A stretch of DNA of 64,000 nucleotides, taken from contig CM120648.1 in the NCBI GenBank assembly GCA_051362555.1, forward strand, positions 14,070,587-14,134,586, given 5' to 3'. The notes under the pieces are model-generated. The model searched no databases, was not told where the DNA came from, and saw only the letters and a program-made list of their open reading frames with translations. The first letter of the stretch is position 1. Every line of letters begins with the position of its first letter. Positions 1 through 64,000 of this stretch are shown here, piece by piece. The position numbers and the translations under genes were made by a program. Source of the stretch: Lingula anatina (Eukaryota; Animalia; Brachiopoda).

Positions 1-357
1 AATTTACAGATTTGAAGACATGGATGTCCACCTTGAAAGATGGCAATTTGTCAAAGTCAGGAAGTAGTTTCCACGTTTTAATATATTCATAAAGGAAGTT
101 CCAATACCTATGACTTGTCAGACTTCAGTAAAAAAACATTCCAGAGAAGTGTCACCTTTTATTATTAATATTATACATGTAGAAAAGGAGATACAGACTT
201 CTGAATAAAGTGTATTGATTTCTTACAGGACTAACAAGTCAAAGGATTTTGCTTGGTAAAGTTGAAGTATTTTTCAGAAAACTATGCAACTTCTTTTAAA
301 GTTACACTTATGAAGTATTCCATGCAAAAATGAAAAGTACGCCAAGCACTTTTGTAA

Positions 358-833
358 GACTGGCTTCCCAACTCTAGATCGATCTAACAGGATCGGTCCA
401 TCTCCACGGGGTTTCTCGCTAAATTGCTTTCAGCTGAAGTGGCTTAGATGTCTGGCACGCCTGCTAAAGCTGCTAAACGATGTGTATTACCCCCTGTCAG
501 CTTCAGTAGCCGTGACAGACATCTAAGGCTGTATTCCCAGAGCTTTTAGATCGATCTATCCCCGACGGGAGTCTCACTAGATTACTGTCAGATAATCCGG
601 CTTAAATGTCCGTCCCGCCTACTACAAGCTGTAAGGGAGTAATTAACTTTCGTGTCCGCCCGGCTGACAGCTATTTAGCGTGAACCCCCAGGGAGTTAGG
701 TCGATCTAAAGTAGATCGATCTAATCTCTGAAAATGGGGTCAAAGCCGCTCAAGTTAATTGCATTTAAGCGAGAATCCCCTCGGAGATAGTTCGATCCAA
801 AGTTGGTACGATAGGGAGTCTGGGAATGGTCTC
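358..833. mobile_element. PIF/Harbinger-type (Tourist-like) MITE, family A1, interrupted by a nested family A2 copy
   Basis: Imperfect TIRs (gactggcttccca / tgggaatggtctc), TAA on both flanks (355-357, 834-836), subterminal GATCGATCTA motifs; an uninterrupted inverted copy lies at 26650-26906. Confidence 0.7.
527..741. mobile_element. PIF/Harbinger-type MITE, family A2 (nested in A1)
   Basis: ~215 bp; closely similar copies at 36955-37169 and 57808-58032; TIR-like ends ggctgtattccca / tgaaaatggggtc, preceded by TAA. Confidence 0.75.
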
Positions 834-1200
834 TAAATGACTAAATTAATAAAATTTCTTGTCAATGAATATTGTTATTCTGAGTTTTTCTTTTTTAGAT
901 TGAAGTACCCTCAAAATCTTACACGTACATCTGATACGTACATAACATATGATACATGTGTATGAATACGGATACTGAATTTTTTCTGTTCGTAAAGCCA
1001 ATCTATATGGACACCAAATACATCTTCAAATGCGAGCTATGCTGAAAAAACAAAATTCCCTCCAACGTTTCTTAAAGCAAACCGTGATTTGGTGTCTTCC
1101 ACTATAGAATGCGCTCTATTTAGAAACAACATTGGAGTGCGGACCTATTATACAGGTTCAGGAAATTTACCATAACATTCAACGTCTTTCAGACCTTTTA

Positions 1201-2109
1201 CGCCAAAGCCCAATATAGAGGTGCAATTGCTGTCACAGGCAGTTTGAAAACTATATGCCTGATTATTTAAATGTCCCAAGTGAAGATGTTTGTATCAAAG
1301 TTTCACTCTCTTGGAACCATAAATAATAAAAAATAATTCATCTTCTATCCCCAAAAAGAAACATACGTTACTGTCACAAATGCGAAACGTTCAAGTATTA
1401 AACGTTTTACTCATTTTGAAAATTCAATCATCTCTGGTTTTGTTCTTTGATTTATCTCCTACAAGTATAACGTTGTAAAAATTATAATAATCTTCTGTAT
1501 AGAGCAATTAATTGTCTTTGAGCAACTTTAGTTTGCTTGTCACTGAATATATGAAAAAAACGGGGAAAATACAGCCTACCGACAGTAAAATAAGCATTAA
1601 ATAAATTATTTTTCCTCTCGTGATCCAAATATTATATCAGAAATGTCAAGTTATCATATGTTTTTCGGTCCACAAAAGAAAACATTGTCTTTGCACCAAG
1701 TACTAGAACAAAATGAAACATTTTGACAATTTTTCTAGGGCTACTATTAGCTATGACGCAAAGACCTTTGAGTTACAGTTTTAAATATTCATAAAAACAT
1801 CCTTACGTCATGTCTTATTTACAATGACTGAACCACTGCAAAATAAATTGTAACGCCGTATAAAAATTAAAATTAAATGACACGGAACATACGTTACCGT
1901 ACGTTTTTGGCACGTGCGTTACCATTTAGGGCTCTTTGCGTAATGTAAAAGACATGGTAAAAATTAAAATTTGAATTTAAATTGAGACAGTCGTTGATTT
2001 TTGTTCTATACGCATATATGTTTTAAAAAATTGAATACAACTTTGTATTCATTCAATCTTATCTTTTGACGCTTCAGCATGTGAAATGCACCTCCATATT
2101 GGACTTGGG
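1201..2109. mobile_element. Non-autonomous TIR element with TA flanks (Tc1/mariner-pogo type)
   Basis: Inverted ends ccaatatagaggtgca (1210-1225) / tgcacctccatattgg (2087-2102), TA at 1199-1200 and 2110-2111, AT-rich non-coding interior. Confidence 0.55.
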
Positions 2110-3364
2110 TATTTAACGTGTTAAGCAAGACTAATGCCACAACTGTAAGCTAAATGTGATATCAACCGCAGTGTTGTTTTCTTCTGAGCGGCAGCATCAA
2201 CATCACCCCGTAAAAATTTAACTTTTAAGGGCGTACTGTACTAATACCGGAAAGTTAGCAGATTTGATTAGAAAAATGACATTCTAGCTTCTTGTAGGCC
2301 CCAACACCAGTCCTCAAGGTCACTAGGTGGCATGAGTATTCAAATTAAAACCCCTCAGGAATCTCCGATCAACTAGCACTGCCTAGTTTGCTGTGAGGGT
2401 GTAAATCCAATATATTAAACTAAATCATTAACATGTCGTAGAATATTCCCTGTCCACTGGTTTGCTTGTGATAGATATTATCCTGAAACTAAAATCGAAT
2501 ATCGCTAATGACGGGAAATATCATAAAGATTGTTAGATGCATGAATCAATTTCGGATAAAAAACATACCTTCATTAATACAACAAAGATGAAAACGATCA
2601 TGAAGGTTAGTTCAGGAGGCCAAAATTGGTCTTTTAGTTGAACAGTCATCAAACGGAGCTCGTACAATCTGTACGTAATACGTTGTCTGTGCACTCCCAT
2701 GTACGGCGGTGCACCCACGTGATCATAACAAAGAGAAACACATCTTCAGATTCGCACAGGTGAATTATACTAAGCTTAAAACATCTTTATTGCTGTGATG
2801 CTTTCTGCATCCACCAAAAAGGGCCAACGAGACCAAGATTAATCAGTAAAGTTGTCCGTTGAGACGTTTGAAGAAAATAAACAAAATGATTACAGTGATG
2901 AAGCATTCGGGAATGGACAGAATTCAATTTTTTTTTTTCAAAGACAACCCACACTTCAACAGCCTATCCCACGGGAATGTTCCAACCAGTCACTAAAAGA
3001 TGACGATTTTAAGGATATTTATGATAGTATCTTCCGGGGTCCAACGCATTTTTACAAAACAGAATCTCAAGTTTGGCTTAGAAGTTAAGTGTATTTATGT
3101 CCATTAATCATTTTACGCATATATTTTTTCCTGATATTTTCTAATGCCAAGTAAAGGTGTTTCATAAAATTTTAACTACATGTACTGTACATTGAACTTA
3201 AATATTTTTTAAATTGTTCAATGTTTCAGCTTGATAAAGTCATAGAAGCTACGGAGGCCAGAAATCCGCCGTTTTCATTCAGTCTGGAAGCAACCGAGAT
3301 GTTAATTATCCATTTATTTTTCTTGCCCATGTGTCTGCCTCTGGTCGACAGGACGCAGCCAACG

Positions 3365-3837
3365 TAAGTCACGGTATGGGTTGCATTGGCTACTGTGGTT
3401 TAGGCGAGCTGGCAGTGGTCAAAGGGAACCTTCAAGCAGAGCAATGCATCCAAGTACTGGAAAGGAACTTAAGGTATTCTGTCTTGAATATCTTAGGGGA
3501 CCATGACCACCCATTTATGTGTCAGCATGATATGCTTCTCCACGCACAGCCAATGCAAAAGTGGGCTGGTTTTACACGAACCAGATACAGCCCCCCCCCC
3601 CCCCCCCCCCTCACAATGGCCAGCTCAATCCATAGATTAGAACCTTATTAGGAATATGTGGAATATCCTCGGATATGGATAACTGAGGGATAACCATACA
3701 AACAAAAACGATCTCATACTATTGTAGCAACTTATGTAGAACGCCATCACTTTGCGAACATCACAGAACTTTTTGACTCCACGAACGGACGCGATAGTTG
3801 CGTCCTCCAATCCAGAGGATACTGTACAAAATACTAA
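3365..3837 (+). pseudogene. Degenerate Tc1-family (DD34E) transposase, C-terminal catalytic part; right end of the element at about 4006
   Basis: Frameshifted pieces VTVW/GCIGYCGLGELAVVKGNL, FMCQHD, WPAQSID*NLIRNMW and SRGYCTKY* match the Tc1 motifs VWGC, FQQDNA, WPxQSPDLNPIENxW and GGxTKY. Confidence 0.8.
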
Positions 3838-5756
3838 AATGTGGCTTTCATTTCTTACTATGGTTAGGTTATTCATTGGTTGTACAAAAATCAGTAAATT
3901 GTGTGAAAAAATATTTTAGAAGTTGAAAAAATATTGTATCATGACATGTTGTTCTGTATCACTTTACGCACTGCATAAAGGGTGACACTTTTCTGCAAGG
4001 AGAGTATATGTACCCCGGTAATGCAACAATTACGTTGTTACAAGGTACAGGGTTATAAATTGCATGCACTAGTGAAGAGATAAATAGACTTTACCTGAAT
4101 TTTATTACAGATTACTCTGAGGCGTTCTTTCCAAATTGATGTAGATCTAGAGCCAGTAAAAAGCACAAAAGAAAAACCCAGGACAAAGGCGCGCTAGTCA
4201 ACAACACAGATTCTCTTTGCAAATCAAAAAAGTTTAATAAAAATGCTGTTGGTTTGGTTGTTAAAATGTTTGAAATGCATTTTTGTAATAAATAGTGGGC
4301 CACGTGTTATGGAAACTACAGTATATTTTCCAGGCACCTCATCTGTTCATACACATACTATTCCCAGCGAGCTATTTAGCCAGTACTTGCTGACATTCAA
4401 TCACCACTCAGAGCAATCACTGCATAAGCCGTTCGTGGTTTTAGTCACTGTTAATAATAGTCCAAGTTTCATTTTATGTAGCCAGCACGTAAGCACCCGA
4501 ATAATCTAATATTCTGTTAAGCTATTAATGTATCGTCATGTCTAAAGTGCATCTTTTCTTTAATTTAAAATGCAATGATTGCATATAATATAAACGTGCA
4601 GTAGACTAAATTAGATGAAGAAAGCGCGTCCTAATCAGGCATTTAAATACAGCATTTTTGACGTAAGAGCTCAGAATCGTTGTGGTACTTTTGCACTAGA
4701 AAAGTGTAATTCAACCGAAAATCTTATTTGTACCTACATCTCATAATTGATTTTTTTTCAGACACTTCACCCCCAAATCCTTAATTCTCCCCGGACTTTC
4801 AGTGTGTCGTACTTCTACTGACGTCTGTCTGCAGACGACATCGATCTCTCTCAGTAACATAGATCCACAGTGTTATCTTATCTAATCTAATCTGATCAAT
4901 TTGAAAAACACAACCAATCTAAAACTGCTTTTAACTTTTCGTCTGAGAAATAAGTCTGCATGCTTTCACCTCAGTGAAAATCCGAGTCAAACGTTGAACT
5001 TGGATTGTTTTCCTTCTGGGTCTCCTTGGCTCCCTATTTCATGGGTTTGTTTGCACAAGTAGCACAAGACTAGATCAACACAGCACCGTTCGTTTTAATA
5101 AACGTAGTTTGTTGGACTGAGAATTTGCATCCCTTTTAAACTGCTGAGATTACATTATTAGATTGTTTGTTATTAATGCACGTATAACGATCTCTAGTGA
5201 ACCTTTTTTGATAGTCATTCATAAGCTTTATATAAGGGAGACACTACAGGTACGTAAGAAGTATATGCTGTCATGGTTACGTATTCTAAGTATCACATTA
5301 ATTGGTAGACATGTTGCACCATGTATCGCTTAATTGTTCCACAAGAGAGTGTTGTTGCTTCAGCTGCCAACCAGATTGAAGGTAACGTGTTCCATCTTTA
5401 TATGCTGCACGACCAATACAACAGGAATAAAGTTTTAGACACTAAAATATACTTTTAAAAGGGATACTACGAAGGCATTGTCCTTTACTTTCTGAATATC
5501 CATATATATATAGTACCATATCGCCGGAAGCACTCTTGGTTCGCAACATACAGACTGTACAGCGTGCAAGTGACGGCCCCAGAACCTGGCCTACTTGACC
5601 TACAAAGACGATCTTGTAAGGTAAGTGCTGTGTCCAGCGTGTTGCTTCGGAGTTATGCAGATTTAGCTGCAAATGTTATGATTATATTTCTAAGACGACG
5701 TCAAATACAGTTGATAATCCTAGGTCACAAAGCAACAGCCTTGATAGCAGTGACTG

Positions 5757-6004
5757 CTACACAGTACTTAATTGGCTTGAAGGTGGCGGCACGCATTGTT
5801 TACAACAGTTTGGGCACCAACTTGGTAGTTTCTCTGAGAACTGACGAACCATATCGTCTACACTCATGCATATAGAGGCACCGAGATAGAACACTGCTGC
5901 TCCCCAGCCTAGCCCAAAACCGAAACCGAAACTGTGGTCCGGAAGCTTCAAGACAAGCTCTGTCCCTACGGGAAAAGTGACCAAGGCTGCCACTGCTGCT
6001 AACG
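5757..6004 (-). CDS. TMEM47/PERP/VAB-9-like tetraspan protein (PMP22/claudin superfamily), last coding exon (end of TM3, ECL2, TM4, C-tail)
   Basis: ttttcag acceptor (phase 1); ALAAVAALVTFPV...HSFGFGFGLGWGAAVF resembles TMEM47 HEFNWGYGLAWGATIF; ends in -STV (class I PDZ-binding motif) followed by a stop. Confidence 0.85.
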
Positions 6005-7724
6005 CTGAAAAATAAAGAACGGGTAATAATGAGAGGGCATGATGTATGCAAATAAGTATATGAAATACATTCAAACATTTTCAAAAGTAAATCATCTATA
6101 CCAACAAACTAAACTTTTATTTTAGCACCTTCCCCATGCTTTCAAAATGGTTCTTACAATCAATCTCACCAACTGCATTTTGTGTTTGTTCACTCAGCAA
6201 CTGAGTAATTGTGATAAAATGTGTTTATAAGGATTGTTTATACGAAAATGTATATTATTGCTCAGAATATTGTTTACAATATTAAAACTTTTAAATATTT
6301 CTTGAAATGCTGAAATCTATTGAGACACAAACCAATATGCGTGAATATCTTTTCATGAAGGCGTTAACCTCTTTCAACGCCTTTCGGTAGGATGAGAAAT
6401 ATATTATGTAATTAAATGGTGGTATGTGGTTTAAGATAGATCCTACACGTATTTTAGCTTGTTTTAGCTGATTTTTTTTGTCTCTAAGCCTATCAAATAT
6501 CAATTTACATATACAGATGCTATATACCATATTATTTATAAGTCGTTTGCATTTGCCGGGAAAAGGTCCGCTGTGGGTAAAATTTGATCCAGTTTCAAGA
6601 AGGTTTCATTTTTCAGAAAACGACTCCCCCCTTCCACCTTTGAAACTGCTGACTACGGACCGGGATTATAAGCGGTTTTGGTTTGATGACTGTAAAATCA
6701 TGAACATCGCCACAATATGATGTAGAATAGAAGCATACTCGTGTATTGGATACGATGCATGCTGTGTCGGATAGCTCTGTGTTCCCAGCTACCTGTATAT
6801 CTGAAACTCTGGGTGACACAGCAATGATCAGACTGAAATTTGGATAATGGATTATATCGTCGCTGTTATTAGGACGTAGGCTGCCATGTAATAGCTGCAT
6901 AATGGCTTAATCAATAACATATCAAATAAAGTAATTCATTTTGCACAGCCTGATATACATACATCATCGTCAGTGCTGTCATAACTAGGGAACCTTCTAT
7001 TCCCATTTCTGTCTACGCATGCATACAGAAATTTGAAAACTCACAACAAAGAGGTATTTGGGGATTAACTATCTCGGGATTGGGGTGGGGGGGGGGGGTG
7101 CAGGGTGTTATTGAAATAACCTAAGTTAATTTGTCACGTCGCGTTCGTACAGGGGTATATGTAAATATACCGCGGTAAATTTGTAAATATTCGTCGACAA
7201 GGCCCGTGTTGATTACAGATTGTCAAATGCCCAGCTAATAAAGTGCATGTCGATGTCGCGAGTTTTGGAGCCTAAAAAGAAGCGAAATCTTCATGACAGT
7301 AAAAGAGGAAAGTGATGTGCTCCTCGTGGATTTGGCATTTGTGCATGGGGTCAGGGAATGACGACACCGACGTGGCCCACCTTACTACGCGCATAAAGCT
7401 AATTGGTTATTATGCTTAAGTTATTAATCCATAAATGTTTAACAATTTACTCCATAATAACATTATGCTTCTAAGTACTTAGTTATATTACCCAAATTTA
7501 ACCATTATATTCTGGCCTAGTATTTGACCCCTTCCCACACGCATTTGAAGTTGCGTTTATTTCTTGAAACTTACCACGCATCATACCGATGATATGCCCT
7601 GTGGAATACAACTCATTCTAAACCATTCTTCTGATGAATGCAGTGTATACCTACGGTTAATGAGAACTATGTCCCCCGAGAAATTTTGACAAATACTCTT
7701 TTGATCAAAACCGTGAATACTTAC

Positions 7725-7874
7725 CACATATTAGAAAAATCTCCCCAGCGGAGTGAAAGTAATATATTTTCTTGGCCAAGGCAGTGCTGCAGACGCCACA
7801 CATGGAGAGAACTGTTGCTAGGACACCAAAGCCCAGAGAGAAAATAAGAAGCCCTATAACTGCATTCTGCCAAT
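7725..7874 (-). CDS. TMEM47-like gene, coding exon 3 (TM2 to TM3)
   Basis: tttttctcag acceptor, G|gtaagt donor, 150 nt, phase 1-1; WQNAVIGLLIFSLGFGVLATVLSMCGVC...KKIYYFHSAGEIFLIC. Confidence 0.85.
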
Positions 7875-8358
7875 CTGAGAAAAAAATCACATTATCAAGA
7901 TTAAAACAATTAACAATTAAGGAATTAAAGTTATATTGTAAATGAATTTAATATTATACATACATAATTCCTTATTATTCCTTTAAATTTCTGTACACTT
8001 ATCGGTCAAGAGATCAAACTGATCTTTATCTCGAACATTAACCTAGATCAAATAACGTTAATATTTATATAATGGTATATTTATAGGTTGAGATATCAAA
8101 CCAAAACATCATTTAGTTTATCGACCCAGTGATGGAATATTATATTTCTACAATAAAATAGTATATTCAGTTGGAAATCATTTGTAAACACTGCAGGAGA
8201 TCCTACATTAAGTCTCATTGGTGCATTTGTTAATAATGCTACATCTTTCCGGTTCAGTGCATTTACGTTACTTGGGTATCCGCCAGTGATTTTTTGTGAG
8301 TTTTCATTTGTAACCCGGTAGGAAGAATGAGTAAATAAAACAAAACATACGTATATAT

Positions 8359-8360
<2 letters not shown>

Positions 8361-8396
<36 letters not shown>
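8361..8396. repeat. (AC)n microsatellite
   Basis: Direct reading. Confidence 0.95.
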
Positions 8397-8397
<1 letters not shown>

Positions 8398-8922
8398 GCA
8401 TGTATTTAGTAAGTTTCATATGAAGGCCACTGCATAACATGGCTACACGGTTTAATATATCGATTATCACCCGGCAGATAAATCATCCGCCTGTGCCCTT
8501 TATCTAATTATTCTCGCGTTTAGGGGGCATGTCAAACAAACTATCTGATGTGTCATGGAGTCCATGGAGTCTAAAAGACCATACACGGTGATGGCAAGCA
8601 GATGAAGAATCACGATTTAACCTCTGAAACCCAGGATATGTGGAGTTCTTATACGCATCTATTGTAACAATGTAACCAGTCGCACGGTATAGATTTGTAT
8701 TAATATTGCTATCTAGACTTCAATGTGATATTTAGACATCACATATACGCACGTTTGAGGAAATACACAGGTAAACGCACACACAGATACATGTACGCTC
8801 CCACCAACATATCAAATTTTATTTCATAAAACCATTTATGTACCACTTATATTTTGCCAATCATGTACAAAGTAAAACTATACTTATGTGTTTTAAAGAT
8901 ATTAAAATAAATATGTTAATAC

Positions 8923-9024
8923 ATGGCCTGTGATAAACGTCTCTCTCTGTGCATTCTGTGAAAGCAAGGTCAAGGCCGCGTGACGTGTTGGTTTCACACA
9001 CCTGAAATACGCCGGACTGAAAAT
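8923..9024 (-). CDS. TMEM47-like gene, coding exon 2 (extracellular loop 1, proximal version)
   Basis: Poly-T-cag acceptor, T|gtatta donor, 102 nt, phase 1-1; (N)FQSGVFQVCETNTSRGLDLAFTECTERDVYHRP carries a claudin-type G-[LV]-[WF]-x-x-C...C motif; not in the ORF track. Confidence 0.8.
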
Positions 9025-9928
9025 CTGAAAAAAAAAATCATAAAACTAAATTGAACACAACGCACAACTATATATTAAATTGCTGATGTAGATAATAACA
9101 TTTTCATCAACTCAAAACATTTGTGAACAAAATGGGAGTGGCCTTGCGTGTGGTTTCGAAATATAAGATAACACGACAAAACGAACAATACAACAGCAAC
9201 AACACAATTATAATAGAAACACACATATTCAACCTTAAGTCATATTTATCATCAAATTGACGCAAAGGTATAAAGTACCAACTTTTTCTCTAAACAATCA
9301 AAAAACTTAGAAGCGTGTTTTTTTCCCATGGACTACAATGCAGTATTCACAATTTATTTTGAGAAACTAAATTGTAAGTACTTTTAATTTTGTTCTCTTT
9401 AACCCCCTTTCACCAATACCACAGAAATGACCCACTGAGCACCAATCAATGCCGCATTATTCAAGCGCTGTTATTTATAGAGCATTAGTTCTAGCTAAAG
9501 CCTTTTGATTCTTGCTTAAGAGCTTATTGACCAACGCAAATGCTGTTCCGAACATAAGATAGACATTGTAATGCCCTTTTAAGACATGGGTAGATAGTGC
9601 GCACAAGACTGATATCTCCAAACCTACGAACGCCATCATGGCGGGCCCTTACACATGTGAACAAAAGCTTTTTATTTCAAACACTTTGGGCAAAGACATG
9701 TACGTTGACTGTATCAAGTGTGTTTTTAAAGACGCAATACCAAATTACCAAATATCAAACTCGTGTTTCTACTTCTAAATGTCCCAAAAAGCAACTTCTC
9801 TTTACCAATTCTGACCTTAAAAAAGACATACCCCTCATATAAAAATACCCAATGTGAATATTTTACTTCGGAAATGTAATACTGAGATACTACTGGTATG
9901 GCGGTTGAAAAGAATTACGATTCGTTTA

Positions 9929-11052
9929 TACCCCCGTCACACTAGAGGCGGAATGAGCAAGAATGCCGTCGTAAAGACAATTCTTTGTGCACTCCTGGAT
10001 ATTCGAAGAGCATTCTAAAAATTCCGAGTGCATTCTAAATATTTTTACCCATTCTTGTGGCATCTCGAGTGTTTTTGTCATGTCAAAAACTTTCGAAGTG
10101 CATTCCAAGTGGAAATTTATCGAATGGCATTTGAACAGTATTCTAACTGCACTATGACTGCATTCTAAATATTCTCACGGCATTCCGACAGCATTCGAAA
10201 CATTCTGATCACATTAGAGGAATATTCGAATTGACAATTGACTTAAAGCCCCCGTCAAACTTATTCGAAATCAGTAGGAATCAAGTCGGAATTACTAAAT
10301 TTAAAAATTCGTACCATATTCGGGAGGGAATTTCAAATTATCATAAAATATTACGGCTTTGTAAGAATGCCTCTGGAATACTAAGAATGCACATAGAACC
10401 CGCCTGGAATGATTCTTGCACATTCCAGGTATATTACCTCTCAAATGCAGCTTGAATGTAGTTGGAATACTGTAGGGATATTGCGATAAATTTCCTCTTG
10501 GAATGCACTTCGAAAGTTTTTGACATGAAAAAAACATTCGAGCCGGCACAAGAATGGGTGAAAATATTTGGAATGCACTCAGAATTTTTAGAATGTTTTT
10601 AGAATGCTCTTCGAATATCCTGGAATGCACAAAGAATTGTATGTCAGACGCCATTCTTAATCATTCCGCCTCTAGTGTGACGGGGATTTTATATTCCGCC
10701 AGAATGTTTCGAATGTGCCACGGATGAGCTGAAATATTAATGTTGCCAGCAATCGAACTACGCTAGTGCGCCGTTCAAAGTATATTCTAAATATTCTTAC
10801 TGCCTTCTTACAGCATTATAAATATTCCTAGTTTTCCAACTACATTCGAACTGCTTTTGAGAGCTAATACGGTCGAAAGTGCATTCATCATTCCAGGCGA
10901 ATTCAAGCGCATTCTGAGTATTCCAACGGTACTCTTACAATAATTAAGGTCAATTTGAAATTTTTACCCGAATGTGGTGCGAATTTTTAAAATTCTTCGT
11001 TCAGGCTCATTCTTCTTCATTCCTGCTGATTCCGAATAAGTGTGACGAGGGT
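9929..11052. mobile_element. Harbinger-like MITE family C: outer copy containing an inverted copy of the same family (about 10246-10688)
   Basis: Four termini share ccc(c)gtca(c)act; inner left end matches the reverse complement of the outer right end and vice versa; TTA on both sides of the inner copy; CATTC/GAATG-rich interior. Confidence 0.75.
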
Positions 11053-13019
11053 AAAAGGTTATAAGCGGACGAACGGGATGTGGTTGCTAATTCGTTCATG
11101 CTCTTTACGTTTATCAATTGATGAGTATATGCCACTTATGCCGAACATGGGGTTAAATCCCGTATGTAATTTAGATTTCTTTTTGTCCGAAATTCTAACC
11201 CTTTCTCTGCCCGGCTTTGTCACTTTCCACATAGCTTTTATTTTGGTATCGCTATATACAAGTCCACAAATGTTCAATATGTGTCTTAAATTCTAACATA
11301 GAATGTATAATAAAAAAAAACCACTTCTGCTACAGCTCACTAAACGAGATATACCGGGGTACATGTACATATACCCGCTGTTCTTCCTCTGTACGAGGCA
11401 CACGGCCAACACTATCCTGATTAAAAAAGAACGCATTATAACCGATACCATTCTGGCTCATATTAAGAGCTCGCGAGCAGCAGCCTGATCTGGTTATGAT
11501 GTAAATGTGCCTTGAATCCACCATGGATACAGTAACACTCGCAATTTCGTGGTTAACCTTTCAACCCAAGGTTGTTTGATCGTGTGATCTGAGCGTCCCT
11601 GAATGCGTGCGTAATGTGGTCATTTGGGAGGATTAGAGGATCGATACGTGTTGTACCCAGTCATATTATGAGCCCCATCGCTTAGACTTAGACACGCGGC
11701 CAACTGATCCAAAGCTTCTCTTGGGAAATCATGAACGCCATCGAACGCCTTTCCCCCATCAGAATCATAATAGTGTCCCGATGTATTTGGAGTTAAACTG
11801 TACACACGCAAAGATAAAGCCGTCGAATGATTTGTCTCGACGTTTTTCAAATTCTGTCTACATTATAAAGGTAAAAGTTGTCACATTCTGAGTTTTGCGT
11901 GAGGTTCTGTTTTTCCAAATTTGACAATGTAGACACCCTTTCGCGTGAATGGCAATAATTGGTCATTACTTCACTTTTATATTTGCATCTACAATACAAT
12001 TTCACGTCTTCAGTCGGATGGTGTATACTTATATCAAAGAGCAGATGTAAGCACTGATTTCCTATCAAAGTTTAGTGTTTCATTTGTGATGATTGAAGTG
12101 AAAACAAGCAAACAAGAGCTTGGGCCCAAAAGAAGGAAGCATTTTTATGCACTTACGAAACGTGTTTATAAACACAATTTTTAACAGTCTGGAGTATTTA
12201 TGTCCTGATCCAGAATTTTCAAGGGACATTTATGAATGAAATAACACAGACTTAGTATCATCGTTTTACGTCTTCCACAACACATGCTAAGAGCAATCAG
12301 TACTAGGAAAGCACTTCTTGATAACACCAAATTAAAAGGCATGGTGAATATCATATAAAACGCCACCAGTTGGCGGCTTTGATTGCACTGACAGAAGGTC
12401 AAATATTGATTGACTTCACAACGGTACAGACTAGGCAAGAAGTAAACCTTCCCGATCAACTACGTACCCACCTTGTCAGTTTTAATTGCGACTGTCTTTA
12501 TTCTTTTACTAATTTCATTTTTTCCCTTTGTCTTTACAGACTTATATATAACTGATAGTGCCTCCTCTATCCATTCTTAAAGAGAGCATATACTACTTTT
12601 GCCTCCCTTTCCTATCTTTAAACTTTGTTCAAAACATTAGGATTATCGACCGTTGTAATACCAGACAGTGATATGAGCTTAATGTCAGTAAAATTGAAAC
12701 TGGACTGAAAAAAATTGAAGCTATGGTAGGCCTTGGTTCTCCGGCCCCTATATTAAATTAAAGTAACAAATAGAAAAAATAATTGAGCTTTTATAATATC
12801 CTTCTTTTACTTAAGGGTGCTCAGCGGATTATATCTTGGCGAAGCAGCATCACGCCTTCACTCAGCCATTTTGTATTGGAATTCTGGCACGTCGTTGTGA
12901 TAGTGATTTGTAAAACAAGTAGCAGTGTAACAACACTCCCGTACATGTAGCAGGCATATCAACTTAAGATAAACCGCGCAGAAAGAATTGATATGTAAAC
13001 TAGTCACCCACACACCCTG

Positions 13020-13064
<45 letters not shown>

Positions 13065-14089
13065 ACGATGTTAATATACTTAGAGCTTCAGCATCTAATC
13101 AGTTCTTTATTTCACTCCCAGGGGATTGGAGATATACTATACTTTCTAGCAAAATAATATGACGATCAATTCGCTTTGAAAATCATAGTGCACCTCTCTG
13201 CGCGATTGTTTTCATATTTTTCACTTACGTCGTTACACATTTTAAAGGTGAAACCCCACGCTTATACTTATTTAAATATATAGACAAAATACCACCACAA
13301 CGCCCATCACATAAAGAACAAAAGATGGCCAGGAAGTCAAGTGGTTTGGGTTTCACATTGAGCCGTTTACCCTCAAACCACTTTCCACGCGTTTTGTGGG
13401 TTTATTTTGTGATTACTTCTTTCTGCCTGGCGGATGTAAAGGATGTGCGTGTAAATTTTATCTCCTACGATGTGTTTTTTGTCTTTCGTTATCGTGTTAG
13501 AGCTGATTTATACTGTTGAAATGTGCCGCTGTTTCAAACTGTTATCTTGGACATAATAACGAAAGGACGTGAAACGCGTAGCAAGATCAAAGGATAATCG
13601 GCGCGAGCTCTTCATGAAACCATGTGCGTTCGGATCACATGACCTCCCGTACAGGTAACGAGCGTATCGCAGTTGTCGTTGACTTTTTGTGACATTCGGG
13701 GAGGTAGTTCGCGATAACGTGAGGCAATCTTTCCAGTTGATGAGACAATAAATTTATAGAGATTAATTATAAGTACAATTTGTTCTATCAATTTGGAAGC
13801 TATGTGAGAATTTGATATGTTTGCTCACGGAGGAATTAAAATTGCCGTATGTGGTAAAGGCAATCTTGTTTGTTGCCGTAAAAAGAGCATTCAAAATTGT
13901 ATAATTGTAGTGTAGCGTACTTGTTTTTAGCTATGATCCGATAGGAAAATATTTCTAGTGTCGAAATTTTCTCTCTCCTGCGATGCGGCAATAACGAAAC
14001 CTTCAATCGTGTATTGAATTAAAATGACACAATTTCTCTCCGCTATCTTAGGCTCGCTGACATTTCCTTTAGACCGGTATTTTAAATAA

Positions 14090-14992
14090 AGATGACATCA
14101 ACACCGCTGTATACTTACTGTATAAAGTCCTGCTACTTGCTAAAATATTCGCGATTTTTAGGATGATAATTAATATTTCCTACTTTCAATATAGGCTCTC
14201 GTTGCAATATGGCATCACACATACATTTGTGACACACAAAAACGCACCTGTAATGCGTTTTAATATCCTTTTATCACAGTTGACATCCACACTTTTGTGA
14301 ACTGTATATGTATGTTCGTTTTACCGGCTAACGTCTTCTTGAATTTGGGGTTGCTAATTAATATTTTTTTACCCTCAATATCGGTTCTCGTTGCAATATG
14401 GCAAAACACATGCATTTGTGACACACAAAAGCGTGCCCGGGGTGCTTTTAATAACTTTCTATCAAAGTTGACATCAACACTACTGTGAACTGTATGTATA
14501 TGTTCATTTTACCGGCTATTGTCTGCCCGAATTTGGGGATGTAAATTAATAATTTCATTACTCTCAATATCGGCTCTCGTTGAAATATGGCACCACACAT
14601 GCACTTGTGACACACAAAAACGCGCCCGGGGTGCTTTTAATATACTTTTATCAAAGTTGACATCAACACTACTGGAAACTGTATATATATGTTCATTTTA
14701 CCGGCTATTGTCTGCTTGAATTTGGGGTTGCTAATTAATATTTTTTTACTCTCAATATCGTCTCTCGTAGAAAAATGGCACCACACATGCATTTGTGACA
14801 CACAAAAACGCGCCCGGGGTGCTTTTAATATTCTTTTATCAAAGTTGACATCAACACTACTGGGATTTCTGAATGTCCCTGTAAATATATATGTTCATTT
14901 TACCGGCTATTGTCTGCTCGAATTTGGGGATGTTAATTGATAATTGCATTACTCCCAATATCGGCTGTCGTTGGAAAATGGCACCACACATG
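14090..14992. repeat. Tandem repeat, ~188-bp unit, ~4.8 copies
   Basis: The motif tgacatc recurs near 14093, 14281, 14469, 14657 and 14845; it also generates the repeated ORF text CDTQKRARGAF. Confidence 0.9.
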
Positions 14993-16724
14993 AATCGGCC
15001 GATACATTGCTTTAAAACCAGTTATATATCAGCTCAACATAGATCAATACAATCTTTGAAACGGTAACAAGTATAGACAAACGCCAGAACCCCTTTTAAT
15101 TAGGTTACAAGAAAAAGATACTAAAAACTCGAAACAAATTTCCACGCGTTGACGCAAGCTTATATGCACTCGGAACTACTCGGATGTCTCCGCACTCGAC
15201 AATGACCTCGGACGTGATACGGAGGCATCCATATTTGATTGTTGATTGTTGGGAAGGAACTACTTTCAACCTCGCGCTAATTTAAATCTAATTCTTTCAA
15301 CGCCTGTATCTATTTATCCTTTAAATCATTGTCAATCTTAGTGCATTGTTTGGCAAACTGTAAAGCATCATAAAAATCAGGGGTATTGACAGCCATCTTT
15401 ATGAGCGTAATGATCGATTGAGTGAGAAGGCATTTCCGGCGGACAAAATGCATGGATTTGGTGCATATTTCTCCGCCTATCACATCCGAGGTTAGTATGG
15501 AGCTTGCGGAATGAGCCGAGGATTGCCGATTGAAGCTTATGTGCTCGCAACTGCAAGATGGCGGCAATGCTGTATCATAGCAACCACGAGGGACCGCGAG
15601 AAATTACGTTATCCATGCAATAGAACAAAAGAAAATCACTGAGGCACAGCGCGCGCTACCTTGATAATAAGCTGTTCAGGCTCCCGTGGAGCTATCAAAA
15701 CAGCTTATCTGAGACAATGGGCGAATGTTTACCCGAACGCACATAGCTTCAAAGGAAGATGCCACGTTTCACGTCCTTTCGTTATTATGTCCAAGCTGTT
15801 ATCAAGCCACACAAAAAACGCAAAAGGCAGTTTCCAACACCATGTGTCGCCTATCCTCTCCTCTTTCAGGTAACATGACCACGTTCAGAATGGTCTCCTT
15901 ATGTTTATGGTTTCAAACATGTGAAAGGTACTGGTACAATTATTGCCTAATGGTTTATTTACTTACAAAACCAATCAGTTATTTTCACATTTCTTCATGT
16001 ATTCGGCGACAATTTCATTATAAGCACATTTACTTTCAGTAGATCTACAGAAAAGCCATTTACATGCATTTGGGCACGTCATCCGTATTTCTACTTTCCT
16101 TTATCTTAAGCTGTGGTTTTATCTAAATAATTATTATGAGAAACAATACTGGTGCATACCTAAGCATTTTGCCACCTGCTCACAGAAAAAAACACAGTTT
16201 GCTGAAAACTAACTATTATAAAGTAAAGTAAAGCTATTATAAAGTTCCATGAAGGCAGTCTCCAGAAAATTCTGAAACTCAGGCCGGAAGAGACTGGAGA
16301 AAACTGATAATTCCGGCATCTTTCAGTGTATTATTCGTTTGCTTCATTGGCGATTGATCTTTGAGACACTTACAAATAAGACGTCTGTCAGAGTCTGTTT
16401 TAACAGCAAGGGTGAAGTAAGGGGAGCTGTACAAATGCAAGTGTAACCTACCAAACGTATATGTACTTTACAGGTGGAACGCTTTTTATCTTCATGATCA
16501 GCAATAGCTGTCAGCCAGTCACAACACATATTTATCTATAAAATGTCCCCCAAAAAGCAACACAGCGGTGAAGTAAAATAACTATTTATTGACGTTGTCT
16601 TCGATCGGCTTTGGTTGGTTTTTGTGGTGTTAATAGATTAATGCCGCCATGACCGCCCTGAAAACATTCTAAGTAATGAATACAGTGCGAATCAGCGAGG
16701 TGTGTGTGTGTTATGTTAGAGCAA

Positions 16725-17845
16725 GGGGTCAGCGAGGTTAATGTGGTACACTAGAGAGGAGTCCACGAGCTTAATGTGGTACACTAGAGTGAGGAGTCCA
16801 CGAGCGTAATGTGGTACACTAGAGTGAGGAGTCCACGAGCGTAATGTGGTACACTAGAGTGAGGAGTCCACGAGCTTAATGTGGTACACTAGAGTGAGGA
16901 GTCCACGAGCGTAATGTGGTACACTAGAGTGAGGAGTCCACGAGCTTAATGTGGTACACTAGAGTGAGGAGTCCACGAGCTTAATGTGGTACACTAGAGT
17001 GAGTGGTACACTAGAGTGAGGAGTCCACGAGCTTAATGTGGTACACTAGAGTGAGTGGTACACTAGAGTGAGGAGTCCACGAGCTTAATGTGGTACACTA
17101 GAGTGAGGAGTCCACGAGCTTAATGTGGTACACTAGAGTGAGTGGTACACTAGAGTGAGGAGTCCACAAAGTGTATGTGGTACACTAGAGAGGCCAACAA
17201 GTTGTATGTGGTACACTAGAGTGAGGAGTCAGCGAGGTGTTAGTACAGTACTGTTAGGAGTCAACGAGGTGTATGAGGAACACTAGAGTGAGGAGTCAGT
17301 GTGGTGTTTTTGGTACACTAGAGTGAGGAGTCAGTGAAGTGTATGAGGAACACTAGAGTGAGGAGTCAGTGTGGTGTTTAAGGTGCACTGAAGTGGGAGT
17401 CAGCAAGGTGTATGTGGTACACTAAATTGAGGAGTCAGAGAGGTGTTTTTGGTACACTAGAGTATGGAGTCAACTAGGTGTATGTGTTACACAAGTGTGA
17501 TGGGACAGCAAGGTGTATGTGTTACACTACAACGAGTAAGGTTTAACTGGTAAATAAGAGTGAAGATTCAACGAGTTAAGTGTGGTACACTAGAGTAAGG
17601 AGTCTGTGAGGTGTATGTGGTACACTAAATTGAGAGTCAGAGAGGTGTTTTTGTTACACTAGAGTATGGAGTCAACTAGGTGTATGTGTTACACAAGTGT
17701 GAGGGGATACCAAGATGTATGTGTTACACTACAACGAGAAGTCAGTGAGGTGTATGTGGTACATTAGAGTGAGGAGTCAGTGAAGTGTATGTGGTACAAT
17801 AAAGTGAGGAGTCAGCGAGGTGTACGTGGTACACTAGAGTGAGGA
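16725..17845. repeat. 35-bp minisatellite (aatgtggtacactagagtgaggagtccacgagctt), homogeneous on the left and degenerate on the right
   Basis: Near-identical head-to-tail units to about 17167, diverged units afterwards; no unique spacers. Confidence 0.95.
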
Positions 17846-20800
17846 TCACACCAGGAGGACGAGTGTTCTGTCTGACCCATCCCACGCTTCACTTTGCGTG
17901 ACGTACAGTTTGATAGGGGATACACATGCATATTCTCTCTCGCGCGGCTTTATTCTCACATGGTACATGTATTGGTTGGCTTGTCGAGATGCAGGTGTTT
18001 CCGCACTGCATTACATTTTACTCAAAGATATGGTTTGGTTTTGAATATTTCGTCTAACTACATCGATTAAAATACGGAAGCATGGTGTTGGACTGTTCAT
18101 AGTCTTATCTACATGTAGAACGATGGGCCACACTTTCTTCATTACGCATGTGCTGTCTGTGTAAAGGCCATAATGCCTTGACCTTTCGTCTTTTTTTGTG
18201 TTATCACAGACCAAAGTATATAAATATAGAACAGCATTACAATTGCAACAAAACGATGGTGATCGATAAACGTGCAACCTACGGCCACAGTTTAGTGCCT
18301 GCAATCACAAAATTACGACATGAATGTTTCCTGGCTATTTTCTTTAAGTTAGTGTATCTTTAAGTTAGTGTGTATATATTGTATTGAATGCAATGACTCT
18401 CTAAAGTTTCTGAATCTGTTTTATAGTTACTTGGTTACACATCACTGTTTGTTTATATATCTGTTCATGTTAACATTTATATAAATACTTTAGACTTCTG
18501 TACAAGTGAGTATATCATTCACACTCGATCAGATGTCAGAAACACAAAGCCCTAACTGTTCTTGTGTGTATATTTCAGTTAATCTCTCGACGGCTGGCGA
18601 TGATATATATTATTAAGAGACTCGATTGGTAGGTAAACTTATTGTCACTTCAGGCACATCGTGTCCTCCTAATTGAAAATCTACTAATGCGTTGACACAG
18701 AAAAATGAATTTAAGCGTGCAAATGTAAATAGGCGAACGTGGGTATGAATTATGAATTGCTTCATGGTATCTTTAAAGGACTGCATTTCATATGATGGTT
18801 TATATCAACTCGATGTGCCATGTTGTTTATATTGCATGTGGGTTTCACGTGGTCTCTACAACGGGTCGCATTCTAACCCTCACAATTGGTCAAAAGTACA
18901 TTTATACGTATGTGTGTTGACATTTACATGCGTTTCATTCATTTAGTTTATGAATATAGACGGATTGATGTGCAAATTGTACACTCAAATGAGACGTAGA
19001 AGTATACCTCCTGATGAACCTCTATGGCGTGTACATGTACATGTATTGGCTATATAAAGTGGTTATTTAGCTTTTCATTAAACATACTTGAAAGAAACAA
19101 GAGTTCATATTTGCTTCAGTCTGTTAACGTAAGACATTTTTTTTGTCATTGAACATATATTATCCTATTTACCACACCCTTCAGAAAACTCAACCAAATT
19201 GGCATCATCTGTAGAAAAAAATCATCTGGTCTTATCGACGTAACCATGGTGCTAACCGCTTTGGCTTTCACTTAGCAAGGGTACTGTCGTGTTAACTGAT
19301 GATATTAACGAGGTCACCGCTAAATTGCTAAATCATGGCATTAACCAACGAAAATGTTGATTTGATATATGTAAATGTTGGGTATTATGTTAGCCAGACA
19401 CCTTGAGTTAAACAGGAAGTATTAACTCTATTCCGAGCTCAGGCCGCTGGGCCAACATCCTACTGCTACATGATAATGGCGCCTCTCCTAAGACAATGAA
19501 TTCCCAACATGGCATATAAGCAGGGGTGAAATCATTGAGAAATCACGGTGTGACAGGGATGGTAGTCCTAGGATAGGATGTCCAGCGTCCCATATCAAGG
19601 TTGTTGAACTCCGAAGCCGAAAATACGTTGAGTTTTACACACAGTACACTTAAAATAATATCTGCACCAAATAACTACATTTTTTGGGTTTCTTCGTCGA
19701 AAAATGTCACCCAAGCAAAGTAATGGATTATGGTCCATAGCGGACTGTCGTACCTGTCACATCGCATGTCACAACGCATGCAAAATCTGGATAGGATATA
19801 AAAGCAAAACAGTTCAGTTATTAAATCCGTTTGATCATTAGCTTTGCTTGTAGATGCAGTGTGAATAACGTTCTATTTCCTTCGTCTGATTATTCTTTAT
19901 TCGCATCTCCTGAGATTAATTTTCTGCATATCATATATCAACTGTTTTCAGTACCGTAGCAACTGGCTGGTAAGCAATGAGACAAACCGCAAACTGGCTA
20001 GTGGGTGGAGTGGGGGTGGGGGTGGATGTCTACTTTACCCTTAACATGAAACTGACTATAAACACTTATCTAAATATATAAGGAGTTTAAAGGCAAATGA
20101 AACTTTTAAAACGTAATAATAAGTTATTTATATAACCTTTTCGTAAACAAACTACATAATTTGTAAGAAGCATTCACATCTATGTTCGATATTGTGAAAC
20201 AGACCATATTCATCATTCATAATAACTCATTTTCTCCTGTTTTTCCTTATTGCTCAGGGTCACTTTTACCTTCCCATTTATTCAAAACCGCGTACAAAAA
20301 CATGTTTCCTAGATTACTGTTAATTTAATTCGACCGGACTGAATTTTTCCTGTCTCTAGCTATTTGATGGCAACAATTATCCTCGGTGTGTTATCTCAAG
20401 ATACGATGTTTGTTATCAAAAACGCATTGTAATAAAATTGAAATATGTTGTTAACATAAAATATACAAGTTCTATAAAGCCTACTGGTAATCAAGCACAA
20501 AGCCAGCTTAATTTTGCAGCTAAATTACCACTCTTGTCGTTATTAAAAAAGAAAAAAAACATCGGGGTAATCTTTTATTTTCAGTAATATGATAAAATAT
20601 TGCTGTATTATGTGTTGGATTGTCAAGTAATATGTGTTGATATAAATTTGCATCTTATGTTCCGTAATGTATGTAGGAGGGAGGACGGGAGTGAAATAAA
20701 TAGATGGAAAAAAACACAAAATTAAGACAAAAATAATACACTATGACACAATAGGTCAATAACATATATGCACATTTTCAATCAGCATTCAATAAATATT

Positions 20801-20859
20801 CAATAGCAGACACCAAACTGGCACTGAATCATGCCACCAATAACAAAGATTTTACTTAC

Positions 20860-21064
20860 TTTCTCCCTCTATCCAGTTTCTGTTGAATATCACTGTGATC
20901 GTCACTGTTAATGCCATAAAACCACAAAAGAGCCCTCCCTGTCGGAAAGGCCGCCATAACGTTCTTTCCTTAATATGATATTCTTCTGGTAATTCAATCA
21001 CTGTAGTTCGACTCTCCGTGCTATTCTCACGGGCTTTGAATTTCAGGAAATTTTTCATCTTCAT
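20860..21064 (-). CDS. TMEM47-like gene, first coding exon of the proximal isoform (N-terminus and TM1); exon probably starts at about 21247
   Basis: ATG at 21064; RTLWRPFRQGGLFCGFMALTVTITVIFNRNWIEGE resembles TMEM47 VLTPLKLVGLVCIFLAL...W; A|gtaagt phase-1 donor; the four joined exons give 705 nt = 234 aa + stop. Confidence 0.8.
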
Positions 21065-21446
21065 AGCTTGTGTTGAGAGTTTACTGTATTTGCTTGGCGG
21101 CTCCGTGGTTGCCGTTTGAGTGAACAATGTGTAAGGAATATGCACAACTCAGCTGTGAAGCTGAATTAATTCCAAGTAGAAAGGCCTGCAGGGGTTCCAC
21201 TTCGTGATTGTCTCCACAAAAAGGTTTGCGGCGCGGTGTCGCTTGCTCTGAATATCACAATCAAACAGGCAAAGACCACGTGAAAAAGAAGTTAAAATGT
21301 GATTCCTAATAGAACTGGACTTGTCCTGTTGAGTTTTCAAAGGTTGGTGGCCAATTCGGAGCCTCCTATCCCGTAAAAATGGTATTGGTGTTCCCTCTAC
21401 CTAGCCTTAATACAGGCGTACGATTGGGAAATACGGTTATGTCCCA

Positions 21447-21490
<44 letters not shown>

Positions 21491-23637
21491 ATGTATTCCA
21501 ATTAGAACAACTCGGTTGATTTAGCTTGCCTAATGTTTCAGATCAATTGCCGACTTGGCATGATGAGCCCTCTATCATGCTATACTTGGAATTGATGACT
21601 CTAGTATTTTCCGATATTACATGCATAACAAACACCGCATTCTCTCTCCTGTTCTCCGTTAAGATATGTCCACTGGCTGTCGACATTAATATAACTGCAA
21701 ACGAACGTATTAAATTAACACTCGCGAACGCTGGAAGATACCCTGACATATACACGATGAATAGATCTTAACTTGTAAATTCCATCATTATTTGGTCCGA
21801 ATTATTTCCAGTTGTTAATCTTTTAAATTGCGCACCAATTTGCGCATTGCTCCTTAAGCTTTCTGGGGATGTCTTTTCTATTTCCCCAAATCCCCCAGCT
21901 ATTTCTATTCACCAAAATTAGGTCAAGATATTTGCCTAAGACCACCGGCGGCCATATTGATAAAGTCGTGGAATTTGTAATGCGTCAGTGTGCTTATAAG
22001 ATGTTTGGAGTTCTCGTTGTGCTTTCACTCTATTCTAATTGCAATATCCGTTACTCATCTTTATATCAAGTTTATCCATTTACGAATCAACCAACTGACT
22101 TGAATTAAATCGCAGATTTTTTCCATGCAAGTTCACCTAGATTAAAATTCTTATTCTATGGTGTACGTACATCATTCAGTCTACATATACTGGCGCATGC
22201 TAAAAGGTTAACTGGTGCCTTTGAAAAGCACTCATATTGTAACATATAAAGCTTTATAGCTCAAGTCATCGTGGTAAGAAATGACAGTAAGGCCGGTATG
22301 CTCGCTCCTCGAAGATCCTGTCGAACAAAGCAACAGCAACGTCTAGTCTAACCCTTTAAAATTAACCATAATGACAGACCATGAGCGTTGTGGCCTTAAC
22401 TGTGTTTGTTCTGATACACTAATCATTTGATATTTAGCCCGATTCCGTAAATACAGCTATTATAAAACTACTCACGCCTCCTTGAATATCTCTGCTGCGC
22501 GGCTGTAAAGTGATGCACAAGGAAATAGAGTTGTTGTCTTCTGAGATACGTCGAAATCAATGTTTATATTTGAAGAACGCCTACAAATGGCTCTGAATGC
22601 GCGTTACAGATTCCATTTCTGCTGGTGAAATAGTGTATTTGACTGTCATCACTAAAATGCGGGATTTGCGTGTCAACCAACTTGCTTGACAACAAGGTTA
22701 TACTAGCGAAGCGATTGTGCAAAGCAACACAAATGAATAATTCCTATGAATTTTGCAATTTACAATTCATCATATCTCTTCTTCGATGCCAACAGCATTG
22801 TCATGTTCTCTGAGTGGCTCAGTTCCGCGTTACATGTCACAGGCGTGTATAGTAAAGGTCACTAGAGCCGTTCGCTATTATTGTATTTTATAAGCAACTG
22901 GTTTCTTTGCCTAGCCCCTTGCTGTTAAAAGGTTCTAATTAGATATATGTCAAGACGTTTTATATTGACACAGTTGCGTATGTAACGCAGACACAAAACG
23001 GCAAGGTGTATGGTTGTGCATTACTGCCTTTATACAAATATAAATGAGAGCTAGATGTCGAAAGGCATTTAATTCACTCCAATAAAAAGTGCCGACTTCA
23101 TGTATTTGCCCCTGTAGAGACCTGCACACTGTTACAAGCCCTGGCTGTATTTCTAATACTGGAGAAATGTGGTGGGGTCCGAAGAAAGGCCGCGTCTGCA
23201 GGTGATGATACCGGGCCAGCACGTCGCTAGTAAATGATTGAATCTCCTTTCTTGATGATAGATGTGTGCCTGTCATACGTGCCACACGCTGTGGTAAAGT
23301 ATCAACATGTCGACGCATCTATTTACAAGTGATTCAAATCCCTTTCTGTCTACGAGGCATCTGTGCCAGGTATATAGCAGCTGGCACACATATTGACGCA
23401 TGTCAATTCGCTTTCCAACCTGGGAAAACCACATCCTGTTCTGTTCATTACCGGTATAACTTATTCTCTGATCGCAGATAATGCATCTCATGTTTCTATC
23501 TTACTGTAATCTATGGAACAGAATCCCGGTTTGTTTTGTTTATACTGGTCGGCCCTTTTTAATGAACGCAACAGTTGTCTTCCGGGCTAGAAAAGACTAC
23601 ATGGAGCAGTGCCCAGTCTGGCCAGGTGATCATATTA

Positions 23638-23812
23638 CAGGGGTGGATCCAGAGATATTTTCTGACAGGCTTCGGATTTTTCTTGATTTTTTTTTTATCC
23701 ATCCTCCATTTTTGACCATCTTCCGACAGAAAAAATTAGATATCCGTCAATGTAAACTTGAAAATCTGGCCGTCTTCCGGAAGACCCAGAAGACGGCCAA
23801 AATCCGCCCCTG
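23638..23812. mobile_element. Small TIR MITE with 5-bp TSD (hAT5-like)
   Basis: caggggtggat / atccgcccctg termini flanked on both sides by TATTA. Confidence 0.65.
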
Positions 23813-26649
23813 TATTATAGAAGAGGTCACACAGCTTGGATTATCCGGTTTCTAATAACAACCAGACCAGTACAGTCAAACATACCCAAATTGTTCAAAC
23901 GAAAAAAGCGACATCGGATTTAACGCAATAATCAAATACAAATATTGCACCTGCAAAAGTATGTCATCCGATGAACATACTTGGAAACACTTCGCCCGAA
24001 GCAGAATACAGCATATTAATGCGGTATGCTATGCTCAAAGATCGTCGGTAACCAATATTTTACAGACGCCGGCTTTCGAAGGACAAAGAATATCATCGCT
24101 TTGGAGAAGTCATAAATGACTGTGTATTGCATTATTTTGGTTTGTAAACAGCTTAACCAAGGTCACAGCTTTAAGGTCCAACATGGATTGACCGTAATTT
24201 GGCGCTTTTCGGTTTGTATGCATACCTTAAGTATACATGGCCAAGATTTTGCCAGGGAGGAAGTGGGTGCTAGAATTTTTTACCCAGTTTTGTTTGGCAA
24301 ATATGACGCAGTTGATGGCGACAATTTCACTGCAGTATGTAGGATGCATAGATTGAATAACTGCTTGGTTTTGTCTCCCTGTGCTTGTTACACCTTCCAT
24401 TTGGCAGAAGAGGGTGAAACTGGTACATCTGAAGCTGAAGAGGAGGACGCAGGGTCTCGGTGTTTTCAGAGCCGATCAGATAAGAAGTAGTTTGTGTTTA
24501 ATGTCTACCTCTGAGACATGTGGGTGGCGGCATGCTGATAATAGCTTAGAAAGGATATGATTGCAACGATGCGCCTACTGCAGCTAATAAAAATGCTTAC
24601 TTTTATGTGCCTGCTTGATCTAAATCTATATGGTTAATAAGACTTGTAAAAGTAAAAAAAAATCTAGTGTATTAAAATATACTGTAGAAAAACGAATAGT
24701 TTCAGGTACCGGTTACATTTCATCGTTAAGGAGGGGAAGGTGAGTTCATGTTATAGAGAACAACAATCTTAGTGCAATAATGCGAAAGTAAATATAGCAT
24801 TATATTAAACAAAGACAACTTTTAAAACACGAGAAAACGATAAAAGCTGTTTTTTATTTCTTGCATATTCTTTGCCATAGGGTGTCTATATAATTTTCAC
24901 TGCAAAATGACACATAAATGTTTGAGCCGGTGCCTTATTTGTAAGGAATGACCACTTTCAAATGTGAATTTCCCTCTTGAATGGATGTACATGTTGCACA
25001 CATATTTTTATTACTTTTAGAAGATTTTCTATATTTGCGCTTGGAAATTGTCAAACATATGGATACTTGTATAATAACAAGTGCTATAAAACACACACGA
25101 ATGTAGGTGTGAGAGAGCGAAAGAGAGAGAGAGAGAAAATTTTGATAAAAATGTCAAAACTTATAGTTATTTCCATTTAACCGGTGTTTCGGCTACGTTG
25201 AAAACATTCAATATTTGATTAAATGGCTGGCAAGGTGGCGAAGGCCTGGTTTCTCGGCGTCTTTTTTTTTTCTTACAAGAATGACATAGAGAATTATAAT
25301 GTGACCTTGTAGTGATCTGCGTGGGCCGTCTTTGTGACTTTGGAAGAATATAAATCAAACGGAATTTGAAATTGGGCGTTCTGCCTAATATATCAAATAT
25401 AGTCAGTCAACAAGATTCATTAACAGACTGGAAACGATTCTCAGAATCTAAAAAACGTGCGTCATCGGTTATCATGAAATTCCCAGAAACCCACTTAGAC
25501 GCGTTTGTTTATTTTTAAGTGTGCATAATGATCCGTGCTAAGTTAATTGAATGTCTACTTAGGCAATAAGCCTCCAAATCGACTCTAGTCCAGGGGGACC
25601 CGATTTATGTCACAAATTAGTCGTGGAGTCTTTGGGCCACGGCATACATGTACTATGTACTTATGTATATTGTCTAATCTTATTATCTTACACTGGGCGT
25701 GCTAAATCGTTCGAAATCGTAAGGCCTCTGTAGCCTTACAACTTTGCAAAGCTAATAAATTGGACAGATTTTAAAAAACGTAATCCAGTAGGCTGTAGCA
25801 TTATCGTAGGTGATCGTGATAATGGTTGAAGCTGCTGTTAGTCTCTTTCCGTGCCATATTTGGTGATTTAAGGAGGCATAACAATAGTAAAGATGTTTAA
25901 AAGTTAGAGAAACTGGCTTGAATGAATTTGGAATTGTGCGTTTCCTCAAACTGACCAAATGGCTGCACAAATCCTTAGGAATCTGCACAGACAATCTATC
26001 GATTTTCAAGGAACCCGCACGGAGGGCTTGCGGCAACTGCACTGAGACTGAAAGGGCTCCGCAGGATCACTTATCAGCCGACTTACCGAATTTTCCCTTC
26101 GTGACATCGAGGTCATATACGCGGAATGGTACGGCACCCGCACGCATTGTAAACGTACTCACTTGCGATATCATAAAAATCGCATACGATTTAGCGTACG
26201 GCGTCATTGGCAAATTTAATCTAGGATTAAGGCTTTTCAACATACATCATTGTATACTTCCCCTATTCTAATTGGTTTGGTCCTGAGGTACCGGTATCAT
26301 TCTTCAAATAACAAAACCGTTTCTCCATGATTGTTTACAGAACAAGGTCTATGTCTACCTGCATGTTGCAAACCGTTTCCCATGCTACTTATGGGATAAC
26401 TTCTTTGTCACTTTTCTTACAGGCCCAGTACCGATTCATTATAGGCACATTTTAATCAAGCAAATTGTATGTCAATATTTAGATGATGCGCAACCAGGCT
26501 TTTAAGAAAGAAGGAGTACAATAGAACGTTCTCGGAATTCTTTCAGAAAAATGTCGAGATCAGCATTTGCCTGTCTCATTTTATTGCTTTGCAGGAGTCA
26601 TTTGATCGGGTCTGTCACAAAACGCCTTGGTTGCCTATATGCAATTTTA

Positions 26650-26906
26650 GGGACCATTCCCAGACCCTATCGTACTAACTGTGGATCTATCTATCTCCAA
26701 GGGCATTCTAGCTAAATTGCAATCAACTTAAGCGCCTTAGAAGTCTGTCAGGTCTACTGAAGCTGCTAGGAGGTAATAAATTATTGTTTAGCAGCTTTTT
26801 TTAGGTGTGCCAGACATCTAAGCCGCTTAAACTGAAAGCAATTTAGCGAGAAACCCCTTGAATTGGATCGATTATGTTAGATTGATCTAGGTATGGGAAC
26901 CCAGTC
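26650..26906. mobile_element. Family A1 MITE, uninterrupted, inverted relative to 358-833
   Basis: Reverse complement aligns with 358-526 joined to 742-833; TTA/ATA flanks. Confidence 0.7.
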
Positions 26907-27276
26907 ATAGAATTATTGTTAAAAATCCTATCAAATATCCCTGTGAACAATTTATTACTTGTCAGCGATATAGAAACCCAGCAATCGGTTTCTGTCGAAA
27001 GTGGGTTTTAGGCAATTGCAAGGGTGTGTGGTTTCGCCATATATATTGTAACGAACGGGGCTCCAATAGCTCTACACCGATGCCGACAAAAATTTACCAG
27101 TCCAACTTTAGTTGCCGTTCTAGAGCCGTTTAAAGACGAAAAGATGCCAAATACCCCATGATTTTATACAAAGAAAGAAACGTTAGATTTGTACCGCTGT
27201 ACGGGAAAGAATCAACAATGACGTTCCAACCGTGTCGACGTGCCGTCAGAAAGTGTGACCGCGCGACCTGCGGTCA

Positions 27277-27299
27277 TGACGTCACGGTCGCTATAAATA
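27277..27299 (+). promoter_or_regulatory. LTR core promoter: palindromic CRE (TGACGTCA, 27277-27284) and TATA box (TATAAATA, 27292-27299)
   Basis: Consensus motifs ~230-250 bp into the LTR, also present in the 3' LTR. Confidence 0.7.
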
Positions 27300-28414
27300 A
27301 CCGCTCAGCTGATCGTTAGCGGCGTCTTTCAAGTTCTTCAAGTTGAAGCGGGGAAGAAAGAAAGTATCTTTGAGTGACAGTCATAAAGCACAAGAGAGAG
27401 ACAAAAAGTGAGTGAAACGGGCTGCGGGTAGCCCTCGGGCTACCCGACGTAGTCGGGAAAAATTGTGAAGAATTTTCTTTTCGAAGATTAGTCTATTTTT
27501 TTTTTTTTTTTTTTTGTAGTATTTTGGCTGACAGTTATGTCAGCTACATGTATTGTTAGTTTTTAGCGAGTTTCTTAACGCAATCCTGTAACTGCATTCA
27601 CCGTGACGCGCTCCGGAGGACAAGTGGTGGCTGTCAGATCATGGGATCCCTTGGTTGCAGATGTTTAGGATCCTGGCCAAGGAAGCCGCTGCGGCATGGA
27701 CGATTTTGGGTGAAAGGCTGATCGGGTCCAAGACGTCATGTAGGAGGCGCCGTCGACAGCTCGGAGCTGAAGGGAAAATGCCAGCCCGAGTGCGCAGTGT
27801 TCCCCCGTGTATGATCGGGGCAGTGTTATGTTCTTATTTTGTTTTAGTTCGGTCCGCAAGGACGTGTCCCTTTGCATGCAGCTACCGGAAAGCGAAAAGA
27901 GACAGTAATGGTGAAGGACGTCCTAACCCTCGATCACGGTGCTCCCCTAGGAAACCTCCGCTCCCGCCGAGGCGAGACTGGGAACTTCCCATGGGACAGA
28001 CGGGTCCAGGGCGTAGATAATGCAGGAAATGCGCCACGGAAGATTAACCTTGCTCTTTCAGAGCTAACAGTCACAGGTTCCGGGTCCGCGGGGTTTACTG
28101 CCGCCAAGATGTTCACTGATTGAACTGAAGGCCTCAGCGTTCCCCTACGATCTCGCCGCCCGTGGGTGGAAAAAGTGCCAGGACTGAGTTGTTGTGTGCA
28201 TGAACCGTACCCGTGAGATTTTGCTGGTGGAGAGTGTCGCCGTGTCCACTTCAGAGTCGAGTCGTCGAACCAGGTTCACAGACCGAGGGTACAGTCTGTG
28301 AATCCCATTCAGGTTCCGTTCCCGCGGCTGCGGCCGTGTGATGCGTACCGAGCTCCTCTGCCATTGCGAATAACAGCCGGAATGCTGAGAAACTGAACAG
28401 ACGCCCACCATGAA

Positions 28415-28745
28415 GATATCGTCGCCATCCCCTAGATGACGCCGCCGCGTTCAATGGTCGTCGTTATGCCGTCCCCAGGCGTACGATATCGTCGCCATCC
28501 CCTAGATGACGCCGCCGCGTTCAATGGTCGTCGTTATGCCGTCCCCAGGCGTACGATATCGTCGCCATCCCCTAGATGACGCCGCCGCGTTCAATGGTCG
28601 TCGTTATGCCGTCCCCAGGCGTAAGATGTCGTCGCCATCCCCTAGATGACGCCGCCGCGTTCAACGGTCGTCGTTATGCCGTCCCCAGACGTAAGATATC
28701 GTCGCCATCCCCTAGATGACGCCGCCGCGCTCAACGGTCGTCGTT
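28415..28745 (+). repeat. 70-bp CpG-rich tandem array (~4.7 copies) inside the LTR; mirrored at 35899-36229
   Basis: Units start at 28415, 28485, 28555, 28625 and 28695 (gatatcgtcgccatcccctagatgacgccgccgcg...). Confidence 0.95.
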
Positions 28746-28746
28746 T

Positions 28747-28852
28747 CTACCATGAAAATAGAAGCTGATTTGCGCTACGCTACCATGAAGATAGAAGCTG
28801 ATTTGCGCTACGCTACCATGAAGAAAGATGCTGATTTGCGCTACGCTACCAT
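28747..28852 (+). repeat. 33-bp tandem array (3+ copies) inside the LTR; mirrored at 36231-36336
   Basis: ctaccatgaa(a/g)a(t/a)aga(a/t)gctgatttgcgctacg x3. Confidence 0.95.
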
Positions 28853-29090
28853 ACCATGAAAAACGTTGCTCGATTTTATTACAAACTCTATGGCTTTAGG
28901 CCTTGTATATATCTCTTGAAATATCTCTTTTATTGAAAGCAAATTGGTGTATAATAATAATATTTGAACTGTAACCATATGCCTTTGTCGTTAATTTCGA
29001 AGGACCGGGATATACTTTCCCTGTTTCAACATCATATTCCCACGTCGCGTCCGGGGTCGTGCGCCGACGCGGCGACCTCGCGCGTTACAT

Positions 29091-29108
29091 TGGTGGCAGC
29101 GATGGGAT
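29091..29108 (+). other. Primer binding site, tRNA-Leu (AAG/TAG type)
   Basis: TGGTGGCAGCGATGGGAT, 1 nt after the LTR; complementary, with one mismatch, to the metazoan tRNA-Leu 3' end ATCCCACCGCTGCCACCA (recalled from memory). Confidence 0.85.
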
Positions 29109-29201
29109 TGTCCTTCGAAATGTGCTATGGTTACTTGGTCATGAATGGATGATAATTATTATCATTATTTTTTTTAATATCTCTTGTCAGAAGAAGTCAG
29201 A

Positions 29202-30206
29202 ATGGAAAATGATAAGGTAGACAACTTTGACCAGTCAAGTGAGAGTGAGGTCATCCTGAATCTACGAGACCACGAGGGTCGCCACGCAGAGATAGACGGT
29301 GAGAGTGATACTTTGTTAGCGGGTCCATCACCTAGAAAGAGACTGGTGAGTTCTCCATTCCCACCTAGAGACGTATTTCCAGGCAGCACAGGAGTCCAGA
29401 AAGGAAGGCCAAGCGTAATTCCCGACCGCTACGATGGAAGCAGTCCGTGGTCCGATTACCTGGCGCACTTTGAGGGCTGTGCGATCATCAATGGTTGGAG
29501 CAGTTATGAGAAGTCAGCATTTCTCGCTGTCAGTTTGAAGGGAGAAGCTCAAGCCATTCTAAGTGATGCCCAAGCCGGAGGGAAAAGACTGTCCTACAAA
29601 GATTTGGTAGACTTATTACAGAGAAGGTTTGGTCCGGGAGAGGGAGCAGAAATCTTTGTGGCAGAGCTGCGTCATCGTCGAAGAAAACCAAATGAGAGCC
29701 TGCGAGAATTGGGACAAGCTATCCGAAGACTCACTGCCCTAGCCTATCCAGAGTTGAATGTGATGTCACAGGATCGCCTGGCCCGGGTACATTTCCAGGA
29801 AGCCGTGGTGAGCAAAGAATTGAAATCATGTATTTTTCAGGCTCATTGTAAGACTCTGGAAGATGCAGTGACGGTGGCAGCAGGCATGGAGTCATTTCTG
29901 GATGCAGAAAGACTGAGCGAGGCTGGTAAACGGCAACTGCGGGTAGTACAGAAGACTGAAGAAGACGAGACCCAGGTGAAAAGACTGGAGGATGAAGTCC
30001 ATGCTTTAAGAAGAGAGCTTGCCGACCTCAGAAGATCCAAGCCTGTCTCATTCTTCGGTAAGCAGCCATTCAGGAGGGCAAAGGGAGTAATCTGCTACAA
30101 CTGTCAACAGGAAGGTCATTTTGCCAGAGAATGCCCTCAACCAGCCAATGAGGGAAACGGCCAGTGGTCCACCCGAGGGACCGGGAGAAGACCCAATACT
30201 CACTGA
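29202..30206 (+). CDS. gag: Gag (capsid domain plus CCHC zinc knuckle), ~334 aa
   Basis: ATG at 29202 in agaATGg context; PDRYDGSSPWSDYLAHFE capsid-type motif; CYNCQQEGHFAREC knuckle. Confidence 0.93.
   Translation: MENDKVDNFDQSSESEVILNLRDHEGRHAEIDGESDTLLAGPSPRKRLVSSPFPPRDVFPGSTGVQKGRPSVIPDRYDGSSPWSDYLAHFEGCAIINGWSSYEKSAFLAVSLKGEAQAILSDAQAGGKRLSYKDLVDLLQRRFGPGEGAEIFVAELRHRRRKPNESLRELGQAIRRLTALAYPELNVMSQDRLARVHFQEAVVSKELKSCIFQAHCKTLEDAVTVAAGMESFLDAERLSEAGKRQLRVVQKTEEDETQVKRLEDEVHALRRELADLRRSKPVSFFGKQPFRRAKGVICYNCQQEGHFARECPQPANEGNGQWSTRGTGRRPNTH
30152..30158 (+). other. -1 ribosomal frameshift slippery site G GGA AAC
   Basis: X XXY YYZ heptamer in the gag frame; the pol (-1) frame opens immediately after TGA at 30149-30151; a ggtcc/ggacc stem starts ~8 nt downstream. 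Confidence 0.8.
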
Positions 30207-33200
30207 AGGTCCCAGTCAAAGAAGGACGAACAAATGTACATAATGTTTCGAATGGGTTATTTATTGTTGGTAAAGTTGAAAATGTTGATGTTTTATTTTT
30301 AGTTGACACAGGGTCTTCAGATACCTTTTTAAGCGTTGAGTGTTACAGAAAAATTGCCGTTGACAAGAAAACAGAACTCCGTCAAATGACAGAACAAGTA
30401 CGGCAAGCCGATGGCAAGCCGCTACCCGTATTGGGCCGAATGAAAGTATCCATTGACGTGCAGGATCAACCCACTGAGTTAGACGTTATTGTGGCGGACA
30501 TACAAAACCAAGGTATTTTGGGCCTAGATTTTCTGGTGTCAACAGCAAGCGTTCTAGACTTTCAAGGTTTCAATCTTCACTGTGAGGGACAAAAGCTGCC
30601 CTGCCTAGATCAAAATGCAGAGCCATTTTGTGCCCGCGTCCATATCAAACAGACCATCCGTATCCTGCCAGGTCATGAAATAGTGCTACCTGCGGTACGC
30701 GGACAGACAAGCGGTCTTGCAGAGACGACCCAGGGACTTATGGAACCCCTGGAAGAAGGTGGACTAGCATCACGAGGACTGATGGTGGCCAGACTTCTGG
30801 TTGATCTCACTGCAGAAGAGTTCCCAGTTCAGGTTTTCAATCCGGGGGAAGAAGCAGTGATTCTGTACAAGGGGACTACAGTGGGTACTCTTTCTACTGT
30901 GGAAGATAAGGACATCGCAGTGATCAAACGAGGGGGACTTAAGGTACACACTCTCCAAAAGACAAATGAGAAAATGGTCCTCCCTGAGTTTCTCCTTGAT
31001 TTGTTGGAAAGAAGCACGAGCTGTCTAGACCGACAACAGACAGAGGCCATTAAACAATTGCTTACAGAGTTCCAAGATGTCTTTGCAAAAGATGACTTCG
31101 ACCTTGGCTGCACGGGCATCGTACAACATTCTGTTAACACTGGAGATGCAACACCTATTCGTCAGGGATACCGAAGGTTGCCTAGATCACAGCAAGATGA
31201 AGCTGATAAACATGTGCAAGAGATGTTAGAAAGGGGCGTCATAGAGCCGTCTGCAAGTCCGTGGGCATCACCGATCGTGCTGGTGACCAAGAAAGATGGG
31301 TCTACACGATTTTGCGTTGACTACCGGAAACTGAACTCTGTCACCGTGAAAGATTCGTACCCTCTCCCGAGAATTGATGACACATTTGACGCACTGTCGG
31401 GGACAGAGTGGTTTTCTACATTTGATTTGGCTAGTGGCTACTGGCAGGTGGAATTGGATGAAGATGCCAAGAGGAAATCAGCGTTTGCTGTCCGAGGCGG
31501 GCTTTTTCAATGGAAGGTTATGCCGTTTGGGATGTGCAACGCGCCAGCCACCTTTGAACGACTCATGGAGCAAGTGATGAGTGGGCTCCACTGGAAAATT
31601 CTCCTCGTGTACTTGGACGACATCATAGTCTTTGGAAAAACGTTCGAAGAGGAGGTAGAAAGGGTCAAAGAGGTCTTCCGTCGTCTCCGAGAGGCCAAGA
31701 TGAAGTTGAAGCCAAAGAAATGCCACCTGTTTCAGCCAGAAGTGAAGTACCTCGGTCACGTTGTCTCCAAGCATGGGGTTAGAACAGACCCAGACAAGAT
31801 CGAGGTGATAAAGGAGTGGAAAACCCCCGGAACGGTAACGGAAGTTAGAAGTTTTCTGGGGTTAGCGTCCTATTACCGGAAGTTCATAAAAGGGTTTGCC
31901 AATATAGCCAGACCCCTACACCGTTTGACAGAGAAGGGAAATCTCTTCCTGTGGAATGAAGAGTGTGAAGACTCTTTTCAAGAACTGAAGCAACGACTTA
32001 TTTCTTCCCCCATTCTTGCTTATCCAAGCATTGAAGGTCGCTACATATTAGATACAGACGCCAGTAATTTTGGTATGGGTGCAGTGTTGTCTCAAGTCCA
32101 AGAGGGACAAGAAAAAGTTATAGCCTATGCTAGCAGGGCCTTCACAAAAGAAGAACGAAACTACTGTGTCACAAGAAAAGAATTTCTGGCAGCAATTCAT
32201 TTCATGAAGCATTTTCGCAGCTTCCTGTATGGACAAGATTTTACTTTGCGTACCGACCATGCAGCCCTGACTTGGCTCCTCAGAATGAAAGATGCCGAGG
32301 GACAGTTGGCCCGGTGGATACAAGTAGTAGAAGAGTACCAACCTAACCTAGAACATCGAGCTGGAAGGAGTCATGGCAATGCGGATGGGCTATCCCGTTA
32401 CCCTTGCCATCAGTGTGGACGAGAAGAAGAACCCGAACAACAGGGCCGTGTGATGAAGAGACGCTGGATTCGCCAGGATCAGATGCACCCTCAACCAGCT
32501 CACATAAGAAGTATCTCCATTGCCCCTTTGGTGAAATTAGAAGAGATGGCCGAGGCCCAGGGAGAGGATGCAGATATCCGACCAGTTCTAGTAGCCATGC
32601 GTAAAGGATCTGGACCATTAGAGTATGGCCAGGAACCATGGTCTCCAGCCATCCGCACCCTTGTAGCTAAATGGGACCAGTTGTCTTTAGAATCTGGAGT
32701 GTTATGCACAACAGAAGAATCAAACGATGGATCGGTGACAAGACCCCTAGTGATTGTCCCTAAGGTATATCGAAAGATGATCCTGGAGCATTTCCATTCG
32801 CATCCTACTGCCGGTCACATGGGTGCAGAGAGAACATTAGCCAGGATTCAGGAACGATACTGGTGGTATGGTGTAGCCAATGATGTAAGGTCCTGGTGCA
32901 AAAATTGCAGAACTTGCCAAAAGCAACAGACATATGGAAGAAAACCTAAGGCGCCATTACAACAGTTTTTCGTGGGAGCTCCTATGGAACGGATAGGAAT
33001 GGACATCTTGGGACCATTAAACCAGAGTAACCGAGGTAACCGAGTTATCTTGGTGGTATGTGATTATTTCACCAAGTGGGCAGAAGCATTTCCATTGCCA
33101 AATCAAGAGGCCAACACAATAGCCAAAGTCCTAGTGGAGGAGGTCTTTACAAGGTTTGGGACACCTGGCAGCATCCACTCTGATCAGGGTAGAAATTTTG

Positions 33201-33826
33201 AGTCTACAGTTATGCAAGAGGTCTGTGCCATGATGGGTATAAACAAGACCAGGACCGCTCCCTTTAACCCCAAGTCAGATGGCCTTGTGGAACGCTTCAA
33301 TCGGACCCTAATAAACGGCATAACTAAGTTTCTAGAACCCAGCAGGAACCAGAAGGACTGGGATGAGAAGATTCCGCTTTTCCTAATGGCATACAGAAGC
33401 TCTAGACATTCCAGCACTGGCGAAACGCCCAACATGATGATGCTGGGAAGAGAAGTAGACTTACCCGTCCACGCAATGATTGAAGAGCCACCCTCGGCAG
33501 ATCAAAACCAGACAGATTACGCATACAATCTTCGAGAAAATCTGACAGAAGTATGGAGGAGAGCGACGGAGAAACAACAGAAGAGTGCTGTAATTCAGAA
33601 ACGAAATTACGATTTAAGAGTCCACGGAGACGTGTTCAAGAAAGGCGACTTGGTGTGGTACTGCAATCTCACGAAGAAGAAAGGTGTCAGTCCAAAGCTT
33701 CAACCCAAGTGGCTAGGTCCCTATGAGGTCGTGGAGAGATTGTCCACCCAAATTTATCGAATACAGCTGAATTCCAGAAGTCCACCTAGAGTAGTACACT
33801 ACGATAATTTGAAAGCGTGTTACTAG
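30152..33826 (+). CDS. pol: Pol polyprotein: aspartic protease, reverse transcriptase, RNase H, integrase (expressed as a Gag-Pol fusion)
   Basis: FLVDTGS (PR); YPLPRIDD, MPFG, YLDD (RT); DTDAS, TDHAAL (RH); H-x6-H...CRTC, DILGP, SDQG, VERFNRTL and GPY (IN); no stops; no chromodomain. Confidence 0.97.
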   Translation, partial: GKRPVVHPRDREKTQYSLKVPVKEGRTNVHNVSNGLFIVGKVENVDVLFLVDTGSSDTFLSVECYRKIAVDKKTELRQMTEQVRQADGKPLPVLGRMKVSIDVQDQPTELDVIVADIQNQGILGLDFLVSTASVLDFQGFNLHCEGQKLPCLDQNAEPFCARVHIKQTIRILPGHEIVLPAVRGQTSGLAETTQGLMEPLEEGGLASRGLMVARLLVDLTAEEFPVQVFNPGEEAVILYKGTTVGTLSTVEDKDIAVIKRGGLKVHTLQKTNEKMVLPEFLLDLLERSTSCLDRQQTEAIKQLLTEFQDVFAKDDFDLGCTGIVQHSVNTGDATPIRQGYRRLPRSQQDEADKHVQEMLERGVIEPSASPWASPIVLVTKKDGSTRFCVDYRKLNSVTVKDSYPLPRIDDTFDALSGTEWFSTFDLASGYWQVELDEDAKRKSAFAVRGGLFQWKVMPFGMCNAPATFERLMEQVMSGLHWKILLVYLDDIIVFGKTFEEEVERVKEVFRRLREAKMKLKPKKCHLFQPEVKYLGHVVSKHGVRTDPDKIEVIKEWKTPGTVTEVRSFLGLASYYRKFIKGFANIARPLHRLTEKGNLFLWNEECEDSFQELKQRLISSPILAYPSIEGRYILDTDASNFGMGAVLSQVQEGQEKVIAYASRAFTKEERNYCVTRKEFLAAIHFMKHFRSFLYGQDFTLRTDHAALTWLLRMKDAEGQLARWIQVVEEYQPNLEHRAGRSHGNADGLSRYPCHQCGREEEPEQQGRVMKRRWIRQDQMHPQPAHIRSISIAPLVKLEEMAEAQGEDADIRPVLVAMRKGSGPLEYGQEPWSPAIRTLVAKWDQLSLESGVLCTTEESNDGSVTRPLVIVPKVYRKMILEHFHSHPTAGHMGAERTLARIQERYWWYGVANDVRSWCKNCRTCQKQQTYGRKPKAPLQQFFVGAPMERIGMDILGPLNQSNRGNRVILVVCDYFTKWAEAFPLPNQEANTIAKVLVEEVFTRFGTPGSIHSDQGRNFESTVMQEVCAMMGINKTRTAPFNPKSDGLVERFNRTLINGITKFLEPSRNQKDWDEKIPLFLMAYRSSRHSSTGETPNMMMLGREVDLPVHAMIEEPPSADQNQTDYAYNLRENLTEVWRRATEKQQKSAVIQKRNYDLRVHGDVFKKGDLVWYCNLTKKKGVSPKLQPKWLGPYEVVERLSTQIYRIQLNSRSPPRVVHYDNLKACY

Positions 33827-33874
33827 GTGGACGTACAATTAAAATGTAAATTCTATTTTTTTGTCACGTTTCAG

Positions 33875-34410
33875 TGCCCTTGCTGACCTGTCGTTTATGC
33901 CAAGCCTCTTTCACTCAAAGAGACAAGAAGAGGAAACATGAGCAAGAAATCCATGCATTCTGTAATCTGTGCCACAGGATACTGATAAACAAGGACTACC
34001 TGGAAAAACATCTGCAAAAGCGGCATCCTCTACCCACTGTACAAATTGCACACATCAATAGCCCCTTGGTAGTGAAGGTCAGCCTGGAAGAAGAGGCATC
34101 TTTGGAACAATCACCAGAGGAGTCAACACCTGCGCTAGACCCACCTGCAGTGAAGGAGGAAAAAGAAGGCGTGCAGTTGAAGCCAATACTACCCAAAGTT
34201 TACAGCAGACCAGCCCCTGGAGGGAAGAACATCAAATTCTCAGATCCCCCAGAGTCACCTCCCACAGAGTGGACAGATGAAGAAGAAGATGATGATGAAG
34301 ACGACGATCCAGATGATGAAGAGCCTCTGAGACCCAAGAGGTTGATAATTGTTAGAAGAATTAAGTACCCAGATGGGAGATCTGAACTCCGAAAGGAGTA
34401 TCACTATTGA
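33875..34410 (+). CDS. ORF3: 178-aa accessory protein with two C2H2 zinc fingers and a Pro/acidic region; probably translated from a spliced mRNA
   Basis: C-x2-C-x12-H-x4-H twice; acidic tract DEEEDDDEDDDPDDEE; no in-frame ATG; preceded by a polypyrimidine tract and cag (33851-33874). Confidence 0.8.
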
Positions 34411-34515
34411 GAATTTTGTATGAAATTCTGAATGTCATTAAATAATTGAACATTTTCTTTTTGGCTTCTGTTGTTCCTGTGAAGAAACTAATTTTGATTC
34501 GGGAGAATCAATTTT

Positions 34516-34531
34516 AAAAGGATGGGGGCAA
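34516..34531 (+). other. Polypurine tract
   Basis: aaaaggatgggggcaa abutting the 3' LTR. Confidence 0.85.
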
Positions 34532-36573
34532 TGTAACGAACGGGGCTCCAATAGCTCTACACCGATGCCGACAAAAATTTACCAGTCCAACTTTAGTTGC
34601 CGTTCTAGAGCCGTTTAAAGACGAAAAGATGCCAAATACCCCATGATTTTATACAAAGAAAGAAACGTTAGATTTGTACCGCTGTACGGGAAAGAATCAA
34701 CAATGACGTTCCAACCGTGTCGACGTGCCGTCAGAAAGTGTGACCGCGCGACCTGCGGTCATGACGTCACGGTCGCTATAAATAACCGCTCAGCTGATCG
34801 TTAGCGGCGTCTTTCAAGTTCTTCAAGTTGAAGCGGGGAAGAAAGAAAGTATCTTTGAGTGACAGTCATAAAGCACAAGAGAGAGACAAAAAGTGAGTGA
34901 AACGGGCTGCGGGTAGCCCTCGGGCTACCCGACGTAGTCGGGAAAAATTGTGAAGAATTTTCTTTTCGAAGATTAGTCTATTTTTTTTTTTTTTTTTTTG
35001 TAGTATTTTGGCTGACAGTTATGTCAGCTACATGTATTGTTAGTTTTTAGCGAGTTTCTTAACGCAATCCTGTAACTGCATTCACCGTGACGCGCTCCGG
35101 AGGACAAGTGGTGGCTGTCAGATCATGGGATCCCTTGGTTGCAGATGTTTAGGATCCTGGCCAAGGAAGCCGCTGCGGCATGGACGATTTTGGGTGAAAG
35201 GCTGATCGGGTCCAAGACGTCATGTAGGAGGCGCCGTCGACAGCTCGGAGCTGAAGGGAAAATGCCAGCCCGAGTGCGCAGTGTTCCCCCGTGTATGATC
35301 GGGGCAGTGTTATGTTCTTATTTTGTTTTAGTTCGGTCCGCAAGGACGTGTCCCTTTGCATGCAGCTACCGGAAAGCGAAAAGAGACAGTAATGGTGAAG
35401 GACGTCCTAACCCTCGATCACGGTGCTCCCCTAGGAAACCTCCGCTCCCGCCGAGGCGAGACTGGGAACTTCCCATGGGACAGACGGGTCCAGGGCGTAG
35501 ATAATGCAGGAAATGCGCCACGGAAGATTAACCTTGCTCTTTCAGAGCTAACAGTCACAGGTTCCGGGTCCGCGGGGTTTACTGCCGCCAAGATGTTCAC
35601 TGATTGAACTGAAGGCCTCAGCGTTCCCCTACGATCTCGCCGCCCGTGGGTGGAAAAAGTGCCAGGACTGAGTTGTTGTGTGCATGAACCGTACCCGTGA
35701 GATTTTGCTGGTGGAGAGTGTCGCCGTGTCCACTTCAGAGTCGAGTCGTCGAACCAGGTTCACAGACCGAGGGTACAGTCTGTGAATCCCATTCAGGTTC
35801 CGTTCCCGCGGCTGCGGCCGTGTGATGCGTACCGAGCTCCTCTGCCATTGCGAATAACAGCCGGAATGCTGAGAAACTGAACAGACGCCCACCATGAAGA
35901 TATCGTCGCCATCCCCTAGATGACGCCGCCGCGTTCAATGGTCGTCGTTATGCCGTCCCCAGGCGTACGATATCGTCGCCATCCCCTAGATGACGCCGCC
36001 GCGTTCAATGGTCGTCGTTATGCCGTCCCCAGGCGTACGATATCGTCGCCATCCCCTAGATGACGCCGCCGCGTTCAATGGTCGTCGTTATGCCGTCCCC
36101 AGGCGTAAGATGTCGTCGCCATCCCCTAGATGACGCCGCCGCGTTCAACGGTCGTCGTTATGCCGTCCCCAGACGTAAGATATCGTCGCCATCCCCTAGA
36201 TGACGCCGCCGCGCTCAACGGTCGTCGTTTCTACCATGAAAATAGAAGCTGATTTGCGCTACGCTACCATGAAGATAGAAGCTGATTTGCGCTACGCTAC
36301 CATGAAGAAAGATGCTGATTTGCGCTACGCTACCATACCATGAAAAACGTTGCTCGATTTTATTACAAACTCTATGGCTTTAGGCCTTGTATATATCTCT
36401 TGAAATATCTCTTTTATTGAAAGCAAATTGGTGTATAATAATAATATTTGAACTGTAACCATATGCCTTTGTCGTTAATTTCGAAGGACCGGGATATACT
36501 TTCCCTGTTTCAACATCATATTCCCACGTCGCGTCCGGGGTCGTGCGCCGACGCGGCGACCTCGCGCGTTACA
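34532..36573 (+). repeat. 3' LTR (2042 bp)
   Basis: Matches the 5' LTR; the only difference noticed is T19 versus T20 in the poly-T run. Confidence 0.97.
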
Positions 36574-36954
36574 ATATGTTTAAGCTATTCCTGGAATTCA
36601 TCATCACTGGTTTATCACAACTTTTAAGGTAATTTTCAAAACTGCATCATAAACCCTGCACAGAAATTGAAAATGAATATTAAGCAACCGTGGTGTATTA
36701 CTTATTTTTCAACCCTTGGGTATCCACGCTAATTCTATTCCCTTTTCTACATCGGATCAGTTTAAGTTACACAGCACTTCGGACACAATGCTCTTTCGAT
36801 ATATAAATTAAGTCCCCGGCGCTTCGTTTACATAGTCGAGCTGCCACTCCTATAGGCCCAATAGTCGAGCCCTGCAACTCAACTACTAGGGGTTTTTCGC
36901 CCTCACTAAGCATTTGTTAAATGTCAAACAACGATGATGTCAGTTTAAGAGTAA

Positions 36955-37169
36955 GGCTCTGTTCTCACAACTTTTAGATCGATCTATCACCGCGGGGAGT
37001 CTCACTAGATTACTGTCAGATAATCCCCCTTAAGTGTCCGTCCCCGCCTACTACAAGCTTTAAGGGGTAATTAACTTTCGTGTCCGCCCGGCTGACAGCT
37101 ATTTAGCGTGAACCCCCAGGGAGTTAGGTCGATCCAATGTAGGTCGATCTAATCTATGAGAATGGGGTG
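36955..37169. mobile_element. Family A2 MITE copy
   Basis: High similarity to 527-741; preceded by TAA. Confidence 0.75.
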
Positions 37170-38061
37170 TATGACTAACAGAAAATCACAATGGACAGTA
37201 AAATCAAAGGCGGAGGTTGTATTAATAAGACTATTTATACCAGTATTATACTGATATTGCGCCTCTTCGGTACCTTCTGCTGTTTGTTTTGGTGGACATT
37301 TTGATTTTTAGTGACAGTAAAATGCTTATAGATTAAATGTAGTCAATTATCCCAATGTAATTAGGCAGTAACAAATGCTTAGAGAGCAATGGGGATATAG
37401 CTAATGAACAAACCAAATAGTTGTACTAAAACCACAAATTCCAGACTGGGAGACGGTTACATCTGTGGGATGAGTCACTGACAGTACTCTAGCATGAATT
37501 AAGCAGCAGTGACAATTCTAAGAACAAAATCAAAATATTTCTGCTGTAGGCTTTATGAATAATTGATCTTTCCAAAGTTGTTATTCTGCGGCGGAGGACT
37601 CCCCCGGGACATTCTGCCCTGCAACGCCGGGAAATGTAATTAGAATGGATTGAAACGAACGTTAATGTAACCTGCCGCAGTTCTGGTGAGGGTTTAAGAA
37701 CTTGTTCACGTCTTTTATCTTTATCCGATCTGAGTTGGACTGTGTAACGTTTTATGGGCCATTATGGTCACTCATCATCAGAACTGTGGACTTGATTTCA
37801 GTCTTTGCTTTCATTACACCTAGCTAGCTACAAAGACGTTTTAAACCGGTCCCAAACTAGCCGAAGTTTAATCTGTCCAAGGTAAATGATTTTGCAACGT
37901 GTTACCTAAACTGGCGCGGTGTATTACTGTTATAATTAATTAAATTGTCGGCGATATGGTACAGAGGCTGTACATATTTCCCTCCAATGCACGTTTACCC
38001 CGCGTGCAATGTAGTACCTGGCAGTCTGTCACATTGGAAATGGTTATTGATAGATTTTAAG

Positions 38062-39873
38062 TATCCCATGCAAACGCCTTGAAAAACATTTTTATACATT
38101 TTTATTTTATTAAAATGATTATTGAGAGTCTTTGATGAATAAATAGTTCAAACGAGGAAGATTTATTGAGGTTTCCGTACGTCACAGTGTAGGGGAGACC
38201 GGGGCTAGTTGGCCCAGTTAGACACTTTTGGAAATGTAGAGCCAACTAGGAGTGGGTTAGAGTAACAAAACCGGTTTCAAAGTAAGCCCCATGAACTAAG
38301 CTACGTACGCAACGTCATTATTTTTCGAATATAATGCCAGGTAGCTCACAATTTGACAAAAAACGCAGTTGATGTCAAGGGGGCCAACTTGCCCCGCCAT
38401 GGGGCAAGTTGGCCCTAGGGTCGGGGCAAGTTGGCCCCCCTATACGAAAATGAAGTATATATCCCATGTAAACCCCTTGAAATACATTTTTATAAATTTT
38501 TAATTTATTTAATTGATTTTTGAGAGTCTTTGATGAATAAACAGTTCAAATGAGGCAGATTTATTGAGGTTTCCGTACGTCACGTTGTTGGGGGGGGGGG
38601 GGTATGTGTTGCAAGAACCAAAATATCTATCAATAAAATGTATTTTGTCTTAATTAAGAATAAATAAATAATGGCATAAAGAAGGTTTTTAATGAATGAA
38701 AACGAATAATAAATTTTCTTTTTAAAAGAAAGTAACAAATTCAGTTGTAAACCATTGAGTTTGTTTCAATAATGGTCTCTAGCTAGGGAGGGGTGGAAAA
38801 TCCCCTTGGGGCCACATATAACACTATAAATACAAAGGGAATCCCCTTACAATGAATTAAGGCAAAATAAATGTTTTTCTACGGAAAGTCCAATGGATTT
38901 GCTTTTTAATACTTACAATAAACAGAATATTTCTAATATAAATTTTCAAAAAGACACCAGAGAGAAAATTTTAAAAATCAATCAGACGGTAATAGACACC
39001 GGCAAGCTTTGTCAATTTCACCAACTTGTTTATTTCAAACAGCGTTGCGCGCAAAGGTTTGTAGGTAATATGAGGGTCCAACTTGCCCCGAGTCAAGGGG
39101 GCCAACTAGCCCCGGGTGCACATTATTTATTTTAAAGGATGGTAGCCATTTATGGTGCTAGAATGAGCAACGATGATACATCTATGTGAAACTTGAAACA
39201 ATGAGCTTCAGTTTGATGCCCTATACATATCTTATATTCGATCAAAAGCCTATGAAAATAGATTTTTAAATCTCTTTAACAAAATTACTTTCAGGTGCAA
39301 AAATCGTTTATTTCGACTCACCGCTTAAGTAAAACTTTTTAACGTCCGACACTTCCTTAGCATTGTAGGCTACGGTCACTTTGCAAGAGTATGTGGCCAA
39401 TTTTTTTACCTCGTAGTTACTTTTTCATAAATTGACGGGGGGCCAACTTACCCCGGGGTCCAACTAGCCCCGGTCTCCCCTATGTGTTGCAAGAATCAAA
39501 ATATCTATCAATAAAATTTGTTTTGTTTTAATTAAGAATAAATTAATAATGGTATAAAGCAGGTTTTTAATGAATGAAAACGAATAATAAATTTTAGTTT
39601 TAAAAGAAAGTAACAAATTCAGTTTTAAACCATTGAGTTTGTTTCAACAATGGTCTCTAGCTCTGTTGCGCGCAAAGGTTTGTGGGTAATATGAGGGTCC
39701 AACTTGCCCCGAGTCAAGGGGGGCAACTAGCCCCGGGTGCACATTATGGTGCTAGAATACCATTTATGGTGCTAGAATGAGCACCGATAATACATCTCTG
39801 TAAAACTTGAAACAATGAGCTTCAGTTCGATTTACCAACTTACCCCGGGGTCCAACTAACCCCGGTGTTCCCT
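38062..39873. mobile_element. Older, left-truncated family B copy split by insertion of a younger family B element
   Basis: 38062-38189 repeats 38460-38587; 39483-39873 repeats the rest of the family B sequence, ending in a decayed TIR (ccaactaaccccggtgttccct). Confidence 0.75.
38192..39480. mobile_element. Non-autonomous TIR element, family B (TA TSD, pogo/Tc1-mariner type)
   Basis: Perfect TIRs ggggagaccggggctagttgg / ccaactagccccggtctcccc, TA flanks, repeated internal ggggcaagttgg motifs. Confidence 0.88.
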
Positions 39874-40271
39874 GGTCTACTGAATAAGAAGATTTCTATG
39901 TTGATTAATACTTTCTATTGCTTTCATTCTGCGCTAAGCTAATTTCGTCCTATTTATCTTTGAAGATAAAAGTTACAACGTGTACCAGGTCAAAGAAAGA
40001 TTATAAGATTATAGAAAAATTAGATTTTAGGGTGTGAAAAAAGTAAAGTCGACTAGATACACCGAAGCGACTACTGCGTATACCTCCCCCTCCTAAACCC
40101 ACTCCCTGATAAGCAACTAATCCATCCTAGTCATTTTCGAGAACTTCGTGAAATATGGAATTTAAGTTGTTATAATATCACAATTTTGTTAAAGTACGAG
40201 TTGTGGTATTGCTGTAATTTTTGTGTAAATGTGTATTTGCATGTGCGTTTATGTGTAATAAAGCTATCTAT

Positions 40272-40573
40272 GGGGCCATTCAGAATAGATGATCTGAGTA
40301 CTAACTGGTCCGCTGACTAAATATGGCCGACCACACTTCAAAAGCGATGCCGCTGATTCCCGATGGTCTCCCATCCTCCACACGGGAGACCATCCATCCA
40401 TTAAATAAACAGATTAAATCTCGGCTCCGAGGTTTAATTGCTAGGCTCCTGCAGCCACGGCACATGTGGAGGCGTGGAGACCATCATGTCCAGAATTAAC
40501 TGCATCGCTTTTGAAGTGCCATATTTATTCGGCGGATTAGTTAGTATTTGGATAATCTATTCTGAATGGCCCC
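40272..40573. mobile_element. ~300-bp MITE
   Basis: 19-bp TIRs ggggccattcagaatagat / atctattctgaatggcccc. Confidence 0.7.
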
Positions 40574-42789
40574 TGTCTATCTATATTTTTGCCGCAAATA
40601 GTCACAGATTTAAGCTACCCCTAGGAAAATTTTCTATAAAGTCCGGATAGGAAATTGGCCCATAATCCCAAAGGGTCATCTAGGACGTCGTGAGAACTCT
40701 TTATGAAACTGTCCCAAAATCCTATAGGGTCTCATAGGGCATATGTCCTACATAGGAACCCTATAGGACGCCCGAAAAAATTACCATAGAGTTCCAAAGA
40801 ACACTTTAAGATTCCCATCGAGTTCCAAAGAGTCCTATAGGACGTCCTATGAGAAATGTTCATAAGTGTACTCATATCGCCACCAGAGCTGCCTGTGGCG
40901 TCGACATGCATTCTCAATTATAAAACATTCTGTGTAGTTAAGCAGCATCAATAATTCTGATGAAATCAATAGTTTGAGCCATTGGGATGCGTCGGCAGTG
41001 ACGGATTGGATCTAGATTGCATAGGCGAATTATTTAGGGAGGAGGAATGAAGTATATTGCTATTATTTGTAAATGTAAAAGGTCGATGCTGTCTGGGAAA
41101 GCTACGATTAGTGTTTCTCTTTACAGCGGTCCGTTTCGTTTCTACAGTGGTTAATATTTTGAACTCAGATACTCAGATTGTTTTTTCACCAATAGATTTA
41201 TTTTGTAACGTTTATAGACCTCCAGCGCTTTATACACATGTAACACCAATATAATGTACTACAACGTTTGCCCATGTACAGTAAATGGGGGTACTCTCCT
41301 CCCCATTTTCATCAACCGCCCCTAGGACAAGAAGCCGGTGCGGCTGGTGTGTAACATATTCTGGCCTTTTGTCATCGGTTAGTCAACGTGTTAAATCCTC
41401 ATCACGTGGGGAAGTATATATATATATCCTATAGCTGGTTCACTGCACTGTAAACGAAGTCAGCATTTGTACTATTCATCGAACATATTGTATTAGCTGA
41501 GATCTACTTTTCATAAACACAACTGGATTTTAAATATGGCGTACAACCTGTCACACCTAAAGCAGTGCCTATGTTACTATTCGAAAATGGAACAGATCTC
41601 AAATGGACAAATGAATGGACAGTGTATATTACAATATGCCATGTAAATGTAGAGCACACTTCTTCTTCGATCTCCATCTTTGTCTTTTCTGTGCACCGTG
41701 CAGTAACAATTTTCTATGCAGTTACTTTCCTTTTGTTTCTTAGGCCTTCCTCTACTTGACGTCGCGTGACGAGACCCCCGTCCTTGCAATGGAGGCGATA
41801 TGAGGGGGGGGGGGGGGGGGGTCCTCGCCATTCTTGGTGGTGGCAGTTAAATAGATTTTTGTAGCCCTGCTTGCCAAATCTCTCGCCTTTTATTACTTGT
41901 GCGTTTCAAGTCCTTAAAATCATCTCAAAAAGGTACATACATACATAGATGCGCATGTACTTTGCATATCCTAATTTGTCCTCTTCTGATTGTTTTACAA
42001 AGAAAATATGATTCTATGAATAGGCATACATGTATATTTTTACATTGTTTTTTTCAAAGAAAAATCAAAGAATAAATAACACACACACACACACACACGT
42101 CTATGTGGTTTCTGTCCAAAATTCTCTAACTTCGTATAACACAGCTTTCCAAACTTGGAATATGGCGTTTCACATGATGCAATTTCGGCAACTCACTCGT
42201 CAGTGACCTAGATCTGTCATTTTCTGCATATTCTAGGAGGTTGAGCTCCCACACACAGTAAAATTAAAATTATAGGTGAACCGAGTAACTACATACATGT
42301 GCAGTGCATTGTTTTTCTTCGTCCCAATAGTGCCCATGAAATATTGCACAGGTAATAAGCTTTTAATTAACTTAACCTTGTCCGCTGAGACTTAATAAGA
42401 CACAAGATGTAGCTTCACCTAATGTCCGAGTTGCTAAAAAAATTACCGATATATATATTTTATTGATATTTCAGTCTTTCCATTTCGTCAACAGTATTGT
42501 CTGCTCAGAGCGAAGTATTAAAGGACAAATCATCAACGTTTATATTACGAAAAAAATAGGAGGAGCATTTACACAGAGACAGGATTTTCTAACTTTGGGG
42601 ACAATTGAGCGTCCCAGCTATAGTTTTGGGTGTAATGGAGAGTCACGAAGGTAGAAGCCTCTATGTGAAGGAAGCCTTAGAACAAAAGTCTGTGGGATGC
42701 GACTTCTCTGGATGGGAGTGCGTTATGATGAAGTAGTTATTAATTGAATGTATTCAACGTTTCATTTCTTTCAGTTTATATGAACTCAC

Positions 42790-42885
42790 CTCTGAGCGGG
42801 TGTGCCGTGCTGGGTTCGCAGTCGTCGTGGCCATGGCCGTCCTCTATCCACGTACAGTTTACAAACAAACCAGCGTGAGCCTTGG
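42790..42885 (-). CDS. Alternative (distal) extracellular-loop-1 exon of a TMEM47-like gene
   Basis: tttgtcttcag acceptor, AG|gtgagt donor, 96 nt, phase 1-1; KAHAGLFVNCTWIEDGHGHDDCEPSTAHPLR has the GLF-x-x-C...C claudin signature; joining it to exon 3 gives D-W-Q, as in TMEM47. Confidence 0.75.
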
Positions 42886-43401
42886 CTGAAGACAAAATAT
42901 CAAAACAGTATTAACAACCTGCACCTCTGATATTTCAACCCACTGATCGTTTGGACGAGTGGGCCTCCAAACACTACAAATACTACAATGTAATCAAAAG
43001 TAAATAGTCAGACGGATAATGGAAAAAATTAGCTGAAGAAGACGCTGAAATTACCATTTGTTCTATCAGACTAACTTAAAAATTTACGTGGTACCTTTCC
43101 ATACAAAAGGCATTTGGCTGCAGCATCCAGCAGTTTCCCTTACTCATCAAGACAAACCTTATCCAAACCGATAACAAAATTAAGATATGCAAAATAGATT
43201 TTGAGGTACACCTTTCTAATTTTCGAAACACTCTCGTATTGAAGTTGGAGACTGGTAAATTTCACTATTTCAGAATTTTAGAGCAGGTATATTTCTCAAT
43301 AGTTGGGATCTATATACTTTGGCGATTAAGAGGAAACCGATTATTGAAATTGTTGACTATACAAAGGTCTAATGCATATTGGAGGCCTTTAACAATAACT
43401 G

Positions 43402-43498
43402 CACATTAGTAGTACGACTCTAAAACACATTAGTAGTACGACTCTAAAACACATTAGTAGTACGACTCTAAAACACATTAGTAGTACGACTCTAAAAC
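43402..43498. repeat. Perfect 24-bp tandem repeat x4 (cacattagtagtacgactctaaaa)
   Basis: Direct reading. Confidence 0.95.
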
Positions 43499-46400
43499 TA
43501 CCAACCAATTGCCACAAACCAGTGGCTAACGTCCCGTACTCCTTTAAGGATTTACATTATACTTGTGTGTAAAAATAACACCTATGTGCTCTTCACTAAA
43601 ACAAGATTGAAAATCTATAAAAGTGTTTTTAAAAATATAGATTGATATCGGTTAAGTGCTTCATTTTGTATGGCAATGTGTAAATAAACTAGAAAACAGC
43701 AGATATTTTACTTTTATAACGAAACGCGCATGAAAAGAAAAACTTTGACGAGAGGCGCACTGCATAAAGTGAATGAGTGGATTTCCTTTCAAAATATACT
43801 GCTAGACATATCTTGGGTATTTTCGTGCTCGCTGACATAGCGCTCTAAGAATTATAAACTCCGACTGTATCTAACCTGTACTTAACATGTGGAGGGGGCC
43901 CGGACTATACTAGTATGTATATAAAACTATACATTGTCTTTCTATAAAAAGCGACGATTGCAGACCCAATTTTATAAATATAGTATCAGAAGCTCATGTT
44001 TTCTTGCGCTTATACGGTAAAACGACCGAAATGTTTTTTGTCTGAACGCGCCTTTTACAGTCTAATCTTGTTTCTTTTCAATTTGCAGCGTGTTTATCTT
44101 ACCATATTTATGTTATATATATAATATATGAAGCTCATTAATGAAAAAATCGTTTTGTTTCTTATAGTAGTAGTATTAGTGGTAATTCCGGAATTAATCC
44201 ATTTTCTGTCCTTTCTATTAAATCTAAAACTAGGCTGGTACATTCTCCCAAAAATAGACTTTTCACAAATCCATACTATGTAACACTATATGTAACACTT
44301 ATCAGTTTTTTTAAATAATGTTTCATACGGGTTGCAATACAGACTGAGTTAATTCTTAGTCAACACTGAGCAATATGATTTGCCTCCAAGTTTTTCAATA
44401 ATTTTTATCTTTTCCCGCCTTAAAGAGAGAACTTTTGAGACCTTGCTTCTGGCTGACTGGTTAGCAGTGACCTAGTGTAAACACCACCTGATTTCATCCA
44501 TTCTCATAAAGGAAGCTAATTTGTCTCGCCTCAGTCATTTTTCTCTCTCGTCTGTGCATCCTTTCTTCATTAATATTTCAGAAAAGCAATCTACCGTCAC
44601 TACAGCTTTGCTTAGTAATTTGTCACTTCCAGTCCACATCGCCAACAGTATAAGAATGTTCTGATAATAGCATTTGTCAGCTTTCCATGGAATAATTCTT
44701 TTTCAACCCAGCTCCTAGAAGTCTGAGAGCTGTGTTTCTTAACGTGTTACATGTACATGTAGATGTGCCCGCGTGCAGTTTTACCGTTAGTGTTACGCCA
44801 ATATAAGCAACAAAAGGGTATTTTCTCTGGATATGAAGGACTTCATGATTGCCTGATTGTATATGTGTCAAGCAAGGTGTCATGTTGGAAGAATTCACAG
44901 TTTGGGCAGCGAATCAACATTATAATAGACGACCACAGCGTGGAAGTGATCAATACCTGGGTATATTCCGTCACTTGAAATCTACTGAATATTCTTTCCT
45001 TTTGTATCATATTAATTGACAGGTATATGACCTAATCAATGCTGAGTACTCTATTCTGCACGTATGCAAATGCAGTTGCATGGGCGACGCTTTTTGAATG
45101 CTCTAATAATTGCTGCAGCAAATTTATACCTTATGGCTTCTCATGAATATCTAATACTCTTTCGAGGCTGATGCAACGTGCGTAATCCATTCCATATTAT
45201 GCTAACTGCCGACCACTGCAATATAGGTCAAACAACATGTAGCAAAATTGATAACAGCGTACATCAATCAAATAACTTGACTCTATGATGTGATTAATAA
45301 TCAATTAATAATTATGAGAACTGTCTTGCCTTGGCAGAGGTCTGCGCTCTCCAACTGCGTCTCTTGTATGTAATAAACCTTTTTTTATGGAATGTATGTC
45401 CTCAACATATTTTGATTTAGTACGCTTTATTCAAGCCTGGCCCGAAATAGGACATCACGTTTTCTCTTTGCTCAGCGCATAACGTAATCCAAGATTCCAC
45501 GGTTTGTGTCAGATTTACGTATTACGTCAAAAAAAAAAAAAAAAAGTCCACATAATGCTCATTTAAACAGTGTATTTGTCGACGCTCGGAAACTTCATGT
45601 TTTACGTGAAGTCTCCAACTCTTAACTCTCCGAACTCCATAGCTAGCCTCCCCTTCCTCTCGAGCGCTCTCTTTATATCTCACTTACTATAAGCATAACT
45701 GACGCGATAGATACAAACATTGTTTACTAGAATTGCAGAGTGAATTGCTTTACATCAGTGTTGTAAAAAGAAGTCGCCATGTTACTCAAGTACTCTTGGA
45801 CGACAGCACGTTACATAATATGACCTCATAAAATATCTTTATTATCTTTATGTCAGATACGATATATAGAAACAATAAAATTCTTTACCTGCAACATTTC
45901 TGCAATCAAATCATTTCGTATAGTGGTGATCGGGTTAGTAATAAAATACGAATAAAATATCAGCATTTGACGGTCTGCACCTTAAACTTTCCAACCTTTT
46001 GATCATTCTCACTACCAGAACTCAGGAAACTATACTAGCCTTAGTCAAACTGCATTCAGGCAAGATAATATGATTTATTGATGATGGGAAATAAAAACGA
46101 AATAATTGCTTACTTTTCCACTAATCAGATCTAACTTTGAAGTCAAATTCTCCGAATAGCTATAGCGTGACATAATTTCCTCTGGTCAGTTCCATCTCTC
46201 CTGAGGCCAGTGACTCATATTGAATTTTTATACTTTAAACAACTGACAGTTGTAACACAATTACGGTAAAATAGTGCGTTTTAGAGGGCTCACCTGTCTT
46301 TGTGAAAGTATATATTAAACTAAGAGTATTATAATAGTATAATATACTTGTAGTAGTATTGGGGGCAATTGTTAATGTTTAATAAAATATTTTAAATTTG

Positions 46401-47016
46401 TTTTGATTCTATTTGTTTCAATACAGGAACTGCTTGATATTATCAATATTGTTCTATATAGAGTTAGTATATACACATAAGGTACCACTCTAATTAAAGC
46501 TGCATAGTCATCGGGATGATAATAATGGTTTCACTCCACGTCTGTATCGAACAAGTATACATTAAATGACTTATTACCGTTTCTATCTTTCTTTCCTTAC
46601 GAAGTTGGATATCGTAATAGGATCAAACAAACAGACAATACCGTGCTTATTTAAATTATCTCATTTGCGGATCATTATTCTAATGGCTTAGCATTAGCAT
46701 TGGTTCTTTACTGGTAAATAGCGAGTACACCCTGATTGCATTAAGGTTTCCAAACACCAAAGATCCGATGGCAATTTATACGGGTATTGATTTTCCATTT
46801 CCCATTTACACGACATCGGAGCTCTTTATCACATTTGCCATAAATACGTATACGCCTGTTGGATTGGCATAAGGTCCATATGTTTTAAATGACAATTCTC
46901 TATTGATGAACATGATTATGGTTTGGGATTCATTGATCTGCCACCTAACGGTTGGTGTGGAGGGATCGATTGGACTGCCCTCTATCAACAGGTGGTAAAG
47001 TTAAACGTTAATGTTT

Positions 47017-47562
47017 GAGCGGATTCTCAACGAATTAAGCCAGGCTTTACAAAGCCGGTGACCTAAAAATGGCGGACGTACATGAAAGAAAAACCGCCTA
47101 ATCTTTTAATAGTCTCTCCGCCTCTCACACGCCTCCCCACACGTCGTCCCTGCGGGGTACAGTAATTAAATCTCGGCTCCGAACATTAATATTTCCGTGA
47201 ATATCTCTGGTGATATTATCTCCGTAGATAGTCGATTCATTGCTGCTCTACGGGCCAAATTATTCCTTTTTCGTCTCTGTTTTCAAAGATAATAGAACAG
47301 AAGAGCTTTTTTCCTTCGATCGCCATCAGCCGCCATGCTTTCTTCACCACGAGTTTAACTGATGAGCATGCGCACTTAATATTTCTCAGGTAGCTTCCGC
47401 ATGGCGAACGGAGACGCGATTTAATTACTGTACCCAGCAGGGACGACGTGTGGGGAGGCGGAGAGACTATTAAAAGATTAGGCGGTTTTTCTTTCATGTA
47501 CGTCCGCCATTTTTAGGTCACCGGCTTTGTAAAGCCTGGCTTAATTCGTTGAGAATCCGCTC
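47017..47562. mobile_element. Fold-back MITE with ~155-165-bp TIRs, GAG...CTC termini
   Basis: The outer ~88 bp are perfectly inverted; TTT on both flanks. Confidence 0.85.
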
Positions 47563-49926
47563 TTTGATCTGTAGACTTAAGGTTTTTAACAGGCACTTGT
47601 TTGTAATATGTTAATAAGGCGACCAAATGGGTGTTTTTATTATAAGTGACAGGTAGTATAATATGCTCGACAAGACCTACTTTTCTAAAAAAAATCCAAT
47701 GAAATTATATAGTGATTATACAAGCGTAAATAAAAATTACATGATTTCTTATGAACACACAATTGCATAACTTCTTGCGGAGAACACTGTACTTACTAAA
47801 CAAAATTCAGTATGAAATTAAGTTCCTTTCAAAATAGTTAATTGACATGGTTTGAATTATGGACATTCCATAGTTGGCTGCAGTTGTACGCTGCGCTACC
47901 ATCCAGCCACAGTGAAACAAAATGGATAAAAGAACAGCGCTATACAGCTGCGTTTATCTCCGGTACGTAACCTACCTGAGGCCCAGGACACCTCCCCCTG
48001 GGGCCGACTGGCAGTGGGTTAACACGAGACCACTGCCTAATGTATTGCTCACATTGACCTCAGAACGAACCGCAAATAACACCCCGGCAGTGAGAGGGAT
48101 CTGACCAATTGCAATGTGGATGAAGCTACTAGATTATTTCACAAGTAGTATAATTGTAGCGTTCTAGTATTAAATTTGTTTAGTACTCTAGCATAATCCA
48201 GTATTCTTTCAACTCCCTTGCATTGTGCCATCTTTCCATACTATCTATATTTGGTGGAGTTATCTGTGATGCAGACGGCCTGGAAGTGTGCTATTTTGGT
48301 TCCGTCTTTTTTACATTGCTGGACGTATGCGCTATTCTCTTTAAGATTTGCATTACTTCCCAGAGGACTGAACAGTACCACTTGTTAGCGTGCTTGAACA
48401 ATGATAAAACAACCATCGCTAGTCCTCTTTATACTGTGCCCAGTGTGGTAGAAGAAGGGAATTAAAAGTGCATTCTTGCAGGAATATTGACTCGAATTAT
48501 CAAGAATATGTCTTTATTTAGGTGGTCAGCACCACTTAGCTGCCTGATTGTGTGAGCCCTGGGTAAAAACAGCGTAAGTTGATTGCAGAAAATTGTCATT
48601 GTATCGTACTCACTTGCATTTTGTAACCGTAGCACAGCGTTTTTATATGCTATTACCGAGATCATTGTTGCTTGATTGTTGGCCTTTCTGGTTAGTATGG
48701 TTTTTAGCTGGTAGATTTATATTTATACCGAATGTCTTATCATTTTAAGTGATTCTGTTGCTGTTCAGGTCTGTTTATCTATGCTTTTGCTCTCTTTCTT
48801 TACCTATACTTGTAAGCTTATCTGTTTCAAAGACGCTTCTTTTAACTATAAAGGTAAAGAGAGAACCTCATCGCTTCAACTGTCAACACCAGTCAATATA
48901 TAAAGATCCATCTGTGATATTCCCGTCAAAGCAGTCCATTGCCAGCCAAACTCCGAGTTATTTGCACCTGTAGCCTGATTCCCAGAAGGCGTTTTAAGAG
49001 ACATTAGTATATCGGAGTGCAAATAACTCTCGTAGCTAGCTTCGACCCAGTTGCCGGGTTCAGATGGAGAGGTGGATTGTTTCAGTGACGTCATTTGACA
49101 GTGTATGGTCGACTACCACGACTTATCCTTGGTTCAATTGTATTAAAACTAATTAGTTAAGTGAACCTTGTGTTTTAATAAAACACAAACATTATTAAGA
49201 CAGATCTGCATTACGTCTAGCGTGAATATTCCGCTAATAACAAAAAAAAGTGACAGAGACTCAGCTACCTCAAAGAAAAGAAATGGGTGATATTATATCT
49301 TAACATGATTTAAGTGTTAATCTCAGGGTTGTACGTGCTGTATTGTTTGGCTTATTATATAGATATTTGCTGTTATGATTATGTTTACTGCACTAGAGGC
49401 AATACAGTGTGGCAATAGAGAAATGCACCGATAATTGTACTCTATTTTTGCTGGACAAAATACTGGGAAAACAAACTTAACTTCTAAATGCTCTCAAGCT
49501 CAGGACCTCAAGTTCTCTGAGGCAAAATCATAATGGTAACCCGTCGGTATTTTAGCGGTTTTCAACTTAAATACACGCATTTCGTACCCTCACCACTTTA
49601 ACCCAACAAAGTTGTCTCAATTAACTTTATATCACCAGTTAAAATGTGTCTTCTTCCTAGAGTCAGCTTCAGTACATTTCCCCATTTCCGTTCAACACTT
49701 GCATGCACGCCATGTCACAGATAATATCCATGAGATACATTAGTACAGCGACGATGTACGCCGATCACTACATGAATGTTTGTGAAAATGATACCTCTTC
49801 ACATGTTGATCAGAACCGAAATAAATTGTAGACAGCAACAATTAAATAAAAATAATAAGACAAAATATTTCAATAATCTTACTACTGTGAATGTAAACAT
49901 AGTTTCAATGGAACTTAGTTTTGATA

Positions 49927-50125
49927 GTCAGAAAGTTTTCATTTATGATAGATCCTGAAATTTGATTTACCTGTTGACTGTTTCATCTGTTCACTCTGAC
50001 AGATTTGGTCACAACTGAATTACCTGTTCAGGTGAGGGTTTTGCATGAGATGAAGGAGTGAATAGACGAAACAGTCAACAGGTAAATCAAATTCCAGGAT
50101 CTATCATAAATGAAAACTTTCTGAC
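49927..50125. repeat. Inverted repeat: 70-bp arms (3 mismatches) with a 59-bp spacer; mini-MITE or hairpin
   Basis: 49927-49996 versus 50056-50125. Confidence 0.9.
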
Positions 50126-51108
50126 AATCTTACTACATAGTGATAATACTAACAGTAAGAAATACAAATATGCTACCGGCAGCTTGAGGTCGCCCACGGC
50201 GAAACCTTAAAATATTTGTGGATTGGAAATAATATGTAAAGTAATTAGCTGGTACGAGCAGTGTGTCGGCGGCAAACACAAGAGAAGAACTTGATGTCTG
50301 GGAATTGCCGTCCAGTGGGACTCCCTAATGGGTTTTATGAAGTTAAGTCACTCAGTGTTTGTTTAAATGAGTGCCTAATGGGATTTTCTGTGCAGTAAGA
50401 GTTAGTATACAAATAATATAAACAATGCAGGAGTAAATGGAAATGAGATCAGGAGTAAATGGAATTTGATCAAGCTTGGTTTCCATACTGGAAGGATAAG
50501 CCTCCATGTTAACCGTAAAATCTGTCCAGAAATGTCTTTTGTGAATGCAAATCCGAAACAAATAAAAAATACTACATTCTTTGGCTTGAGGGCAGTGTAG
50601 CGGAGTTAATGATTGTCCATAGGGAATGTTATGCTATCAATAACGTTCAAACAAATTAAAATGTTATTAAATTGACCGTATCAGATGTTTTTCCAGGAAG
50701 TAATATCAGCGTGCAAAATTAGACGCACACACTTATAAATGGGCACAGTTAGAAACTTTTTTTGCATAGTGTACTGATCCTGAAATGATGACATCAGGAC
50801 ACAAAGACCTGAACAGGATTTGGTGCTATGATTTGATTCTTAAAAGACAGTCCAAATGAAAACAAGGTGATATATATTTCCCAATATACACAGAATTTAA
50901 GCTGTAAAATCGATCTGAATGAATCGCCCATTTCAAAAAGTTCACAACAAAGCAGCGAGCCTTATTTTAAATTATATCAAAATTGTCAGTGGGAAATAGA
51001 TCGACTTCTAATTACGCTATCTAAAAAGAACGATAATAAAGATACGTTAGAAACCTACAGCGGAAGAGAACAGACTGGTCTCTGGATCTATCCCATGGTT
51101 GTATAGTA

Positions 51109-51561
51109 TACAACATTGGTCAAAAAGGTTGTCCCACCCCCATTTCCATGTACTTTTATTTACAAATGATCACCTCACAGCTGTAAACTGTTAGAAATAG
51201 TGTTCTTTATTACGGATACCGTGTCTAATGGATTAATGGTTAAAAAATACAAAATAGTGGTGAAAATATACATATTTTATACCATTTAGTAAAATTTATG
51301 AGAGGTACCCCCTTTAAATCGACTGTTTCACTGTGACTTCTACAGATGTAAAGAAATGTCTATAAAATTGAAAAGACGCCATCAAATGTCACCAAATTCA
51401 CACACAATTAGCATTAGGGTGTGCTCGTTAAAGATCACGTGCCTAACAGCGTGTGCGTCTACCGCGTAGTGCAATTATCTCCTGTAGACGGCGCGACAAG
51501 CCTTCAATATGGGTAACAATTCTGTTTCTGGGGTGGGACAACCTTTTTGACCAATGTTGTA
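51109..51561. mobile_element. Tc1/mariner-type MITE, TA TSD
   Basis: ~32-bp perfect TIRs tacaacattggtcaaaaaggttgtcccacccc; a related copy begins at about 63932. Confidence 0.85.
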
Positions 51562-54500
51562 TACAATGTTCCTTAACAGTGCGAACCGAAACACACAGTG
51601 CTGGTTGAGATAATATATTTCATCAATTTCATACACTGTACCTCTAACTAGTATTGGAATGAAAGCTGGTATCAGACTTAATCTCGTGGAGGTGTATACT
51701 TAAAATTACCTTAAACAATATGAAGTAAAACAAAATTTAACTGTGACGCCACGGTATATGGTGTTTAACGCCATGAACCATATAAACCGTACATATCACC
51801 TCATACTAGAGCAACTTCTATTGAGAAAATTATGTTTGGTATTCAGAATAAGTAACCGAGTAATTGTACATGTACATCCCTCTTTTACGTGATACTTGCA
51901 TTTTACTGGAAGGATCACCAGTGAAAAATGAAAACGGGAAGTATTGCATTAGGCACTGTGTTTTAAGACCAGCGAATAAAACATGGCAACCAAGCGAATA
52001 AAACATGGCAATTGTTAGGCATAAATAATGTATTTTTGCCACTAGCGGTTTTCATGACTTGAGGGACGAGTTGATTTCCTCGAACGATACGCAAATTGCA
52101 CACGTTATTGTCATCACGGGTAAATAAACAGGCAAAATCGATTATCTATTATCGCTTTAACCCCATTTCCAATTCGACTCACAGAGCGCTATTTGGCATT
52201 CAGGCTACCGTATCCCAAGAGACGCAAATACAACACTATTTATGAATATGAATATAACAGGACCGTCTGTTCATATGAAAAACTGAGACGAAAAATTATA
52301 GTATTCAGGAGATTTGCTTCATGTATATGCTTTCCTTTCAGTCCAAGGTTAAAGAACATCATAAGAATCGGTTATAGTGTCGACCAAATGATATACAAGT
52401 GTGTATCAATTAAACACAGTCATTAAAGTATGTAGCAATCAGTAACGATGACAGTCAGTTTAAACACAATGTTCAATTCACTGGTATAGGCCTATCTAAT
52501 CATCCGATACTCTTTCATATGAACGTTGGTACCGTAAATAATCATAAAAGCTAAGTCGGGGCCCTTATTGCTAAATGCTGGAAGAGGTGGGATTCCGTGT
52601 GTTGGTCAGTGAAATCAACATTTAATGGTTTTTGAAACTTTGTGTACAGGCAACAGTCACCCCAACTGGGTGCCTACCTATGGGGCCTTGTTGACATTGC
52701 TAAGTCCACCTTGGGCACAGTCAGAGTGGAGCCGGTTTAACGAAACTGAGGGTCCATGAAACGGAAAGTCCGCCCTTCATATAGTTATAATGGTTAGGTT
52801 TAGTCTGACCTAAGTGGGTCAAAATGTAGGGCGAGGCTCACCTGTACAAATGAATAGGAAGCGGACTCTCTGTCGTTGGGGACTCTCTGTCACGTTACAC
52901 CGGCGTGCCACCCAAATATGTCATGACGTCTTCCGTTCAGCAGGGGCGAGGACAAAGCCCAGACCATCCCTCTTGTACCCAAACAGACCATTCGCATTAT
53001 TACTACATTATCACAACCATTAAATAAAATGACTATTTGATTTTTCTATGGATACAAAGGTTTTTTAACTAGACATTTTGCGCTTAAATAAAATTGTCAG
53101 TTATTTGGTTAGTAATAACTCTGTGAATTTGGACCATATTCTTGCATTCATAATTTCGTAAGCAGATGCTAGAAACCATGTATTGCGCAACCAAAACAGC
53201 TACGTTTGTTTATTCTAAATCTTACAACGGCTATATCTTACATTGAACCTTGCGATATCTGGTTATCATAATTTTTTAACAAAAGTGAATATCCACTTAG
53301 CTCAACTTTATCAAAAAGGAATTTTATATAGTAAAAGTGACAGTCAATGGGAGAGTTACGGTCTACAGTTTGTGTTCATTTAGCTGTTACGGCTAATGGA
53401 CTAAAAGCCTGTCTATTATTAAAGCGCGATAAAAGCTACGTAATAAAAGCAGATTAGGCGTAATTGTCCAGTGAACAGGAACTTCCATTAGATCAACTTT
53501 AATAACCCATATTTTCGCAACTATTCAAAGTATTTTAGTTTGTTATCACTTACCTATATAATAATGACGATATGAAGCTTGTGTTGCATAAAGTTTTGGT
53601 TCCGTTTAACAGAAATCTGTGAAATGTATTACGAAAAACTGGATATTTAATAATATTTGGAGAACAATGAGTGAATGGCAGTGCAGATTGTAATTTCAGC
53701 AGCCAATCAGAGCGTGCTTCTTGTATCACACGAACATATTCCTCAAATGTGTTATTAATGATATTCTGTTTAAAGAAGTCTACTTTTAATTTTTTTTTCT
53801 ATGAAATTTTGTTCCATTATACATTAAGAGAAGCACACACTTTAATATCGCCATTGTACGTCAGTGCCCATCGGTCAAATAATATATGGTTACTGTTTAC
53901 TTTTTTCAATTTTTTTTTTTCAAAACTGAATATTGAAATTTAACTGCCTGAACATACCGGTACAAGTAGGTCAAATTGTACCAAATGCCATAAAACATTA
54001 ATAAATCCTACTGTGAATCGTCTATGCAATTTTATTCATGGCTATAACTATATTTCCAATTTTAGACAAAATCAGGATATTTTCATAAACAAAGAATGCG
54101 AACTTGAAATTCTGTCGACACAGAATGTGAAAAGATCATACCATAAACACTGTTGTAGATAATTTTATCAAGTAATTTGTGTATTTAGATATCAAAGCTG
54201 TCATCTTGGATTTTGCCGATTTGGATGGCGAGTTTTAGGAAAAGGGGATCACAGACTGTTTAGCCAGAGGAAAACGGTGTTTTACTGAAATTTTTTTTAA
54301 GTAAGACAATATCTTACACTGCGCATGCTTAAGTGAAGCAGTCTACAGGGATATATGCCACAAAGTGCGTGTATACAGACCAACTGATGTTTCAACATGA
54401 CAGACAAATTTCCTCTGCCCCACGTCTATGTGGAATACTGACCTTACATTTGGCTGTTTATCGTGGCAAGATATGCAGCTCACAACCATCTTGGATAAAG

Positions 54501-55056
54501 GGCCTTCAAATGTCAGCGGGGATCAGTGGGTGCTGCTTCCACACCCAAATATAGTAATGCTTGTATTTTTTAAAGGTGAAAGTTAAAATTAAAAGTAAAC
54601 CGGTCAAGTTTTAGTTTCTGTTGGGAAAATGAAAGCTAAAGCTCTTAACTGACCATAATATTAATTGGTTAGATATGCTTCGGGTGGACACTTGGGAGAA
54701 GGGACATGGGGTCTGTAGCTTCTGGTGAGCTAAATAATAGCTGGTTATTGTATTCCATCAATCTCAACGATGAATTTTTGCTTCTTTCTAGTAAATGGAC
54801 AATTTTACGCCAAAAACGACTTTTATGCATAAGACTGAAATTATGCGGAATCGGGTTCCATCTGAACATGAACATTAAACCATACTGATTTTTTTTTCAA
54901 AGTTCACTGACTTAATGGCGTCCCTCATCATGGATCTTGACAAGTTACATTTATGTCAGTTATTAATGCATATGTGGAATATTGAGTTCGAGCTAAATCA
55001 TTTAATATGGCCAGATATAGTTTTGGAGGCCATCTTGGAAAACAGATCACCAGGTA

Positions 55057-56096
55057 GGGGAGACCGGGGCTAGTTGGACCCCGCGGTAAGTTGGCCCCCC
55101 GTCAATTTATGACAAAGTAACTACGAGGTAAAAAAAATAGGCCACATACTCTTGTAAAGTGACCGTAGCCTACAATGCTAAGGAAGTGTCGGACGTTAAA
55201 AAGTTTAACTTAAGCGGTGAGTCGAAATAAAGTATTTTTGCACCTAAAAGTAATTTTGTTAAAGAGATTTAAAAATCTATTTCATAGGCTATTGATCGAA
55301 TATAATATATGTATAGGGCATCAAACTGAAGCTCATTGCTTCAAGTTTCACAGAGACGTATCATCGTTGCTCATTCTAGCACCATGAATGGCTGCCATCC
55401 TTTAAAATAAAAAGTGTGCACCCGGGGCTAGTTGGCCCCCTTGACTCGGGGCAAGTTGGACCCTTATATTACCCACAAACCTTTGCGCGCAACACAGCTA
55501 GAGACCATTGTTGAAACAAACTCAATGGTTTAAAACTGAATATGTAACTTTCTTTTAAAACTTAAATTTATTATTCGTTTTCATTCATTAAATACCTGCT
55601 TTATACCATTATTAATAAATTCTTTATTAAAATAAAACAAATTTTATTGATAGATATTCTGCTTCTTGCAACTTATACCCCCCCCCACAACGTGACGTAC
55701 GGAAACCTCAATAAATCTGCCTCATTTGAACTATTTATTCATCAAACACTCTCAAAAGTCAATTTAATAAATTAAAAATGTATAAAAATGTATTACAAGG
55801 CGTTTACGTGGGATATTTACTCCATTTTTGTATAGGGGGCCAACTTGCCCCGACCCTGGGGCCAACTTGCCCCGTGGCGGGGCAAGTTGCCCCCCCCCCC
55901 CCCCCCCCCTGACGTCAACTGCGTTTTTTTGTCAAATTGTGAGCCATCTGGCATTATATTTGAAAAATAATGACTTTGCATACGTAGCTTAGTTCATGGG
56001 GCTTACTTTGAAACCGGTTTTGTTACTCTAACTCATTCCTAGTTGGCTCTACAAGGCCAAAAGTGTCTAACTGGGCCAACTAGCCCCGGTCTCCCC
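55057..56096. mobile_element. Family B element, inverted relative to 38192-39480
   Basis: Same TIRs and TA flanks; lacks ~250 bp present in the 38-kb inner copy. Confidence 0.88.
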
Positions 56097-56602
56097 TATC
56101 ATTTGGTACTGGTTCCATTTCTGAGAATGCTTAGTGTTAGCATTTAAAGCAATCTGGTCAGGTTCCATGCTTTTATAACAAAAATGAACAATTAACCATG
56201 TTTTTGCAGGATATCAGGGAACTAATGGAAGTCTTTCTAATAATGGCATATCCCTCGTGGAAGTAATGTCATCGATTATTCACTGGCAAATCACTACTGT
56301 GAACTTGCCTTACTCTGAAATGTCAGGAACAAGATGTATGTATTTGCACTCTAAGACAGAAACATGCTTGATTCATCATACATGCATTGCCATATAGAAC
56401 AGCTGTTTAAGCTCTTTCCCTCCACAAATCACACACAGACATGTATGAACTCACATATAAAACGGTACACAATTATACAATATACCAACCTTCCCACCTC
56501 TATTTCTCTCCCACACACACACAAACGCAGAAGAGAAAACCCCACCCACACTTTATATTTCTCCATGCTGTTAGTTTACATTAACCACTAAAACCCCCTT
56601 TA

Positions 56603-57155
56603 AGCCCCCTTTTGAGATTTAAATAAAAACTTAACGTGTCGACAACTGGCTGATCATCGAGCATTCATTTCGCAACTATTCTACGACCACAACGACGCCA
56701 GTTTCATGGTCGCAGAAAGGGCGCAGAAAGGACGCCGTCCAGTGTAAAGGGGGGTTTGCACTGGACGGCCGGCGTCCTTTGTGCGACCACGAAACTGGCC
56801 AGGACGCACATTGATCGCTAATGTGCAGTTCCCAACTGACAACAGTGACAACTACCAGTATCAGATCGTAGAATGGTCGCCACCGATCGCCGGCGAAGGT
56901 ACAGAGAACGCAGAGAAAATGCTCAATGGTCACTCAAAAATGGCAATGGACGCCTTGGGTTGCACAGGGGACGCACAGGTCGCTTGCAGTTTTCCCGGTA
57001 AAAATCAAGATTCGGTAGTTCAAAGGAGGCACAGCGGACGCAGACGCCTTCACACTGAGGCACGATTTAATTGCTTTGGCGACCATTGAGCGTTCTGACC
57101 ACGTTTTTGATCGCAGAAGAGACGCAGAAAGGACGCCGTCTAGTGTAAAGGGGCC
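56603..57155. mobile_element. Harbinger-like MITE fragments (two adjacent copies)
   Basis: Right end cgcagaaaggacgccgtc(c/t)agtgtaaagggg occurs twice (about 56722-56752 and 57123-57153) with an inverted left end at about 56756; TAA/TTA at the outer flanks. Confidence 0.5.
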
Positions 57156-57807
57156 TTAAGGTGCGCGCGAAGTGCTGGGGCCAATCTGTGTGACAACCCC
57201 AGGATCACAACTTAAGGAGACAATCTATTGAGTTGACGCTGATGAGTTTGACAATAGGACACTAGGTGTGTGGAAACTAATGTTTCATGTCATTTTCTTG
57301 GTCCTCTTTTGTCACATCATAAATAATGGTGTTGCTAAACCAATGTGGTGTTCTACATGTATTTACAGTTTGTAAAAGGTTGCTATTGGGCTTTACAAAT
57401 TATAGGAATAGGAACTCTAAAAAGTGTTTCACATTTATTGTTATACTGTTGCTGTTTCAGTAGATACACAAATTTATGACGCCTTGAAAAAACCTACCCG
57501 TCGTGATTCCAGTCATAATTTGTAGGATATATATATATATGATCTCAATATGATATGGCTACCATCCTTTTATCCTTTTATGCACAGCCTGGTAACGCTG
57601 CAGTATTCTTCTTGGGGGGGGGGGGGGGGGGGGGGCTATGTTGGCATCGGTTTTAAAGAAACTATGGGTAAGAGCGTTTCCCCTTAAGGTGCGATCCTTT
57701 GCCACTTGATTCTCAATCCCTTTCAAGAGTTTTTCAATGAGGATTGCATCTGGTGATTGGACATGCAAATCCACTCAGTTGATGTCATGCTCTTAAAGTC
57801 ACTCTAA

Positions 57808-58032
57808 GACCCCATTCCCATAGATTTTAGATCGATCTATCCCTGTGGGGAGTCTCACTAGATTACTGTCAGCTTAGCCGGCTTAAGCGTCTGTTCCGCC
57901 TACTAAAAGCTGTAAGGGGGTAATTAACTATGGTGCGCGCTCGGCTGACTGCAATTTAGCGTGAACCCCAAGGAAGTTAAGTCGATCTAAATCTTAATCT
58001 CTGGATCGATCTAAATCTCTGGGAATGCACAC
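57808..58032. mobile_element. Family A2 MITE copy
   Basis: Similar to 527-741; TAA/TTA flanks. Confidence 0.72.
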
Positions 58033-60864
58033 TTATACAGCCCTGGTTCTGTGGGGTTTTACATTATAATCTTGGCAAATGTACGGATGATTCCTGTCCC
58101 CTAAAATGTTTTCTACCGATGGTAAAAGGTGCTAGTCAAGAACTTCAATGTAACAATCGTAGTTCAGTTTCCATGCATCAAACTCAGTTCACCAAAATCA
58201 ATGCACCCCTAAACCATTATTGAAGTTGACAGCCTGGCAAGGAAATGAATATTCTCTGGCATCCTCTCACTTGTCCACTCACGTTGTCAACGTTGATTAT
58301 AACCTCAACAGAAAATACAAGACAGCGCCAGTTCTGACCAACGGTCCATGCAAAGGTTCATGCAGCCCATGTCGCCCTACGTCTGTTAACCAAGGTGATA
58401 AGTGGTTTCTCTTTGGCAACCCTGGTGTGGATCCCTGTAGCATGGAGCCTTCTTTGCTAACCTCAACCAACAAATTGCGCGATCGCAAAGCTAATTCGCT
58501 GCATGATTCACATCTTTGTAAGCCTTAACAGCATAAAAAGACGCCTGTCGCCTCTGGCACTAGTCTTTTTCCGGCGACCATTTCTAGCTGACTAATGGGC
58601 ATCAGCAGTGAAAACCCCTATATACAGGTTGGCCAGACACGCCATGTCTGGCGGCTATCTGGAAACATCTTTCCCCCCCTCCCTGAAAGAAACAATTTCA
58701 TTACTTCCTTCTTATGTGCATGAGCACGTGCACCTTCACCATGATAGAAACTTGACAACCAGAAGGACGATACACCTTAGCTTGCACCCTTTATAGTGCC
58801 CATGGATAAAATTCGTCACTGGTTAGATGAGCAATAAACCGCGAATCACCTTTTTCGAACGGGACCTCATGTCACATAGCGCATTATTCACACAGATAGT
58901 GCAATACCCGTACATTTAAGTGTGTTTAACAAAAAACTCCAGATTTGTACTTACACAAACTGTATATTTTATAAAGGACGGACTCCCATTGTTTACTCGT
59001 GTACTTTTATTGTCAACGACACGTTGAACAATAGATCAACATTTCTCGTACTGTTTTTTTTTAATCTAATGCTAAATTCTTAGTTTAATCGACTTAATCT
59101 CACACGCACAAAAATCTCCAAAAATAGGCGGGGAACTTTACAGTGCAAGACTGTCATAGGTCATGGAGCTGGTATGTCGTGAATGATGGTTTGTGACAAT
59201 GAAATGAGGCATAACATTAACGGGATTATTAGTGAATATGGACGGTAAAACGCAAACATTGGGACGCCGCCATGCGACTTACAGGGGTCAGAAAGCGGTT
59301 TCTTTTGCTTTGAAACATTAACGTGAACAGTGGACCGATCTACAGTGTAGCTTTTACTCGTACATGTATCTAAGGCCGCAGCTGTTTATTAGAATATCCT
59401 CATGTTTTGACGATATCCACTCAACATACCGTCTGGTGTTCACTGAAAAATTCCCGAGAGATACATCTAACACACTCCGAACTTGGGTTTAGGAGCCAAG
59501 TTGCTTTTCCTCGATGTAAACGTGCCAAGATATTTGCTTCACTTGCTAATGATATCCACGTAATAAATCAGCTGGTGTTCATGTTGAAATTTGCCCTTAC
59601 AGATATGTCAAAAACACATTTCACGGGGATCTAGGAGCGAGGTTGCTTTTGCTCAGTGTAAACGTGTCCACATGTAAAGTGGCACCTGTTTTGTGGAATA
59701 TCATCAATTTTTGATAGTGTCCATGAACGAAAATGTCTGGTATTCATTGAAAATACTCTCTCTAGAGACGGGACGCTGCAATATTCTGCATGTAGAAATC
59801 AAATTGATCTAGTACTCGGCTTCGTTTCTCTCTTGAGATGCGATTTATACATGGTTACTTTTCAATACTTAATGATTTAAAACAGGCAATTTAGCTGCCA
59901 AGACCCATATTCTAATTTTCTTGTTTCGGGGTCTTTATTGGGAATCATTTGAAGCTTGGTGAGATAGGCCACACGCTCTATCTCATTAGCTTGCTGTTTA
60001 TAACAATTGGGCTGTCTGCATACTCAACAAATGCTTCACGGCAATTTTACTGCAGTGTAATTAAGTTGTCAATGACCTAAGCTTATTTTCTCATACTTCG
60101 TCTTTATTTGGGGATTATTTGTATTCTACATCGAAATTGGAGCTATAAAATGTGATGGCGTTCCACTGCCAAACAGCCGTTTAATTTCCCTAACCACTGT
60201 GAAACTTATAAGTGGCACATGCTCACTCCGTTTCCAATACACTACTGTAATCAATCCGGCATCACCCCCGGGGTCTGTGTGGACGTGAGTCTGAAGGTTA
60301 ATTAGTTTTTACTTTAAAGTCAATTCTTAGTTTTATTTGACTCCATATAATCAGTAGCAGTCCATTTATATGAAGTATTGCAGGTGTTTCATAAAAGAAA
60401 AGAAATTCCCTGTTTTGCACAATGTTAAGTCTTGGTATTAATCAATATTTTAACTTATTTAGGTAGATAACTCTTCATTTTTCTTGAAATGAAATTAACC
60501 AGGAATATATCTGTTTTAAAACAAAGATTTAATTTTACTTTCACTCACTTTCATTGATATGTTTAAAATTGAACAAGATCAGTAAATGTTGATGAGTTAA
60601 ATTACGCGTTCTATGAATTCCAGTTTTACTTCACCTTAAGTGACGAGGAATACCGCTCGTTATGTGAGGGTAGTCCGTGTCGCATGCTTAGCTAGGTCCA
60701 TCAAAAGTCTGGGAAAGTTATATAGATGTCTACATCCACCTATAACCGGGCATGACCGGCAAAGGTTTGTCAAGTGCAAAGCATAGAATATCAAACAGTG
60801 GGATGCAAACAACACATACGTCCTAAACCAAAATGCCTTGTACTAGTACTGTTTCATGCCCGTG

Positions 60865-60866
<2 letters not shown>

Positions 60867-60920
<54 letters not shown>
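60867..60920. repeat. (AT)n microsatellite
   Basis: Direct reading. Confidence 0.95.
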
Positions 60921-60923
<3 letters not shown>

Positions 60924-61079
60924 AACCCATTATCTACAAAATCGAAAGGCAAATATTACGATCCTTTGGGTCATTGTTCCTCCAAAGGCCCTTAAAGAAC
61001 AGCGCTTTACAGAAAAGCGCTTTACACCCGCTGAGACAATGTTAATCAAATATATGTAGATTTGTTCCAGTGTATATTT

Positions 61080-62615
61080 ATTTTTACATGCAGACACAGA
61101 TGTGTCTGTACACATACATTGTAGGCGTCAACTGCGTCTGTCGTCGCCGTCGCCGTCGTCACCGTGCACTTTCAGTGATAACACAATAAACTGCTTTTTC
61201 CTTTTGTCTTCAAACTTATGAAACGGATGAATATTCATAAAATACTGGTCGAGTTCGAAAATCAGCATGATTGGGTCTTTTTTCGACAATTATGCTGTTT
61301 CTTTCACTTTTTTTCGGCATATGTACAATACTGAAAAGTCATTTCAAGGAAAACCGATAAGCCTATTGTCTTGAAACTCACAGGAGTGATCAATCTTCCT
61401 GATATACAGATCGAGTTCGAAAATCAGACAATTTTTACAAAAGTTATGCTTTTTCAACATTTTTTTTAATAGTATACAAATCAAATGAAAACCATGCCAT
61501 ACTTTCCTTTGAAACTTTCAGGACTGATTCATAGGTCTAATATACAGTTCAGATCAAGTTTGAAAATTAGCTTGATCTGTATGTTTTTGTTGGAGTAATG
61601 CTCTTTTTTGTATGTGGGTTTTCCTCAGTTTTAATTCTTAGGCATGTTAACAGTCTCAGTATTGAACTAATTAGATTTGTAAAAGAATTATTTTGACATT
61701 TTGGCATCTTGACAATCTTGTAAGTAGATTATATGAAAATGATGCATTGTATGATAAAGTGTCAAAATGGCATATAAACTCATATAAACTCAGTTTGTCA
61801 ATTTAATCCCTCACAGTGTTCAGAATCTCAGAATGGACATTCAAAATTGTTCTGTTGATGTTTTCTCGTCGTAGCAATTTTGTTAGTTGATCATGTAAAA
61901 ATGAATGTAAATCGATTACTGTGTATCAAGAGATGAGTTGATAAAAATCGAAATAAACTCATTCGGTGGTGCTATCCTTTATGTATATATTGGCATTTTC
62001 AAAGTGTGACTGTAAAATTTCATGGGTCTGAAAACCATTGCCAATCAAATTTTCATAAATTAATATCTATGTTTACTGCAGTGCATAATTCAAATTGTGA
62101 TTATGCTGTTAAGCATTATATAATATTGCAGCAAAATTGAAGAAAAGCATTTTTGGACACTGCTGCCATAATGATCATTAAAAGAGAAACTACAATTAAG
62201 AAACAGTTTGAATTTAGTGGTGGTAATAACTTTGTTAACAATATGTCTACGTTTTGTTTATAGGAATTAGTCTTAGTTTGGGTCTTGTGCCTGCACATTT
62301 TGACGTTATTTAGTTGACCAAGGCAAGGTGATAATAGATGTTCAGGGTTATGAAATGCATTTAACTGATTACATAACAGCCAAAGATAAAGTGGTGTTGG
62401 CGCCCGCTATGGCTTCAACGGCTTATTTTGACAAAGCACGTGCTACGCGCTGGCTTGAAAAAAAAAACATTATTGTTTCAGCTCGACGCCGCCGGGTGCA
62501 TTGTATCATTCCAACTGCTACCATTCATAAAAAGGGGGCGTCGTTAGGTGTTAGACGATTAGTCAATGTTTCTAATCTTCTAACGCATTAGCAATGGGAC
62601 TGAAATACAGCTTGA
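61080..62615 (+). mobile_element. Probable Helentron-associated non-autonomous element (HINE/DINE-1-like); boundaries approximate
   Basis: T-run start, short inverted repeat cagacac/gtgtctg, (gtcgcc)n microsatellite, then ~3 diverged ~150-bp core repeats containing aaact...gagttcgaaaatcag. Confidence 0.45.
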
Positions 62616-62990
62616 GTAGGAAAACCAGTATGTTTGCTTTCTTTTTTTTTTCTTTGTGAATTTTTTTATTTGTTAAATATTGGCACTTTCATTATGAGAC
62701 TTAGAACTCTCAAGCTGAATGGTAGTTACATTTTCTGAATGTCCATGTTACGATAGTAGATATTTAAGAATTGGTGGTGATTATGCTGTTAATCGTTATG
62801 TAATATTGCATCGAAATTGACAAAAAATGAAAGGAATGAAAGGAAAACTGTTATTTACAAGAACGATTCTTATAGGAAACCCATCTTGCTTGAATAATTA
62901 TTTCTTGAAATTATGCAAATTTTATGACAGCTTTGCTGCCTTAATTGTCTTTGTTTCTTCAGTGCAAGGGTGCAATGTGTCAGTGCTTTG

Positions 62991-63064
62991 AAATTACAAA
63001 TGGCAATTAACTACGTGCACACGCTTTTAAGCGTGTGCACGTAGTTAATTGCCATTTGTAATTT
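62991..63064. repeat. Perfect palindrome, 36-bp arms around a TT centre
   Basis: aaattacaaatggcaattaactacgtgcacacgctt-tt-aagcgtgtgcacgtagttaattgccatttgtaattt. Confidence 0.95.
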
Positions 63065-63931
63065 AAAAGTCTAAAGATGCACTGTCAGTATGCGCTATTT
63101 ACTGTATTAATCTAATAGCAAGTAAAATTAACGATACGCACCTGTCTCATATGTGTCACGGTAATCATGTCAGCAAATTGTGTAAAGTAAGTGTCTTTGG
63201 GATCTTTACAATTGTAAGCTGAGTTAGCGATACGATACGATACGTAGAAGTTCCCCAGAAAACAATTGAAGACAACAATAATAAAACACGCCTCTCTATA
63301 TTTGCAATGCAGAACTCTGCGTTGACAGCGGGGAATAATCTTAATTGTCAAAAAACAGAAGTGTCCCCGTTGTTGCAAATCAAAACTTTGCTTAAATTCT
63401 AGAACCCAAAACCCAGAAACCCAGAAAATAACAATACACTTTAGAAGGAAATAAGGATAATTCACATTGACCATCATGTCAAGTCAACAATTAACGTTTT
63501 TCAATTCGTTTTTCATAAACTCCTAATGCTAATATTGAGCACCAAAGTGTATTAAAGATGATAAAAATGAATGAATGGAAAATGAAGGTAAATTAATGGA
63601 TATATAAATTAATGAATAATAAATTAATTAATAAGAATGAATAAATCATTAAGTAAATAAAAAAATGATAAAATGAATATGTTAAGTAAGATGTTACCCC
63701 TACTTGGTCGGATATGAGCTTTTGTTTTCTACTTTGACAATAATTCTGTATACCTTTGTAATTTTTGTACACAAAATTGAGGGCTCGATGGTTTCTTTTA
63801 TGTGTCTATATAAGTAATATGTTTCTTTAATTTAGTGAGTAGCTAACATCATTGTTTTCATGGTACAGTGGTTTTGATTTCACGCTTCGTACTCAAGAGT
63901 TTATTGCATCTCTTAGCATATTTGCTTAACA

Positions 63932-64000
63932 TACATTGCTCAAAAATGTTGTCCCACCCCCAATTCCATGTGCTTTTATTCACAAATGATCGCCTAACAG
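63932..64000. mobile_element. Left end of a diverged copy of the 51.1-kb MITE family, truncated by the window edge
   Basis: acattgctcaaaaatgttgtcccacccc...ccatgtgcttttatt.acaaatgatc matches 51113-51170. Confidence 0.75.

What the first reader, a model, noticed from the sequence alone, without database searches (positions are those of the whole stretch)
33875..34410. Gypsy element carries a non-Env third ORF: twin C2H2 zinc fingers plus acidic domain, a candidate self-encoded nuclear regulator
Seen: an intact 178-codon ORF between pol and the PPT. It has two C-x2-C-x12-H-x4-H fingers joined by only two residues (CRLC..HEQEIH-AF-CNLC..HLQKRH), a Pro/Glu-rich middle, a D/E tract and a compact C-terminus (RLIIVRRIKYPDGRSELRKEY). 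It also has a SUMO consensus (VKEE), a PxVxI motif (PTVQI, a variant of the HP1-binding PxVxL) and a KPILPK motif. There is no signal peptide or transmembrane helix. Known: the ORF in this position of Ty3/gypsy errantiviruses is normally Env; trans-acting regulators are known from complex retroviruses (Tax, Tas/Bel1) and from plant VANDAL transposons (VANC anti-silencing proteins). Inference: a DNA/RNA-binding transactivator or anti-silencing factor acting on the element's own LTR. The short motifs could be chance matches.
Basis: partly seen in the sequence, partly recalled or inferred. Interest (0 to 1): 0.85.

Follow-up and report, generated by a model that had tools for sequence, protein, structure and literature searches.

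The report
Retrotransposon's own twin zinc-finger gene
A very young, intact gypsy retrotransposon carries, where retroviruses keep their envelope gene, an extra reading frame for a two-zinc-finger protein that has no start codon of its own and likely gains one by splicing; many related elements carry a similar gene, which likely regulates the element from inside the nucleus, though this is untested.

Summary
The ORF and both C2H2 fingers are real (twin fingers in 0 of 5000 shuffles; two fingers fold at pLDDT >90). It sits behind a strong splice acceptor (33874). The first LTR donor (27408) ends an ATG-free exon in A, so splicing would create A|TG, giving exactly 178 codons; no RNA read tests this. 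It is no one-off: 16 of 49 integrase relatives with at least 700 nt after pol carry a twin-finger ORF there, often behind an acceptor, sometimes joined to TatD DNase or in frame with the integrase tail. Homology of this ORF to those is not shown beyond the finger pair. The SUMO and PxVxI motifs are at chance level. The two-residue linker argues against classical tandem DNA reading. Best reading: a spliced nuclear accessory regulator, most likely acting on the LTR (0.4); rivals are CERV/Rev-like RNA export and integration tethering. Ten paper searches found no description; this scan noted similar genes before on other DNA.

The parts
27043..27046 (.). Target-site duplication ATAT (left)
   Evidence: same 4 bases at 36574-36577
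27047..29089 (+). 5' LTR, 2043 nt, TG...CA; identical to the 3' LTR but for one base in a poly-T run
27277..27284 (.). TGACGTCA palindrome (CRE consensus, name recalled), 8 nt before the TATA box
   Evidence: 4 matches in the window (2 are the LTR copies), 0.79 expected
27292..27297 (+). TATAAA, the only one in the LTR; predicted promoter, start near 27320
27408..27413 (+). Predicted 5' splice site (AAA|GTGAGT), first and best-scoring donor in the LTR; the exon before it has no ATG and ends in A
   Evidence: not shown by RNA
28413..28852 (.). Tandem arrays in the LTR: 70 nt x 4.8 and 33 nt x 3.2
29091..29108 (+). Primer-binding site (TGG start; tRNA-Leu type by recall)
29166..29190 (+). Predicted 3' splice site 11 nt before the gag ATG
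   Evidence: score 10.8, equal to the ORF3 acceptor
29202..30206 (+). gag, 334 aa, CCHC knuckle
30152..33826 (+). pol (PR-RT-RH-IN), unbroken, in the -1 frame to gag with a G GGA AAC slippery-type heptamer at 30152-30158; integrase ends 3 residues after its last conserved strand
33850..33874 (+). Polypyrimidine tract and CAG: predicted 3' splice site of ORF3
   Evidence: score 10.8, reached before 30 of 1095 flank ATGs
33875..34410 (+). ORF3 exon: TG plus 177 codons plus stop; no ATG in frame
33889..33954 (+). C2H2 finger 1; basic helix (KKRK), Lys in place of the usual Leu
33961..34026 (+). C2H2 finger 2, two residues after finger 1
34276..34322 (+). D/E tract (16 acidic of 20 residues) after a Pro/Glu-rich low-confidence region
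34342..34404 (+). Predicted C-terminal beta-hairpin, basic
   Evidence: pLDDT about 90 in a single-sequence model
34437..34442 (+). ATTAAA followed by a T/GT-rich stretch: possible poly(A) signal before the PPT; the LTR has no AATAAA or ATTAAA
34516..34531 (+). Polypurine tract
34532..36573 (+). 3' LTR, 2042 nt
36574..36577 (.). Target-site duplication ATAT (right)

Best explanation
ORF3 is a non-Env third reading frame of an intact, very recently inserted gypsy element, likely translated from a spliced RNA, and its twin-finger protein is likely a nuclear regulator that would bind the element's own LTR chromatin and help keep it transcribed. Steps: (1, shown) the frame, both fingers, the acceptor and the lack of an ATG. 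(2, inferred, about 0.55 for this donor, about 0.85 for splicing of some kind) the ATG-free LTR leader exon, which ends in A at 27407, is joined to TG at 33875 and so makes the start codon; the same donor would also serve the gag acceptor at 29190. (3, shown in relatives) a twin-finger ORF in this slot recurs across deep branches and is conserved at protein level within subfamilies. (4, inferred) the finger pair acts as one compact basic nucleic-acid or chromatin-binding unit, not as a classical tandem reader, and the Pro/Glu and D/E regions recruit host activators or displace silencing; the fully spliced RNA would be made first, giving positive feedback as in complex retroviruses. Odds that it is a functional accessory gene: about 0.85; that the function is LTR transcription or anti-silencing: about 0.4.
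For: Element intact with LTRs identical but for one base and a TSD. Twin fingers 0 of 5000 by chance; two beta-beta-alpha fingers at pLDDT >90 over residues 1-50. Of the 10 donors scoring 2.5 or more upstream, only 27408 has no ATG between the predicted start and the donor, and it ends in A. Precedent: env of the springer subclade is spliced from an AU dinucleotide (PMC12992720, passages). Relatives: strict finger pattern on the sense strand after pol in 11 of 49 loci, antisense 1 of 49, shuffles 0.1; twin-finger ORFs in 16 of 49 plus L051; acceptor score 8 or more before the ORF's ATG in 8 of 14, against 50 of 658 post-pol control ATGs and 176 of 1095 window-flank ATGs; PPT plus TG after the ORF in 6 of 13 examined; subfamilies of the ORF follow integrase clades. 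The partners found in relatives act on DNA: TatD DNase in L053, L063, L059 and the integrase tail in L058, L077. Low-complexity Pro/Ser or acidic regions follow the fingers. A CRE-type palindrome abuts the TATA box.
Against: No function is tested. The linker is 2 residues, against 6-10 in relatives and about 7 in classical DNA readers (recalled); DNA-bound tandem fingers fit the model badly (rmsd 6.7-9.8 A), and the top row is the ubiquitin-binding TAX1BP1 tandem (E 0.012, TM 0.39, rmsd 4.7), though the model's inter-finger angle is uncertain (pTM 0.58). This ORF has no blastp match (E 0.01) to any of 17 related finger ORFs, and their profile scores it 18 bits, below many host fingers (up to 38 bits), so common descent is unproven. 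33 of 49 loci show no twin-finger ORF. The only tested protein in this slot, CERV, exports RNA (PMC10309623). Three phase-1 donors in gag (29239, 29299, 30058) could make Gag-ORF3 fusions instead. No sibling copy was available, so dN/dS of this ORF itself is unknown.
Confidence: 0.4

Rival explanations
1. ORF3 is a CERV/Rev-like RNA regulator: made from the default spliced RNA, it would bind unspliced element RNA and let it escape splicing or leave the nucleus.
For: The element has a donor about 90 nt after the predicted start and acceptors at 27519, 27847, 29190 and 33874. Splicing to gag would remove the PBS, so packaged RNA must keep its intron. A G+C stem follows the donor inside the intron (z -1.78 for the region, weak). 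CERV, in the same slot of Cer1, does this job with a Cys-rich loop (PMC10309623, abstract, passages and section 15). The short linker does not suit tandem DNA reading.
Against: No RG/RS-rich RNA-binding tract in this ORF; the acidic tract fits activation or histone binding better (inference); partners in relatives act on DNA.
Confidence: 0.22
2. The finger pair is an integration tether or pre-integration-complex adaptor that would bind chromatin on one side and integrase on the other, replacing the integrase tail.
For: The window's integrase has almost no C-terminal tail (3 residues), whereas most close pol relatives have 47-221. In sister loci L058 and L077 the fingers lie in frame with the integrase tail. 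9 of 16 finger loci have tails under 20 residues, against 8 of 33 others. An earlier scan note (e1-7276517) reports such a fusion in another genome.
Against: Short tails also occur without fingers, and long tails with them; kin share the trait, so these counts are not independent. L077 also has its own acceptor and ATG, and pol is broken in L058 and L077, so the fusion may be incidental. No donor was found that would fuse a whole integrase to ORF3 here.
Confidence: 0.18
3. ORF3 is a protein adaptor that counters a host defence, for example by binding ubiquitin or a silencing factor through the fingers, without binding the element's nucleic acid.
For: The top fold row is the ubiquitin-binding TAX1BP1 tandem, fifth in the wide search (Z 3.4, rmsd 5.2). 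Finger ORFs diverge much faster than integrase, as in host conflict.
Against: These fold scores are at background level; no Pfam UBZ family matches; SUMO and PxVxI motifs are chance-level.
Confidence: 0.12
4. ORF3 is a recently captured host exon with no function for the element; it is intact only because the copy is young.
For: It begins like an internal exon, with an acceptor and no ATG. No homologue ties it to the other finger ORFs. Identical LTRs mean that intactness alone says little.
Against: No host source gene: 0 hits among 77 candidates and only generic multi-finger proteins among 32 hits in 1.84 billion representatives. The same slot holds twin-finger ORFs in 16 of 49 relatives. A leader exon supplies the missing base in frame.
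Confidence: 0.08

Closest known systems
CERV of C. elegans Cer1 (PMC10309623; abstract, passages, section 15 read)
   Same: [quoted passage not shown]
   Different: CERV is 517 aa, shares gag-frame exons, has a C4-type loop and is confined to nematodes; this ORF is about 178 aa with two C2H2 fingers and an acidic tract. CERV's export role is shown; nothing is shown here.
env-F of insect errantiviruses, springer subclade (PMC12992720 and PMC4276936, passages read)
   Same: Third ORF after pol on a spliced subgenomic RNA; in the springer subclade the start codon is completed by the splice, as proposed here.
   Different: No signal peptide-like or transmembrane segment and no Env match here; the product looks nuclear.
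Regulators of complex retroviruses (HTLV Tax/Rex, foamy-virus Tas, HIV Tat/Rev) and plant VANDAL VANC (all recalled, not read)
   Same: Element-encoded trans-acting factor from a 3' spliced gene, acting on the element itself.
   Different: No sequence or fold link; the analogy rests on position and anatomy.
Classical two-finger C2H2 activators such as yeast ADR1
   Same: Best PDB sequence match (E 0.001); C2H2 pair followed by acidic and Pro-rich regions.
   Different: Linker of 2 residues; finger 1 lacks the conserved Leu; ADR1 fingers superpose at rmsd 8.1 A.
Chromovirus chromodomain at the integrase C-terminus (mentioned in PMC12440569, passages read)
   Same: Extra reader module placed after integrase; in L058 and L077 the fingers are in frame with the integrase tail.
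   Different: In the window the module is a separate frame behind a stop and an acceptor, and it is a C2H2 pair.

Membership tests
Ty3/gypsy (Metaviridae) LTR retrotransposon | TG...CA LTRs, TSD, PBS and PPT | tested here: met
Ty3/gypsy (Metaviridae) LTR retrotransposon | gag then PR-RT-RH-IN order | tested here: met
Errantivirus Env | Third ORF on a spliced RNA | tested here: inconclusive
   acceptor and donor predicted; RNA depth too low
Errantivirus Env | Transmembrane anchor and fusion-protein homology | tested here: not met
   hydropathy maximum 1.02; no Env family in Pfam to E 1
Classical (Kruppel-type) tandem C2H2 DNA-binding protein | Cys2His2 ligands and beta-beta-alpha fold | tested here: met
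   Pfam zf-C2H2 20.5 bits, under cut-off
Classical (Kruppel-type) tandem C2H2 DNA-binding protein | Canonical inter-finger linker of about 7 residues (recalled) | tested here: not met
   2 residues
Classical (Kruppel-type) tandem C2H2 DNA-binding protein | Sequence-specific DNA binding | not testable with these tools
   needs EMSA or SELEX
CERV | C4-type Cys loop, H-M-G domains, shared gag exons | tested here: not met
   C2H2 pair and a much shorter protein; no direct alignment to CERV was run
CERV | Needed for export of unspliced RNA | not testable with these tools
   bench test
Tax/Tas/VANC-type transactivator or anti-silencing factor | Raises transcription or removes silencing of own LTR | not testable with these tools
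   no sequence link
Post-pol twin-finger ORFs of related gypsy elements (defined here) | Sense ORF after pol, before PPT, N-terminal finger pair, acceptor in front | tested here: met
Post-pol twin-finger ORFs of related gypsy elements (defined here) | Specific sequence homology to the other members | tested here: inconclusive
   no blastp match at E 0.01; profile 18 bits against 13 for the best of 1000 shuffles, but host fingers score higher

The most novel reading that the evidence does not exclude
A large, old radiation of animal gypsy elements are 'complex' retrotransposons: in the env slot they carry a spliced, fast-evolving twin C2H2 module that targets the element's own DNA or RNA and is coupled to swappable effectors (acidic activation tract here, TatD nuclease or the integrase itself elsewhere). 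Transposons would then use the same fold with which hosts silence them, in reverse, and this copy would switch it on with a start codon that exists only after splicing.
Probability: 0.4. Interest if true: 0.8.

Novelty: new variant of a known kind. Interest (0 to 1): 0.6.

Why it matters
Most non-Env ORFs of LTR retrotransposons have no known function (stated in PMC10309623), and among the papers read here CERV is the only one tested. A recurrent C2H2 pair in this slot gives a small, expressible protein and a matched LTR with which to ask whether animal retrotransposons encode their own transactivators, RNA-export factors or targeting tethers. C2H2 proteins are known as host repressors of such elements; an element-encoded version would add a counter-move. 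ATG-less exons like this one are missed by ORF callers, so the class is probably under-annotated.

Tried and rejected
No whole genome is held, so siblings, copy number and dN/dS of this ORF could not be had. RNA: no RNA holder listed; 8 of 9 same-species runs were laid. laid 20 reads (8, 12, 0, 0), mostly on LTR, gag and pol, with no joints. (85% likeness) laid 1633 reads, all but 6 under 95% alike, piled on the D/E tract with unrelated loose ends: off-target acidic-protein transcripts, rejected as evidence. Protein searches: none at E 0.01 (102-326 aa only); 32 generic finger or composition hits (8 of 32 read). tblastn of ORF3 against the 80 loci: best E 0.003, on an acidic tract. Viral contigs: no relative in 3 scans. 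Single-sequence fold was poor (pLDDT 58.6). Fold searches gave no match at E 0.001 or Z 5. The Atlas does not hold this ORF; a finger ORF from another branch (P0199) gave unnamed clusters at 0.95 and C2H2 clusters. Rfam: 0 matches. Rejected: stop read-through or a donor right after the pol stop (wrong frame); the strongest gag donor, 29346 (phase 0, meets a stop three codons into the exon); the two out-of-frame ATGs at 33897 and 33938 (short frames); SUMO and PxVxI motifs. The tree is the quick version; the careful search did not finish. Splice scores are home-made from recalled consensus frequencies. Literature: searches found no description; PMC6238403 (passages; 'zinc' 0, 'orf' 0 occurrences), PMC12440569 and PMC13228809 (passages) do not cover it. 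Repbase reports, GyDB, subscription papers and all supplements were not seen and may note such ORFs.

Full report
1. The element. The finding lies in a complete gypsy element at 27047-36573. The LTRs are 2043 and 2042 nt, identical but for one base in a poly-T run, flanked by ATAT on both sides, with a PBS after the 5' LTR and a PPT before the 3' LTR. gag (29202-30206, CCHC knuckle) and pol (30152-33826, PR-RT-RH-IN) are unbroken. The insertion is therefore very young, and intactness of ORF3 alone proves little. The closest named Gag relatives are from sea urchins, starfish and a hemichordate at 36-45% identity; the best integrase relatives reach 56%. The host is probably a marine invertebrate (inference); no genome is held.

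2. The observation. The frame 33850-34410 is open for 186 codons. Both C-x2-C-x12-H-x4-H fingers and the 2-residue linker are there. In 5000 dinucleotide shuffles of the pol-LTR spacer an ORF this long arose 33 times and twin fingers never. With an alignment of 15 related finger pairs, AlphaFold2 builds two abutting beta-beta-alpha fingers at pLDDT above 90. The middle is low-confidence and the C-terminus a predicted beta-hairpin. There is no transmembrane segment. The SUMO, PxVxI and ILPK motifs arise in 35%, 16% and 3.6% of residue shuffles and are not shared by related ORFs (1, 5 and 0 of 17), so I set them aside.

3. How it would be translated. The frame has no ATG. Its first bases are a polypyrimidine tract and CAG ending at 33874, among the four best acceptor-like sites of the element, and the exon begins with TG in phase 1. 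Of 10 upstream donors scoring 2.5 or more, only this one has no ATG before it; three gag donors (29239, 29299, 30058) would give Gag-ORF3 fusions and remain possible. The same donor would serve the acceptor at 29190 and spare gag a leader with dozens of ATGs (47 from 27320 into the start of gag). A splice-completed start codon is known for env of the springer subclade (PMC12992720, passages). RNA could not test it: 20 reads and no joints in four runs, and only off-target reads at the acidic tract in four more.

4. Relatives. ORF3 has no detectable homologue, so I fetched 80 loci by integrase similarity, 38-53% identical (the best 80 of 536, all metagenome contigs, hosts not named). Of 49 with at least 700 nt after the pol stop, 11 carry a strict C2H2 pattern on the sense strand, 1 on the antisense strand, 0.1 expected. 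By inspection 16 of the 49 carry an ORF with an N-terminal finger pair, plus L051 with less flank. A two-finger pattern fits 14 of the 16; L052 and L057 deviate, and the second finger of L038 is doubtful. L024, L058, L059 and L075 have one or a degenerate finger; the rest show none, and some loci are near-duplicates. A PPT and TG follow the ORF in 6 of 13 loci examined, which places it inside the element. An acceptor scoring 8 or more precedes the ORF's ATG in 8 of 14 loci, against 50 of 658 and 176 of 1095 control ATGs. Three loci (L038, L073, L080) have no ATG before the fingers; L080 has a strong acceptor 9 nt before the first Cys. On the integrase tree the trait needs 9 changes against 16.5 for shuffled labels (0 of 500 as low; near-copies add to this), spread over several deep branches; the window's element is a long branch with no close kin (quick tree). 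ORF3 subfamilies match integrase clades, and within them pS is 0.74-0.87 against pN 0.39-0.55 in 7 of 7 pairs (local alignments favour conserved parts). One clade adds a TatD DNase (L053, L063, L059). In another the fingers are in frame with the integrase tail (L058, L077). Against unity: the window's ORF matches none of the 17 by blastp, and their profile scores it 18 bits, above shuffles (13) but below host fingers (to 38). The shared features are slot, architecture and acceptor, not proven descent.

5. Mechanism. Shown: frame, fingers, splice-like signals, recurrence in relatives. Inferred: a spliced RNA, a nuclear protein, action on the element. I favour LTR transcription or anti-silencing (0.4): finger pair plus acidic and Pro-rich regions is activator anatomy, partners in relatives act on DNA, and a CRE-type palindrome abuts the TATA box. 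The linker forbids the usual tandem wrap: DNA-bound finger arrays fit at 6.7-9.8 A and no fold match passes E 0.001 or Z 5, so binding would be by a compact unit or by finger 1's basic helix. CERV/Rev-like control of unspliced RNA (0.22) fits the splice map and the one tested precedent (PMC10309623). Integration tethering (0.18) fits the missing integrase tail and the fusions, but tail length and fingers are only loosely linked (9 of 16 against 8 of 33 short tails). A defence-countering adaptor (0.12) and a functionless captured exon (0.08) are left.

6. Known and new. It is a true Ty3/gypsy element, not an Env, and not a classical tandem DNA reader by its linker. It works most like a complex-retrovirus accessory gene; the closest tested case is CERV, which differs in size and fold. 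Ten full-text searches found no description of C2H2 third ORFs in animal gypsy elements; Repbase, GyDB, subscription papers and supplements were not seen. This scan has noted similar genes on other DNA: a finger plus RS protein in a sea-urchin element and a two-finger cassette fused to integrase, and fungal finger-JmjC genes. These are unchecked notes; one led me to the CERV paper. No note matches this sequence.

7. Verdict. A real, probably functional, undescribed kind of accessory gene in a known slot: new variant of a known kind, interest 0.6. The function is open and directly testable.

Noticed in passing
L053:7372-9000, L063:5393-7342, L059:4000-7284: The ORF after pol joins zinc fingers to a TatD DNase domain (Pfam E 2e-38, 9e-31, 3e-30). 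A search for TatD with gypsy found 0 papers.
   Followed up: partly
L030:5261-6064: ORF after pol with a weak GDSL/SGNH hydrolase match (E 0.053), in the branch next to the TatD carriers.
   Followed up: partly
L058:3540-4208, L077:1194-1997: Fingers in frame with the integrase C-terminal tail in two sister elements; pol is broken upstream in both.
   Followed up: partly
window 33790-33826: Integrase stops 3 residues after its last conserved strand, while most close relatives have a long tail ending in an Arg-rich PxRY-like motif.
   Followed up: partly
window 27496-27519, 27823-27847, 28061: Further acceptor-like sites inside the LTR; the few RNA reads on the LTR copy lie downstream of the first of them. 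The leader may be spliced in several ways.
   Followed up: no
window 28413-28852: The 70-nt LTR repeat carries a TGACG core flanked by G+C-rich bases in each copy, reminiscent of Tax-response repeats (recalled); candidate binding sites.
   Followed up: no
window 27607-28020: 137-codon frame in the LTR with an internal ATG at 27661; no Pfam match.
   Followed up: partly
window 38058-39831 and 55048-56098: Long inverted repeats (88-96%) about 15-17 kb apart, with no ORF of 130 codons between them: possibly a large non-autonomous DNA transposon or two opposed copies of a repeat.
   Followed up: no
window 16654-17889 and 14174-14992: 35-nt and about 189-nt tandem arrays.
   Followed up: no
L027:5577-7139: Two ORFs after pol that look like a THAP finger and a Harbinger-type transposase (my reading, not scanned): probably a neighbouring DNA transposon.
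   Followed up: no
L039:7989-9537: Two long ORFs after pol, one Cys-containing and one acidic, with no Pfam match: another kind of third gene.
   Followed up: partly
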